Positions 1 through 64,000 of a stretch of 64,000 nt of DNA are shown here, one piece after another. Origin of the DNA: Xylographa opegraphella. Taxonomy: Eukaryota. Each line of letters opens with the position of its first letter. Within the stretch, counting starts at the first letter, position 1. A program made the translations under genes and the position numbers. The notes under the pieces were generated by a model, which worked only from the letters and a program-made list of their open reading frames with translations, ran no database searches and was not told the origin of the DNA. The DNA lies in NCBI GenBank assembly GCA_022813865.1, contig JALDZX010000075.1, positions 1-64,000 of the forward strand. Reading direction: 5' to 3'.

Positions 1-303
1 GCCCGAGCTCTCGCTTAGCAGCTCTCGCTATCCTGCAGGCAGGCCGGGACTCTATTTCTAACAAGTTGTAAAAATAGGATCGAGTGGAATCGGCCGCAAC
101 GGCGTTTCGCCCTGTTACTCCGTCATCCCGCTAACAAGACGACCCTCATACATGCTCTACATGGCGACCCTCTCGGAGCACTTCGTTCAGCCAAATGCAA
201 GTTACGAAGCAGTGTCTATCAGCACTTTCTCCATTAGATCTCCAATCCTCCGATGCAATTGTGCTTGTAGTGACTATCGCACAAGTGCAATCCCATCTTT
301 AAC

Positions 304-1467
304 ATGGCTCCTCATAATGACATAGTGCTGTTTCATTACACCTATTCGCCATATGCCAGAAGGGTAAGCACTGAAACTGTGCGCTTCCTGGGTGGCTTTC
401 TGATTGACCAAGAAATAGGTCACTTGGTACTTAGCACTTCGAGGTATTGAATATGCTCAATGTGTAGGTAACCAAGTACAAAAGCTCAAAGCTGGCTCCG
501 CTGATCAGACTCCAAGTTACAACCTCCAACTCTTCCACGAAAGGACCTTGACGCCCTTGGTGTGAAGTATCGACGGATACCGGTCATGTCAATTGGCAGG
601 GACATATACTGTGATACACGCCTCATCCTCGAAAAACTCGAGACACGCTTTCCCGATGGTGCGCTAGGAGCGACTCAGCCGGATCAGAAGGCCATTGAGA
701 AGCTGCTAGAGAATTGGTGCATTGATGGTGGTGTTTTCAATAGAGCGTCACAGCTCATTCCTCCTGATATGCCATTATTGAACGACCCAAAGTTTAAGAA
801 GGACAGGGAGGATCTATCTGGGAGGAGCTGGGATAAGAATGATATCACAAAGATGCGCCCGGAAGCGATCTCGCATATTCGTGACGCGTTCGCTTTCTTG
901 GAGACTGGCCTGTTGGCTGATGATCGGGATTGGATATTGAATACAGAGAAGCCATCCTTGGCTGATATTGAAGGTTTGCATCCATAAGCTTGGAAGTCAC
1001 AATCAGGAGCTAATGCCTTCTTGATAGCTATTTGGCCTTTTCACTGGCTCACCGGTCTCAAAGGAGCTCTTCCTCCATCCTTCATTTCCTCAAAGCAATT
1101 CCCCAAGGTCTTTGCATGGATCGACCGATTTAGCAAGACAATTGCCAGTACCAAGGCATCCGCTCCGAAGGCTATAACACTCAAGGGAGCTGATGCTGTG
1201 GATTTCGTCACGCATGCGGAATTCTCGGAACCTGAGGGTGAGGTTGTGGAGGACCCCTTGGGACTTGAGAAGGGCCAAGACGTTGAGGTGTGGCCGATTG
1301 ACTTGGGCTTCAAAAACCATGATCGTGGCGTGCTATCTGCTTTAAATTCAAGGGAAGTAGTTATAGCAACTCGGACAAACCTTGGAGGGAAAGAAGTGAG
1401 GATCCATCATCCCAGAACAAATTTTAGGGTACGGGCAGTTGGTGGGAACACAGGGTCGAAGTTGTAG
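304..1467 (+). CDS. Glutathione S-transferase-like protein (thioredoxin-fold N-terminal domain), 4 exons: 304-363, 419-463, 517-973, 1028-1467
   Basis: The spliced product MAPHNDIVLFHYTYSPYARR-VTWYLALRGIEYAQC-LQPPTLPRKDL...YRRIPV...YCDTRLI carries GST N-domain motifs. Three GT-AG introns join the ORF-track pieces in frame. Confidence 0.85.
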
Positions 1468-1813
1468 CTTGTGAGTAGTTGGCATTTCAATTAATATCTT
1501 TGAAGACTGGCTGTCAATTGCCACTGATTTTCTATACTCTGTTCGCGATTGAATTGTGACACAGAATCGACAATAATATTATAGCACAATTCCCAAGCAC
1601 CGGTGCATGATACACGGACAAAACGGCTATATGGCAAAAGAGAAATACTAGAAAATATCGCCATGGACGCACGAGCCGCATGCACGGAAACGTGGTTGCC
1701 AAAGACTACCTTCGTAAATATTTGTTCATGGCCGTTAACAAAGGAGAACTAAGGTCCACAATGGGTATATCCAGCAATTCCTCATTCCCTGCTTCTTCCA
1801 ACTCCGATGTCCT

Positions 1814-4800
1814 CTAGCCGTAAGAGGTCGTTTCGACATTCAAAAACGCGTTGTCAAACAGCCAGGTGAGCAGTCCGCTCCCTGCAGGTCCGCCTCTCTG
1901 TACGGAGTACACCATCTGTCGTGTCCCTTCGTTCGCTGCGAGCCAACGGCGGCTCTCCAGCCGCAGAGCCATGAACATGAGGAACGTAGCGAGGAGGCAA
2001 AGCGAGACCAGAAACCAAACCAGTCCCTCCCATGCTCCGAGCCAATGTCTTTGACGGTACGGAACTCTTTGGAATACCGGAACAATCACGGGTTTTCGGC
2101 GCCGTCGGTCTCTGGGGCCAACCGCCCCTCCACTTGGTGGCGATGGGTCCGATGTGGAAGGGGAGCTGGATGGCGATGGTGGGTCTCCAGCTCCAGCTCC
2201 AGCTTGCTCTGGCTCTGGCTCTGGCCCTTGTGGCGGAACAGACGGACCGCTTGGATCTGCAGTTTCTCGATGTTCTGGATCCGGTCTCAAGCTCCTTACC
2301 CAGTCTGTCTCGTATATTGTACCAGCGGCGGTTGTTGGTTGTTGTTGGCTGTGCAAATATGGATCTACAGTTTTGGGTCTGCTTTGCGGTGGGCTGGCCT
2401 CGATGCTGGGTTGAACCTCCATTGCGGTTCTATCTGAATGCTGTGGGTATCCGAAACCCGACACAGTAGCAGAATCTTCGCCATGTGGTGGACCACTTGC
2501 GCCATTCAAGCTTCTTAGCCATGGTATCCCGTAAAGTCTACTAGGATCGCTCATTAATGGTTCTTGATCGTCTGAATATAGATCTGTTGGAAAGAAGAGT
2601 CTCGGTGTGCCTATCGATGGGACGTTACCGTTGAGTATCGGGGTTCTGCGACGACGAGTACCGGAGCGGCCTTCTTGTAGCGCTTGTCCGTTGATTGTTG
2701 GAGGTCTTTGTTGAGGGGTCTTGAAGCCTTCTTCCGGTCTCAGTGGCACCTCAGGGTTTGGGATTCTTTGTCGATCAGCCTTGAATTCGCGATTCTGTTG
2801 GGCCTCATTGTCGAAATCGAGATTGCTTTGTTGAGGACTCGTGGATTCGCTGTTTGGTGGTGCTGCACCGTCGACGTTTTCCAGAGTGAGGAGTCTTACT
2901 GGCGTACTTCGACTGGCCTCAACTCTCACAGGCCTAATTCGACTGACTCCAACGCCCTTTGATATCTTACCCTCAGCCGAGGGCACTATCTCTTCTTCCG
3001 GTTGTCGCGCGTTCTTGTCTTTGGAGTATTTGGATAAGTGTCTGGGATTGTTTTGTGATGAACGATTCTGTGTGGCATTTGGGGATCCGTGTATGCTGTT
3101 GTCGTCATTGGTAACCAAATCTGCCGCCTCCTCGATGGGACTGGAATCATTGGATCCCTTATTGATGGGATTGGATTCATCGGACCCGACCTCCGTGGGG
3201 CTGGAACCATGAGACTTCTTCTTGATGGGATGAGATTTATCAGACCCTTGCTTGGTGGCAGTGGACTCATCGGACCCCGAAGATCCATCAAGCTCTTCTT
3301 CCAAGCTCCTTCCTCCATTGACTGCGCCGGCACTGTCGAGATCCTGATCTGTGTTAGCACATTTCTTCGGTATGCTGGAGAGCTTTAGATGCGTATAAAT
3401 ACATCTGTAGAATCCTAACAGAATCTAGAGCGAGGGCTGGGGCTTACCTGTTCGCTTTCTGCCTCACTCGGGTTCGTAAACGCTCGTCCACGGAGAGCTA
3501 CGAGCGCATCTTGCACCTTGCGCTGTTTCAGTGCCGCCTCCATGCGTTCATCTTTCATTTTCCTCCTTGTGGTGGCTTCGAGATTCTCGTTTTGGAACCG
3601 ATGCTCGTCGGCCATCCGGGCCGTGGCTTCTCGCAATTCAGCTAGTTCTTGTTTGAGTTCTTCCCTTGTCAAAGCCGCGGTGTACTTCTCTCGCTGCCAA
3701 TCGCCAGCCTGTGCCAGAGTGTTTTTGAGCATGGAACGTTCATACGTGACTTTCTGAATTTCGTCCTTCAAACGTGCGTTCTCGATAAGGGTAGCTACCT
3801 GTCCTCTTCGTACGACGCTGAGCTGCTGGTCGCTTTCCTTCAGTTCTATAGACCTATCCTTGATTTCCTCATTTAACACCTTCACACGATTACTCAGATT
3901 TGTGTTGTCCTTAGTCAGTGTGAGCTCTCTGCTTGTGTATTCAGTCATGCGTCCTTCGGCGGCTCTCATATCTTGTGCGTGCTGCGCTTTTTCAAGTTGG
4001 AGTCTTTGGACTTGGGCCCCCTGGTCATGCAATCTCTCCTCATAGAGTGTAATCGTGTTCCCCTGCTCATCCAATTCTGCCTCCAAACTCTTGACTTCAT
4101 CTTTCAGCTTATCGCGAGCGTATTCGGCTCGAAGAGCCCCGTCAATTACTTCTGCTTCTGTGTTTCTCATGTCCTTGGTCTGACTTTCGATAATCTGATT
4201 CTGTAATCGAGCGATCGTGGCCTCGTGGCTTGCAGCTATCTGTTGCCAAACTCTAATCGATTTGATGTGTGAAGCGCTGCCGCTTTCGTGGGCGGAACCT
4301 ACTATTGTCCCGTTCGGAGCCGCATCTTTTGAAAGCGCACGAAGCTCCACAATAGTGTTTTCTTTCGCGGCTATCTTCCTTTCATATAGTGCAAATCGCG
4401 CTTCTGCTCTTTGCCTGTCCTTGTTCGCTAGTTTTATGTCCGCTTGTAATTCTTCTAGCATCGCTGCATACTTCTTGTCTACGTCTTCACGATGACTTTC
4501 AATCGTGCGGATCCGGTCTTCAAAGAATTTGTTGCTGCCTTTCAACGTGCCTATTTCGGTGCTTTGGGCTGCCGACTCTGGATTTTCCAATTTGTTTTCC
4601 AGTTCTTCGATTATAGAGTTTTTCTCCTCCACCGTTTCCAAGAGGTTTCCAATTCTTTCAGCCATACATTGCATAGGTACCCTCCGGACGTGCTTCGTCA
4701 TCGCAACCATGTCTCGCGCTGAGGGATAGAATCCATCACTTCCCGGCCCGATAGGCAACTCGGCATATCCTGATCTGAGAACCTCCCAGTAAAGGTCGTG

Positions 4801-5489
4801 TGGTACAGGCCGGGGCTCTGTCGTCGCCAGTTTACTTATTGCGGCCGGCGGTAGATAACTGTAAGATTCTTTGCCGAAAATTGGGGGAATCAGCGATGGA
4901 TCACCTTGAGACGCGAAGAACACCTCGGTGAAACGAGTCTTTGGTATTATTTTGGGTGACGGCTGAGTGTATTCCAAATAATCAACCTCCTCGTCAGAAT
5001 CAGTTTTTTCGTTATTCATTGTTGCCTGCGCTATATTGTCACGCTCTGTTGATTTGATTTCTTCACCATCATCGGCACCTTGGACTTCCTTGACATATGT
5101 TAGACCGCCATTGTCAAAGTATGGCGAAATAGTTGCTGTATCCTCACCTGCTGGGACGAGCCCTGAGATTGGTCATCTCTTCTGGTTGGAACACCCTTCT
5201 CTGTCTCACCACTGCGAGGGGTGTCAAAAGTACTGTCTGAATTGAACCTGCTTGAACTGCCTTCCGGGTCGGACGAAACCGCCTTCACGGTCACAGGTGT
5301 CATAGGTGCATCGTCAGTGTACAAATCAGCATCAGCAGAGTGCAGTTTCTCTTGAGCCGAAGCACCGAGAGACTGTTGGGCTGCATGGCTAGCAGATTGC
5401 AGCGGGGGAGGCTTTGAAAAGGCGTCGTCAGAATGCTGATCCTGGTGAGCCGTAGAGTCAATGTTCTGCAGAGATTGTTCTCCAGACAT
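1814..5489 (-). CDS. Large uncharacterised coiled-coil protein with a single C-terminal transmembrane helix, 3 exons (introns 5089-5147 and 3344-3447)
   Basis: ORFs 5100-5489, 3415-5019 and 1814-3304 join in frame through GT-AG introns with CTAAC branch sites. There is a long E/K/R/L heptad region, a disordered region, and the hydrophobic segment GLVWFLVSLCLLATFLMFMAL near the end. Confidence 0.7.
3128..3277 (-). repeat. Coding minisatellite: five degenerate 30-bp units (10-aa repeat GS[DN]xSxPIxx)
   Basis: Units align at a 30-nt period (gatggga...cat.gga.cc). They translate to GSDESTATKQ / GSDKSHPIKK / KSHGSSPTEV / GSDESNPINK / GSNDSSPIEE. Confidence 0.8.
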
Positions 5490-6114
5490 GCTGTCGGCTA
5501 TCTATCTGGACTTATGTGCCTACTGTCGGTACGATCCGCGATGTACCTTCTATCAACGACGATGGCACTGTAGGAAACGATGGAGACAGAGGGTTCATTC
5601 AAAGAACATGGCACAGTTTCACTGGCCATATGAGAACCACGAATACCACCTGTGCATTTCTTTGTCCGGACTTATGCTGCTCTTTATATAGCATCAACCT
5701 GCCGGATCCGGTCCGTTGTACGGAAGCACATTGGAAGACTACAATTGCTATTCACGTAGAGCACGAGATTTACGGTGAAGGGTGTCAGACACAAATACGA
5801 CATAGTTTAGTCTATAGGTTATCCGTATTTGCTGATGGTGCTTTGGACGATGATAATGGCTGATAGCGGCGCAAAGGGGTTGATTGGAAGGAAAGGGTGC
5901 CAAGGGCGCCTTGGCATGCTCGCATGAAGCCCGCGCACAGACCAGGTCGCCCAACAAGGCTACGTCGAACAGCTTGTGTGATTCGCTGGCGGTCAGAACA
6001 TGCAACGGAGCTTCTGATGTTGTTGGAGAGTGCCGATGTTGCCTGTAGCAGTGGTCGCTCAGTCTTGTCCTCTGCAGACACGGTGGTTTGCGACATGACA
6101 TATATGTCCTAGCG

Positions 6115-9100
6115 ATGTTCAACCTCAATGCGCTGGTCTTAAAAGCTCAATCCTTGATCGATCCGGCGTTGTCTCCCAGCTCCAACTCCTCTGAAAGGAA
6201 ACCAAGCAAAGCTACACTCTTCCGACATCAATTCCGTCTTCCGGACTCGGAATCTCCGTTACATGAGATCACTGCTGAGCTGACCTTGACCCTCCACACG
6301 CCTCTCAGTAACAGCCCGGCTTCGGCCGAGCGAAGTACCACTGCATCCCGGGGCACTGTCTATGCCGGGAAGTTACACTTAAGCGACAATTATCTATGTT
6401 TCTCCACCGTGCCTACGAGCTTTCAACCGAATGCTAGTTTACAAGCATCGAGCGCCTTCACAGGCCACACCCGCGGCACAGGTCCCGCAGGCAATGGCTT
6501 TACGCTACCTCTCTGCGCCATCAGGAAGGCTGAGCGGCTTCCCTCTCAAAATTCGATGTACGCGTTAGCCATAACAACCTGGAATGGCTTTACTTCCCCA
6601 AGCCCAAATGCAAGAGGCGATATTCAGAGACTTGTTCTCCAGTTGGTGGGCAGCCGTCAGGCTTGCGACAGATTCTGTGACAGTCTTAAGAAGGGATTGA
6701 GGCAGGGCATGAAGCAATTGGAGAATCTCAAGGTCGTTGTGGCGGAATGTTATTCGGAATATCTCCTTGCTGGGCCTGGCGGAAAGTCAAAAGATGTGAC
6801 CAATGCATCAAATATACAGAAAAAACCTCCAGATGCTGGGCTCGGTATCCTGCCGCTCTTTCGGTATCCGGGAAATCCAAGAAAATTACGGGATAGTAGC
6901 AAAATGAGGTTATGGGGCGAGTACCTTAGAGGTTCGTCTGACACAAGGATGCGTAGCTTTTCATGCTAAGTTGAGATGTTATGGCAGAGAATGGGCGAAA
7001 TGCTACTCTTGTGAAACAGCCTAAATTTCATCAGCTCATACGCGTGGGACTTCCGAATCGTCTTCGGGGTGAGATATGGGAACTCACTTCCGGCTCCTTC
7101 TTTGTCCGATTACAGGACCCTAGCTTGTATTCAAGAACGCTTGAGAAACACGCAGGACGGGAGTCCCTGGCCATCGATGAGATCGAGAAGGACTTAAATC
7201 GTAGCTTGCCGGAATATCCGGGGTTTCAGAGTGAAGAGGGTATCGGACGTCTACGACGCGTTCTTACAGCCTACAGTTGGGTCAATGAAGAAGTTGGATA
7301 CTGTCAGGCAATGAACATTGTTGTTGCAGCGTTACTAATGCAAGTGGCCGTTCGAGGTAAAGTGCCTTGCTAATATATGATAGATATATGTCTGAATCAC
7401 AAGCGTTCTCCCTCCTTTCGGTTTTGTGCGACCGTCTTCTACCCGGCTACTACTCGATGACTATGTATGGCACTTTGCTCGACCAGCGGGTTTTCGAGTC
7501 ATTGGTCGAAAAGACTATGCCAATTCTGTGGGAGCATCTGGTAAAGTCGGATGTACAACTATCCGTTGTTTCTTTGCCTTGGTTTCTGTCACTGTATATC
7601 AACTCTATGTCTTGGGAGCATGCATTTCGAGTACTGGATGTATTCTTTCTGGAAGGGCCAAAAGTTCTCTTCCAAATTGGGCTTGCAATTCTCCGAATAA
7701 ACGGAGAAGAGCTCTTAGACGTCGCAGATGACGGAACCTTTATCTCTATCTTAAAGACTTATTTTTCCCGGCTGGACGAATCGGCTCACCCAACGTCAGA
7801 GAACGAGAAGCATCGCTCGGTCACAAAATTCCAAGAACTCCTAGTGGTGGCGTTTAAGGAATTTGCAGGAATTACACAAAGTACTATCTCTGAGCAACGA
7901 GCGAAGCACAAAGATGCTGTACTTGACAGTATCGAGATCTTTGCCAAACGAACTTCTATCCGCAACCTTGGCCCTGATAGCAAACGGCTGAATGTTGATG
8001 ATCTGAGTTTTTTGTATGATCGATTCTATGGTACCTTGTATGAACAGGAACGAAATCTGCAAATGTTTCGAGAAGAGTCAAACAAGCGAGCGAAATCTGG
8101 CACAACACGGGCGACAGAGATAATCACAGGAATCGGTGGGAACACGAGTGTGGAAATGGGTCGTGTTGGTCTTGGGCCAAGTCCTGAAATTATGAACTAT
8201 GACGCCTTCCGAGAATTTCTAGCTGGCGTCACGAAATGGGCCATTGCAGATACGCCTAGGTCACCACTTGGAGAATTGTCTTTTGATAGCAGAAACGCTC
8301 GAACGCCAACTCCCAGAAGTCGGGATTTCCAATTGTCGCCAGCTGGCCGACTCAAATCAGAACCTGCGGATCATGACTTCATGCAACGACTTTACGGTCG
8401 GTGGAATAAGGACGATAAGGATGGACTTAGTCTACAGAATGTCGTTTCTGGACTGGCAGATATAAAGGGATCGATGGACTTGATGAACACGATAAGCTAC
8501 TTCTTCAGCCTTTACGACGATGACAGGGATGGTAAAGTGGGGCGAGAAGGAATACTTCGGATGTCAGAAGCACTCCTATTCCTTACACGAAGAGGACTGG
8601 AGGGTGATTTTACCATCATCGGCTTCTCAAACGGCGAGGCAAATGAAGCCTTGGATGATGATGCCTCGGGTGGTGGCCAGACTACCCATGGGTCGAAACT
8701 CGGCGAGAAATTCCTGAACAGTGTGAGCGCCTTCATCAGGCGATGCTTCGAATATGCCGATCCAGATCATCCACAGAATCAAGATGAAGCATCGTCCGGC
8801 AGTGGTGGCCTTCTGATCAATGGAATGGACAAATTCAGCATCGGCGACGATGATGAGGAGGACTTGATTGATGTGTCGGATGTCAGCGTCAGAAGCGTTT
8901 CCGTTTCGACGGAAAATGTCAGAAGCCCGAGCACTGCGTTGTCTTCCCCTCCACTACCAGACACACCGCGTACCCCACAAGCGAAGCAAGCAGCAAATCT
9001 GGCGCTCGACCCAGCCAACCCGCTCCACATCACCCTCCCCACCTTCCGCATGGTCATCCTCGCCGACGAACTCCTGCAACAGTTCTTCGAATTCTCCTTC

Positions 9101-9574
9101 GCCGAATCCTTCCACCTGTCCCCTCCCGCCGTCGGACGAACGTCCAGCAGTTTCTCCATCCAAACCCCCACCCTCACGACCTTTAGCAATATTGGCAAAC
9201 GCAACGTCCTGCAGCCTGGCATCCCGACGGCGCCGAATGCTCCGGCTTCCAAGGGCCTCCGCGGCGTGCTCGACAACATCGCAGCCGAGGTCTGGAAGCG
9301 CATGGACGAAGCCCAGCGGGAGATGGAGCGGAATGCGACCAGTCGCGACGACGACTACGATGACGACGACGACGACGACGAGGCCAGAGCGGCGAGCCTG
9401 TATGGGCCTGATGGCGAGCGGCGGAGCGTCAGGGAGAAGGATCGGGATCTTTTGGAGGGGGCGGAGGTCGGGAGTATCAAGGACGTCGAGAGGGTGGTTG
9501 TTGATCCCAAGGAACTACAGGGCGCGAGCGGGGAGGCGGGCGTTCGGGAGAAGATTGTCGATTTCGAGGCGTGA
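6115..9574 (+). CDS. GYP2: TBC-domain Rab GTPase-activating protein with GRAM-like and EF-hand regions (Gyp2/Mdr1, TBC1D8/9 family); introns 6932-6987 and 7340-7383 (GC-AG)
   Basis: TBC motifs IEKDLNRS and [10 protein letters not shown]-hand-like YDDDRDGKV, and the N-terminal [16 protein letters not shown]-like strand. Confidence 0.9.
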
Positions 9575-10735
9575 GCGGTGGAATCTATCTTGCCCGGGGG
9601 TTGGGGGGCGGGGGCGGCGGGAGAAATAGGTGTCTCTTAATCGGCATGCGATATCGTGGCGGAGCGTCCTTGATCGTGCTCTTGTCATGGATACACATTT
9701 ACCGTAGTTTCGATCTTGCGTCCTGCGCGCTGCCATGCCCTTGTCGCGCGACTGCTGGTTCGGATGAAATGCCCTTGAATCTAATACGTAGATACTTTAC
9801 TTGGAGGAAGCCTTCAACTCCGTCCACCGCCATGCACGTGTGTCCCCTCATCTCCCCCCCCCCCCTCCTCTTGGCTCCGCTGCGGGTGGCGTACAGGGAC
9901 CTAACTAAAGGATCCATCATATATTTCCCACACAGCCCTCGCTATGATGCGAGCGGCGAGTGTAGATGGTGGGGCGGAAGAGGAGGAGTGATGGGTGCGG
10001 AGGAGGGGATTGATGCTGGGTGTAAGTAGGGTTGGGGATAGGATACCTTACTATCCGCTTTGCGGGCTAGGTGTTGAGGGGGGATTGGAAGGGGGATGGG
10101 GGATGTGGGATGTGGACGCCGTGGTGGTTGTGGTGGTCGTGGTGCTTGAAACGAGCTGGGATGGGATGGGATGCATGGAAGGGGGGGGATGATCTACGTC
10201 TTGTGGAGAGCTACTACTTCGATTGCGGTTTGATATAGCATTTCATGTGTTAAACCTTGGTGTATAGGGATAGGAATAGAGATAGCAATAGGTATTCAAA
10301 ACAGAGGGCGTTCCTATCTCCCGCTCTTCTGTTTAGGATCTGGGGTCTGGGCGGCACTGGCGGTCGCGGGCGCGGGATTACGCGTCTCTTTGGGGGCGAA
10401 AGGGGATTGGCGGTTGGTGTGGAAGGGGAGCTTCGTTGCGTTGATAGTGTCACGCGTTATGCACGATGGGGGGATTGCTACTAAGTAGATTTCTCTGGGA
10501 AGGGGGAATACGGGTAACCCGGAGCACGAAGTGTGCGGTTCAGACGCGAGGAAGGGTTGCTGGGGTTTTGAATCAGCGGGGTGGGAGTTGATGGGAGAGG
10601 AGGTTGGTGGAGGGGAGGTCGAAGAATGGAAGTTGCCTGGTTGATCCATTCCGGCCGACACAAGTGCATAAGACGACGGGGTGAGTGCCACTCGTGTGGA
10701 CTATTTACCACGAAAGACAAGACCCGGAAAGCCGC

Positions 10736-12483
10736 TCAGCGCCCAAAGTGCTTCTTCTCGATCGTGCGCGCGATGGGGTAAACCAGCAGCGTGATGGCGC
10801 CGCTCATGTAAACGCCCACGTCGCCACCGTAGGGCCCGAACAGCAGGGCGATCGGCTACACGGATCGTCAGTATCGGAGGCGGGGGACTTCAGTGGGGCG
10901 ATATTTGCGAAGAGGACTCACGCCAATGTACCACGTCTGTGACATGCCAGGCACTCCGCCGCCCAAGTAGCCACACAGGAGGGCGAGCACAGCCGCGATG
11001 CCGGGCGGCAGGTTCTCCGGCTGGTTCCACGAGGTGAGGATGTAGCCGTCGCGTCTGCGGAAGACCTTGTCTTCGAGCAGGAGGATGATGGTGAAGGAGA
11101 CGGTCCAGTAGCCGAGGAGGGAGACGAAGTTGTTGACGATGGTCTCGAGAGATTCTTGGCCGGCGATGGCGAGTACGGCGATGACGATCGCTACAAGCAG
11201 CGACCAGATGAAGCGCGGCACGGCGTGGAAATAGTAGCCGAGCAGCTGGAGCGAAAGACCACTGGAGTAGTTGATCGCGATGTTGTTGCCGAGCACGGAA
11301 AAGGTTAGCATGATGAGGCAGAACTTGGACCATCCGACGGGGTGGTAGATCTCGGCGATAAGGCCGCCCAGGGAATGTTGGTTATACGCGTCCGCATACG
11401 GGGCATATTCCGTGAGGAAAACAGGAACGCCGATTGCAGCACCTATAGTCACGCTGAAAGTGGTGGGGATGACCACGCCAAAGAACGACAGGGCGAAGAT
11501 CTTCCAGGCCGGGGTTTTGGCTGGATAGTTGCAGTAGTAATCGGAGGAAATCGAACACCAGCCAGATGAATTGGCTAGGACGAATGAGCGCGTGTTGCAT
11601 CTATGCTCGCTGGACGTCACTTACAGAAATTGATGGCGACGATACTCAGGAATGAGCCTGCGTATCCAAGGCCGGTATCGAACCCTGGCGCATTGGGGTC
11701 AATATTCGGCGCAGCCTGTGCGATCAGGACACAAAAAAGAATGAATGTGCTGATCCACGAATACTTTTCGAACGTGTGAATGAGGCGGAAGCCGAAGACT
11801 GAGACGATGTAGGAGATGACGGCGATAATGACAATCCCTACGGTAATGCTCATGGTGTAATCCGACACCGCGCTGAGCACCTGACCAACAACCACGTAGT
11901 TGACGACGGCGAAACCTCCACCAACGATGACATTGAGAACGGAGCAGAGCTTCGCACCCCACCAGCCAAAAGAGTAGCGAGATGTTGCAATTGCTCGAAG
12001 GCCGAGCTATAGAATCTGTCAGCCTGCACTCGCAGAGAGCGGAGATGGCGAAGAACGTGCCTTGGGGCCCAGAGTTCCTGTATAAGCAGTGCAGGTCGCT
12101 CCCAGGCAAATACCAAGGAAGCTGGCACCAACAGATTGCCCCAGTGTCAAGCCGAAGATGGGCCCCAGCAAGCCCAGCGGCACGACGCCGACATGCACGT
12201 TCAGCGACCACCACAGCAGAAAGATGTTGATGATAGAAGGCGGTCGTTTCTCCTCCTCCGGAATGCGATCGATGCCTTGGAGCTCAATGCCCATTTTCCT
12301 GTCCAGCCACTCTTCGGCATGGCGCATCGAGCGCACCACTCGATTCTGTTGTTGGATGTCGCGCACCTTGGCCACCTCGGCCGCATTGCTCTGGTCGCCA
12401 TCAAGAGCAGTCACGTCGGCCACTTTGGTATGGGCCTCGAGATCCGACTTCTCCGGGTCGACATAATGCACAAAGTCCGACAT
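10736..12483 (-). CDS. NCS1 purine-cytosine permease family transporter (Fcy2/Tpn1-like); introns 12007-12060 (GC-AG), 11575-11624, 10856-10921
   Basis: The spliced product has GPKLGLR...SRYSFGWWG, SSDYYCNYP, NYSSGLSLQ, LGYW and GMSQTWYIGPIA...GGDVG motifs and many TM helices. Confidence 0.9.
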
Positions 12484-13606
12484 CTTTGCCGTACGAGTTC
12501 AGTCGGTCATAGCACAATTTCTCTCCGTCGGCGCAATTCCATGGTGTTGGAGGATGGAGTCCCATATATGCCAGGCCAGTCACAACGAAGCTTGCCCACT
12601 CCGTCCCTAGCGGAGACGAGTGCCAAGAGATAAGAAGCGGCGATAGCGCGAACCGAGGTTAGATCGGTCCGGCCCTTCCAGACCGTGAAGTCCGGCCGGC
12701 GCCATAGAAGCTTCTCGCTCGCTTCTTCCATTGTTCGCTCGTCGCACCCACCTTCCTGATGCGTGAGTGCTTCCGATCACCTTCAAACGGAGTCAGCGAG
12801 ATGCGAGATAGAGGCGGGAAGTACAGTATTCCAAGGGTCCAAGAGTCCAGGATTGTAAGTGGGTGCTTTTGCTTTTGCTTTATTATTGCTCGTAAGAAAG
12901 GTCACACAAGTATATATACACGAAGCTCGATGTCCACCAGGCTGCCTTTGGCAAAGTCTGATTCACATTAATAACGACGAGTTCACACAAGAAAGAACGA
13001 GGGTCAACTCTGATCAGAGACAGGCAGTGCTCGTCGCAAACAAGACTCCTTCAACGAGGGTGCCCTTTGATAAATTATTGACTTGATAGCAATGCGCCAG
13101 AGGAGACGAGGATACAGAACGAGAAAGAAAGCTGGTGGAAGAATAGCCCGCGGCCATATCCCATCGGGCCCTGGCCAAACTTTCATCCGTTCGAATAACT
13201 TGGCGCTTTTGCGTCCATTGTACCTACTGAATCTATGGTGTCGTTGCTTTGAATCTTGCTGTCCGTACCGCTTTCTATATGACTGCTCAGCATTACAGTC
13301 GATGTGGGGATAGGGCTGGATGGGCTGGAGGGGCGAGAGGGGAATTGGGAGGAAGAGCGAAGGCGAGAAACGGCCTCTCATTCGCAACTTCTACTCGCGT
13401 ATTCAATTTTCAGCGCTTAGGCAGTCGAGGCAGTGCCAAACAATGTTCTGCGAGGGTGCGTTGTCAAGTGTGCTAGCAGCCGAAGACATTGGCCGAGGAC
13501 GTGGCCAGGTCGCAGAGATACACCAAGGCATGACATGCTCACAGAAGAGCATACAGCGTCCGCCTGGTCGTGTGATTCGTCGGAAATGCACATTTCTTAT
13601 CCACGT

Positions 13607-14868
13607 CTATCCTATAATAGCATGTCCAGTGGCACATTCTGTACCTCCCTCAGTCAACCAGTCTCCCCAGGCCCAAATACCCCACCAGCATCGGACTTCT
13701 TGCGCCCCGTTTCCCCAATCATCGTATCCAACTTCTTCACCCTCCGTAATAATTGTCAACCCCTTTCCTTTCATAGTGTCTCGAAATCGATCGACCTCGG
13801 GTTGATACGCTTCCCTCAACGGCAGTTCCACCACCACTCTCGATGAACTTTTTGCGACCAGATATACTGCGATTGTATCGGCTAGCATGACTGGATGCTC
13901 TGGAGAATACAACGGATCGGCTGCCATAATCACATCATACTGTTGGCCTCGTACGGATCCGGCAGATGGCAAGTCTGACCAATCAAGAGGAAAGGCTGTC
14001 AGAGAGCCGCCGTGAGATGTGATAACTTCTTGATTACAAAGAGCGTTGTAGGTAAGGTTTTCACAGATGCCTGGTAGATCAGTGAGATCGACGCCGGCAC
14101 CAAAGGTCGCTGCTGCTGCGATGCCGACAAGACCTGTACCTGCACCTAGCTCAAGAACACGAGGAGATGATATGCCGCCTCCGTCGTGAGCAGTTTTGCT
14201 CTCCTGAGCTGGATGGTGAGCCCTTCCACAAAGACCTCTTCTCTGCAGAACAGGCAGATATTGGGATAGTAGTGGAAGACGCTTAGCCAGCAAATATGAC
14301 GCTCCCCAAGTCTTGTGCCCCAAATTATCGGCCGTCAAAGATGGCTCGCGCAGTATTATCGGAATCTTGGCTGATGACGGAACTACCGAGATTGGTACGT
14401 AAAAGGTTCGGTCAATGGAAGGCATAGCTAACATTGAGACAATGTTAGTATTGATAGAGATGTCTCGAAAGAAACATGAGATATGCAAAGACCAAATAGA
14501 CTGACCTGTTCGTCCAGAACGCTCGCTCAGCCTCTCACTAGCAGTCTCCCAGATCTTTTCTCTGGTCGATTCGTCCTCGATCCAGTCCAAAGCATTGCTT
14601 ACAATGCTCGTCAGGTACCGGGGAAGGCCGTCTGAGACCGCCACTCGGCTTTCGTGGCTTCCGTCATTATCGACAGCTCCATCGAAACCAGACGGCTTGA
14701 GAGCGAGCGCGTCGAGAGTATTCAAAAGTGTCTCAGCGGAAGGACACTTATGAAGGGAGGGCAAATCAAGTACTACCAGTCATGATGGCCTTGGCTCAGT
14801 GTCAGCTCGCATGATGGGAGGGTGTTCGTTGACGACTTTTACATACCATGTAGCGCAATTGTACTCAT
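13607..14868 (-). CDS. SAM-dependent protein-lysine methyltransferase, family 16 (Efm2/Rrg1-like); introns 14773-14846 and 14428-14505
   Basis: Motifs EPSLTADNLGHKTWGAS, VLELGAGTGLVG and AADPLY. A short first exon gives MSTIALH|VLDLP. Confidence 0.85.
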
Positions 14869-15224
14869 GTCCGCTGATTGCAGAAAGCCTAAGGTAAACC
14901 ACCTTACGGGAATAATGCAAAACGCAATCCACATAAAGGCCAGCGCCCTCCCTCGGCTAGGACAGGGATACAGCACAGGCTGACGTAAGCATTCGGACAT
15001 ATCACCGGAGCTGGCCGTAAATAGATATAAATTCTTTCCTTCCTCGTCACGTCATGAGTACGCGCTGCTGTTCCACTCCCTACGGGGGCGAACATCACCT
15101 AAAACGACATACTTCCTTCTGACACTGAGGGTCTCCTCCACATGTACATAACGTCCTCATAGATCTTCCATTTCAGCTTATAGATTCAACCACATTCATT
15201 CAAAGACTACATGCGTTTGGCAGA

Positions 15225-16940
15225 ATGATGTCTTTTCTCCCATCCCTGAACCCAACGCCCGCGTTCCCCAAGCACTATGGAGGCCCTTATCCTGTAGGCA
15301 CAGTCGACATCGAAATCCCAGTCTCTGAATTACCTTCGGTCGCTCCTACTCCAGATTCCTCAATCACGACCGTCAGCTTCCGCGTTTTCTATCCCTGTGA
15401 AAGCCCCCATTCCTCACCAAAGCCTGTTTATTGGATACCTGACCCACAGCATGGATATGTCTCCGCTTATGCCCGTTTCCTAGGAGCTTCATCGAAACTC
15501 TCCCAAGTAATTGCGTAAGTTCTCCAGTATGCTGCCAAGTCACCACTGATCATTCGAAATAGATACTTTCCACGGCTCCTCTATCATATCACTATACCTG
15601 CCGTTCGCAACGCAAAGGTTCTTGCAGCGCCTACCGAGTCCAAGCGATGGCCAGTAGTTGTGTTCTCTCACGGACTTGGAGGCTCTCGAAATGCGTACAG
15701 TCATTTACTTGGATCACTATCGAGTTACGGAATCGTGGCAATCGCTCCGGAACACCGTGAAGGCAGCGCACCAATATCGTACATAAAGCAGGGGAATGGA
15801 GCGGAACCTGTGCATGTAGATTATCGTTCCATACCACATACCCCATCAAGAGAGGTAGAAGAAGCCAGGGATGAACAACTCAAAATTCGACTCTGGGAAC
15901 TGGGACTTGTACATGAAGCACTATTGATGATAGACAAGGGTGCGAAACTATCAAACATTGCTTCAGAGGCTTCATCGAAGAAGACTGAAGTCCAAAACGA
16001 GTTGCTCACCTTCGGTGCACTCCTCGATGTTCACAGACCTGGGAGTATCTCATGGGCTGGACACTCGTTCGGAGCGGCAACTGTTTACCAGTTTGTCAAA
16101 TCTGTTTTCTATTGCCCGTCAGATCCGGGTTTACAAAACTCTGGAGCTTATCATCCACTCTATGTTCCAGCAGACGATTCCTCCATTCGAAGTCAGATCA
16201 CACCACAGTCCACAGTGGCTCTACTGGATTTATGGACGTTACCACTTCGTAGTGCAGCTACGACTTGGCTGTGGAGGAAGCCACTTCCTTGTTATGAGTC
16301 CTCTGGAGGAGCCAACGTGCTCGTTATCTTAAGCGAAGCCTTCTTCAAATGGCGAGGGAATTTGATTTCGACAAAACAAGCTGTGTCAGCGGACCCTTCC
16401 GGTGACCGCCGGCATGATCCGGCAAAAAGCCGGCCGCACATATTCTATCCGTTTAAGACAGCACACGTCAGTCAATCGGACTTTGGTATACTCTTTCCTT
16501 GGGCAACGAAGAAATTCATGAAAGCAGAAGAGCCAGAAAGGACACTAAAATTGAACGTCTTAGCGATCCTTGAGCTCATGCGGCAAAACGGGAAAGACAT
16601 TGCGAGCTTGTCGGAGGCTGATAGACATGCCGTGCTAGAGCAAGTACAGGGTACAGCCAACGGACATGCCATAAGCAACGTTATGCATCAAAAGCATGGC
16701 CATGCAAACGGTAGCCTTCATCAATCGAAACAGGCTTCGCCGGCAGAGATTGATATGTTATCGCCACAGTCATCCATCAGAGGATGGGTTCCTGTGAGTG
16801 TGGATGTGGAAGATAAACCTGGTGAAGCAACAAATGAAAAAACTGGCTCGGACGCTGATCCGAGCGAAGCCGTGATGGAGTCAGAAGTTATGAACAGTAA
16901 CGAAGATCACGAAAACGAATCGCATCATACACCGGAATAG
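15225..16940 (+). CDS. Platelet-activating-factor acetylhydrolase II-like alpha/beta hydrolase; intron 15515-15562
   Basis: Motifs GPYPVGT, FSHGLGG, PEHREGS, nucleophile elbow GHSFG, LDLW and HVSQSDF. Confidence 0.85.
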
Positions 16941-17565
16941 AGAGGGACTATGTATTATAGCTGAGGAGTTTGTGGGCCATAGTAACAAAGGATACAGACC
17001 TCAGGATAGATGAGAACATTCACATACATCCAGTGTTCAAGAGATGAAATTTGTAACATATTGCTAGCTAGAGACTTATTACGGCCGCCGATCAGCCGAT
17101 GCCACTCGTGGGAGATCAAGTCAGCGAGGTACAGAATCGCTTCAGCGTCTTCGATGAATTTCTGCGATTTATTCTGCTTTGTCATGGCGCGCATAAGTAG
17201 GCACCTACACAACCTTGTCAGTGTGGCGCATAGGATCAGTTTGCCGAGGTAAACATGATCGGCCATTGGGGTATTTCTGTTGATTACTGAACTCGAGTAT
17301 TGCTGCCAAGCACGCAAATAGTAACCTTTCTGCAGCCTACCTTCCACTGCTCGTGTTGCTACACCGTCATTCCGGCCTGCTCTTATGAGGCTGCTTAATA
17401 ATTGCTTGTCTTAGCATGGACGGCTGATGCAGCCTTAACCCTGCAAACGTCTTGTATGTGATATGTTTAAGCTGACTGCTTCAAGTACTCGTTGTGCTCT
17501 TCTTACACGGTTTGGAGAACTTGTCGCGTTTTGCTTTATTTTCTTCTGAACTTGTACTACCAAAA

Positions 17566-19459
17566 ATGGAGCGCCAAAAGTTCGTTCAATTATACGGGGG
17601 CATTGTCGTCGAAGTCCCCGATGAGAGTTTTGGCGAGCAAGCAGCGCGGACATTGGACCAACCATCCGAGGTTCGCAGATCAGGAAGAAGGAAGGTTTCC
17701 AAAGGTTTCAACGGGGAAGATGAAGACAAGAAGGGTAAACGGGGTCGTCCGCGCGTCGACCCTCAAGACCAAAGTGCAGCGGAGGTAGGGACCTCAAACC
17801 ATGCGCGGCCTACTATACTAATTCTTTCCAGCGGCGACGCACCCAAATCAGATTGGCTCAGAGGGCTTATAGAGAACGCAAAGAGACGACAATATCAGAG
17901 CTGGAGCAACGGGTGGTAGACCTTCAGCAAACGGTCAGCAGCATGAACCAGGCGTTCCTGGGATATAATCAGAAGGCTCTCTCCTTGGGTATTGTCGATT
18001 GGAATCCCGAGCTAGGAGCGGCATTGAACTCGACCATACAGCATTTCTTCGAGCTGGCTCGTAATGCGAATGTTGACTCTGACGCGGGACAGCCGAGGAC
18101 ATGTGGAGGAAAGATGAGTGAAGCGGCGCCATCTCACGAAAGCAACACAGTGCGCATAACAAACCACGACCAGCGTAAATACGCCTCAGCGCCACTGCGA
18201 ACTTCTTCTTTACCTAATCTGAATTACCCGGCTTCCATGCTTGGTTATGACTATAACATCCCTGATGCTGGGAAGAACAACTATGCCCACAATGATGACC
18301 GTGTAGAAGAACTTCATGACTACCAAGACACCCGCAGTCTGGGTTACAAATGGATTTATACCAGTGCAGACATGCAGCCAGACTATGCTGAAGTATCTCC
18401 TCTGCCAGTACCCACACCAGCTTGGATTCCGACGGTTGATGATGGTTTGAAACCGACGTGGACCTATAGCTTCCAGGAAAGCACGTTCTCTCGGCGCTTA
18501 CTGCGGTCGTCATCTGAGAGAGCGTACTACCTGCTGACCAATCCAAATGCTCCAAAATGCGAGGTCGACCGTGTGTTCCGGTTTACCTTCCATCTTTACG
18601 ATATCCAGAAGATTGCTACAGGGCTCCGCAAGCGCCTGATGAAGTCTAACAAGGAATCTCTGGAAAAATGGAATGTACCTCTGTTGCATGTCGGCGGTGC
18701 CGGCCTACATTTTCCACGAGTAGTCCCCGAAGATGAGGATCCGTTGCCAGTTAATTGGAATTCTCTACAGTCCGTTGGCCCACACCAGCCTGAAAACGCC
18801 GAAGTGACCATGTGTGACGAAAATTTCCCTTATAAAGCGCCGGAATGTGCCAATGTTGAAGGCGAGTGGTTCGACTCCAACGACGTGGAACAGTACTTGA
18901 GGGCCAAAGGATTGTATCTGGATGGGCAGATGTCAGTCGCTGAGATAGAGGTTGAGGATCAGGTCCCCAGTCTGGTCGGAGACTTCATGGTTGGCTCTCC
19001 AAGTAGCCTGTCCAGTGAGAGCTTTGTAGACCCACAAAGTCCGCGCAATACCAACGACACGGTGCCAGGCCTCATTCTACCATCCACAGACTTCTTCTAC
19101 CGAGACTCCAGCAGGGGTCAGTTGCCCACAACGTTCGATGGCATAGCAATGGACGCGGAGAATACTTTCACGTGGCCTGGTGAAGCCAACTTGAAAAGTA
19201 CAGACGCCTTCCACATGAACGGCTCCGACATGTTTCCAGACCTCGCGACATTCGATTTTGTGCCTCATAAGCGGAAGGTGAGGATCGACGTTGAAAAGTT
19301 GCTTGAGGGTCTGTCAACCTCTGTCACATAACCACTAAACTCAAGCTAATACTGCGCATAGCTCTAAACGAAAAATCCATCTGCCTCGGTAGAGCGCCGG
19401 GCTTCCGACGAGGGGACGTCGACGCGGCTCTCAGGAAAGTGCTCCAGGAAGCATTTTAG
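17566..19459 (+). CDS. bZIP transcription factor (fungal Yap/AP-1-like basic region); introns 17785-17831 and 19309-19361
   Basis: KRGRPR...AAE|RRRTQIRLAQRAYRERKE is followed by a leucine zipper. The last exon encodes ICLGRAPGFRRGDVDAAL. Confidence 0.85.
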
Positions 19460-20584
19460 TCAGTGCGTAGCATGAAGAGAATAATTCAGAAGGAAAAGGA
19501 AGCACAGATTTCCCCGGTCTTGGAGACGCTAGGGCTTGACATTGAGATCGGGAACACAACGTAGGGCGCCTCTGTACGTCTGAGAATAGATGAGAAAGCA
19601 CTACGGCGTCACTTATGCATGGCGGACCTCTGCCGATCTCGTTCTGGCGTGCTGTAACCGTGCGTGCTTGATCTATACATATCGACGATGACCCGTTGAA
19701 GTGGGCGAGCCGATATGTCGAGAAACATCAGATTCGCCCTCGCTTAGCCGCAAGCAGAGATATTTATAGTGGGCTGCGTCGAAGATCTGTCGATCCGCGC
19801 GCAGTCAATGGCCCGTCAAGTAGTCGGTGGGCCAGTCAGTGGTTCACTCGCCCGTGTCGCTGCCACTTCATTATGATTACTGCTTGTGCGTTCGGTGTCA
19901 ACAATTCTCCACCCTGGGGGGGCGGTCTCGGCTGCAGCAGACAGAGCCCGGAACAATGGTCGCCTGCGAGCTTTCCCGCTCCACACATTTCCCACTGCCA
20001 ATCGCCAAGAATGCGACCCAACGGAGGCAAGCGGGCAAAACTCCCTTCAGCTGCAATACGAGCTCGCCAAAAGCGTGCCGGTGCTAAATGCATCAGGAAA
20101 GCCTTCGACGGTGTTTCTTAAGGTAGTCGGCGTTCGCTGGATCACTCGCACGGCCCATTGGCCTGACTCTTCTCGGAGAATCGTGCGCTGTGATTCTTAT
20201 CTCCTTAATTCATATGTAGCATTCACTTCTCAGCCTCACCATCAGATGCCTTTCGCGTGACGCTCGTTGTAACCACGCTCGTTTTCTCGCTGAATTATTT
20301 GTGCCCCATTGGGCTATCCCCTTCAAGCGCTCCTACCACCAGCATCGTGTTACTGTCAAAGGATTATCAATATCACCCACAAGCCTCCGCAGAGTCCGAT
20401 AATTAGCTCGGCTCTGGTACTAATGTTCAAATGATTGGATAAACAAGCAATCACTTTTCTACACGATTTACGAGCAACCCACCCCGAAGGTTGATCTGGC
20501 CATTACTTCAAACGGCTACGAGCCGTTCGCCGCAAGAATTTATACACTCGCTCGGGCTCTCAATTATTCCAGGTACCGAGTGTC

Positions 20585-23500
20585 ATGGCCAAGGCCCAAA
20601 GACTCAGACAAGAACGAGAGTCGACCTCCGGCAATGATATTCTGTCACGAATGCTACAGCTAGAGAAGCTAAGTCAGGTCAGTGAGTGCAGATGTTAAGA
20701 GTCGGCAATTGAAGGGCTTCGGACACGAAGAAGTTGAAGCTCACGATGCTGATGTTTTCCAAACAGCAACACCGACCATCTGTTTCTGAACAACCAACAG
20801 GTTCGTTTCGAAACTCGTCCATCGAATCACATCACCGTGAGACCGTGTCTAAGCACTTGGGCAAATCACCGACGGTTCACAGCGCGATGCCTGTTCCATC
20901 AATTCCGCTGCCACGAGCACATACCTCTCCCGACCTTGCAATGAAACCTGCGACTGACAACAAGAAGAAAACCTCTCCTATGTCTTTCCAGCAGAAAGAA
21001 GTAGCGGCTGTTCAGAGGCCACCTACTCCGACACCAGACATTTGCAAGTCGCCCAGTTGGTCTGACTACAATGGAGACAGAGCAAAGAAGGAAAAGAAGA
21101 AGACGGAAAAGGAACGGAAAGAGCTGGAGAAAGATCGGAAGGAGGCAGAGAAGAAGCGCAAGAAAGAGGATGGGAAGCAAAAGTGTGCACAACTCAAGGC
21201 GGCAAAGCGATTGAGCAAGAAGCCGCCTGCAGCAATGGACACACAACGGATGCCTGCAGCCTTGCTGCGACCTTCAGCACGACCACCATCAGACGCACAA
21301 ACATCATCTCAAGCTGACTCCAGATCTTCATCAAGGGAAAGAAGGAGATCATCTATCTCCTCCTTGACATCAATGCTACGACTTTCCAGGGATTCATGGA
21401 ATAAGAGCTCATCAACGGCATCGGAGCCTCCAAGCAGCTTCAAGCTGGTGAGCTTCAAGCCTGTTAGTGTCTCTGCACCCCAGCTAGGACAGCTGTCAGG
21501 TATCGAAACGCATTCGCGAACCCCATCAGCCGGTACACCAGGCTCTCGAAACTCGAACAGCGACCAGGAGTATCTGAAGGATCTTGCAAGCTTTGCATAT
21601 CAGCTACAGCTATCCTCTCAGGCGCCGGATGACGTCGAACTTGGATTGAGACAAATAAATGGAGTACGCCTCTCAGTGCCGTCAACACGATCATCACCGG
21701 AACAAACCGCGTCTGTTACATTGTCTCCTACACTAAAGGGAAATGATGCAAACCCCGTACTAGAGACTAGACCGAAGGACACAAAAGCTAAAGCACCACA
21801 GCGACCGGTTGCGTGGGGCCGTGGAAGTCTAGAAGATGGTTACTTTGGTGAGAAAGCGAATGGTCAGAAGGACTATGCAAAAGTGAAGCCAGTCGTTGCG
21901 AAAGATGACGAGGCATCAAAAACGTGGGCTGACGAAGGAGGCACATCAGACAAACTGAGCGAGGTTCACCAACAGCGTTCTAGTCAGTTGACTCCGGCTT
22001 TAATATCTGACGCCAAAGTGTTAGTGCACTCTTCTCGTGACGGAAGTAGTTATGTTCAGAAGCAGAGAATGTATCGGCAGCAACAGTCGATCGCTGGCTA
22101 TGAAGATGAGCTAGCATTTGAGTCGGCTGGTAAAATGGAAGAAAAGATACACGTTACAAAGGATCAATCAAACCTTCCTATGCTTAAAAAGTCATCTACC
22201 CTACGTCTTGAACAGCAGCTTCCTCGAAATCCGACAAGCGAGGAGAAGACCTCCGCTCCCCAAAGAGCGCCAGCTTCAAGCGGACCGAAGTCCTCGTCTC
22301 AGACCACATCTCCGACCCTGATCCCTCAAGCTCAAGAAATGACCGCAAAAAATGAAATCGTCAAGAAGAAGAAGAAAAAGATGCAGAATCTTGAACACAG
22401 GTCGTCTGGGGAAAGTTCTGACGAATATCATCGTTTTCTGGTTGAACGCACTCACAACCTCGGCATCAAACAAGCTAAAAAAGGATCACGAATACCCAAG
22501 GTAGAGAAGGTTCTGGGCGCCAATCTTTCTGACGGTGAAAATGCACCCCCATCGAAACGACGTTCTAGGTCAAATCGCATGGGCTCTGACCATTCTATAA
22601 CCACCTCCATGCCCAATGAGACTGTAAAGAGTCCGCAGCGAAGCGAAAGCAGTGATGATATGGCAGAGCCGATTCAGCACAAATTAAGGATGGACAAACC
22701 ACTTACTCCCAAGACCAACCGACAAACAGTAGTACTGGAAACACTGGCTATAAAGCAACCACCAACCCCGAACACTAATACCAAACCAAAACATCACAGT
22801 TTGCCAGTCGTTCCGAGATTCTCCACCACCCCTATTCTGCCCACGACTGGGAATCAAAGTTCAGCACCGCCTTCCGCGCCTAGCAACATTATTCCGAGCG
22901 CTACTTCTAAGCCCATAGTGGAACTGAATCCGGCTTCCAGATCACCCAAGACGGATATTGGCGACATTCTACCAGAATTCGTCATTAGCGGCGTGGAGGG
23001 CGATGGGCTCACCCGAAAGACATCATTGAAACGCCCTCGCTCCGATACCGGGCTCAAGCTCGACGTCCCCTCGAATCCATCCACCAATCCCGATGCCCTC
23101 CCTTCCTTCGACTTCCTCCCACCCCTCAAACACCAACCTCTCACCAAACCTAAACGCACTCCTCCTTCCCGCGTCAGCTTCGCGGAGCTTCCCACCACCA
23201 TCCCCTCCTCCTCAACCATGCCCACCTCCTCCAGCTTCCCCCAACCCTTCCGCCCCGCCCTCAAAGCCGACTACTGCTTCCCCTCCCCCAACGGCCCAAT
23301 CACCATCACCCCCGTCGCGGCGCACAACTCCCTGCACCCTGCGATGCGCACCTTCCACGGCCCGCCGCGGCCGCCCCGCTCCAGCTTGATGGGCCCGCCT
23401 TCCCTGCCCCTCATCAGCAACGGCCGCGCCGCCGACGAGGCCCTTAACGTCAAGCCGCTCGCGAAGATGTTCGTCATCTGCTGCAAGTGCAAGTTCTGGC

Positions 23501-23733
23501 ACGACATGCCAAGCAAGTTGTACGAGGCGATGGCGCTGCCGAAGCAGCTCGAGGAGCAGGCCGAAGGCGTGTCGGAGGGCGTAGCGGATGCAGCGAAGGG
23601 GAAAGGGAAGGGCAAGGCCCTGGACGGCAAGGTCTTCACCACGGTGACGTGTCCGTGGTGCGAGCATGCCATGAGCACGGGCTGCTGTGCCGGGTGGACC
23701 GCAATCGTCTACCTGCACGAGAGGCATCACTGA
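20585..23733 (+). CDS. Large, mostly disordered protein with a C-terminal Cys/His-rich putative zinc-binding domain; intron 20678-20766
   Basis: A 999-codon open frame plus an in-frame 31-codon upstream exon. The C-terminus reads KMFVICCKCKFWHDMP...CPWCEHAMSTGCCAGW...LHERHH. The start codon is uncertain. Confidence 0.75.
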
Positions 23734-24315
23734 CTGATGAGGAGGGGCTGCGATGCCAGTGGTGACGGGGTCGGTTCTGACGCATAAAATCCAAAAAAAG
23801 TCTGACGATCTGTGGCCGGGCGATATACGGGCCCGCTTTGTTTGGGATACGATATGACGAACACATGAATGGCATGCTGCTTTAGGAAAAAGGCGTTTCT
23901 TGATGCTTGTTGCCTGTGCAATCACGGTTACCCGAGCGTACGTAATGGAGAGAGACTGTGATGCGGTATGAAATTCTCCAAAAAAAAAAACCCCCCCCGG
24001 GAGGGGTGGCTGTAATGGATCTTTGTATTTTTACTGGGGAACACAACGATGGATTATGATGTATGCACGCTTGGCCAAAAAAAAAAAGGCGGGCGGGCCC
24101 GTACATGTAATGGATGGCTGATGAGATTGAGGGAATTGTAATGTAATGAATACCTATGCTGCTGGTTCGGGAAATGCATTGGGGGTGTGAGTTGCGAGAT
24201 GCGCGCGGGGCCTATTGGTGGAGAGGGTGAAGTTGTGCCATTGATATGAAACGGTGTGGGTACATGATAGTGTTTGCACGAGCAGCGTAGTTCTACCTTA
24301 CTTAACACCACAACA

Positions 24316-26673
24316 CTAGTCATCATCTTCCTCCTCCGACCCTTCCGCATCTTCCATATCCACATCCCCATCCCCATCCCCATCCTCAACTCCCCCACCC
24401 TCCTTCCTCCCCCTCCTCCGCTCCTCCTCCTCCCCCCTCCTCCCCTCCTCCAACACCCTCTCCCGCTCCTCATTCCGCTTGCGCATGCTCAGCACAAACG
24501 CCCCCAGCGGCATATCCTCCCACGGGACATCCTTCAAAAAGGCATCCACACCGTCGCGATTACCGGGCGCGAAATCGACTTTCCGCCGCCTCTCCGCGAC
24601 GAAGCGGGCGTTGGCGTCCAGTTTCTGCAGCAGCAGCGCGACGGCGGCGGTCAGCTTGGCGTTCTTGTTGCCGCGGCCCTTGGAGGTGTGGTGGGGCCCG
24701 CGGTGCGGGGCCGAGGGCGTGGGCGGGGAGGAGACTTCTTTCAGCCAGCGCTTCAGCAGGACGGAGGGGGGGATGACGAGTTCCGGGAAGGCGATGCTTT
24801 GGGCCCAGACGGCGAAGAATTCGGCGAGTAGCTCGGCGACTTGCTCGCCGAGGCCGGTCTGGTAGACGCGCGTGTGGAGGTAGGAGGCTGGGGCGCGGAG
24901 GGTGGTGGCGAAGTCGAGGGGGCGGAGCGTGGAAGGCTTGGGGGGTTTCTTCAGCTCTGGGGATTGCAGGACTTCAAGGAGGGAGGGCGCGAGGGGGATG
25001 TAGGTGTTTGTGCTGCGGGAGAGGCGCAGTAGGGCGCGTGTGAGGTGGAAGCGCAGTGGGAAGTAGACCGGGGTCGGGATGAGGCGGAGGGCGCCGAGGG
25101 TGATTTGCACGAGGGGGTAGATGAGTGGGTGCAGTGGCGAGGCGGCGGCGGATTTGAGTTGGGGGTTTGTGGCGGGGGAGCAGTGCGTGGAGAGGACGCG
25201 GGACCAGAAGTCCAGGGAGTGGGTGTATTGCCAGTTGTAGATGGCTTTGTACGAGTCCTTGGTGGGGTGCGTGATGCTGGTGCGCAGGTGTATGGCCAAC
25301 TGCCGGATGTAGGTGAAGCCGGTGGTGTAGCCAATGGTAGGGTCGAGGCCCCAGAGCTCAGCGGCGGAGTTCTTCATCAGATTGATGCCTGGCAGAGTGT
25401 GAATGGTGGTGTTGCGGCTGCCTTTGATGAGACCTTGGTAAGTTGATTTGAGGACTGCTTCGCGGAGGGAGGCGTCGCTGATGATGGCGAGGCGGCGAAT
25501 AAGAAGAAAGGCGTTTATCCGGGTGGCTTCGGTGCTGGAGGGATCGGACCAGATGCTGATGACTGCTTTGATGAGATTCTTGAGGATCTTTTTAAATGAG
25601 AGTAGATACGGAAGAAGGGGTAAGATGGATGCCAGTGTCAGTTTGATTGTTGGCGCATCGGAAAGATTCTCTAGAAGATGATGCACTGATGTTGCATGAG
25701 ACTTCAGCAGCGGTGTCAAGGTGCGGAACTTCTTGGTATCAGTGGAGAAGCGGACTTTTCCTGATGCAGTCTCTTTTACGGGGAGGTGGTGCCCCAGAAC
25801 CTCCGGTACATGTTGTAGCGAGATGACCAGAAGCTGATGGTAGACTTCTGGGCTAGAGATCGTGTATTTGTACTCTTTCCCGTCCTCCTCGTTCACATAG
25901 GCCGCTGCCCGGAAAGCGAGGACAACCTGGCGCATCGCACGCAGAGAATGCTGTTCAGTCATAGCTTTCTGCCACTTGCTGACCATAGACATCGTGACCT
26001 CCGTCTCATCATCATCCTTCTCCTCTTCAGGTGGCTCAATTGTCTTGCCCTTCTTTTTCTTCTTCTTTGGTGGCTCGTCCTCACTCAAATCGTCAACCTC
26101 GGCCAGATCGCCATCCTCGGCAAAGTCTAGCAGCTCAGCATCGTTTTCTTTGAGGTATTTGTAGAATTCTGGATCCTTCTCTTTCAGAGCATCCAGATCC
26201 TCTCTGTGTGCCCCTGGTCGTTCTTCTGTTTCTTCTTCGGACGACGAATCGATAGCCAGAGCTTGATCCTCAAATGATGCATCAGATTCTCCACCGCCCA
26301 GCTCGCTATTATCGTCATCTTGAGGAGCATCTCGCTTTCTTTTGCCGCTTTGTGCCTTGGCTTCCTTGATCTTCGCCAGCTTCGAAGCTTTCTTCGTAGG
26401 TTCCGGAATTTCGAATCCGCCCTGGAAGAATTCGTCCACGGTCATGTCCTTCAATTTATCGGCATCCTTTGCTACCCTGCCATTATCTTTGGGCCCTTGT
26501 TCCTCTTCATCCTCATCAGCAACCTTGGCATAGTCGCTTGCATGCCGAGCTTGCTTTTTTGCTTTGATCTGCTGCCGCTGCTTTATCTTGGCGAAATCTT
26601 TTCGGCGCTCGATTGTGTCTTTGAGATGGTTCTTCTCGAACTTCTTGGTGGATTTTTTGCTATGCTTAGCCAT
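24316..26673 (-). CDS. NOC2: Nucleolar complex protein 2 (60S ribosome biogenesis), intronless
   Basis: Motifs KSTKKFEKNHL, LKEKDPEFYKYL, INLMKNS, FTYIRQLAIHLR, YNWQY, LIYPLVQ and SIAFPEL. Confidence 0.95.
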   Translation of the reverse strand: MAKHSKKSTKKFEKNHLKDTIERRKDFAKIKQRQQIKAKKQARHASDYAKVADEDEEEQGPKDNGRVAKDADKLKDMTVDEFFQGGFEIPEPTKKASKLAKIKEAKAQSGKRKRDAPQDDDNSELGGGESDASFEDQALAIDSSSEEETEERPGAHREDLDALKEKDPEFYKYLKENDAELLDFAEDGDLAEVDDLSEDEPPKKKKKKGKTIEPPEEEKDDDETEVTMSMVSKWQKAMTEQHSLRAMRQVVLAFRAAAYVNEEDGKEYKYTISSPEVYHQLLVISLQHVPEVLGHHLPVKETASGKVRFSTDTKKFRTLTPLLKSHATSVHHLLENLSDAPTIKLTLASILPLLPYLLSFKKILKNLIKAVISIWSDPSSTEATRINAFLLIRRLAIISDASLREAVLKSTYQGLIKGSRNTTIHTLPGINLMKNSAAELWGLDPTIGYTTGFTYIRQLAIHLRTSITHPTKDSYKAIYNWQYTHSLDFWSRVLSTHCSPATNPQLKSAAASPLHPLIYPLVQITLGALRLIPTPVYFPLRFHLTRALLRLSRSTNTYIPLAPSLLEVLQSPELKKPPKPSTLRPLDFATTLRAPASYLHTRVYQTGLGEQVAELLAEFFAVWAQSIAFPELVIPPSVLLKRWLKEVSSPPTPSAPHRGPHHTSKGRGNKNAKLTAAVALLLQKLDANARFVAERRRKVDFAPGNRDGVDAFLKDVPWEDMPLGAFVLSMRKRNEERERVLEEGRRGEEEERRRGRKEGGGVEDGDGDGDVDMEDAEGSEEEDDD

Positions 26674-27475
26674 GATGCATCCGTATAACCTCAATGGACG
26701 ATCTGGCTTCTGTGGTGCAGTGTCAATCCTGAATTGCACAGCACAAGTAATCTCTAAATCTTCGAAGCCGAATTTCGAAAACTACCACAGTAGTCGCGGG
26801 ACCGCCAAGCCAAGTCAGTAAAAATGATTAGGGTTCGGAACATGGTAACGCCGACGCCAAGATATTCTAGTACTTTACTTCAGTCAACTCGGACATTCTC
26901 ATGCATATGCCATTTATCCGCTGCTGTTGATCAAGATTACAAGTTCGATATCATCCATACTATGACGACCATTTCCCAATAGCATTATGTTCAACCTGAA
27001 AGTGCTGGCCCACTGGATGAGATTATGAACATAGACCCTGGATACACCAAGCTTTTCATCGGCCTTGTTCACGCGTATTAGCAGTGATCACAGAGACGAG
27101 TTTGAACGTGTCCTGGTTCGGAACAGCACCTTGGAACAGGCGTCCACTCTGAATGGGATGGCCTCTTTCTTACCAGCGAGTAATGATACATGGTCACAAC
27201 AAGACAAGGAAATGGAGATCTTTGGAGAGCCACAGCATTGCCGTCTACCATTCATGTGTTCCGAATAGCTCAAATGCTAACGGCTACATATGTCTTGAGA
27301 CTACCTCCCAAAGTGCATATTTGCACAGCCTCAAGTCTCGAATCCCTCATTCGTAATGAGACCATAACACCATAAAGGCCGTTCAACATAAGTTCTCATC
27401 CCAGTCCCGAGGGCCTTGTAACTCCCTTCAAGGCTCAGCAATGTCCCCATCCCAGTATCTCACTTTTCCCCAATA

Positions 27476-28588
27476 TCAGTAGTCCGAGAAGAGCTTACGC
27501 AATCGAACAGCGACAACCGCGTCACACACTATGCCAGAACAGAGGTATGCGATAAGGATTGGCCGGACAGTAACGAACACTTGCCTCGTGATTTTGGCGT
27601 CATACTGGAGTTCATAACGTGTCGCCACAACGCAACCAACACTGTAAAACTCCACGACGGCCAAGAATAACCACCAAGTCACAGCGTGGGTCCACTTGAA
27701 GCACTTCCATAGCATGGCTTGAAATTTGTTCCGTCTCACAAGAAGGGTGACTCCGATGGTAATCCAGATGACGAGTCGCAGAGTTGACCTGAGTGCGATG
27801 GATTGCCAAGGGATTGCTGTGTTGTTATTGAGGTACTCGTAAATGGCACACTGTTGTAGGATGACCAATACAAGCACTGCAGGCCAGAAAAGTACGTGAA
27901 AAATCAAGACAACCAGCATGCCGAAAATGGCAAGCAGTAAGGTGGCTGTACTTATTGTTGCTTTTAACCATTGGCGGTCATCGATTCTGTGCCATGTACT
28001 AGTTGAATGTGGTATGTCCGTCAGCCATTCAGCCTCAGTTTTCATACTTGATTTCTCTGATATCTCGTGGTCAGTTCCAGGTGCAACTTGTTTCCGCTGT
28101 CTGGCTACTCCTAAGACACAGAGGATACACGTTATAAACATAGCTTTATTTGCCAATCGTAAATAAATTGCTGATGCTGGATGGCCAGATTTGTGCTTTG
28201 GCTGAGGCCCCGGTTCAGGATCATCATCGTTGCTGCAATGTTGCCCAGACTCAACCTTGAAAGCCTCTTTCTCGTAAAGGGCGGCTTTCTCATCAAGAGC
28301 AGCCGCAACAATCTCACCTCCTTTCGCACCGCCAATATGCACAAGGTATCGGCTTTTGAAAATGTAGCGGTCGATTGCAAAGGTTAAGACAAGGATAGTG
28401 AAGAGTAGAACGGTAAGATGCGAGGTTTGTATCGATAAAGTCCAGATTCCCCCATTGTAAACAGGAAAGCTGAGGACAGAGTGAAGCTCTTGCAAGCCAA
28501 AAATTCCGTCGATGAGACTGATTTCGTGTCCAAAGTTGGCATTAGTGACATTTGTAGTGGCAGCGTCCACTGATAACATGTCGGCCAT
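27476..28588 (-). CDS. Uncharacterised multi-pass membrane protein (about 6-7 hydrophobic segments), 370 aa
   Basis: An uninterrupted 370-codon ORF from ATG with several ~20-aa hydrophobic stretches. No family motif recognised. Confidence 0.6.
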   Translation of the reverse strand: MADMLSVDAATTNVTNANFGHEISLIDGIFGLQELHSVLSFPVYNGGIWTLSIQTSHLTVLLFTILVLTFAIDRYIFKSRYLVHIGGAKGGEIVAAALDEKAALYEKEAFKVESGQHCSNDDDPEPGPQPKHKSGHPASAIYLRLANKAMFITCILCVLGVARQRKQVAPGTDHEISEKSSMKTEAEWLTDIPHSTSTWHRIDDRQWLKATISTATLLLAIFGMLVVLIFHVLFWPAVLVLVILQQCAIYEYLNNNTAIPWQSIALRSTLRLVIWITIGVTLLVRRNKFQAMLWKCFKWTHAVTWWLFLAVVEFYSVGCVVATRYELQYDAKITRQVFVTVRPILIAYLCSGIVCDAVVAVRLRKLFSDY

Positions 28589-29439
28589 ACTTGCCTCTAC
28601 ACTGCACTACGGGCAGCGAAGTATGAAATTCTCAAGAGGAAGAGTGAGTTAGATATTTTACGAACTAGTTCAGAGACCACTTGTATGGCAGTAGAAGTCC
28701 AGCCACCAATAAAGATCTGCTGCAAGACGTGGTTTGTTATTCGTCGTGAAGGGGTTATACCTTACATTCTTTGCGTAAGGTAAGGTAGGTAAGGAAGCTA
28801 AACCGCATAAAGGAATTTGGAATAAACTACCTCCGGAGCGAAACAATATTCATCACCAGGGCCTAGTGAGTCTCCGAACACCAGCCCTTGATCACTGCAA
28901 CAAAGTTCTTAGTGACTTGAGCGGGCGTGACCCCTAATTCTAGCGAGGCACTTCGCACTTAAAGGTAGGTTACTCTATGATAATCAATTGTGCTTCCATT
29001 TTATGTCCACCGGGGGTAAATAGCTTCCATGAACTCTCCTAGATCAACCGAGCTTCCACGGTCTCCACAACATATAACTTTATCCCTTATCTGGAACCAC
29101 TACGATATTTTCCACGTACACAATAGCAAGGCTTTGTATGCAGCAGGCAGTCAGAGCGAAGTCCTCAAGAAAACGCTGCAAAGCGCAGAGACAAAAAACC
29201 ACATTGAATCGAGCATGTAGGAATAGCAGCCTCATATAAATTTTTATCTATGCAACTTCTCTCCTACAGCACTCTATCACCAAACATTGAACGACAGTGG
29301 TATCAATCCTCCAAGCAAACACCTCATATCTCCATCAGACAAAACTCCGCTTCCCGAGACTCCTGCATGTACGCAAACCGTTTACCATGCACACACCTCA
29401 TGTTGAATTACGTCGGCTCGGTCGATCCTTCCCCGAAAT

Positions 29440-29550
29440 TCACTGAATGACACATGGCACGACGGTGAGAGTGGATCCAGTCTTGATGGGAGCGTTGATG
29501 GGACCGGATGTTTGACTGGTGCCGGAAGGGACGACTTGAGTTTCAGGCAT
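29440..29550 (-). CDS. Candidate a-factor-type (CaaX, farnesylated) peptide pheromone precursor, 36 aa: MPETQVVPSGTSQTSGPINAPIKTGSTLTVVPCVIQ*
   Basis: A short ORF ending in Cys-Val-Ile-Gln-stop. It is preceded by a branch site and acceptor (actgac...ttcttaaacAG|a ATG), an upstream GT-AG UTR intron and a TATA box. There is no signal peptide. Confidence 0.75.
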   Translation of the reverse strand: MPETQVVPSGTSQTSGPINAPIKTGSTLTVVPCVIQ

Positions 29551-29671
29551 TCTGTTTAAGAACAATTGTCAGTCGCCTATAGCGATGGACGATGGAGAGC
29601 AGGCTCGCTTTGTTAAAGTTAAAGGCTGGCGGAGTATCGGCAGGTGATAATGGTGGAGCGGATTGGTTATG

Positions 29672-29725
29672 CTGAAGGGATATCATTAGCAGTGCTACAT
29701 ATCAGTCGGAACAAGGCATAGTTAC
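29672..29725 (-). other. 5'-UTR intron of the CaaX-peptide gene (54 nt)
   Basis: AAG|GTAACT donor, GCTAAT branch site, cccttCAG acceptor. The length matches other introns in this window. Confidence 0.7.
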
Positions 29726-29797
29726 CTTGTAGACTGTTTGTGACTGTTCGGATTGATCTTGGAATTGATGAGAGGAGACGAGGGCAGAAGATGGTCC

Positions 29798-29804
29798 TTA
29801 TATA
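29798..29804 (-). promoter_or_regulatory. TATA box (TATATAA) of the CaaX-peptide gene
   Basis: The minus strand reads ctTATATAAggacc followed by a CT-rich tract, about 70 nt upstream of the first UTR intron donor. Confidence 0.65.
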
Positions 29805-31321
29805 GAATGAAGAAGAGAGTAGTCGCCTGTTCTAATTTGATGCTCAACTGTCTCCCAGCTCGTATAAGAAAATGGAGTACTAGCTACAAGCAGAGAGTCC
29901 TTCCTCATGATGCGGGCAAATCCCAATCTTGCACTGGAGATGGCTTCCTTCGAGAACAAACTTCCAAAGTCTAGACTGTGCGCCATGCCTTTGGCACTCT
30001 CGTATTCGCCTCGCAACAGGCATACCGAGTGAAATGAATCAGGCCTACGTATTCGCCTTACACCAATCCGAAGAAGGTTGATATGTTCGAGCGAAGAACA
30101 GCACGACGCAGATAATTGGTCACTGGCTTACCGACGAATTTCAGCTGGAAATGCTAGTAATGCAGGCAGTATTGAGCCACGTTTTAGGGCAACGCCGCCC
30201 AAACAAACAAGCACAGTAGCGTGCGTCGTAACACAAACCGGCCGCTGATGGGTCCCAGTATCTTGACACACACCCTCTAGAACATGACATGGAAGCACAG
30301 AAGAACACTGAGCAGGACTATCGGAACACACACTTTGCTGTCTCGTTTTTGCTCACCAGTCTACCGCACCAGCAACAAAGTCCCTGTAGAGCTCATAAGT
30401 GTACAAGCGATACTCATCACCGGATGATTGAAGTGTCGCGAAGTCACCGCACAGGCAAGGCCGTAACTTGGGCATAAGAGATCTTCAGGACTGGCAAGGC
30501 GGTGACAGCTCCGAGATTTGGTACCCTAAGCGAGTCTAGCGCCCCGCCCTCTCGAGCCTAGCATGTCCAGCCCCTTGCTTACGCCACGGTTCGACTTTCC
30601 CTATCAGTCTAGACGGCAACGTGGCGTTGATCTCGAGCTCCATCGACCAAAACTTGAGCATTATCCGCTGCCGATGAGCTGGGAATTGAATGAACTTAGT
30701 TTACTCTCACCGGGTCTGCCGTCCCGTTCAGCTGCTGTCCGTCGTGCGCGGCTTGCCCGACTCGTATTGCAGAAGGGGCATTGAAACGTCCTTCATGTCT
30801 GGCAAACGTGAGTTGTGTAGCATGCGTTGACCACATCGAACTCCGACGAATTGCGGGAAACTCTATGGCGCTTGGACTGGGTATAGTCGAACGTCGATCG
30901 CATTATTCCGGTACTGCCATCATGCATCTTCATGTGCGAGCTTTCTGCACAGCGCTGGCTTGAGAGGCAGCGAACCTGGTTAATTTCACAATTGTATGAA
31001 CCAAAGTGCTTGTGAGAGTGCTTCTATGCGCCTATGCCTTTGCCGTCGATGCGAATGTTCGTCCCACAACATACTCTCCTCCACCTATGACCTCCCGTAC
31101 CTCCGTTATCAGCCGTTGTGCTGGTTATCTCTAGCCAAGGCCTCGCTATCACAAGTATGCGAGTTTGCGAGGTCGAGCCACGAATACCTTTCTCATTGTA
31201 ACCGCAAAATAGACTCTACGTCTTCATCAACATGGTATTTGATCGTAGGGGGAGTGGCTAGTACCTCTCAGACAGTTTCCTGAACGCCTCCATTTCCAAG
31301 TACACCTGTTCTTCTTTTCGC

Positions 31322-33882
31322 CTACGCACACTGTCGTTGATTGTCTGAGAACATTCTCAGCTCCGCCCTTGTGTACAAACTTATTGACGCCTGTCCAGTT
31401 TCAACAGGATTTGGAGCAAACACTTCCTCGTGGAGTCCCTCGCACCCATATCGAGTACCTGCCTTTAAGGGTCTCACATCTTGACTGCTGAAACCTGCAT
31501 ATTCAGTACCGTCCGCAGACTGCCATATCGCTCCATACATCAATTTCTTTAGTGCCGCATTTTCATCTCCCGGGGGTGCATGGCAAGCTGCCGAGATGGC
31601 CAAGCTGCAGCTGCCCATGATTGGCATACCTGCGTGATACTTCCTCGTGCCGATCGCCCACAGTGCTAGACTTGCAAGATAGCCAAGAAAGATCGCGGTG
31701 GCAAGTGCGGGAGCCGACCAGCCGCAAGCCTGTACAGTGCTCAAAAGTTGCTCATTTACGTCGAAGACGTTGATTTGAACGAAGAATACACTTTGCGAAA
31801 AGGCCCAGTGAAGTGCACCGAATATGATCATCAATGGTATTGCATAACGGTAAGGCAATTGCAGGTAATAGGTGGAGCGTTGGGCGCCTTGAGGATTAGA
31901 TACTCGCAGAGCTTTGCGGTGAACTGCGTACGAATTCGTCTCAGCCGTAAGCAGCATACCGGTATACAGAGAATTATATAAGAAGTAGTTGACAGAGAGC
32001 AGCATTTGAGGCATGTTAGTGACTAGGATGGTTCCCGTAAGAGACATTCCAACGGTGACGTTGATAAGGCTGTTCATGGAAACCGCACCAAAGCCTGCTG
32101 TCCAAACAGTGGAGATTCCCGCGGTAGAATTGTATGTTGCGAGGTAGATCAAACCCAAGCTTATAGTTAGCCAGAAAAACATGCTTCTAGAATTGTTCAC
32201 CATTAGTTCATTAACATAATGAGCAACGTTCAGACTTACAACCAAACTGTAGCAAAAAAACGACGAGGGCTGGCACCACTAGACCACACAGGTTTCCGAG
32301 GTTGCCACACTTTCGACGGAGGATTCCAGCGGTAGGTCTCTGGATAGTGAAATATTGTCGGCCGGCTTCTCATTTCGTCTTCCTGTTTATACACAACATC
32401 ACGCTCGGATATAGTCCCATCACCCAATGATGTATGATCGGGAATTGCTAGAAAAGAAGCAATCGCATCTCCGACGGTGATCAAAGGTAGAAAGTCAGCA
32501 ATGAGTAGTGTTGCCAGCAGGCACAGTACTTTGACTGCGTTACAGATCAGTACCACAGCGAGAACAGGCTGGTTAATCTCAATCCTGCAATGTCCGACAG
32601 CGGACTCTGCCAAGCAGTGATCGATATGCAGAACTGATCCTTGTGTTGGTGCTGAGCAAATTCCCACACTTTGGTGGTCTGTGGGTCCAATAATCGAAGT
32701 ATTGAAGTCAAGGTAAGAGTATTGATAGGAAGGGCAGCTCCAGTCCGCGAATTTCCAGGCATCAGGTACTTTTGGTAGGTTTGCTGCACAGCCAGTATAG
32801 GTGTTGGTGGAAGGACCACTGACATAGCTAATCAAACTATCACTTTTGGTCACATTATTATAGCCATCATCAGCAATGTTGCTAGCGCAGAGCCAAGCCC
32901 ATGGCGAACTTGAACCAGAGAAATTGTAGGGAAATATGTTGTGCACTGTGTCTTGGCTGGTTGAACCCGAAACGAGTAACACGTTGTGCCAATCAGACAT
33001 AATCTGGTTGCTGTAAGCGTTGATGCAGTCAACATTCTCGAGCCTTGTGAGGGTGTGTGCGTTCTCCTGTAATGCTTGAATCAGCTGTATGTTGGCACCA
33101 GTGATACGTTCCGAATGAGTACTGTCAGTCATGTTGATCAGAAGGCGTGTCTGATTCCAAGACCCTCCAGTGGGAAAGTTCTCAGCAACCAGGACTGCTA
33201 CATAATTTGTAGAAGAGCGCGAGCTGAACAGAACTGAGTTGTAGCTAAAGAATTAGTTCTGTGCACTGTGTATTTATGGAACAGATTCTGAGTGTACGTC
33301 TTACAGCAAATGGAGGGGTATAGAGCTTAAGCCAAGCAGAATCCACAATATGCTTCGCAATAAACAAATAGAGCCCAAATTCCCGACACTCGGAACTCCT
33401 ATGATCAGCCAGGAGCCTTGCGCGTGTGACCTATCAACCTCAGCTCGGGTAGGAGAGCTCAGGCATTGCATCCCCATGTTGTTAGCCCCCAGGAGAAGCG
33501 TGCTGAAGACGTTAATAGCCAAATGGGACCATGTAGATATCCTGGACATTTCTTCGCAGGAACCTTCGAAGGCAATTGCAACGCCATTGCTGATCTGGAG
33601 CCTCGCATTAACCCAGCAAAAGATGGCAGTATTGATGAGCATGACGACGAATGCTGTAACCATTCCAGCGGTGACTCCGGTTCGCCATCCACCACGAAAG
33701 TGCCGTAATATACTTTTGGGTCCGGTTTTTGTTTTTTTGTATGATTCACTATCCACAGTACCATCGAGGGATATCTGTGATCTGTTGTCATTCTGAAATT
33801 GGAGTCCAATAAGGGTACTTTCATCGACTGCATCCTGCACCTCCAGTAGTGGTGCAGTCACATTGAGACGGCGATTGGTCAT
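31322..33882 (-). CDS. Fungal multi-pass membrane protein resembling the DUF6536 family; introns 33245-33304 and 32187-32239
   Basis: Motifs GWRTG, HLAINVFSTLLLGANN..MQCLSSPTRAEVD..H, SSIPLHLL|YNS, PLITVGDAIASFL, GAQRSTYYLQLPYRY and SCSLAISAACH. Three ORFs join in frame. Confidence 0.8.
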
Positions 33883-35142
33883 TTCGCATATACTTATTAG
33901 TAGTTCAGCAGAGGCTCTGTTCAAGTAAGCTAGCAAGTAGAATACGGAATCCCAGCAATGCGAAGAACATGAATGACATTCCTGATATTTGAATTATGCG
34001 AAGTACATGAGGACTGTAGAAGTTCGGAAGTGAACCAAACGTCCTGCTCAGCCTCTGGAATTGCCTTCGAGAACACTAAATAAGCGATTGCGATCTTTGC
34101 AACGATGGGAAGCGCATCAATTGTGAGCGTAGCGCAAGGACCACAACTGACTTCACGCAGGAACGACGGCAATATCTCAGTAAGTCTATGCAAAGCAGGC
34201 GGACACCTGTAAGCGCGAACGGGCATGTATGGGTACAACTGCGATTGTGCCTTGTTTGCCTTGTTCCCACAGCCACACCATTTCGCAACAAGAACTGAAA
34301 CGTATAGGTTAACCCATAGCAATAATAGGTGGAACTAACAGTCGGCCGTCATTCAGTTTGAGTGTCATTATGAACACCCTACCAGAAGTAAAACCCATGG
34401 AGATATAAAGCTTCCTGATCTCCTGACTTTATGCTTGCGGGGGATAGAGCAAGACGTGTTTACTAAATTCCTTGAGGGAGCCTCTTGGATCTGTATCATC
34501 GGGTATGGGATCATCGACAGAAAGTATCTTTGCTTGCCTTTCTTTCAATTTGGATCGACAAGTCTGGCAACGACTAGCAGGCCATCCAGCGCACAATTTC
34601 CTGGTGTCCAATCCACAATTAATAGCTCCCTTGGCACTAACCTATCGTCTTCACCGCCGAGAGTGGCGAGCTCGCCTTGGATGTCGTAACCAGCATACTC
34701 ATACGGATCGGACTGATTATCTGCTCCACTGCCATTTGCTTCTATCTCTTCCTCTGTTCACGCAGGCCAAAAACACTGAGATTGTTTCTGCAACTGTCGT
34801 GGCAATTTCTGCTGAGAAGAGTCCTAGATTTGCGGCAGTGAAAGAAGTCCCCACAAAACCGATCGGGTTAAAACAGCACAGATTAGTTAGTCATCATGGG
34901 CTCGTTGTTGCAATTGCTTCTTCAAGCTGTTTCCCAAGCTCGCCAGGTACCTAGTCCAGTTGGTACAGGCGACACGAAGAACATGAGACTGGGGCCTTCC
35001 CCTTCGTACATATCTGTCACTGTATCAAGATGAAACTCATTGGAGGCACCGTTGGAAGAAATAGATGACAGGGGCAGATAATGAATGAGACGATATTGTT
35101 TTGGGTCGCGGCCAAAGTTCCAACAGGAGCTTGGCAGGGCGT

Positions 35143-35162
35143 GACTTACCCGGACTTACCCG
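35143..35162 (-). promoter_or_regulatory. Perfect 10-bp tandem repeat giving two CGGGTAAG sites (Zn2Cys6, XlnR/AraR-like) upstream of L-arabinitol dehydrogenase
   Basis: The plus strand reads gacttacccg twice, about 390 bp upstream of the ATG. Confidence 0.5.
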
Positions 35163-35553
35163 GAAGTGACCAACGCTAGTCCTGTTTCAGAGAACCCGAG
35201 ACACAAATATTGCAGGGGGGAAAGCGCACGTGAAATGGTGAGAAAAACACCTCACCAACCTCCCACCATGATGTAGGTCGACAGCAGCACGAAGGAACAA
35301 CCGTTACGAGATCTCCCCGTTATGAAGCTCTCTCCATCTCGCCCACTCGTCTTTCCGCCGTCAGCGGCTCCGATCAAATCGGTCCTAGTTGTACCCTGCA
35401 GTCCACCATGACTGACGCGTTCCAGCCCAACTGGAGCGCTTGAACGCCCTGTACCCTAGCTGTAACCCCACCCTCCGCCCCTCTATATAGGTAGTCGTTG
35501 CAAAGCTGCTACCGTCAAGGGAGAGGCTACCTCAAGCCCTTCCAGCAACCGTG

Positions 35554-36722
35554 ATGTCGACTACTACTACCACAACCATCTCCAAGTCCAATGTTGGTGT
35601 CTACACAAATCCTGCTCATGATCTTTGGATCGCCGAGTCCAAGCCTACGTTGGAGGAGGTGAAAAAGGGTGAAGGATTGAAAGATGGAGAGGTCACTATC
35701 GCGATCAAAAGCACTGGCATCTGTGGGTCAGTTACACTGCATCTATTATATCATAAGCGCTGATTCCGTGTTCACTTTGCAGATCCGATGTCCATTTCTG
35801 GCATGCTGGCCGGATTGGTCCCATGATTGTGGAAGATACACATATATTGGGCCACGAGTCAGCGGGTGTCATCTTAGCGGTACACCCTTCAGTCAAAAGT
35901 CTCAAGCCAGGCGATCGTGTTGCCATCGAGCCCAACATCATCTGCGGTCAATGCGAACCCTGCCTGACTGGGCGATACAATGGCTGTGAAAAGGTTGAAT
36001 TTCTCAGCACCCCACCGTTTCACGGTCTCCTCAGACGCTACGTCAATCATCCTGCGGTATGGTGCCACAAAATTGGAGATATGAGCTTTGAAAATGGCTC
36101 GATGTTGGAGCCCTTGAGTGTTGCTCTGGCTGGAATGGAGAGAAGCGGTGTCAAGCTCGGAGACCCAGTCTTGATATGTGGAGCAGGCCCGATCGGCCTC
36201 GTCACACTGTTGTGCTGCAATGCAGCGGGCGCAGAGCCCATGGTAATCACAGATATCGATGAAGGCAGACTCAAGTTTGCAAAGGAGCTTGTGCCAAGAG
36301 CAAGGCTCTACAAGGTTGAACGAGGCGTCACCCCGGAGCAGGCTGCTGAGGATATCATCAAGCTAGGCGGAAACGTCAAGCCGTCGGTAGCGCTTGAATG
36401 CACCGGTGTGGAGAGCAGCATTGCAAGTGCCATCTGGAGCGTCAAATTTGGCGGCAAGGTATTTGTGATTGGGGTCGGCAAGAGTGAAATGAGCATACCA
36501 TTCATGCGATTGAGTACTCAAGAGGTCGACTTGCAGTTTCAATACCGATACTCGAACACTTGGCCAAGGGCGATTCGACTGGTAGAGAGTGGCGTGATAG
36601 ATCTGAAGAGACTGGTCACGCATCGCTTCGATATCGAAGATGCTGTCAAGGCGTTTGGAACGGCGGCAGATCCCAAGACGGGAGCTATCAAGGTGCAAAT
36701 CCAGAGCGAAGTCGACATCTAG
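35554..36722 (+). CDS. lad1: L-arabinitol 4-dehydrogenase (zinc medium-chain dehydrogenase, pentose catabolic pathway); intron 35727-35782
   Basis: Motifs [36 protein letters not shown], structural Zn CGQCEPC...[25 protein letters not shown] and GAIKVQI. TATATA lies at 35484-35489. Confidence 0.9.
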
Positions 36723-37657
36723 CCATCGGGGCGCTAACGCGTATGATGATGATCTTACATGACATTGTGATGATTCGGTTTCAGGAAGGCTGCACCCACT
36801 ATTCAATAGACCTGTAGTTGGTTTCGCAAAATAGTTTGCCAATCACGTCATGAAGTCGGTGATATATCAATGGCTATTTGAGTGGTCCAATTCCGTAGCC
36901 AGTTGCCGATACCGCAAAGGTATTTAGCCAAACTACGTAAATCAGCCGAAAATCAATCGATTGTTTCCTCCAGATACTTGATTATTTATTTATCAAGTCT
37001 TCACTAGCCAAAGCACATGTGAGGGAATTCGCACAAGAACTACGACAAGAGGCCCACAATTGACTTTTAAAGGTATGTCTGTACCGTAATATTAAAGTTC
37101 GTCCATGTACCACTTGAAGTCATCTACTGTTGTCAATCGCTGCTGTCAACTGCTTTCCTGTGTCTTGTTTCTACCTTTGTACTGTCGTAACTTGTAATTT
37201 GTGGTATAAAGCAACTGTCAGAACTGTTGAATCTTCATATCAAAAGTTTGTATCATTAATGTACACTCCAACATTTATAATATCCTCCGGCTCCCCTCTT
37301 CTGGATAAATCTCCTATCAGGCTAGGCTTCAGTTTCCATTGGCTGGTAGGTACTTTGGAGATCAAAAGGGCCTATCGTGAGCTTGGGAGATAAATAAGCT
37401 ACCAACGATCTACACGTAATGGAATGGAAAGAGTCGATTTTTGAAAGGAGATATAAGGACCGTCCCATACAGTCTCCGACATCCGCTGGGAAAGTAGGAG
37501 GGATTGTCGCGAGGAAGCTATCAACGACACTATAGACTTTTCCTGACACCGGAATGGATTTGTTTCTTGACAGGATAGCGCCGAATTTGCATTCAGTTAC
37601 AAACAACGTTTAAGAACTGCATCAGCTGATTCTACTCTCCAGCAGTCTCCACCTACC

Positions 37658-38764
37658 ATGTCCACCCAAGCCTCCGACACGGCTACCAGCTCCTCTCCCG
37701 CCCACAACCCCCTCTCCATCGCCATCCTCGACGACTACCTCTCCATCGCCCCACCCTTTTTCACGCACATCCTCAATCTCACCATCCACACCTACCCCTC
37801 GACGCTACACCCCTCCTCGCTCCCGGCCCTCATCTCCCGCCTCGCCCCCTACCCCATCATCTCCACGATGCGCGAACGCACGCCCTTCTCCAGCGCGCTG
37901 CTCTCCTCCCTCCCCAACCTACGCCTCCTCCTCACCACCGGCACCCGCAACGCCTCGTTCGATCTCCCGACCGCCTCCTCCCTCTCCATCACCATCGCCG
38001 GCACCACCGGCACCGGCCCATCGCGCCCGACCCCAGCCCTCGACCACGTCACGCCCCCGCCGCCACCCGGTTTCGACGCCACGACGCAGCAGACGTGGGC
38101 GCTGATCCTCGCGCTGGCGAACAACATACCGCGCGACAGCACGGCCTTTCACAGCGGGGCGTGGCAGACGGGCTTCAACACCGGCGTGGCAGGCAAAGTG
38201 CTCGGGGTGGTGGGACTGGGTCGCCTCGGCGCACGGGTGGCCAAGATCGGCACAGCGTTCGGCATGCACGTCGTCGCGTGGAGCGCGAGCCTGACGCAGG
38301 AGAGCGCGGACGCGCAGGCGCAGGCGGCCGGCTTGCCGGCGGGGACGTTCCGCGCCGTGAGCAAGGAGGAGCTGTTCCGCACGGCGGACGTCGTCACTCT
38401 GCACCTCGTGCTGGGAGAGCGGAGCCGTGGGGTGGTGGGCGAGGGAGAACTGCGGGCTATGAAGCGTAGTGCAGTGCTGGTGAATACGGCGCGAGCGGGG
38501 CTGGTGGATGAGGAGGCGCTGTTGGGGGTCATGCGCGAGGGGGCCATCAGCGGCGTGGGACTGGATGTGTGGTGGGAGGAGCCGGTGGGGGAGCGGAGCG
38601 TGTGGCGGACGGAGCGGTGGGGCGTGGACGGGAAGAGTGTGTTGGTGGGGACGCCGCATATGGGCTATGTGGAGGAGGGGGTCATGAAGCGCTGGTACGC
38701 GGAGCAGGCGGAGAATGTCGAGCGGTGGATCCGCGGGGAGGAGGTGCGGAATCGGATTGTGTGA
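37658..38764 (+). CDS. D-isomer-specific 2-hydroxyacid dehydrogenase, intronless
   Basis: Motifs IAILDDY, MRERTPF, GLGRLG (Rossmann), LVNTARAGLVDE, LDVWWEEP and TPHMGY. Confidence 0.92.
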   Translation: MSTQASDTATSSSPAHNPLSIAILDDYLSIAPPFFTHILNLTIHTYPSTLHPSSLPALISRLAPYPIISTMRERTPFSSALLSSLPNLRLLLTTGTRNASFDLPTASSLSITIAGTTGTGPSRPTPALDHVTPPPPPGFDATTQQTWALILALANNIPRDSTAFHSGAWQTGFNTGVAGKVLGVVGLGRLGARVAKIGTAFGMHVVAWSASLTQESADAQAQAAGLPAGTFRAVSKEELFRTADVVTLHLVLGERSRGVVGEGELRAMKRSAVLVNTARAGLVDEEALLGVMREGAISGVGLDVWWEEPVGERSVWRTERWGVDGKSVLVGTPHMGYVEEGVMKRWYAEQAENVERWIRGEEVRNRIV

Positions 38765-39851
38765 GTGGGAAGGCGTGGGGGAAAGAAGGTGCGAAAGGGG
38801 GAGATTAGTGTAGGGGAGTGTGCTACTATCTGTGTGCAAATGCTGGCTTTGAAGAAGAGTTCCTAATGATTGCACGGCTCTTGCTGCGTTATGATGGTTG
38901 GCACAGGAGGTGTATCGATTTACGTGGTCTCACCATCGTAGTTGAACGCCGACAACCGGCCATTCTGTAGCATATAGTCAAACAGGATGACAGGCTTCGA
39001 ACATAATACCATCTAGTCGCTGAGAAGGTGCCTGAGCAAAAGACCAAGTGACCAGGGAGAAAACAACAGGAAGTTCAAGATTTAAGGCTGCACAACGCAT
39101 GTACTCCTCACAGATGAAGCTACAAAACGACAGCATAAAGAAACAACACTGAATGGTCCAGCTCCGGAGTATCACGTTGTACAGAGGGGAAAGTGTTTGT
39201 AAGACATCCACATCCACAGTTTTCGGGCGTGCACATGGTGATTTTGAGTTGTGTCTCGGCGGAATTATCAATGAATTGACAAATTTAGGCAGTTTATTAT
39301 AAGCTACTTGACCAATTTGATAGCAACCTGACCTCGTAGACCGCCATGTCATAACGCGTTCGATCCACTCTGAGACTGTGCTGATGGCAAAGAGGCGTCG
39401 ATCAGAGCAACTTAGCATTGTAGATATTACGTACGATACTATCCAGATTATATCGTAGTATACGTTGAGGAAATGATATGTACAATGAATGACTTATGAG
39501 CATCGGAGTGGCTCAATGGATAAAGGGGCTGGTTCGGCCACAATGATTAGCATGCTCTAATCCATTATCGGCCTAGCTCATAACGTGATGCTTGTGGCTG
39601 TCGCTGAAAGCTTGCCTGGCACATTTCCACGACACACACCCGAGACACCCTCAAATCTGGCCAGTTGCAATTTGCGTCCTGATAAAGTACATTGCGATCA
39701 ATCCGGACTGCTACGAAATTGAATACTCGGTATTGCGTGAGGACACAGTTTCCTCAAACATCTGGCTCGAGCACCACGAAGGACACTACTCTTGTGCAAA
39801 CAGCTCGACTGACACATAGCCATCTACATCATTCTGGACTAGCGACGCAAC

Positions 39852-40765
39852 ATGACGCTCTATTACAGTCTTGTAGGTTGCATCACTTCTCAAAAGCAAC
39901 GAATAGCTGTGATAAACAGACAGTACATCCATTCTCCCAAAAACACTGGCTTTACCACTGCTTCCTAGTCATGCCATCCCTAATTTACGCGCCTGTTAGC
40001 TGTTCATGCTCAAAAACATGTGCGAAGTTGCTAATATCGGTTATATCTAGGTATTCCTCCTCCTCGTGACCGAGATGAGCATCTTCATGTTGCTTATTGT
40101 CCCTTTCCCACATACTTGGAGGCGCAAGCTATTCACCTTTATATCGGAAAGTCCTCTCATAGCCAAGCTTCAGTATGGCATGAAGGTAAGGCTGGTTTAT
40201 TTCACCGCCAGACCCAGGACTTACAACGGATAGATTACTTTTATATTCATCTTGATCCTGTTCATCGACAGCGTCAACAGAGTCTATCGTGTCCAGGTTG
40301 AACTCTCACAAGCCAATAAGCAGGGGCAGGGAGCGTAAGTCTTTGCTGTCATCAACGATTCAAAAGCTTATCCGTCGTAGCGTTGGTGTTCTTGGTGGCT
40401 CTGAACGTATGGAAGTACAAGCTCGCAAGTTCTACTCACAACGCAATATGTACTTGTGCGGATTCACGCTTTTCCTCTCGCTGATTCTCAATCGTACCTA
40501 TGTCATGATTTTGGACGTTCTCCGTCTTGAGGAAAAGGTCAAACGTTATGAGGGAGACCCAAAGGCGCAAGGCAAAGATTCCGAGAAACTGGCTCAGGCC
40601 GGCGGGGCTGGGGAGATTGGAAAGTTGAAGAACCAGCTTGCGCAGAAGGATCGAGACATCGAGACACTCAAGAAGCAGAGCGAGGGTCTCAGCAAGGAAT
40701 ACAACAATCTTGGTGACCAGTATGGCAAGATGAATGCCGACGGTGCTCCTAAAAAGGACAGGTGA
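39852..40765 (+). CDS. BAP29/BAP31 (Yet-family) ER membrane protein; introns 39873-40050, 40186-40233, 40335-40380
   Basis: The spliced product reads MTLYYSL|VFLLLVTEM...LFIDSVNRV...ARKFYSQRNMYLCGF, followed by a coiled coil and a C-terminal KKDR (KKXX ER-retrieval signal). Confidence 0.92.
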
Positions 40766-41886
40766 AGCGCTGCTCGACCACCCTACAGAATTGTTCCAAA
40801 TCTTAACAAGTCGATGGAAAAACACCAACTCTAACTCGTGGAACTGGTTGTCGAAAAGGTACAAGAAGGTGCCAATTGATCGAAAGAGAAAGCTACGATA
40901 TGAACCGGAATGAAAGGTTAAAAAGCACCATGTACATCGTCAATTCAAAAACTTTTATTGACCTAGCGCAAGTCTGCCCACAATGTACGACGTGCTGCAG
41001 CTAAACCTACCTTATGCAGTCTTAAACAACAAATGACATTATTGATGTTTTTGTATAAACACATCCTGTGCGCAGTAGTGCACGTCCCAATGACCCGACG
41101 CCATGACCAGCCAGTAGTATGCTCTGGTAGATATTAGGCATGCTATAAGCGTGGTCCGGCTTTCAGAATCCCGAATCCAAACGTTATAGCAGACGCGTTA
41201 CCATGGCGGTGGATCCGAACCTTCTTTGATAGTGTTCTGAGCTCCTCCGACTATTCGCCAACTTCCTATTAGCATTGTCCTACTGCTGTCATTGGTGCTT
41301 ACCATCACGCGTAGCTCTCCCGTCAGGCGCTTACAAGTGGTTCTATTCCAATCGACCCCTCAGCGTTGGGCAACGTTCAGCACCACGCCATGGAGAGAGT
41401 GGTCCATGTGGGTTCATCCAGTAGCCGTAGAAGACACGGCCAGGCGGACGGTGACCTTAGTTCGTGCGATTGCGCATTCCTGAGATCGGCATTATTGAAA
41501 CCTCAGCACGGGTCGCGGAGGGTCTCGGACTAAAGCCACTTGACACGGGTCTCGCGTGTGCCGCCAGGATGCACAAGCGGTGAAACGGCACAGCATCGAA
41601 TAGGAGCCCCTCGACGATTCATGCTTGGGCTACCCACAGAATCCAAACTTCCGTACTCTATTACTGAAGCTCTCAAGCCTTGCCGCGCTTCAAAAATAAA
41701 TGTGTTGCTGAAAAGTCTATGGGCTAAAGAGCTTTAAAGTGCTGCCCCGCACGCCAAAACAGGCTACATAAACATTGCGACTCCCTTGGGACTGGAGATC
41801 CAAGGTCGACCAGCAACCGCAAAACTCTCATCACTGCCGCTCCCTGCAGTGTCACCACAGCCATGGCGGCCGTGAGATCACCCTTG

Positions 41887-44218
41887 ATGCCTTCGCCCAA
41901 AAGCAATCTGATGTCGGCTTTCTCTCCCTATTCCGACTCTCCAACCTCACCAGCACCTTATAACAAGCGGTCCTCGACGTAAGTCCGGTAAAAGTGGAAG
42001 CAAGAATACAAGATTCTAAATCCTTTCTAGAGACTCCACTGGTCATCTTCAGCCTCAACCACAATATTCTCCTCTGGTCAGCAGCCCAAGTCATAGCAAT
42101 GTGGCGGATCATTCTCCTATCGCTCCTTCTTCGACTGGCACAGACACGACAGATATTGATGACACCACCATCGAGGACGAGGACGCTCATGTAGAAGCCA
42201 TACTACCAGATAAACAGAAATCTGATGCATCTCAAATGGAAGGTTCTCTTAAGGTTGTCACTACCTTTGTAATGCCACGTGTGCACGAGGAAAACAGCTG
42301 ACAAACTCGTAGCTAAAAACGAAGGATGCAGCAGGAAACGACTTCACGCCTAGCTCGGCAGAGGATGAGCCACCAAGCTCAGTCATACATGCTCCTAAGG
42401 GGTTCGAGATATTTGTAAGTTCGGTTCCTCGAGCTTATCTTAGATGTCTGGAAAGCTCACGTTGATCAGCATGCTCGAACATCTCCGACGATAAGGCGGT
42501 CCACCCCAACACCATCCCAGAGGTCAGATATAACTATCATATCACCAAGTCCCGACGAGGAGTATAGTGGAAAGGTATGACACATGATCGTAAGAATGAT
42601 AAACCATCTGACAGACTCAATCAGAAGTTGCAGAACAACAGTCCACTGTCGCCGCCGCCTATATCCACTGCGATTGCACCGCTCAGGGATTGGTCCGCAA
42701 CACCCCGAGCTCAAACCAGACAAGAAGCAGAGATCATGGAACAAGAAAGTCGTGCACGGATGAATTCACGGAGTTTGGAGGGTAAGCTTTTCTCACGATG
42801 GCAATTTCTCTGCAGAATTACTGAACTATATAGATATCCCCGAAAGCCAAGACGTAGAAAGTTCGGAAAATGATACTTATCGGGACTCATTGATGGATAA
42901 TACAATAGTTCAGTTTCAAGAGAGTGCCGATGAAGTCGCTGCGCTGAAGCTAGCACTCAGTGAATGTTGGACTTTGTGTAACACACTAGCGGGCTTAAGC
43001 TACATACATCGCGACCGAGTCTTCCGATATATTGGCAAGAATGACGGTAGAGAACAGGCGTGGAAGTCGTGCTGGAAGCTTTGTCAGAAGCTCTATGACA
43101 CCCGAGATGAGGATTTCGCGATTCAGGTGAGACCGACATTAGACTTATGCCGCGAATTTTGCCAGTCACTCTTTGAAGTACGACAGAGAGAGAACGATGT
43201 TGCGGACTCGGTCTTACGAGTCAGCTTCGAATTGAATAATCATCTCTTCAATACTCATGATCGGAATCTGCCTGAAGCTTTCCGAGAGCGCACACTCGAT
43301 TTTTATATAACTTTATGTCATCGCCTGATGAAGCAAAGAACACACATGGGGGAGGAGACTGACGCTTTGCTCCGAGCTTGCTGGTCACTAGCTGAAATGC
43401 TGTTCAGTCTTCGACAAAACAAACGAGACGGCAAGCCAGCAGATGAGGAACTTCTCGGATCTGCGGTTCAAGCTTGCTGGGAGCTCTGCGATCTCTTCCG
43501 CGAAGGTTGGACACAAATCAGGCCAGATCGAGGTACTCCGCGTGCGAGCCAGACTACCTTTACGCAAGCATTTCAACAGGCCAAACAAACGGAGCAAGCG
43601 GCTTCGATTTCAGAGATCGGAGAATCCGATATTGAAGACGACGAGTTTGGACGCCTCAACCCCGAGACACCGACTACCGTATTCGAGGATACCCAACAAA
43701 TGTCGCCCGATGAAGCTCATGTTCCCAATATCCTCGTCCTGGGTCCTGACACAAGCGATCGCTTTCCAGGTCCACAATGGTCTTCTTCGTCCAGTACGCT
43801 TTCCGGCTATTCACAATCATCAGAGAATACGACCTCTTCTACAAGCACCATCATGAACCCTTCCGAAGACCCTCGGCTGAGCTGCCTCAAACTTCTCATC
43901 GTCAAAGCCGCAATGAACATCGGGTTTAAGCGCGGCGATAAGCTCTCTCTCTTTGTCAAAAATGTTCCATCCAATTCATTCGGTACGGCAGCGTGGCAGA
44001 TGCATCTTCTTGAAAGCTACAAAAAATTGGTCGCCACCGACCCAGCTTTCCGCTCCGCTGGACCATCACGGCGGGTCAGCGCTGCAGAGGTGAGCAGAGC
44101 GGTACAGTGGATGGTCAGAAGTGGGCAGTATTCATGGTTGAAGGACCTATTCAGGTTCGTCGTTGGCTTCAATGCAGAGGAGGCAGAGATGAGGAAGAAT
44201 GTCATATTACAGTCCTAG
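41887..44218 (+). CDS. Uncharacterised fungal protein with S/P-rich N-terminus and helical-repeat C-terminal domain, about 5 exons
   Basis: MPSPKSNLMSAFSPYSDSPTSP... joins through four GT-AG introns to the 442-codon ORF with repeated CWxL motifs (ECWTLCNTL, SCWKLCQKL, ACWSLAEML, ACWELCDLF). One donor position is ambiguous. Confidence 0.75.
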
Positions 44219-45712
44219 GATTTCTCTATACGTCGTTGCAGAAGGTACATGGGAGGTTTGCTTAGCGTCCTTGTGTTTTGTCGACCTTTTTGATACCCTC
44301 TGAGAAGCAGATCTGGATGTTTTACTTGAGCGACGAAGACTTTCCCTTGAAGGTGTTAGGCCTCTTCTACTCGGCTACTCTTACACCTGTATTTTCAGAT
44401 ACTCTTCTGCCTCGCGGCTTCATATCTAATACGAATTTAGTCCTCATGTTGTATTTGCCATGTGAATCAATTTCGTAGCTCTTGTTGCCGCTGCGGCAGT
44501 GCCAACTATGGATGATTGAAGCTCTCCAGCCAAGCATTAGGGTCGTTTGTCCCGAACACTGCTTGAGGAGACCCACACTAGGTTTATCTTCAGGTGTAAC
44601 GGATGCATTGGAGAACTGCTATGTTGCACGAATAAGTGTTTTGTAGGGGAGATGATAATCTTGTTATTCTATTATATGTTTGCCTCTTGTGACTATAGAC
44701 AAGGAAGGGCTGGGTATCAATTGCAGTAGGGACTAAAGATTACATGCAGTCGTAGGTTTGACCTGAGCGGCTTCCTTGCTTATCGTCGGATTTACCACGT
44801 AATTACTTCTTCTCTCATGGCATTCTACGTCACGGTCATTCGATTTCGAATAGATTTTGGCCTGGCTGCTCAAGGCTCGGATCCGGGTATGCATTGTACG
44901 ATTTATTTCGTGATGATGAAAGAGTTCTTATGCGGTAAGAGTAGTACGTGGCAAAGTGAGAGCGGTGCCTCTAACCACGCTGTGCTGATGCCTTGCCACT
45001 GAGCGAATATGTGACTAATAGAAGTAACATATGAGATTAAGTGCCAGCGGTAGAGGTCACAAGAGAGCATCTCCTCTCCCAATCAGACTTGGGAAGCACG
45101 CCTAGTCGCGCTAATGGCTGAGGACCTCCAATGTTGCACTGCATGCGGAAATGTTCAGCCTAGAGACGACTCCTCGGTTCCTAACCCGAGTTCTCCTTGT
45201 GAAGAGACCTACGAGCAATTGAGCCAAGTGATCGAAATAGGCTTACAATTGGTGACAAGCTTGATATATCATTGTTATGATTATGCCAGCTTTTGTCGAA
45301 TTCGATTACTATGTCCGACACGCTCTAACGGCTTGGAAGCTCATGATCGCACCTCTGAAAGTCGCTCAAACAAAGCCCGAGACTCGGGCATTGGCATCTC
45401 AGCCACATGGATTTGAGGCATTTCAGCTGATGACCTGCTTATACAGACGGCAAGTCCAGATATTATGATTGGACTGGACAACCAGCACGTGCAGCTCGTG
45501 GTCTGCCTAGAGTACTTGGCAGGGAAGGAATACGAGAATGGAACCTTCCTATAGAGGATACTTGCTCGTGCTTTTTGTGCATACAAGCACAACTATGTCT
45601 TGTCTCTCATATTTATATCTCTCTCATGTTCTGTTCTTTCATCAGAGTATCCCTGTACTCCCAATAATCACTTACATTTGATCCGACCTGCTGCCTTGTT
45701 GCAAGACTCATC

Positions 45713-46874
45713 ATGATGACCAAAAGTTCTTTTCTGTTTCTGTACTTCGGTTCTTCTCTGATCTTGGGGGCAAAGAGCGAGCTCTACTCCTGTGGTAATG
45801 CTATGTATGATCCAAACAAGGTATACATGTCCATTGCAGATAGTCAAGGACCATCCATTACTTTCCACCTAGCTCTCAAAACCTTCCATTCTCATCATCT
45901 CAGGTATCCACAGAAAGATACCAATGTTTCGCTAACCACTAACGTAGTATACTTGCTTTTCGGGCGACTTCCTTTGCCCTATCATCGGCGGCCAGGAATA
46001 TTTTCCGTGCAACGGGGCCTGCTACAGTCCAGCCAGCTACTCGTTTGACCATCGTCACCATGAGGGCCCCTGCTCAGCTGACAAGCAGCAGATGTGTCAA
46101 TGGCCAACTCGGCCCTCCGGTGACTTCTAATACGTTCACGATTACGGTGTCATGGCCTCAAACAGTTGATGACATGAAGCCGCTTGAGGCTTCCGGTGGC
46201 GGCTTCATATTTGGCCCTGGCATCGACACTGCAGCGAGCTATTGCCCTACCTCGGTTGGTAGTGGCTGTCCGGTGGGCAACGAGACTGTGTTTACAGCAG
46301 GTGGCGGAGCAATGGTAAGTCGTGCAGTTGCTATCTTTCGAGCATACTATATCTCTAGAAAACCGCTTTCAATTCCTGCCCTGTTGTTCCAGATTTGCAA
46401 TGCCGGAAGCGGTCCATACTCTAGAATCCTATGTTGCATTCGTTGACTGGAAAAATCGTCCCTACTGTCATCTTATTGCGACTACATATTCATTGCCGTA
46501 CAACTAAACCCCCTAACTCATCCTAGGACGTCGAAGTCCCCGGCGGCCAGCAAGTCTACATTGCCCCCAACGGCGCTCTCAGCTTCACGCAAGCCCACTC
46601 CATCAGCTACCCGCCCGGCTCGCAGTTCGGTGGCTTCGGCGGCAAGGGTGGGGAGTTCGTGTATGCAGGCCCCAACGGCACTGCAGGCTGGATTGCGTGC
46701 CCGGTCAACGGCTCCAACTTTTCGCCGCCGCTGGACAACGTCTATCAGATTTACGCCAACGTTTCGTCGCATCCGATCCGGTATCCAAACAACGGGCCGT
46801 TTTTCGTGTGCTATAATGTGACGCTCCTGCTGGATGTGTTTACTGGTGGGTTTGGCGCATGGCAGTATACCTGA
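45713..46874 (+). CDS. Small secreted Cys-rich protein: N-terminal Eng1-type carbohydrate-binding-like module plus an 'IgE-binding protein'/PhiA-like domain; introns 45821-45947, 46043-46091, 46315-46526
   Basis: Signal peptide, then CGNAMYDPNK|YTC...LCP...CNGACYSPASYS|C, then ASYCP...CPVGNETVF...M|DVEVPGGQQVYIAPNGALSFTQAHS...WIACP...YQIYA...AWQYT*. Confidence 0.75.
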
Positions 46875-47494
46875 GGTCGGAGAGGTGAAGGGAGAGTATA
46901 ATTAGAGATGAACGCTGTTCAGTCTGAATACAGTTGTGCTCACACATAGTTCGTGGATGAGATGAAGGTAGCATATAGTGTCACAAATTCATACAGCGAT
47001 GAGCAGAGTCTTTCTTTACATGAGATGTAGCAGTGATCGAGTCTCCAAAATGTAGCTCCCTTTGCGAGGACACGTCAGCTGGTCTGGTTGCAACACCCAT
47101 AAGCTCACGGTACGGTGTACTTCTTAGCGAAGTGGTCATTACTCTCAGGAAACATCCCGGTTTGATGTACCTCTATCTACCTGGAATACTCATAGATCGC
47201 ATTCGCATCTCTTCAACAATTTGTGGAGGATTGTATACGGTATCTGTCTCTGAACAGAAACCTTGGATCAAAGCCTTGGCATATATGACCGCTAGCTAGA
47301 CACTAGGTCGTTATCGCTAATCTTAGTGTTGCGGCTTAAACCTAAGATTGGAGCTAGAAATTCAACTTCTCCGCTACCCAATTGAGGAATGAGGTCTGGG
47401 GACTTTAGGTTTGCCATGTCATAGAGCGAATAATCTCTGCAATCTTGTGCTGTCCTCCAACGTACCTACTCTACATCTTCCACTCATATCGAAG

Positions 47495-48370
47495 ATGTCT
47501 TCCATGCGTAATGCCGTTCAACGGCGGAACCACAAAGAGCGCGCCCAACCCCTCGAGCGCTCGAAATGGGGAGTCCTGGAGAAGCACAAGGCACGTCTGA
47601 TCCTTCACCACCCCTCCTTCCAACGTCTCCAGTCTAACAACTGCCTCCTCGTCTAGGATTACTCCCTCCGCGCAAAAGATTACAATGCAAAAAAAGCCCG
47701 CCTGAAAGCCCTGCGGCACAAAGCCGCCGAGCGCAATCCCGACGAGTTCCACTTCGCCATGATGAGTAGCAGTACGCACAACGGTGGGCAGCGGGTGGCT
47801 GATCGGGGCAACAAGGCGCTGAGTATGGACGTGGTGAAGCTGCTGAAGACGCAGGATGCGGCGTATTTGAGGACGGTGGCGCAGAAGACGAGGAGGGAGA
47901 GGGAGAGGTTGGAGCAGGAGTTTGTGCTGAGTGGGGAGGGGGAGGAAAGAAGCGTGAGGGCTCTGGGGAAGGAGGCGAAGGCCGGGCAGAAGGTGGTGTG
48001 GGTGGGGAGTAAGGAGGAGCAGAAGAATTGGGGGAAGGAGAAGGTTGATAATGAAACTGATGGGGTGGCTTCTGGGAGAGATGTGGGTGATGAAGAAGAT
48101 GTTGAGACTATTTCGCAATCGAAAGCAGCACCACGGAAAGCGTTGATCGAGGCCCAGAAGTCGGCACTACAGGAACGAAGAGCACTCCGCAAGCTGCACA
48201 AGCGAGTGCAGGAGGCGAGGAGGTCGAAGCTGGAAGCCTTGAAGGTACGAGAAAAGGACCTTATGACTGCGGAGCGTGAATTGGAAATGCAGCGTGCGAA
48301 GATGAGCTCGTCGGTTGGAGGCGTCACGAAGGCAGGGTTGAAGTGGAAGGTCCGGGAACGGAAGCGGTGA
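47495..48370 (+). CDS. UTP11: U3 snoRNP / SSU processome protein Utp11; intron 47591-47656 (GC-AG)
   Basis: [19 protein letters not shown]...[14 protein letters not shown]...[10 protein letters not shown]...LLKTQD...KWKVRERKR. Confidence 0.93.
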
Positions 48371-48654
48371 GAAAGAAGAGTTATGGATCAAATCTGTTGC
48401 ATGATACCCTTAGATCGACCTGGATTGAACTAACGCATTGGTCATGATCTAAATCCCGGATTCATGACCACTGAGATGGTTGTCGGACGCAGTGAACTGA
48501 CCGTATGGCGCATGTCTCCATGTCCCTGCAATAGAAGTTGATTCGTCTCCATGCAGATGTGCATCCACGAGGATAGCCCCATCACCACGCCGAGTAAAAT
48601 CACCAAGGAGTCTTCCATGTTGAAACCTCACCTCCCGGCACACGCCCCCCACCC

Positions 48655-49545
48655 TCACAAACCCCCAACCGTGAACCCCACCACAACACCCACCACCAAC
48701 AACGTCCCACTCCTCACCCCACCCCACCCCCCAGCCCCACTCGTCCACCCATCCGCCGTCCCATTCGCCAACGTCCCATTAATCACCAACGTCTCCACCC
48801 CATCCACCACCCCCGTCCTCACAAGCGACGAATTCAAATCCGCCCCGTCGCCCACGATGCTCTGCAGGAACGTGCTGTTCCCGTTATCGTCGCACCCGCA
48901 CGCGCAGTACTCCTGGCACAGACACTCCACGGGCAGGCTCTGGTTCTGATTCCCGGCCGAGGCGTTGACGAAGTAGTAGTGGTGGATGTAGGGGTAGACG
49001 TAGGCGCCGTAGGGCCAGTAGCCGGGGTAGAAGCCGAGGGAGGAGGAGGGGAGGTAGCGCGGGTCGATGCCGGCTGGGGAGCGCGAGCCGGCGGAGTAGG
49101 GGGTCGAGGAGCCGCCGCCGTAGTACTTGCCTCCGCCGTAGATGGGGGGCGAGGAGGAGGACGAGGAGGAGGGTTCGTCGTGGCCGGAGCCGGAGCCGGA
49201 GCCTGTCCCTTCACCGCCTTCGCCGCTTCCGCCTCCTTCGCCACCACCTTCTCCACCACCCTCGCCTCCGCCTTCCCCTGCACCACCTCCACCACCTCCT
49301 CCACCACCTTCTCCGCCTGGTCCGCCTCCTCCACCTTCTCCTCCCACTCCACCCCTCTTGGTCAAAGACGTGGCGAGCATAACCTCATCTCGACGACCCA
49401 CGAGCTCGGCGTCCCAGAAGCCATAAGACCCAGCTTCAGCATCCCTCCGCTCAAGCACCTCAGAACGAGAAGGCATAGACAGCGCAACAACACCACCAAG
49501 AGACGAGCCCACAAGCAAGCCCGCGAATACCGAAAGCGGCTTCAT
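48655..49545 (-). CDS. Secreted glycine-rich cell-surface protein with a Cys cluster and hydrophobic C-terminus (possible GPI anchor)
   Basis: Signal peptide MKPLSVFAGLL..., KR site, poly-Gly/Glu tract, YGGGKYYGGGSSTPYSAG, PVECLCQEYCACGCD, INGTLANGT and a hydrophobic tail. Confidence 0.75.
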   Translation of the reverse strand: MKPLSVFAGLLVGSSLGGVVALSMPSRSEVLERRDAEAGSYGFWDAELVGRRDEVMLATSLTKRGGVGGEGGGGGPGGEGGGGGGGGGAGEGGGEGGGEGGGEGGGSGEGGEGTGSGSGSGHDEPSSSSSSSPPIYGGGKYYGGGSSTPYSAGSRSPAGIDPRYLPSSSLGFYPGYWPYGAYVYPYIHHYYFVNASAGNQNQSLPVECLCQEYCACGCDDNGNSTFLQSIVGDGADLNSSLVRTGVVDGVETLVINGTLANGTADGWTSGAGGWGGVRSGTLLVVGVVVGFTVGGL

Positions 49546-50364
49546 GGCTATGACCAGACTATCCGAAGCAGTACGCAGATTGAGCTCACGAGAGAAGAGG
49601 GTGGCTCTTGATATGTTCACAGCCAGGTACCGTGTTCAACACGAAGCTAGTGATCGAGGAGCAATGAAGAGGCATCGTGCCGAACTTTATCTGGACTTGG
49701 AGCCGATGCCACAAACGGGAAACCGCTCTCTCATCGGGTAACACGGAAACGCCCCACCAAAGGCATCATCCCTGCTTCCCCACACCCGAGCCCTGAGACT
49801 TCGCCTTACCCGCAGCCACCGGAATACGCACGTCGTCATCCTGTGCCGATCATGCCGTGGCTGTGCGGTGGCGTGTTGCGAAGCGAGGCAATAATCTGCA
49901 GGCACCTATCAAATTTTGCGGTTATTAATGCAAACATGCATTTGGTGGGGGTGGAGGGGCAGATTGTATGAGCGTCGTTTCGGAGCAATCAGGGCCTTGC
50001 TGCAGCTAGGCGCATCTACGAATTTCGGCGATGGAGGGTTTTCAGTGCTACTGGACTTTTGGGCAGGATCTGGCTCTTGTGGAGGCATTTCTTACGGGAT
50101 TATACTGCCTCGGACATGGCACGGTGTCGTGTGTCATGCTTTTATGCGTTCATTCAACAGATGTTCGTGTGCCAAACATATTGGAGGACTACCTAAGGCC
50201 AACGAGGCCGAGGAGCATATCCGGTTCCATGGCAAAGGAACATGTTGGCAGTACTAATAATGCTAGTTACTTTTCACGTGATTGTCCCGACAGTGCTTCT
50301 CTGCACCGCTGCGATGGAAGCGTTAGCTCGACCCCGCGCAGATGCGATAGCTCTGTCTGTTCTT

Positions 50365-53300
50365 TCACTGTGCTTCATCATCGTCTCCGGTTTCTGTCTC
50401 ACTAGCCCTCTCGCTGGATTCCGATGCTTCCTTTTCTCCCTTCTTCGCTTTCCTCATCACTCTGCTCCAGGACAAGCTAGGACGGCCACCCTTTTCGTGC
50501 TGTGGCGTGCTCGAAGCGCTGTCGAGACTCTTTCCGAGTTGCTGGTCGCTGGAAGCATCCTCGTCCACCTCGCCGGGAGTCGATGGTTCTCCAGCCTTTT
50601 TTGAAAAGAGACTGCCACGTTCTTTCGACCATGGGACGTTGAACTTACTTGAACTACTTTTCCTAGTGATGCGCTGCATTAAGGTCTCTTTGGGAACGAC
50701 ATTGTTAGCACTATCAGATGCACTGGCCGAAAGGGCGTAGTCCAAAGAATCATGAGATTCCGAAGTGGCTGTAGCGATGGAACGTGCATCCCTCGATAGG
50801 CGCGAGGTCGGAGGAGAAGAGTCCTCAGGTCCATAATCTGATTCGGTGTCCTTGGCCTTCTCGATTTCTTTCCCCTTGGAGTTTGTACTTTTCTTAGCTT
50901 CGTTACGACTGAACAGGCGAGTGGTGAAAGAAGGTGCAGCTGGGTTCAGCTTTGGTGTGAGAGCGCTTTGTCTGGCCTTGGATCTTCCTGTGCCAATTGG
51001 CGCTGGAGGAGATATCCCACTTGCGTAGGAAGAAGAGTAGTCGTCAGGATCCAGAGGTGTACTGCCAAGTGAGAGATTGCTTGTGGAACCATGTTGCATT
51101 GATGCTCGACGGGACTGACTGCGTGACCACGGACCACCAATCGATGACCAATCGGCAACCAAGGGACTGCTTCGCTGATGAGTACCATCCGATGGACCCC
51201 AGCCAAATGGCTGGCTATCTGACGAAGGTCTTGGTAAAGCGTTTTCGAATGAATACGTCGATGATGGCCTTGGAGACGCGGATCTGTGGATTGGTACTAA
51301 TGGATCTGATGGCTCAAGCTTCGTACCAAACATGTGCAGTCGGCTTCTCCGTGTCAGGCCAAGACTTGGTCTTAATGTAGGATCTCCGTCGCCCGTCGTG
51401 CTAGAACCAACGATGTTGCGAGCTAAGAAATTAGACATGGGGTTCGTCCACGTCCCGGATCCTAATCTGCGGCGTGCAGAACCAATAGGGTCGAGTGGAC
51501 CTTGATCAAGGTTACGTGGAAATGACTGACTTTGACCTTGTTTGAGAGTGCCCAAAGGAGGTGATTCATCGATCGATGCTTTGCCGCGCTGACGATTGAA
51601 GTTGAATAAGCCTGTCAGTCTACGTCCATTCAATGCATTAGTTTCCGCAGGTAGGCCAGGTGCAAAAGGAGAGCTAGTGGAGTTGATGGAGCGGCGGTCG
51701 ATATCTGTGCCTTGGTCACGCGACGAGTAATAACTAAGGGGATTGTGCACACTCTCGTGAGGGCTTGACATCAGGCTTGGTGATCTGCTGTTGACGGATA
51801 ATGGAGACTGCGGGTCCTGACTGTTGGAGTCGACGTTGGACGACATGTACGTGTTAAGAGTATGTGTAGTCATACCGCTTTCCATTCCACGCTGGGAAGG
51901 AAAGTTGAAAGCATGGCTTGTAGGGTCATCATCGCGGAGAAGATTTGATGGTATCAATGCATTGGCTGTAGGGCTCATCAGAGCTCCGCCAGTAAGCATT
52001 TCAACTTCTCGCTGTGACATGGTCGAGTGCTCAGGGCCTCCTGCAACCGCCATACCATTGTTAACATTGAAGAAGGGAGAAGTAGACGAGTAGATAGGTG
52101 ACATGCTTGAGATGCTGTTGAGTGTAGAGTTATGATTGGGATAGCCAGAAGATGATTGGGATATGGTGCTTGCTCGCGAGGCTCCTTGGCGCATCCTTCT
52201 CGGTGCGTGTACAGCGGCAGATGCAGGAAAGTCGAGGCCAGGGATAGGCGTAAACATGTGTGGTTCTTTGGCACGTTTATTGAGCAAGAAACTGAGACGC
52301 TCGTCGATTTTTCGGGCTTCGGATTCTGCCTGCATAACTATGAGCCAATGTGAAGTGATCTTATCTTTTGAAAAACATACCTGTTGGTGCGCTTTATATA
52401 GAGTCGCTATCTGCGCTTGATATTCCTGAATCCTCTTCTCGTGGGCCTCTTCTTCGTCTCTCTCACGTTTCTCGGCCTCTCGTTCCTCCTCATTCTGCTC
52501 ATCATCATTTTTCCTCTTTTGGTCTTCTAGAGCCTTAATCTTAACGCCCCAGACTCGTATTTCCTCTTCAAGGACCTTTATATCAGCATTGCCTTCATCA
52601 ATTGTTTGTCGCATTGAAGCCATGTACTTCTCGTGGGCTTCGGCCAACTCAGCCTTTTCCTTTTGCATTGCCTGCGTGTTTTCACGCATCTCGATGATCT
52701 CGGCTTTCCATCGTATGACCTCATCACGCTTTTTTTGAGACTCGGCCTTTCTCTGTTGCAACTGTCGTTCCTTTGCTGACTTCTTCCTTTGTGCAGCTTT
52801 GCACTGCTTCTCAAGCTCGTTGACTTGCTTCTTGAACTCGAGATGCGCTTTTTCCTTTTCTTCCACTTTCTGTCTTAATTCTGCAATCTCCTTCAAACCG
52901 GCTGCTTTGACGCGTTCATTTTCTGCCAATTCCTCCGCATTCTGCCTATCGATCTCTTCTTGCTGACGTCTCAACGAGTTAAGTTTTTTGGTCAGAAACG
53001 CTACAGTTTCTTCTGACTCGTACTCGTCGCCGCCATGTCCGGAATTCGACGGCTGACCATTTGTGTGCTCATTGTCACTTGTTGTTGATTGGCGTCCGGA
53101 AGTTGACTCCTTCTGCTTTTGAGCTAATGCTCGTCGTTCTGCAGCAGCAGCCAAGAGTTTCGGCGCTGTAGCCCCCGTGAGCGGAATCGTCTGAATTCGA
53201 ATGAGCCTCGAGAATGAGGAGAAGCCGGCAGCATTGGTCGCAATTGCACGGATACCGTAGTAGTTGCCCGGTACTAGGCCAGTGAGTGTGACAGAGACAT

Positions 53301-53893
53301 CATTACGATTAAATTCACCGACTGTGACCGTCCATGTTAGTGGATGTGTTATGATTTTTGAGCGTTGGACGAGGAAGCGAAGCCATATTTACCTTTGATA
53401 CCATTGATTTGAATAAAGTGTCGGAGAGGTGAATGGTAATTTTCAGGAGGTTTCCAGTATAGTAGCACTGAGTCATGAGTGATAGTAGACAGCGCTACAT
53501 CTGGTACAGGTGGAATATCGAAGCCTAAGATCACTTCCAATGCTGGAACAGGTATCTTGTAGACCTGGTAAATACGATAAAGGATCCTGTAAAGAATAGC
53601 CACGTCAGAAGGATATCTTATCAATCTCAGATGGTTTCCAATTACCACGTGACAGAAGCAGTCCATGCTATGTTCCATATCGTCCTTCCGATGTAATCGA
53701 TGTTTTCGAACACCCATATGGCAGCGGGTTCCAAATCTCGGAGGAGTCCAAAAAGCCACCACATAGCTTCGGCATACCACTGAAGTGGTGTCATCCACCA
53801 CGAAATTGTCTGACTGCCTACGAGTGGCAGTTGGGTGGTGGCTTCATAACTGCGACCGTGAACGAGATTCTGGATATCGTGTTCAAATGCCAT
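50365..53893 (-). CDS. Fibronectin type III domain and coiled-coil protein, about 4 exons
   Basis: The spliced FN3 strand pattern reads SVLLYWKPP...IQINGIK|VGEF...VTLTGLVPGNYYGIRAIATNAAGFSS. A coiled coil and an S/P-rich tail with KLNPAAPSF (PAM2-like) follow. Confidence 0.8.
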
Positions 53894-54403
53894 AGTCGCG
53901 ACTGACCTTACCGGGTGCGTTGCTGGCTCCCGGAGCTACGGCGCGGAAATATGTAACGACGAGCCGTTGGATGGGTGGGCGCGAGAAAAGATGTTGATCA
54001 CCCGAACTCTTAGTGTGACTGATCCTAGTCGGCATCGCCGACTCAGTCAGCCACCGTTCAGGACTCCGACATGTGAATCACGGGAACCGTCCACTCCCCT
54101 CCACCGGCACTCCTCAGTTTCTCGTACTTCTTTCTTGTTGGACTCTCCTCACACTGTCATTTCCCCCCTTCACGACATCCCTATCTACCGCAGTAAGAGA
54201 ACATTCACTTGCCCACGTCATTCGTTGCCGCACTAGCCCGCGCTCAACCTCGAATCAACGTCTCCATACCGCACTTTTGAGCAGCGCCAGATTTGCGTTG
54301 ACCTCGGCTATATATCGAAGGCGACTGGAGCGCTGTCTGCCCAGCTGCTCGTCACAGCCTTGGTTGTCAGTCACCCCAGAGCTTTCTCCAGAGGCGCATA
54401 GGG

Positions 54404-56990
54404 ATGCAGTATGTGCGAAGCATCAGTGGATCAGTCTCAAAAACATGGAACTCTATCAATCCGGCGACGCTCAGTGGGGCAATTGATGTGGTGGTGGTGG
54501 AACAAGGGGATGGTATGCTGTAGCAGCCACGGCTTGAACCGCTGGTCACTTACCCTATCTAGGGTCTTTGGCTTGTTCCCCTTTCCATGTTCGATTCGGG
54601 AAGTTTTCTCTGCTCAGACCATACGAGAAGAAGGTAAAGGCATCCTAGCCACCATCGAGTCAGTGACCTGGCAACTTCCGCTAATGCTCGATTAGGTGGA
54701 ATTTAAGGTCAATAATGTCAAGCAGCATTATGCAATGAAGCTTGGTGAAGGGGGAGAAGCCTTCTTCGTATTCGAGACTTCCGATGATATCCCTGAGTCT
54801 TTACAGACGTCGCCTATAATATCCCCAACAACGAGCCCCGAGGCGCTGGCTGCACATAACGCCGACTCCACATCGTCATTACAGGAACCCGATTTTCTGG
54901 ATATTACCTTAGAGACAGGGAAAAGACGGCCTAGTGCGTCAGTCTGGCAAGGGAATGATGTTCTTTCTGCTCATACTGACGAGACAACGCAAAACGATTC
55001 TGGTGTGCTTATACACGATCATTGGCCGACTTGTGTGACTGATGTGAGACAGGTAACTTGACACCATTGTCAGCGTCTCCGCCAGACTTACATGACAGCC
55101 CGGCATCAGGCGGCTGGACCGCAACGGAATTGAGACCTCGAGCAACTCTTGCGCGCTCCGCATCAGAAGAGTTTCTGCCACTTTCAACAAGAGCGCAAAT
55201 TGCTGCATTCGCGGAAGCCGGGAGAGCTGCGGCCTACAACAGAGCATCGGAGCCTCCAGATGCACCACGAGCTCGATCGTACGATGGGGCGGCTCGATCT
55301 CAAAGTCCACCACCATTGACGATGACTGAAGCTGTGGAGAGAGCTACTTCTCTCTCGAAGAAACTCTCGGGCCTCAACATACCGACACACGTTACGGAGA
55401 CCGGTGATTTAATGCTCAACATGAATGGATATAAGAGCAGTGAAGAGGACACATTGCGGGCGGAGGCTATCGCGAGAAAAATATTGTCAGAAGAGCTCGA
55501 AGGCAATTATGATATTGGAGCGCTAATCGGTGCGGACATGAACGGGAACCTTTGGATCTACAGTAGCGAAGAGGCGAAGGAATCTGCAGCTCGGAAAGTT
55601 CAGATGCCAAATCTAGCGCCGACGATCGCCATTAATGAAGCCGCTTCAGATCCTGGTTATCACAGTGACGAAGAGCGAAATAGTCCAGATTCAGACTCGC
55701 CCAAGATTCCTGCACCTGAGTTGATTAGACTGCCATCTAGTGGACTCGTGACGCCTCCTCAGACGCCGCCAGATCCATCTACTATTGTCGATGCGAATCG
55801 AAATTATGCTAAAACATTACGACTTACAAGCGACCAACTGAAAGCTTTAAAGCTGAAGCCAGGTCTCAATTCAATGAGCTTCAGCGCTGGTCGCGCCACC
55901 TGTCAAGCTTGTATGTACTATTGGAACCACAACGTCCCTGTAGTTATATCCGATATCGATGGAACAATTACCAAGTGAGCGAGTCACACGATCTGAAAGA
56001 GGCAATTACTAACAATATGCCCATAGGTCGGATGCTCTTGGCCATGTATTGAATCTGTTTGGGCGCGATTGGACCCATATCGGTGTTGCCAAGCTTTATA
56101 CCGATATTGCAGCCAATGGTTACAACATCTTATATCTTACAAGCCGGTCGGTAGGTCAAGCGGACACTACCAGGACGTACTTACATGGTATTACTCAGGA
56201 AGGATACAAGCTACCTAAAGGTCCTGTTATCTTAAGTCCAGATCGGACTATCGCAGCACTTCGAAGGGAAGTCTATTTGCGAAAACCAGAAGTCTTTAAA
56301 ATGGCTTGCTTGAGGGATATACAAACTCTTTTCAGTCCTCGGCCGAATCCTTTCTACGCTGGGTTTGGGAACCGGTTTACCGACGCCTTGAGTTATCGCT
56401 CGGTGAACATTCCATCTAACAGAATCTTTACCATAAACTCAAATGCGGAAGTGTCCCTCGATCTACTCACGTTGAACATGTATAAAAGCAGTTATGTGAC
56501 CATGAGGGAGGTGGTGGATCACTTCTTCCCGCCTGTCAGTCTGTTGATTGCTGGTGGTGGAGAAGAATTTACGGATTTCAAATTCTGGCGAGATACGCCA
56601 TTAGACCTGGACGAATTCTCAGCCAGCGATAGCGAAGATGAAACTACAAAGCGAAAAGTTAGAGGTCGTCACTCACGGAGTCTGAGAAGTCGGTCGGAAA
56701 GTAGCGAAGGCTCCGACGACGAAGACCAGGGGGATGGCATGGAAGATAGCTACATTTCTCGAGATTCGGTTGATGATGAAGCCGGTGACCTCGTCGATTC
56801 GATACTGGAAAGTATTGAGGATGAAGAATTATCTCAGAGCTTGGTACTCGAAACAGAAGACGATCAAAGTCAGATCCTCTCTACAATCAACGGAAGTGAT
56901 CCGCTCGAACTGAAGCAGACTCGAGAGCGAAAAGGTGAACCACCAAGAGGGAGACAGCATTCATACTTACCGAATAATTATGCGTCATGA
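54404..56990 (+). CDS. PAH1: Lipin / Mg-dependent phosphatidate phosphatase (Pah1/Smp2/Ned1), 5 exons
   Basis: N-LIP region MQYVRSISGSVSKTWNSINPATLSGAIDV...SPFHVRFGKF...MKLGEGGEAFF, HAD motif SDIDGTITK|SDALGH, and FYAGFGNR. Confidence 0.95.
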
Positions 56991-57580
56991 ATGGATTTGG
57001 ATTCAAAAGTGCAGTCGTATTACCACTAAAGCCTGGAGGACTTTATGGAGTCGAGGAGTTCGGGATTGGGCCTCGAAATGCGCTGTATTATATTTTTGAT
57101 GACAAGGATTGGCTGTCAGAGTCTTGTTTGTACAATACTGTAAGTTACGATATACTAGGCGATGTACTGGTCTCATGTACAGCAGCACCGAAAGGAGTTG
57201 GATCTAGTGGCATGCTGGGAATATTGATTAATAAATCTGAACACATTGGGTTTCCGCTATGAGATCTACACCAATTTATCAAACCACTCTTGACATGATT
57301 ACCAAGTAATATTACCACATCATAAAGCTCAAGCACCTTATCTCAATATTCGTACGCCATAGGTCACCACCGGGTAGGTAAATAGACTCAATCAATTCTC
57401 GCTGGATTCTGTCTCGCTAGAACGCAGCTTCGAATCCACTAGGGCGCTACTTACCTCAGGTACACATCCGAAGCTCCACTATCGTTGACTATCCCAGTGT
57501 CAACATTCCCAAACGCCCTCCTATCCATTCCACACGTCTCGACAACCTCTGGCTTCCGCACACCTACCTGTCTGGTCGCT

Positions 57581-58333
57581 ATGGTGGAGCCTAACGGCCG
57601 GACGGCCGACAGCCCCATTGGCCCCACGCAATCCACACAGACACCCCCTCCACCTACCCACCCGTCGAACCCCGCCATCGACGCCCCCCTCGCCCCCTCC
57701 TCCCTCCAAGACGACGGGCTGGGCAAACGCCCCCGCGACGCGCGCCTCATCCACATGGTGCTCGCGAACGCGGGCGTCACTGCCTACCAAGAGCGCGTGC
57801 CGCTGCAGCTGATGGACTTCGCCTACCGCTACACGTCCTCGACGCTGCAGGACGCGCTGCACCTCACGCACGAGAGCTACGGCACCGCGGTGCCGCCGGG
57901 TGCGGGGCGCGGCGGCGCGGCGGTGGATGCGAACGCCGTCTCGTTGCTGGGACTGAGGCTGAGCGTCGCCAGCAGGACGCACTACCAGTTCTCGCCCGTG
58001 CTGCCCAAGGAGTTCTACCAGGAGGTGGCGGCGGAGAGGAATCGGGTTGCGTTGCCGGGCGTGGGGAAGGAGTGGGGGAGGCGCTTGCCGCCGGAGAGGT
58101 ATTGTCTCACGGGCGTGGGGTGGGGGATGAAGGAGGAGTGGGATAGCGAGGAGGAGGGGGAGGAGGAGGGCCGGAGGGAGGAAGCGGTGAAGGGGGATGG
58201 GGAGGCCGATTTCGATATGGGTGATGGGGCCGAGGAGGTCGTGGGGGACGAGGAGGGGGATGCGCGCATGGAGGATTTCTTTGGGGAGGCGGAGGCAGAT
58301 GGGGAGGAGGATAGGGATATGGGAGAGGCGTGA
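57581..58333 (+). CDS. TAF9: TFIID/SAGA subunit Taf9 (histone fold), intronless
   Basis: Motif RPRDARLIHMVL...YQERVPLQLMDFAYRYTSSTLQDA, then RLPPERYCLTG and an acidic tail. Confidence 0.93.
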   Translation: MVEPNGRTADSPIGPTQSTQTPPPPTHPSNPAIDAPLAPSSLQDDGLGKRPRDARLIHMVLANAGVTAYQERVPLQLMDFAYRYTSSTLQDALHLTHESYGTAVPPGAGRGGAAVDANAVSLLGLRLSVASRTHYQFSPVLPKEFYQEVAAERNRVALPGVGKEWGRRLPPERYCLTGVGWGMKEEWDSEEEGEEEGRREEAVKGDGEADFDMGDGAEEVVGDEEGDARMEDFFGEAEADGEEDRDMGEA

Positions 58334-59165
58334 GGGAGATGGGGAGGTGGTAATGGCTGCGCTGATGGTGATTGTGCATTTAGCGACTCATTGGTTGGCG
58401 TCTTGGACGGAAAAGGGGGTGCCACGAGGGAATCTGCAGACGGATGTCAGGAACAAAAAAAAGGTCTCCTGTTCGCACTCTTCATACGGGAGCCGATCTC
58501 GCAGCTCCGCAGCCGTCTTGGACGAGAGGCACAACCAGAGCTATACCTCAACCCGGACCCAACCACCATGACCCAGGCCTTGCCAACCCGCTCTCATGCC
58601 CCTCATCCAACTCTCTCGTCCCTCCCAGATCGATCCCGGATCTCACCAGCATGCAAAGCCTGCGCTGAACGCCCACGTTGAAGCCACCCAGATGCGACGG
58701 CCAGTCCCCAGTGGACCACTACTCAGGCGCCACACCGCAACTTGATTGGCGAGCGCTATATATACAAATTCATGAGCGCGAGGCTAGTGCATCATCGTCA
58801 GTGACAGCTTGGGGGATGCTTCGCAGATCAGATGGATAAGATCTGTTTTGACGACAATCATGTGATCCATGCTACACGACCGAGGCGCGCGTTTGGGAGT
58901 TGTTGCTAGTGGACAGGACAGAGTTTTGCTCAACGCAGGCAGTCGAGGCTTGGGAATTAAGCGGAGAGGGGTGTTTGTAGGAATTGGGACATGCTGAGGA
59001 AGTTTATATGTGTTGGTACTTTACATAGTAATACAACTAGTATACACGGAGGGACATCATGTTGAAATAGCATTTAGGTTGTAATATATTAGCAACTATA
59101 CAGGTGAAAATAATAAATATCTACTCATCTACAACATGAGCATTGAGGGTTAAACCATCCAGTAT

Positions 59166-60128
59166 TCACTCAATCGCTATAACATCGTCCCATTCGAACG
59201 GAGCATCTGCAAAATCTTCCTCGTCCTCATCAGAGGACGAGCACGATGCATCATCCCCGCCTGTAATCCCCTGCTTCCGCTTCCAGGAACCTTCTGGAGG
59301 CAACCCCTGACCACTCCGCAGTCGCGCGTCCTCCGCCTGCTGCTTCCGCCTCTCCTCCCTCCTGTCCCATTCGGCTGCCTTCTTCGCCAGCCATTGCTCC
59401 TTCGTAAGAGGCTTCCGAGCCCGCCGAAGACCTTCTTCGCCCGTCTTATCGTCTCCTTGCGCCTGCGGCGGCTCCAGAGCCTGAGAAGCCTGTTCCTCCG
59501 GAGAACTTCTTCCTCTACAGCGACGACTATTTGGGTGGGAGGCCATGTCAATGGCGGTGGCGGCCTTGTGGGCGGCAGCAGAATTGTGAACATCGACGAG
59601 GGTCAGCCAGTGCCCGCCGAGATCCTTCAGAATAGCCCGTTCCGAAGGCCGGTGCTTGGCCGTGACGGTCTCAGCCACGACAGAGATTTTGTAACCACGG
59701 GAAGCCTCTCGAGCAGCCAGTTTCATGATGCCAGAGTTCTTTTTCTGGTGGTCCAGAAGCTCCAGCTCGTGACAGTGAGACTGCCACTCGCCCGTACGAG
59801 TGGCAGTAACGTAGGAAGCATTCGTGACTGTCTTGATCCTCATGCCACAACCAAGCGGATCCTGCGCAGCCCTCTGCCGCTTTCTACTACCGGGCTCTAC
59901 TTTGGACACATAGCTCTCAGACGCGTGCTTCCGGCACAGAAAGTATTTTATGGTACTGCCGTCCTTGGAAGGACGCGTCTTGTTTTTGACCCATATATTA
60001 TCAACGTATGGCCAGACCGCGTCCCATTGTTCTCGAGGCATAATCACTTCTTCTTTAACCAAGAACAGACGCATCCGGAGCGCGGCGATGTCAGCAGGAA
60101 CGTCGGCAAAGAGGGTCGAGGTGGACAT
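59166..60128 (-). CDS. ORF with a WRKY/GCM1-type (FAR1/Mutator-related) zinc-binding DNA-binding-like domain; no transposase catalytic core seen
   Basis: YFLCRKH-x-RKRQR-x-GCGMRIK-x-HCHEL gives a C..C..HxH ligand set, followed by LTLVDVHN and a basic/acidic tail. The frame is open upstream to 60293; the first ATG is at 60128. Confidence 0.55.
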   Translation of the reverse strand: MSTSTLFADVPADIAALRMRLFLVKEEVIMPREQWDAVWPYVDNIWVKNKTRPSKDGSTIKYFLCRKHASESYVSKVEPGSRKRQRAAQDPLGCGMRIKTVTNASYVTATRTGEWQSHCHELELLDHQKKNSGIMKLAAREASRGYKISVVAETVTAKHRPSERAILKDLGGHWLTLVDVHNSAAAHKAATAIDMASHPNSRRCRGRSSPEEQASQALEPPQAQGDDKTGEEGLRRARKPLTKEQWLAKKAAEWDRREERRKQQAEDARLRSGQGLPPEGSWKRKQGITGGDDASCSSSDEDEEDFADAPFEWDDVIAIE

Positions 60129-61458
60129 GTCGAAGGCGGAGCAGGGAGGGAGCCAGGCGGGCAAGTAGGCGGGAGCGGCGGTGCCAGCAGGAAGAGGCAG
60201 ATAACGAGGATCTATGGAGCTGATGAGTACAGGATCAGTGAGTAAAGAAGCCGCAAGCTGGAAAGAAGGCGCGACGGGTGTTATAGAATGCAAGCCACAA
60301 ATAAACGAATTGACATCCGGGAAGGCAAGGCGCTGTCGCTCAAGCGTTGGTAGTGAGGACTTATATCAATTCACTACGGAAACATAGATCGCAAGCAAAC
60401 TGGGCATAGTTCGTATGGCGAGTGTATTATCGTCAGAAAGCTCCATCCCAAGCAACAAAGACGCGACGTGGGTCAGATTCCCATCCAAAGGCCTGGCGCT
60501 AGGATCACACAATTCAGTGTAAGGTGGATCATGTAGGGACCAAGCAAATGCCAGAATGCAGGTCATCTCAGCCTCTAATTGAAACACGTACCGAGCTATG
60601 ATCTAGGGAGCTTTTCTTCCATACTGGTAGAGAAATACCGAGCAACTCCATCATTAGGATTCGAAGCTACCTATGGTGTACTCGGGACGGACCAAGTTAT
60701 CCCGGGACATTCTGCAGCACCCCTGTTCCTACCTTATTTCTAGCACTTCGGTTAGAACTGCCTTGACACGTCCGTAGCGCATACGGTTTCGCCAAGACTG
60801 GACGCTTCAACACATCATACCTACCTATCCTTCGTCGTATCTACGCACCTTCTCCCTCGTTATCTATTTCGCCCTAAACACCTCTCAAAAATCTGTTGCA
60901 TATTTACGTGGAAGATATCGGAATGACGTTGAATGAAGTATAGAAGCTATCACTCCACCATATCAACGCTGTGCAAGTAGTACATGTCTGAAAATGCGAA
61001 ATGGGTTCAAAAACCATTGCACCTGAGTCATTCCCAAGGCTGGTATGACAACGAATGATATTCTTGTTACAAGCGTGAGGGCCGGCTCTACAAAGATATG
61101 ATAGAAGTCCGTTTTCAGAGCGCTTTACGCAGCTTGGAAACTGCAGTCATTCTCATCATGGGGTGACTGCAGTGGTTTCTTGGCTTGGCTGACGGCTATC
61201 AATGTCTTGCGCAATCGGCAAGACTCGAGGTTTGTGGAACAGAGTATATCCTCTGACGACTCGTCTCCGTGGCCTTTCTTTCCGTACCTCCTTGATCTCA
61301 TCGTTGGAGCGAGTATCTGAACATGTCAGATTCCATAGTTATGCGCAAAGGTTTGCAGATAGCATCGGTGGGATTCCTTTTGAGTTTTGGAAATTCTTGT
61401 GTTTTATGGAATATGATGCTTTGTCCTGACGTCAAAGTTTGCTTAATATCATGCTGCG

Positions 61459-62592
61459 TCAAGGAAGGCATCTCATATTCATCCCTTGGAGCTCGACCAG
61501 CGGAGAAAGAGAACCTTGCATCTCTGCCGTCGACGTATTATCATGCATCTCGTGGGGCTGCGGCCTTGCACCCAGTTCATTTCTCGTTTCATTCTTGTAC
61601 TCTTGGTGGCCTTGCAAACTCCTCTGCTCATCTGCAGTAACGTGGTTGTCCTCACGGTACTTGGGTATAAAACGCCGACCAAATAGAAAAGAAGCAATAG
61701 CGATTACGGCGACGCATGCAATAGCGCCGATGACGATGCCAGCTATAACACCAGAGGACAGAGCGCTGAGAGTAGCTGCTGCTGCGCGACCAAGTAGATG
61801 TTATTATCGACGCACCACAGGAAAATACTTCGAGGGAGCGGGACACTTACCCACGGAGCCAGTGGAAGCACCGGGCAATGCAGACGATGAAGAGGTGCTT
61901 GTTTGTATGGGGATGGTGGAGACAAGTGATGAGCTCGATGCCCCAGACAATGAAGACAGGCTTGTCTGTACAGCGACTGTGGAAGCAGTGGTGAAAGTCA
62001 AGGAATTTTGTGCTGAGCTGGTTGCCGACGCTAAGTAGGCCGAATTAATGCTCATATCTGCCGAAACAGCCACAGTCGCGTACGGATTGGCGAAGTTGGC
62101 GGATCATATGTTGATTTGATTCGGAGAGGGGGTACATTCCTCATACTCGGTGTTGCAGCACTAGGCTTGCGGACACACCACGGGTTAGAAACGCCTGAGC
62201 ACAGATCACAGGATACGGAAGCTCACTTGTTCCTTCGTACGAACAGAGGTTCTGACCTGGACCTGCGGTGTTTCCAGCTCCGGTACAGTTTTCGCCCCAG
62301 TCGTAGCAAGTACTGAGATTGATTGTCAGCCTCAAGCCTGGTGCTCGAGCAGGTCTGCTTCAGAAACAGAAACCGACAGAGCATCTTACGGTTGCCCTGG
62401 AAGACAACACCAGGTCTTATTTGCATCGGCAGCGTAGGCGCACAATCCGCCGTCCGTAACAACATTGCAAGGCTGAAAAACGCCGGCTCCTGAGCAGTCG
62501 GTGGATGGAATAGAGAACTGGATGCCCGCGCCCCAGACAAATTTGCCAAAGAGAAGGGGAGGAATTAGCTGAGCAACACCACAGCATCGCAT
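61459..62592 (-). pseudogene. Mid2/Wsc-like type-I surface protein gene (Cys-rich head, S/T stalk, TM, short tail) with two in-frame stop codons; introns 62313-62389, 62166-62226, 61782-61850
   Basis: The spliced frame reads ...KTWCCLPGQP|TCYDWGENC...LCSYEGT|T*CCNTEYEECTPSPNQINI*SANFANP...S/T-rich...LSSGVIAGIVIGAIACVAVIAIASFLFGRR...PLVELQG. TAG is at 62161-62163 and TGA at 62104-62106. Confidence 0.7.
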
Positions 62593-64000
62593 TGTGGATC
62601 GACTTCGAAAGCGTGAGTATTGTGCAACATGAAGGGGGCAGCCAGGACTTGAACGACAGCACCCATAGGACCTACTTTATAACAGCCGCATCCTTCGCGC
62701 CATTCTTCAGTGGCTCTAATTTCCATAGCCCGCCCGCTCTTGAGGAGCTTGGCTCATGGGCGGCTCAGATCCTTGCATGAAGAAGGCTACCCTGCTTCGT
62801 ACGGAATACCAGCTGGTCACTCACCAACATACTGGTCGACACTAAACAATTCTCACGACTCCGTTGTCTCTTTCTATCTTACTGCACTTGTCGTTAACAT
62901 TATACGAGTGATCTTTGAATCATTTTGCACGGCCTGGATTTGATTGGTCACTTTCTCCTGATGAAAACAGACATTTGCTGCATACCTATGGATCTACTGA
63001 CCGCGCCGCTGCGGGACAGCCTCAACTAAGGTACCAAGTACTAAGTACGCTAGTGCCAATCTGCTCGATTTGGCAGTGTATTAATGCTGGATCGGGCCAA
63101 GATCGTGCTTCTTTTAGGGCTGCCGACTTTAGCGTGCTCAGCCGACGATTTTATTGGAATTCCTTATCGTGGTTGTTCTGCAACAAACTGATCAACATTA
63201 CCCGAGCCGATCAAATCAGTGGCCTTAACCGCAGTAAGCAGATTTTACGGCCAATGACAAAACAGGAGTTCCAGAGCAAATATCAAAGGTTTGGAAGGCT
63301 TTGTATTGGTTGCTGGGCACGCCGAGTGTCAGGTTTGTCTATGCTTCAACCGTCAGTAACTCGCGGGGTGACTAGTTCTTTTCGTTTTAATCCGATCATG
63401 TATTCGCCCTGCCGTTTATCCTCCTTCGTTGCCGCTTGAACCATCCCATTAACGGAGTTCACCTTATTGTTTCCGTGAAGATAGACCTCTTATTTAACCA
63501 ACGTCCCCCGCACTGTGTAACGGGTCCCACTGTGCCTTTTCTTTTCCCCTACTTCTTCTCTCCTGCTCCCGTCACTCCGCTCTGACATCTGAAATGCAAC
63601 CCCAACGCTCATGGACGCTCTGACGCCGTTGGATAATCCAGGGAGGTAGGTTGTATGGACGGACTCGTTGGAGGAGTCTGTTGTACAAGAAGCCTTCAAA
63701 GGTCTTCTAATCTTGCTGAACTTCGTTGCAGCCCCAGCTGGTGAAGTAAATCACTGTGCGATCAATGTTGTGGGACCCGATCCGAGCGAACGGGTACAAT
63801 GGCCTCGGTGATGTGGGACAATAGTCGACTGTACGGTCAACAGAAGGCGTGGGACAGATGCCACATCCAGGGTTCATCAGAGGTGAACATCCTATGTCGT
63901 TTAAGGGTTGAAAAAGGGCTGTTGACGAGCGTGCATATGCTACGTATCTCGCACTCATGACCTGCCCTGGCATTATTCTTGCGCCGAAGACGCTTAATGG

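Follow-up and report, generated by a model that had tools for sequence, protein, structure and literature searches.

On the minus strand of the window, i.e. the whole 64-kb stretch of DNA that was analysed, we identified, in an otherwise empty region, an open reading frame (ORF) of 36 codons that ends in a CaaX box and is preceded by a TATA box, a pyrimidine tract and a leader with a putative intron (Table 1). The TATATAA, the CT-rich start region, the GT-AG intron of 54 nt and the ORF ending in CVIQ were all found where the first-pass annotation had placed them. It had also framed the lineage as Eurotiomycete, which does not hold, since the best named relatives of the membrane protein encoded downstream of the ORF come from six Xylographa species and Alectoria fallacina, i.e. 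from Lecanoromycetes (the X. vitiligo protein MMC15_003212 is 65% identical). Judging from the sequence of this neighbour, the host of the ORF is a lichen-forming Lecanoromycete.

Table 1. Position of the 36-codon ORF, its presumed transcription signals and nearby features in the window.
Feature	Position	Strand	Remark
Presumed HMG-box-like core AACAAAG	30374..30380	+	approximately 570 nt upstream of the TATA box
TATA box, TATATAA	29798..29804	-	read in the sequence
Pyrimidine (CT) tract, presumed transcription-start region	29767..29794	-	24/28 pyrimidines
Putative 5' leader exon 1	29726..29797	-	ATG-free, ends at donor GTAACT
Putative 5'UTR intron	29672..29725	-	54 nt; GTAACT ... CTAAT ... CAG
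Putative 5' leader exon 2	29551..29671	-	ATG-free; A at -3 of the start codon
AACAAAG core, within 1.5 kb	29608-29614	-
Second branch/acceptor-like motif, CTGAC ... AACAG	29552..29572	-	directly 5' of the ATG
Candidate pheromone precursor ORF	29440..29550	-	ATG at 29550, TGA at 29442-29440; 36 codons and stop
CaaX codons, Cys33-Val-Ile-Gln	29443..29454	-	CVIQ, then stop
Presumed 3' UTR	29200..29439	-	composition changes at the stop codon
AACAAAG core, within 1.5 kb	28899-28905	+
Downstream neighbour, gene for a 370-aa membrane protein	27476-28588	-	same strand as the ORF

The translated product of the ORF is MPETQVVPSGTSQTSGPINAPIKTGSTLTVVPCVIQ, and the stop-to-stop open frame is just 42 codons long. 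At 36 aa the peptide is within the size of ≤100 aa taken as the criterion for a stand-alone precursor in the available text of Wilson et al. (2023, PMC10569646). A CAAX/CPAX box is located directly before the stop codon (CVIQ-stop), and Cys33 in this box is the sole Cys. Ser and Thr together make up 10 of the 36 residues (28%), there are no aromatic residues, one Lys and one Glu, and the N-terminus, MPETQVVPSGTSQ, is hydrophilic as judged by eye. A Gly-Tyr motif is missing near the C-terminus, and the peptide is without any Tyr. The first-pass annotation considered Q as the last residue to be compatible with farnesyltransferase. For the Arabidopsis enzyme CVIQ has been proven to act as a substrate motif in vitro: in the accessible part of the study GFP-BD-CVIQ has a kcat/Km of 8.9, the highest of the four kinetically tested PFT substrates, and CVIQ is a poor substrate for the geranylgeranyltransferase PGGT1 (PMC3017772). 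By analogy with the plant enzyme, the CVIQ of the candidate is a putative farnesylation signal.

The strongest competing explanation is a chance ORF: in an intergenic or promoter tract rich in C and poor in G, an ATG, 35 open codons and a Cys four codons ahead of a stop would have come together by accident, and the TATA box, the pyrimidine tract and the intron motif would be coincidental or belong to a non-coding transcript. Codon usage argues against it. The coding log-likelihood of the ORF is 5.09 bits, with the other five frames at ≤1.36, which puts the correct frame at the top of the six and the ORF at rank 5 among 142 intergenic short ORFs; for reference, true coding chunks of 36 codons have a mean of 5.97 (sd 4.6, n=264) and intergenic short ORFs a mean of -1.95 (sd 4.28), and the candidate is thus in the coding range. 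The strand composition also speaks against chance in that it switches exactly at the stop codon, from C 0.37 and G 0.18 in the ORF to C 0.14 and G 0.31 in the presumed 3' UTR.

The pyrimidine tract, which has much C and little G on the minus strand, starts 10 nt past the start of the TATA box. Of the 51 TATAWA sites in the window, two have such a tract, with at least 24 pyrimidines in 28, no more than 66 nt behind them, and that of the candidate is one of the two. The stretch from the TATA box to the start codon contains three ATGs (29719, 29700 and 29686), all of them inside the putative 54-nt intron, which speaks against a chance arrangement; among random 250-nt segments 167/5100 (3.3%) were ATG-free, and 13/4933 (0.26%) became so by one intron-like splice. 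The length and branch placement of this intron agree with those of likely real introns of the same genome, which were inferred from ORF pairs, a noisy approach with two convincing cases: one of 53 nt at 32239-32187 and one of 52 nt at 55975-56026 that connects the two halves of an LNS2 domain. On the other hand, intron-like patterns are common (0.62 per kb and strand, with one in 8.5% of 250-nt segments) and the donor GTAACT is off-consensus, being without the usual G at +5, and both points are in line with a chance ORF. The second branch site and acceptor ending at 29552, as listed in the first-pass annotation, are present as motifs, but a second UTR intron there is without a donor of its own, as no GTRNGY occurs within 29671-29573, and the motif could be used solely as an alternative acceptor for the donor at 29725.

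With respect to other elements around the ORF, direct repeats in the promoter and the 3' region are at chance level, and no Ste12-type TGAAACA is present near the ORF. The sequence AACAAAG, which we take to be an HMG-box-like core, has 10 sites in the 64 kb (8.07 expected), three of which fall in 1.5 kb around the ORF, an interval picked post hoc; since the interval was chosen afterwards and the meaning of the motif is our assumption, we regard this cluster as a lead only.

Searches for relatives returned no homologue of the peptide from protein, ESM Atlas or metagenome data, as would be expected for a chance ORF. An exhaustive HMMER search of 1.84 billion representative proteins gave no hit at E ≤0.001, a weak test for an unannotated peptide of 36 aa, and a word-index protein search with the 42-codon stop-to-stop reading gave no candidate at near lengths, which is again a weak test for so short a peptide. 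Among longer proteins eight word-sharing candidates were retrieved, none at E ≤10 (also a weak test), while the ESM Atlas had no usable match (a weak test at 36 aa) and a degenerate DNA pattern for the last 10 residues and the stop had no match in metagenome contigs (likewise weak). We also used the locus as bait. Noc2 retrieved 48 loci, the nearest with ≤70% identity over long matches, and the nearest Noc2 contigs, too distant for a test of conservation, are without the two genes that neighbour the candidate and without an ORF like it. In five contigs of distant lichen-type fungi that keep the Noc2-ADH neighbourhood (L002, L003, L004, L006 and L033) no comparable ORF is present in the interval, which is filled by different genes including an ankyrin-repeat gene. 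With the membrane-protein neighbour as query against genome contigs, 62 pattern matches were obtained and none was confirmed. Three tandem ORFs of 30 codons ending in CVYC/CICC upstream of Noc2 in another locus (L005) were rejected as candidates; they are off-frame artefacts, since they belong to an array with a period of 99 bp inside an ankyrin-repeat ORF of 918 aa.

A CaaX end by itself is little evidence beyond chance. The 451 ORFs of 20-60 aa in the window include 20 with C at position -4, five of them ending in C-aliphatic-aliphatic-X, and such short ORFs are also frequent in a wider sample (29 with CAAX/CPAX in 436 kb, in addition to the three tandem artefacts in L005), which favours chance. 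The wider sample consisted of 435,622 bases from 32 non-redundant fungal sources, and the filters and thresholds were set after the candidate was seen. Here 109 short ORFs have C at -4, 29 of these carry CAAX/CPAX, 13 are also intergenic, two are single-Cys and one, the candidate ORF, is in addition S/T-rich. Of the CaaX ORFs of 20-60 codons, for which the first-pass annotation recommended a scan of the genome, the window contains five, and only the candidate passes the full filter in the 435,622 bases. The combination of a farnesylation-type CaaX, a single Cys, 28% S/T, an ATG-free spliced leader, a TATA box and coding-like codons occurs once in the 436 kb.

Two null models were used to estimate how often such a combination is expected. 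Among 953 intergenic short ORFs a canonical farnesylation-type box is present in one, the candidate, and S/T of ≥25% in 104; if the features are independent, these per-feature frequencies predict that approximately 0.005 look-alikes arise by chance in each Mb of DNA of the intergenic type. This estimate is optimistic, since a strand rich in C and poor in G by itself brings few ATGs, few Cys and many Ser/Thr/Pro; in part, the S/T-richness, the single Cys and the ATG scarcity are explained by nothing more than the composition of the strand, in accordance with a chance origin. The composition-conditioned simulation of 60,000 tracts yielded 94 ORFs with a canonical CaaX, of which 35 were single-Cys and 12 also S/T-rich, and none of the latter also had a 130-nt ATG-free leader; composition-skewed tracts number approximately 528 per Mb. 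Under both null models chance look-alikes of the full combination are well below one per genome, which speaks against a chance ORF; we regard this reading as less likely than not. Should it apply, the locus would still be useful as a gauge of how convincing a false positive may appear.

We give an even chance to the reading that the ORF is a small, independently transcribed Lecanoromycete gene for a 36-residue a-factor-like lipopeptide pheromone precursor. The first-pass annotation had already proposed a pheromone precursor; the rare combination, the stand-alone ORF, the coding-like codons, the CVIQ and the MP-x-T start speak for it, and the absence of a GY motif speaks against it, as do the off-consensus donor, the terminal Q, the missing Ste12-type element and the distant contigs without a comparable ORF. 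If the yeast a-factor pathway, as covered in the available parts of PMC2134810 and PMC2148179, is taken as the model, transcription would start behind the TATA box and the pyrimidine tract, and splicing of the 54-nt leader intron would give a leader without ATG. The precursor, presumably without a signal peptide, would be translated in the cytosol and farnesylated at Cys33 of CVIQ, after which VIQ would be removed, the new C-terminal Cys carboxyl-methylated and the hydrophilic S/T/P/Q-rich N-terminal part trimmed. The peptide would then leave the cell by non-classical export, and the mating partner would recognise a short hydrophobic ...TLTVVPC(farnesyl)-OMe by means of a Ste3-type receptor.

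What speaks for a transcription unit with a translated, prenylatable ORF would fit equally well if the ORF were a true small gene whose prenylated micro-peptide has a non-mating role, such as a membrane-anchored regulator or a peptide that acts in development or in self-signalling. The window was scanned at its 23 long ORFs, of which none is a MAT, receptor, Ste6, Ste14 or prenyltransferase gene, and, as noted above, no Ste12-type element is near the ORF, both of which agree with such a role; however, ascomycete pheromone genes are normally unlinked to mating genes. To our knowledge, lipopeptide pheromone precursors are the only well-established fungal class that is so short, S/T-rich and signal-less with its sole Cys in a terminal CaaX, and together with the MP-x-T start and a composition that matches published a-factor precursors this makes a non-mating micro-peptide improbable.

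Very improbable is that the ORF belongs to a larger gene, either as uORF or first exon of the membrane-protein gene or, via the 29552 acceptor, as last exon of an upstream prenylated protein: the ORF is on the strand of both neighbours, the acceptor-like motif is directly 5' of the ATG and small GTPases typically have an S/T/P-rich tail with a CaaX end, but the 850 bp between the ORF stop and the ATG of the membrane-protein gene, which has a CT-rich proximal region of its own, the lack of a canonical donor inside the ORF and an upstream gene that closes with its own stop 1.8 kb away all speak against this. The membrane protein has 38 relatives, including full-length ones of 369-403 aa with 98-100% query coverage, and 7 of the 8 that were aligned are without an N-terminal extension, the single extension, of 29 residues, being unlike the peptide. 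Moreover, none of 67 open segments in 28600-31330 reaches the Pfam cut-off (best E-value 0.025), the search among longer proteins gave nothing, and no Rfam family or tRNA was detected at the locus. The ORF is thus separate from the neighbouring genes and from any hidden larger gene.

Genes for a-type lipopeptide pheromones are beyond homology searches since they are too short and evolve too fast. In the available parts of the reports, those of Pezizomycotina come so far from Sordariomycetes, putatively from Leotiomycetes (2023, PMC10569646) and from Aspergillus fumigatus (2025, PMC11787670, PMC13712828). Our full-text literature search for lichen-forming fungi returned, in the text that was accessible, pheromone receptors only and no pheromone gene; if real, the candidate would be a new a-factor-like member, with none found reported for lichen-forming fungi. 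More tentatively, and somewhat short of an even chance, we suggest that it is the first a-factor-type pheromone gene of a lichen-forming fungus, that the MP-x-T start and the S/T/Q/P body are common to it and the Sordariomycetes because they descend from one ancestral a-type gene across Pezizomycotina classes, and that the signature (a TATA box, a spliced leader free of ATG, and a short S/T-rich ORF with one Cys and a farnesylation box) may find the genes of other classes. Mating of lichen fungi is hard to study because of their slow growth. With a candidate ligand at hand, the recognition of partners could be tested directly by means of a synthetic farnesyl-peptide and a Ste3-type receptor; the gene, if real, would also mark sexual-stage expression in thalli.

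Likeness to published precursors was judged by eye. The Sordariomycete precursors (Neurospora crassa, Sordaria macrospora, Podospora anserina, Chaetomium globosum and Gibberella zeae) are, like the candidate, encoded by very short stand-alone ORFs, and in the published list those of Sordariales, Chaetomium, Podospora and Fusarium have an MPST start, are S/T/Q/P-rich and contain a single Cys (S2 File, PMC10569646). The candidate has in common with them the S/T/Q/P-rich body, an N-terminus that, by eye, does not look like a signal peptide and a single Cys in a terminal C-V/T-V/I-X, and its maturation (farnesylation, removal of aaX and methylation) would be expected to be the same. It differs in starting with MP-E-T instead of MP-S-T, in its length (36 aa compared to 21-24 aa), in having V-V-P-C where the Sordariomycete precursors have GY (or G/S-Y) directly before the Cys, and in that X of the CaaX is Q and not M; the likeness seen is one of composition and the first residues. 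The GY motif is conserved across Sordariomycete a-factors and was found in 87 Leotiomycete ones according to the accessible text of Wilson et al. (2023, PMC10569646), but it is not universal, since it is missing from yeast and many Colletotrichum entries (S2 File, PMC10569646). In the two precursor lists of that paper the last residue is M, A, V, L or I, with no Q seen, and proline before the Cys occurs in the Leotiomycete list and in several Huntiella entries (Wilson et al. 2023, PMC10569646).

In length the candidate belongs with the a-factor precursors of Saccharomycetaceae, which are 33-38 aa (S2 File, PMC10569646). Both have a CaaX of the CVI-x type, a proline close before the Cys and a hydrophilic N-terminal extension that is presumably removed, whereas the Saccharomycetaceae entries start with MQP, MEP or MKA and have a charged, K/D/E/N-rich extension and an aromatic-rich mature part, and the candidate is without aromatics.

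The putative Leotiomycete a-factor (the BCIN_13g03330 family), as described in the available text, resembles the candidate in its S/T-rich N-terminal half and the proline directly before the CaaX Cys, and its members, which are usually unannotated, were found by the same logic of a short ORF and a CaaX (PMC10569646). These proteins are, however, longer (45-64 aa), contain many internal Cys (a conserved C-x-x-C...CCC block) and end mostly in CTVM, in contrast to the single-Cys candidate. The family is kept in at least 111 species and expression was detected in three heterothallic species, according to the same parts of the paper (PMC10569646); the Leotiomycete family is thus backed by conservation and expression, while the candidate is known from sequence features. 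Finally, PpgB (ppgB) of Aspergillus fumigatus, an a-factor-like pheromone (Krappmann et al. 2025, Curr Biol 35:2414; PMC11787670, PMC13712828), is, going by the title of the report, the same kind of molecule in a Eurotiomycete host, unlike that of the candidate.

The first-pass annotation had proposed a hidden a-factor-like mating pheromone precursor gene, and all the elements that it listed, i.e. a TATA box, a pyrimidine tract, a 54-nt GT-AG element and a 36-codon minus-strand ORF, are found in the window sequence (see the table). On the sequence, we put the chance that this candidate is a real a-factor-like precursor at about even. For the second branch/acceptor the agreement is partial: the motif is present but lacks a canonical donor of its own, and at most it offers the first donor an alternative acceptor. 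The donor of the putative leader intron is without the usual G at +5, and in length and branch placement this element agrees with the two introns of the genome that are most convincingly real. From the TATA box to the start codon there are three ATGs (29719, 29700 and 29686), all of them inside the putative intron; among random 250-nt windows of the window sequence 167 of 5100 are ATG-free, and 13 of 4933 become so once one intron-like element is removed. Unspliced, the candidate has an ATG-free leader of 133 nt plus the TATA box. Its frame is open from stop to stop for 42 codons only.

Features of the window and of one comparison locus
Feature	Position	Strand	Remarks
TATA box TATATAA	29804-29798	minus	sequence reading
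Pyrimidine tract (24/28 bases)	29794-29767	minus	after TATA box
GT...AG leader element (54 nt)	29725-29672	minus	donor GTAACT, branch CTAAT, acceptor CAG
Branch/acceptor-like motif, second in leader	29572-29552	minus	motif reading
Candidate ORF (36 codons)	ATG at 29550, TGA 29442-29440	minus	product MPETQVVPSGTSQTSGPINAPIKTGSTLTVVPCVIQ
Comparison intron (53 nt)	32239-32187		one of the two most convincing real introns
Comparison intron (52 nt)	55975-56026		joins two halves of LNS2 domain
18-nt element, two copies	30001-30018, 30048-30065		83% alike, 47 nt apart, ~200-260 nt upstream of TATA box; shared core, minus strand, GGCGAATACG
17-nt element, two copies	29311-29327, 29385-29401		88% alike, 74 nt apart, in presumed 3' UTR
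Noc2	24316-26781	minus	divergent from alcohol dehydrogenase
Zinc alcohol dehydrogenase	35757-36722	plus	divergent from Noc2
370-aa membrane-protein gene	27476-28588	minus	multi-pass-looking, no Pfam family
Two overlapping long ORFs	31322-33252	minus	318 and 338 codons
Long ORF (~1006-1007 codons)	20713-23733	plus	no Pfam family at E ≤0.001
Long ORF (~1006-1007 codons)	50368-53388	minus	no Pfam family at E ≤0.001
Ankyrin-repeat ORF (918 aa) of locus L005	4485-7241	plus	99-bp-period array, ~10.5 copies

The strand composition flips sharply at the candidate stop codon (29431-29450), with minus-strand C at 0.37 and G at 0.18 in the ORF vs 0.14 and 0.31 in the next 240 nt. The 18-nt pair upstream of the TATA box may represent a paired site for a regulator or a coincidence, and the 17-nt pair does not exceed chance expectation for 2.9 kb. 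Three of the 10 AACAAAG cores in the 64 kb lie within 1.5 kb around the candidate, a cluster that was noticed post hoc. AACAAAG is an HMG-box-like core, and the three cores might reflect control by an HMG-domain mating regulator; no Ste12-type TGAAACA is present near the ORF.

That the candidate is a chance ORF is doubtful, though a real possibility, and it gains from the fact that a CaaX end (C-terminal prenylation box) alone is not beyond chance: among the window's 451 ORFs of 20-60 aa, 20 have Cys four residues before the stop and five have a C-aliphatic-aliphatic-X end. A vivid false positive comes from the fungal metagenome locus L005, where three tandem 30-codon ORFs ending CVYC/CICC were rejected as genes, being another frame of an ankyrin-repeat gene whose 99-bp-period array is the same in L002, L003, L004, L006 and L048; they illustrate cleanly how CaaX ORFs can arise by chance. 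The rarity of the whole combination was therefore assessed in four ways: by coding potential, by the leader (see above), by a nested filter and by two null models. Using a codon table trained on 22 long ORFs of the window, the candidate has a coding score of 5.09 bits (rank 5/142, own frame best of six), where true coding 36-codon chunks have a mean of 5.97 (sd 4.6, n=264) and intergenic short ORFs of -1.95 (sd 4.28), and the likelihood ratio calculated from these two distributions is ~3.5. A nested filter was applied to the window and 31 non-redundant fungal loci (32 of 49 sources after removal of near-duplicates; 435,622 bases), and the number of short ORFs with Cys at this position fell from 109 to 29 with CAAX/CPAX, 13 of these intergenic, two with a single Cys and one with Ser+Thr ≥20%, the candidate. 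In the first null model the frequencies among 953 intergenic short ORFs of a canonical farnesylation box (1/953), no other Cys (0.39), S+T ≥25% (0.109), an ATG-free leader ≥130 nt (0.114) and a TATA box (0.126) were multiplied assuming independence, giving an expectation of ~0.005 look-alikes in each Mb of intergenic-like DNA. Since independence is doubtful (a C-rich, G-poor strand favours several features jointly), we added a simulation of 60,000 tracts matched in composition to the candidate's own tract; 94 had a canonical CaaX ORF, 35 also a single Cys, 12 in addition S/T-richness and none the 130-nt ATG-free leader as well, where similarly skewed tracts number ~528 per Mb. Against a chance ORF, both nulls put look-alikes at <1 per genome, figures that we discount heavily because all thresholds were picked after the candidate had been seen.

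If not due to chance, the ORF could also be a genuine gene for a small prenylated peptide that serves another function, which we consider unlikely. Very improbable is that it is part of a larger gene: as an exon or uORF of the 370-aa membrane-protein gene downstream on the same strand it was rejected on that protein's 38 relatives (the best of them cover 98-100% of the query with lengths of 369-403 aa; seven of eight aligned have no N-terminal extension, and that of the remaining one, 29 residues, is unlike the candidate peptide), and as the last part of an unrecognized prenylated protein because none of 67 open segments (≥28 codons, both strands) of 28600-31330 reached the Pfam cut-off (best E-value 0.025), the adjoining minus strand has no other coding-like segment and a search of longer proteins gave no match. 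The candidate's interval contains no Rfam family, tRNA or notable repeat.

The 370-aa protein looks like a member of a lineage-restricted membrane-protein family, in whose alignment many Trp, Phe and Cys residues are invariant; all relatives with a source name are from lichen-forming fungi, i.e. hypothetical proteins of Xylographa vitiligo (65% identity) and X. carneopallida, X. pallens, X. parallela, X. soralifera and X. bjoerkii (55-51%), followed by an Alectoria fallacina protein (49%). Xylographa belongs to the Lecanoromycetes (Ostropomycetidae, Baeomycetales), and from this together with the relatives of this one gene we place the window in a lichen-forming Lecanoromycete; the Eurotiomycete framing of the first pass is not supported. 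The A. fumigatus pheromone PpgB is reportedly the subject of Krappmann et al. 2025. The other identified window genes (Noc2, zinc alcohol dehydrogenase, 2-hydroxyacid dehydrogenase, RabGAP-TBC, lipin, TAF9 and a bZIP protein) are ordinary housekeeping genes, with none for mating or prenylation among them. The two overlapping ORFs are most simply joined by the 53-nt intron (GTAAGT...CTAAT...TAG) into a ~600-aa gene without Pfam family.

No relatives of the candidate peptide were detectable in protein collections, and a degenerate pattern of its last ten residues plus stop had no match in metagenome contigs; both are weak tests, since annotation seldom includes such ORFs and statistical power is low for a query of 36 aa. 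Noc2, used as bait, gave 48 fungal metagenome loci (≤70% identity over long matches), and the divergent Noc2/alcohol dehydrogenase pair, ~9-9.6 kb apart, is shared by the window, L002, L003, L004, L006 and L033. Neither of the window's two intervening genes lies between the pair in these five loci (L002-L006 have an ankyrin-repeat array instead), nor does a comparable CaaX ORF, in fungi too distant to decide the matter; the frame of the interval is conserved, its content variable.

As an a-factor-like precursor, the candidate would be expressed as a short mRNA from the TATA/pyrimidine-tract promoter, lose the 54-nt leader intron by splicing and be translated in the cytosol into the 36-residue precursor. 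By analogy with yeast a-factor biogenesis (PMC2134810, PMC2148179), Cys33 would then be farnesylated, VIQ removed and the Cys carboxyl-methylated, the hydrophilic N-terminal part cleaved and the peptide exported via a non-classical route, and a Ste3-type receptor would detect the hydrophobic farnesyl-peptide ending ...TLTVVPC. The parts of the literature searched discuss only pheromone receptors, and no pheromone gene, in lichen-forming fungi; if real, the candidate would within that literature be the first a-type pheromone gene candidate for Lecanoromycetes, and it is a specific, testable proposal.

The criteria of Wilson et al. 2023 (PMC10569646) comprise an ORF of ≤100 aa, a terminal CAAX/CPAX and an S/T-rich N-terminus, all three found in the candidate, and further expression, conservation in relatives and a GY motif close to the C-terminus. 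The candidate is without the GY motif, which in the entries compared is also missing in yeast and many Colletotrichum entries (PMC10569646). By eye, Sordariomycete precursors appear to be the closest type: the entries compared are likewise S/T/Q/P-rich with a single Cys in the CaaX box and start MPST, but they are 21-24 aa and end in M, whereas the candidate has 36 aa and ends in Q (PMC10569646). As in the candidate, the Cys is directly preceded by proline in several Huntiella entries and repeatedly in the Leotiomycete list, and the entries compared from the two lists have M, A, V, L or I as terminal residue, with no Q among them (PMC10569646). The first-pass claim that Q at this position is compatible with farnesylation is supported for the plant enzyme, since CVIQ is an efficient substrate of Arabidopsis farnesyltransferase (kcat/Km 8.9, the highest of four substrates; CVIM 5.3) and a poor one of geranylgeranyltransferase (PMC3017772).
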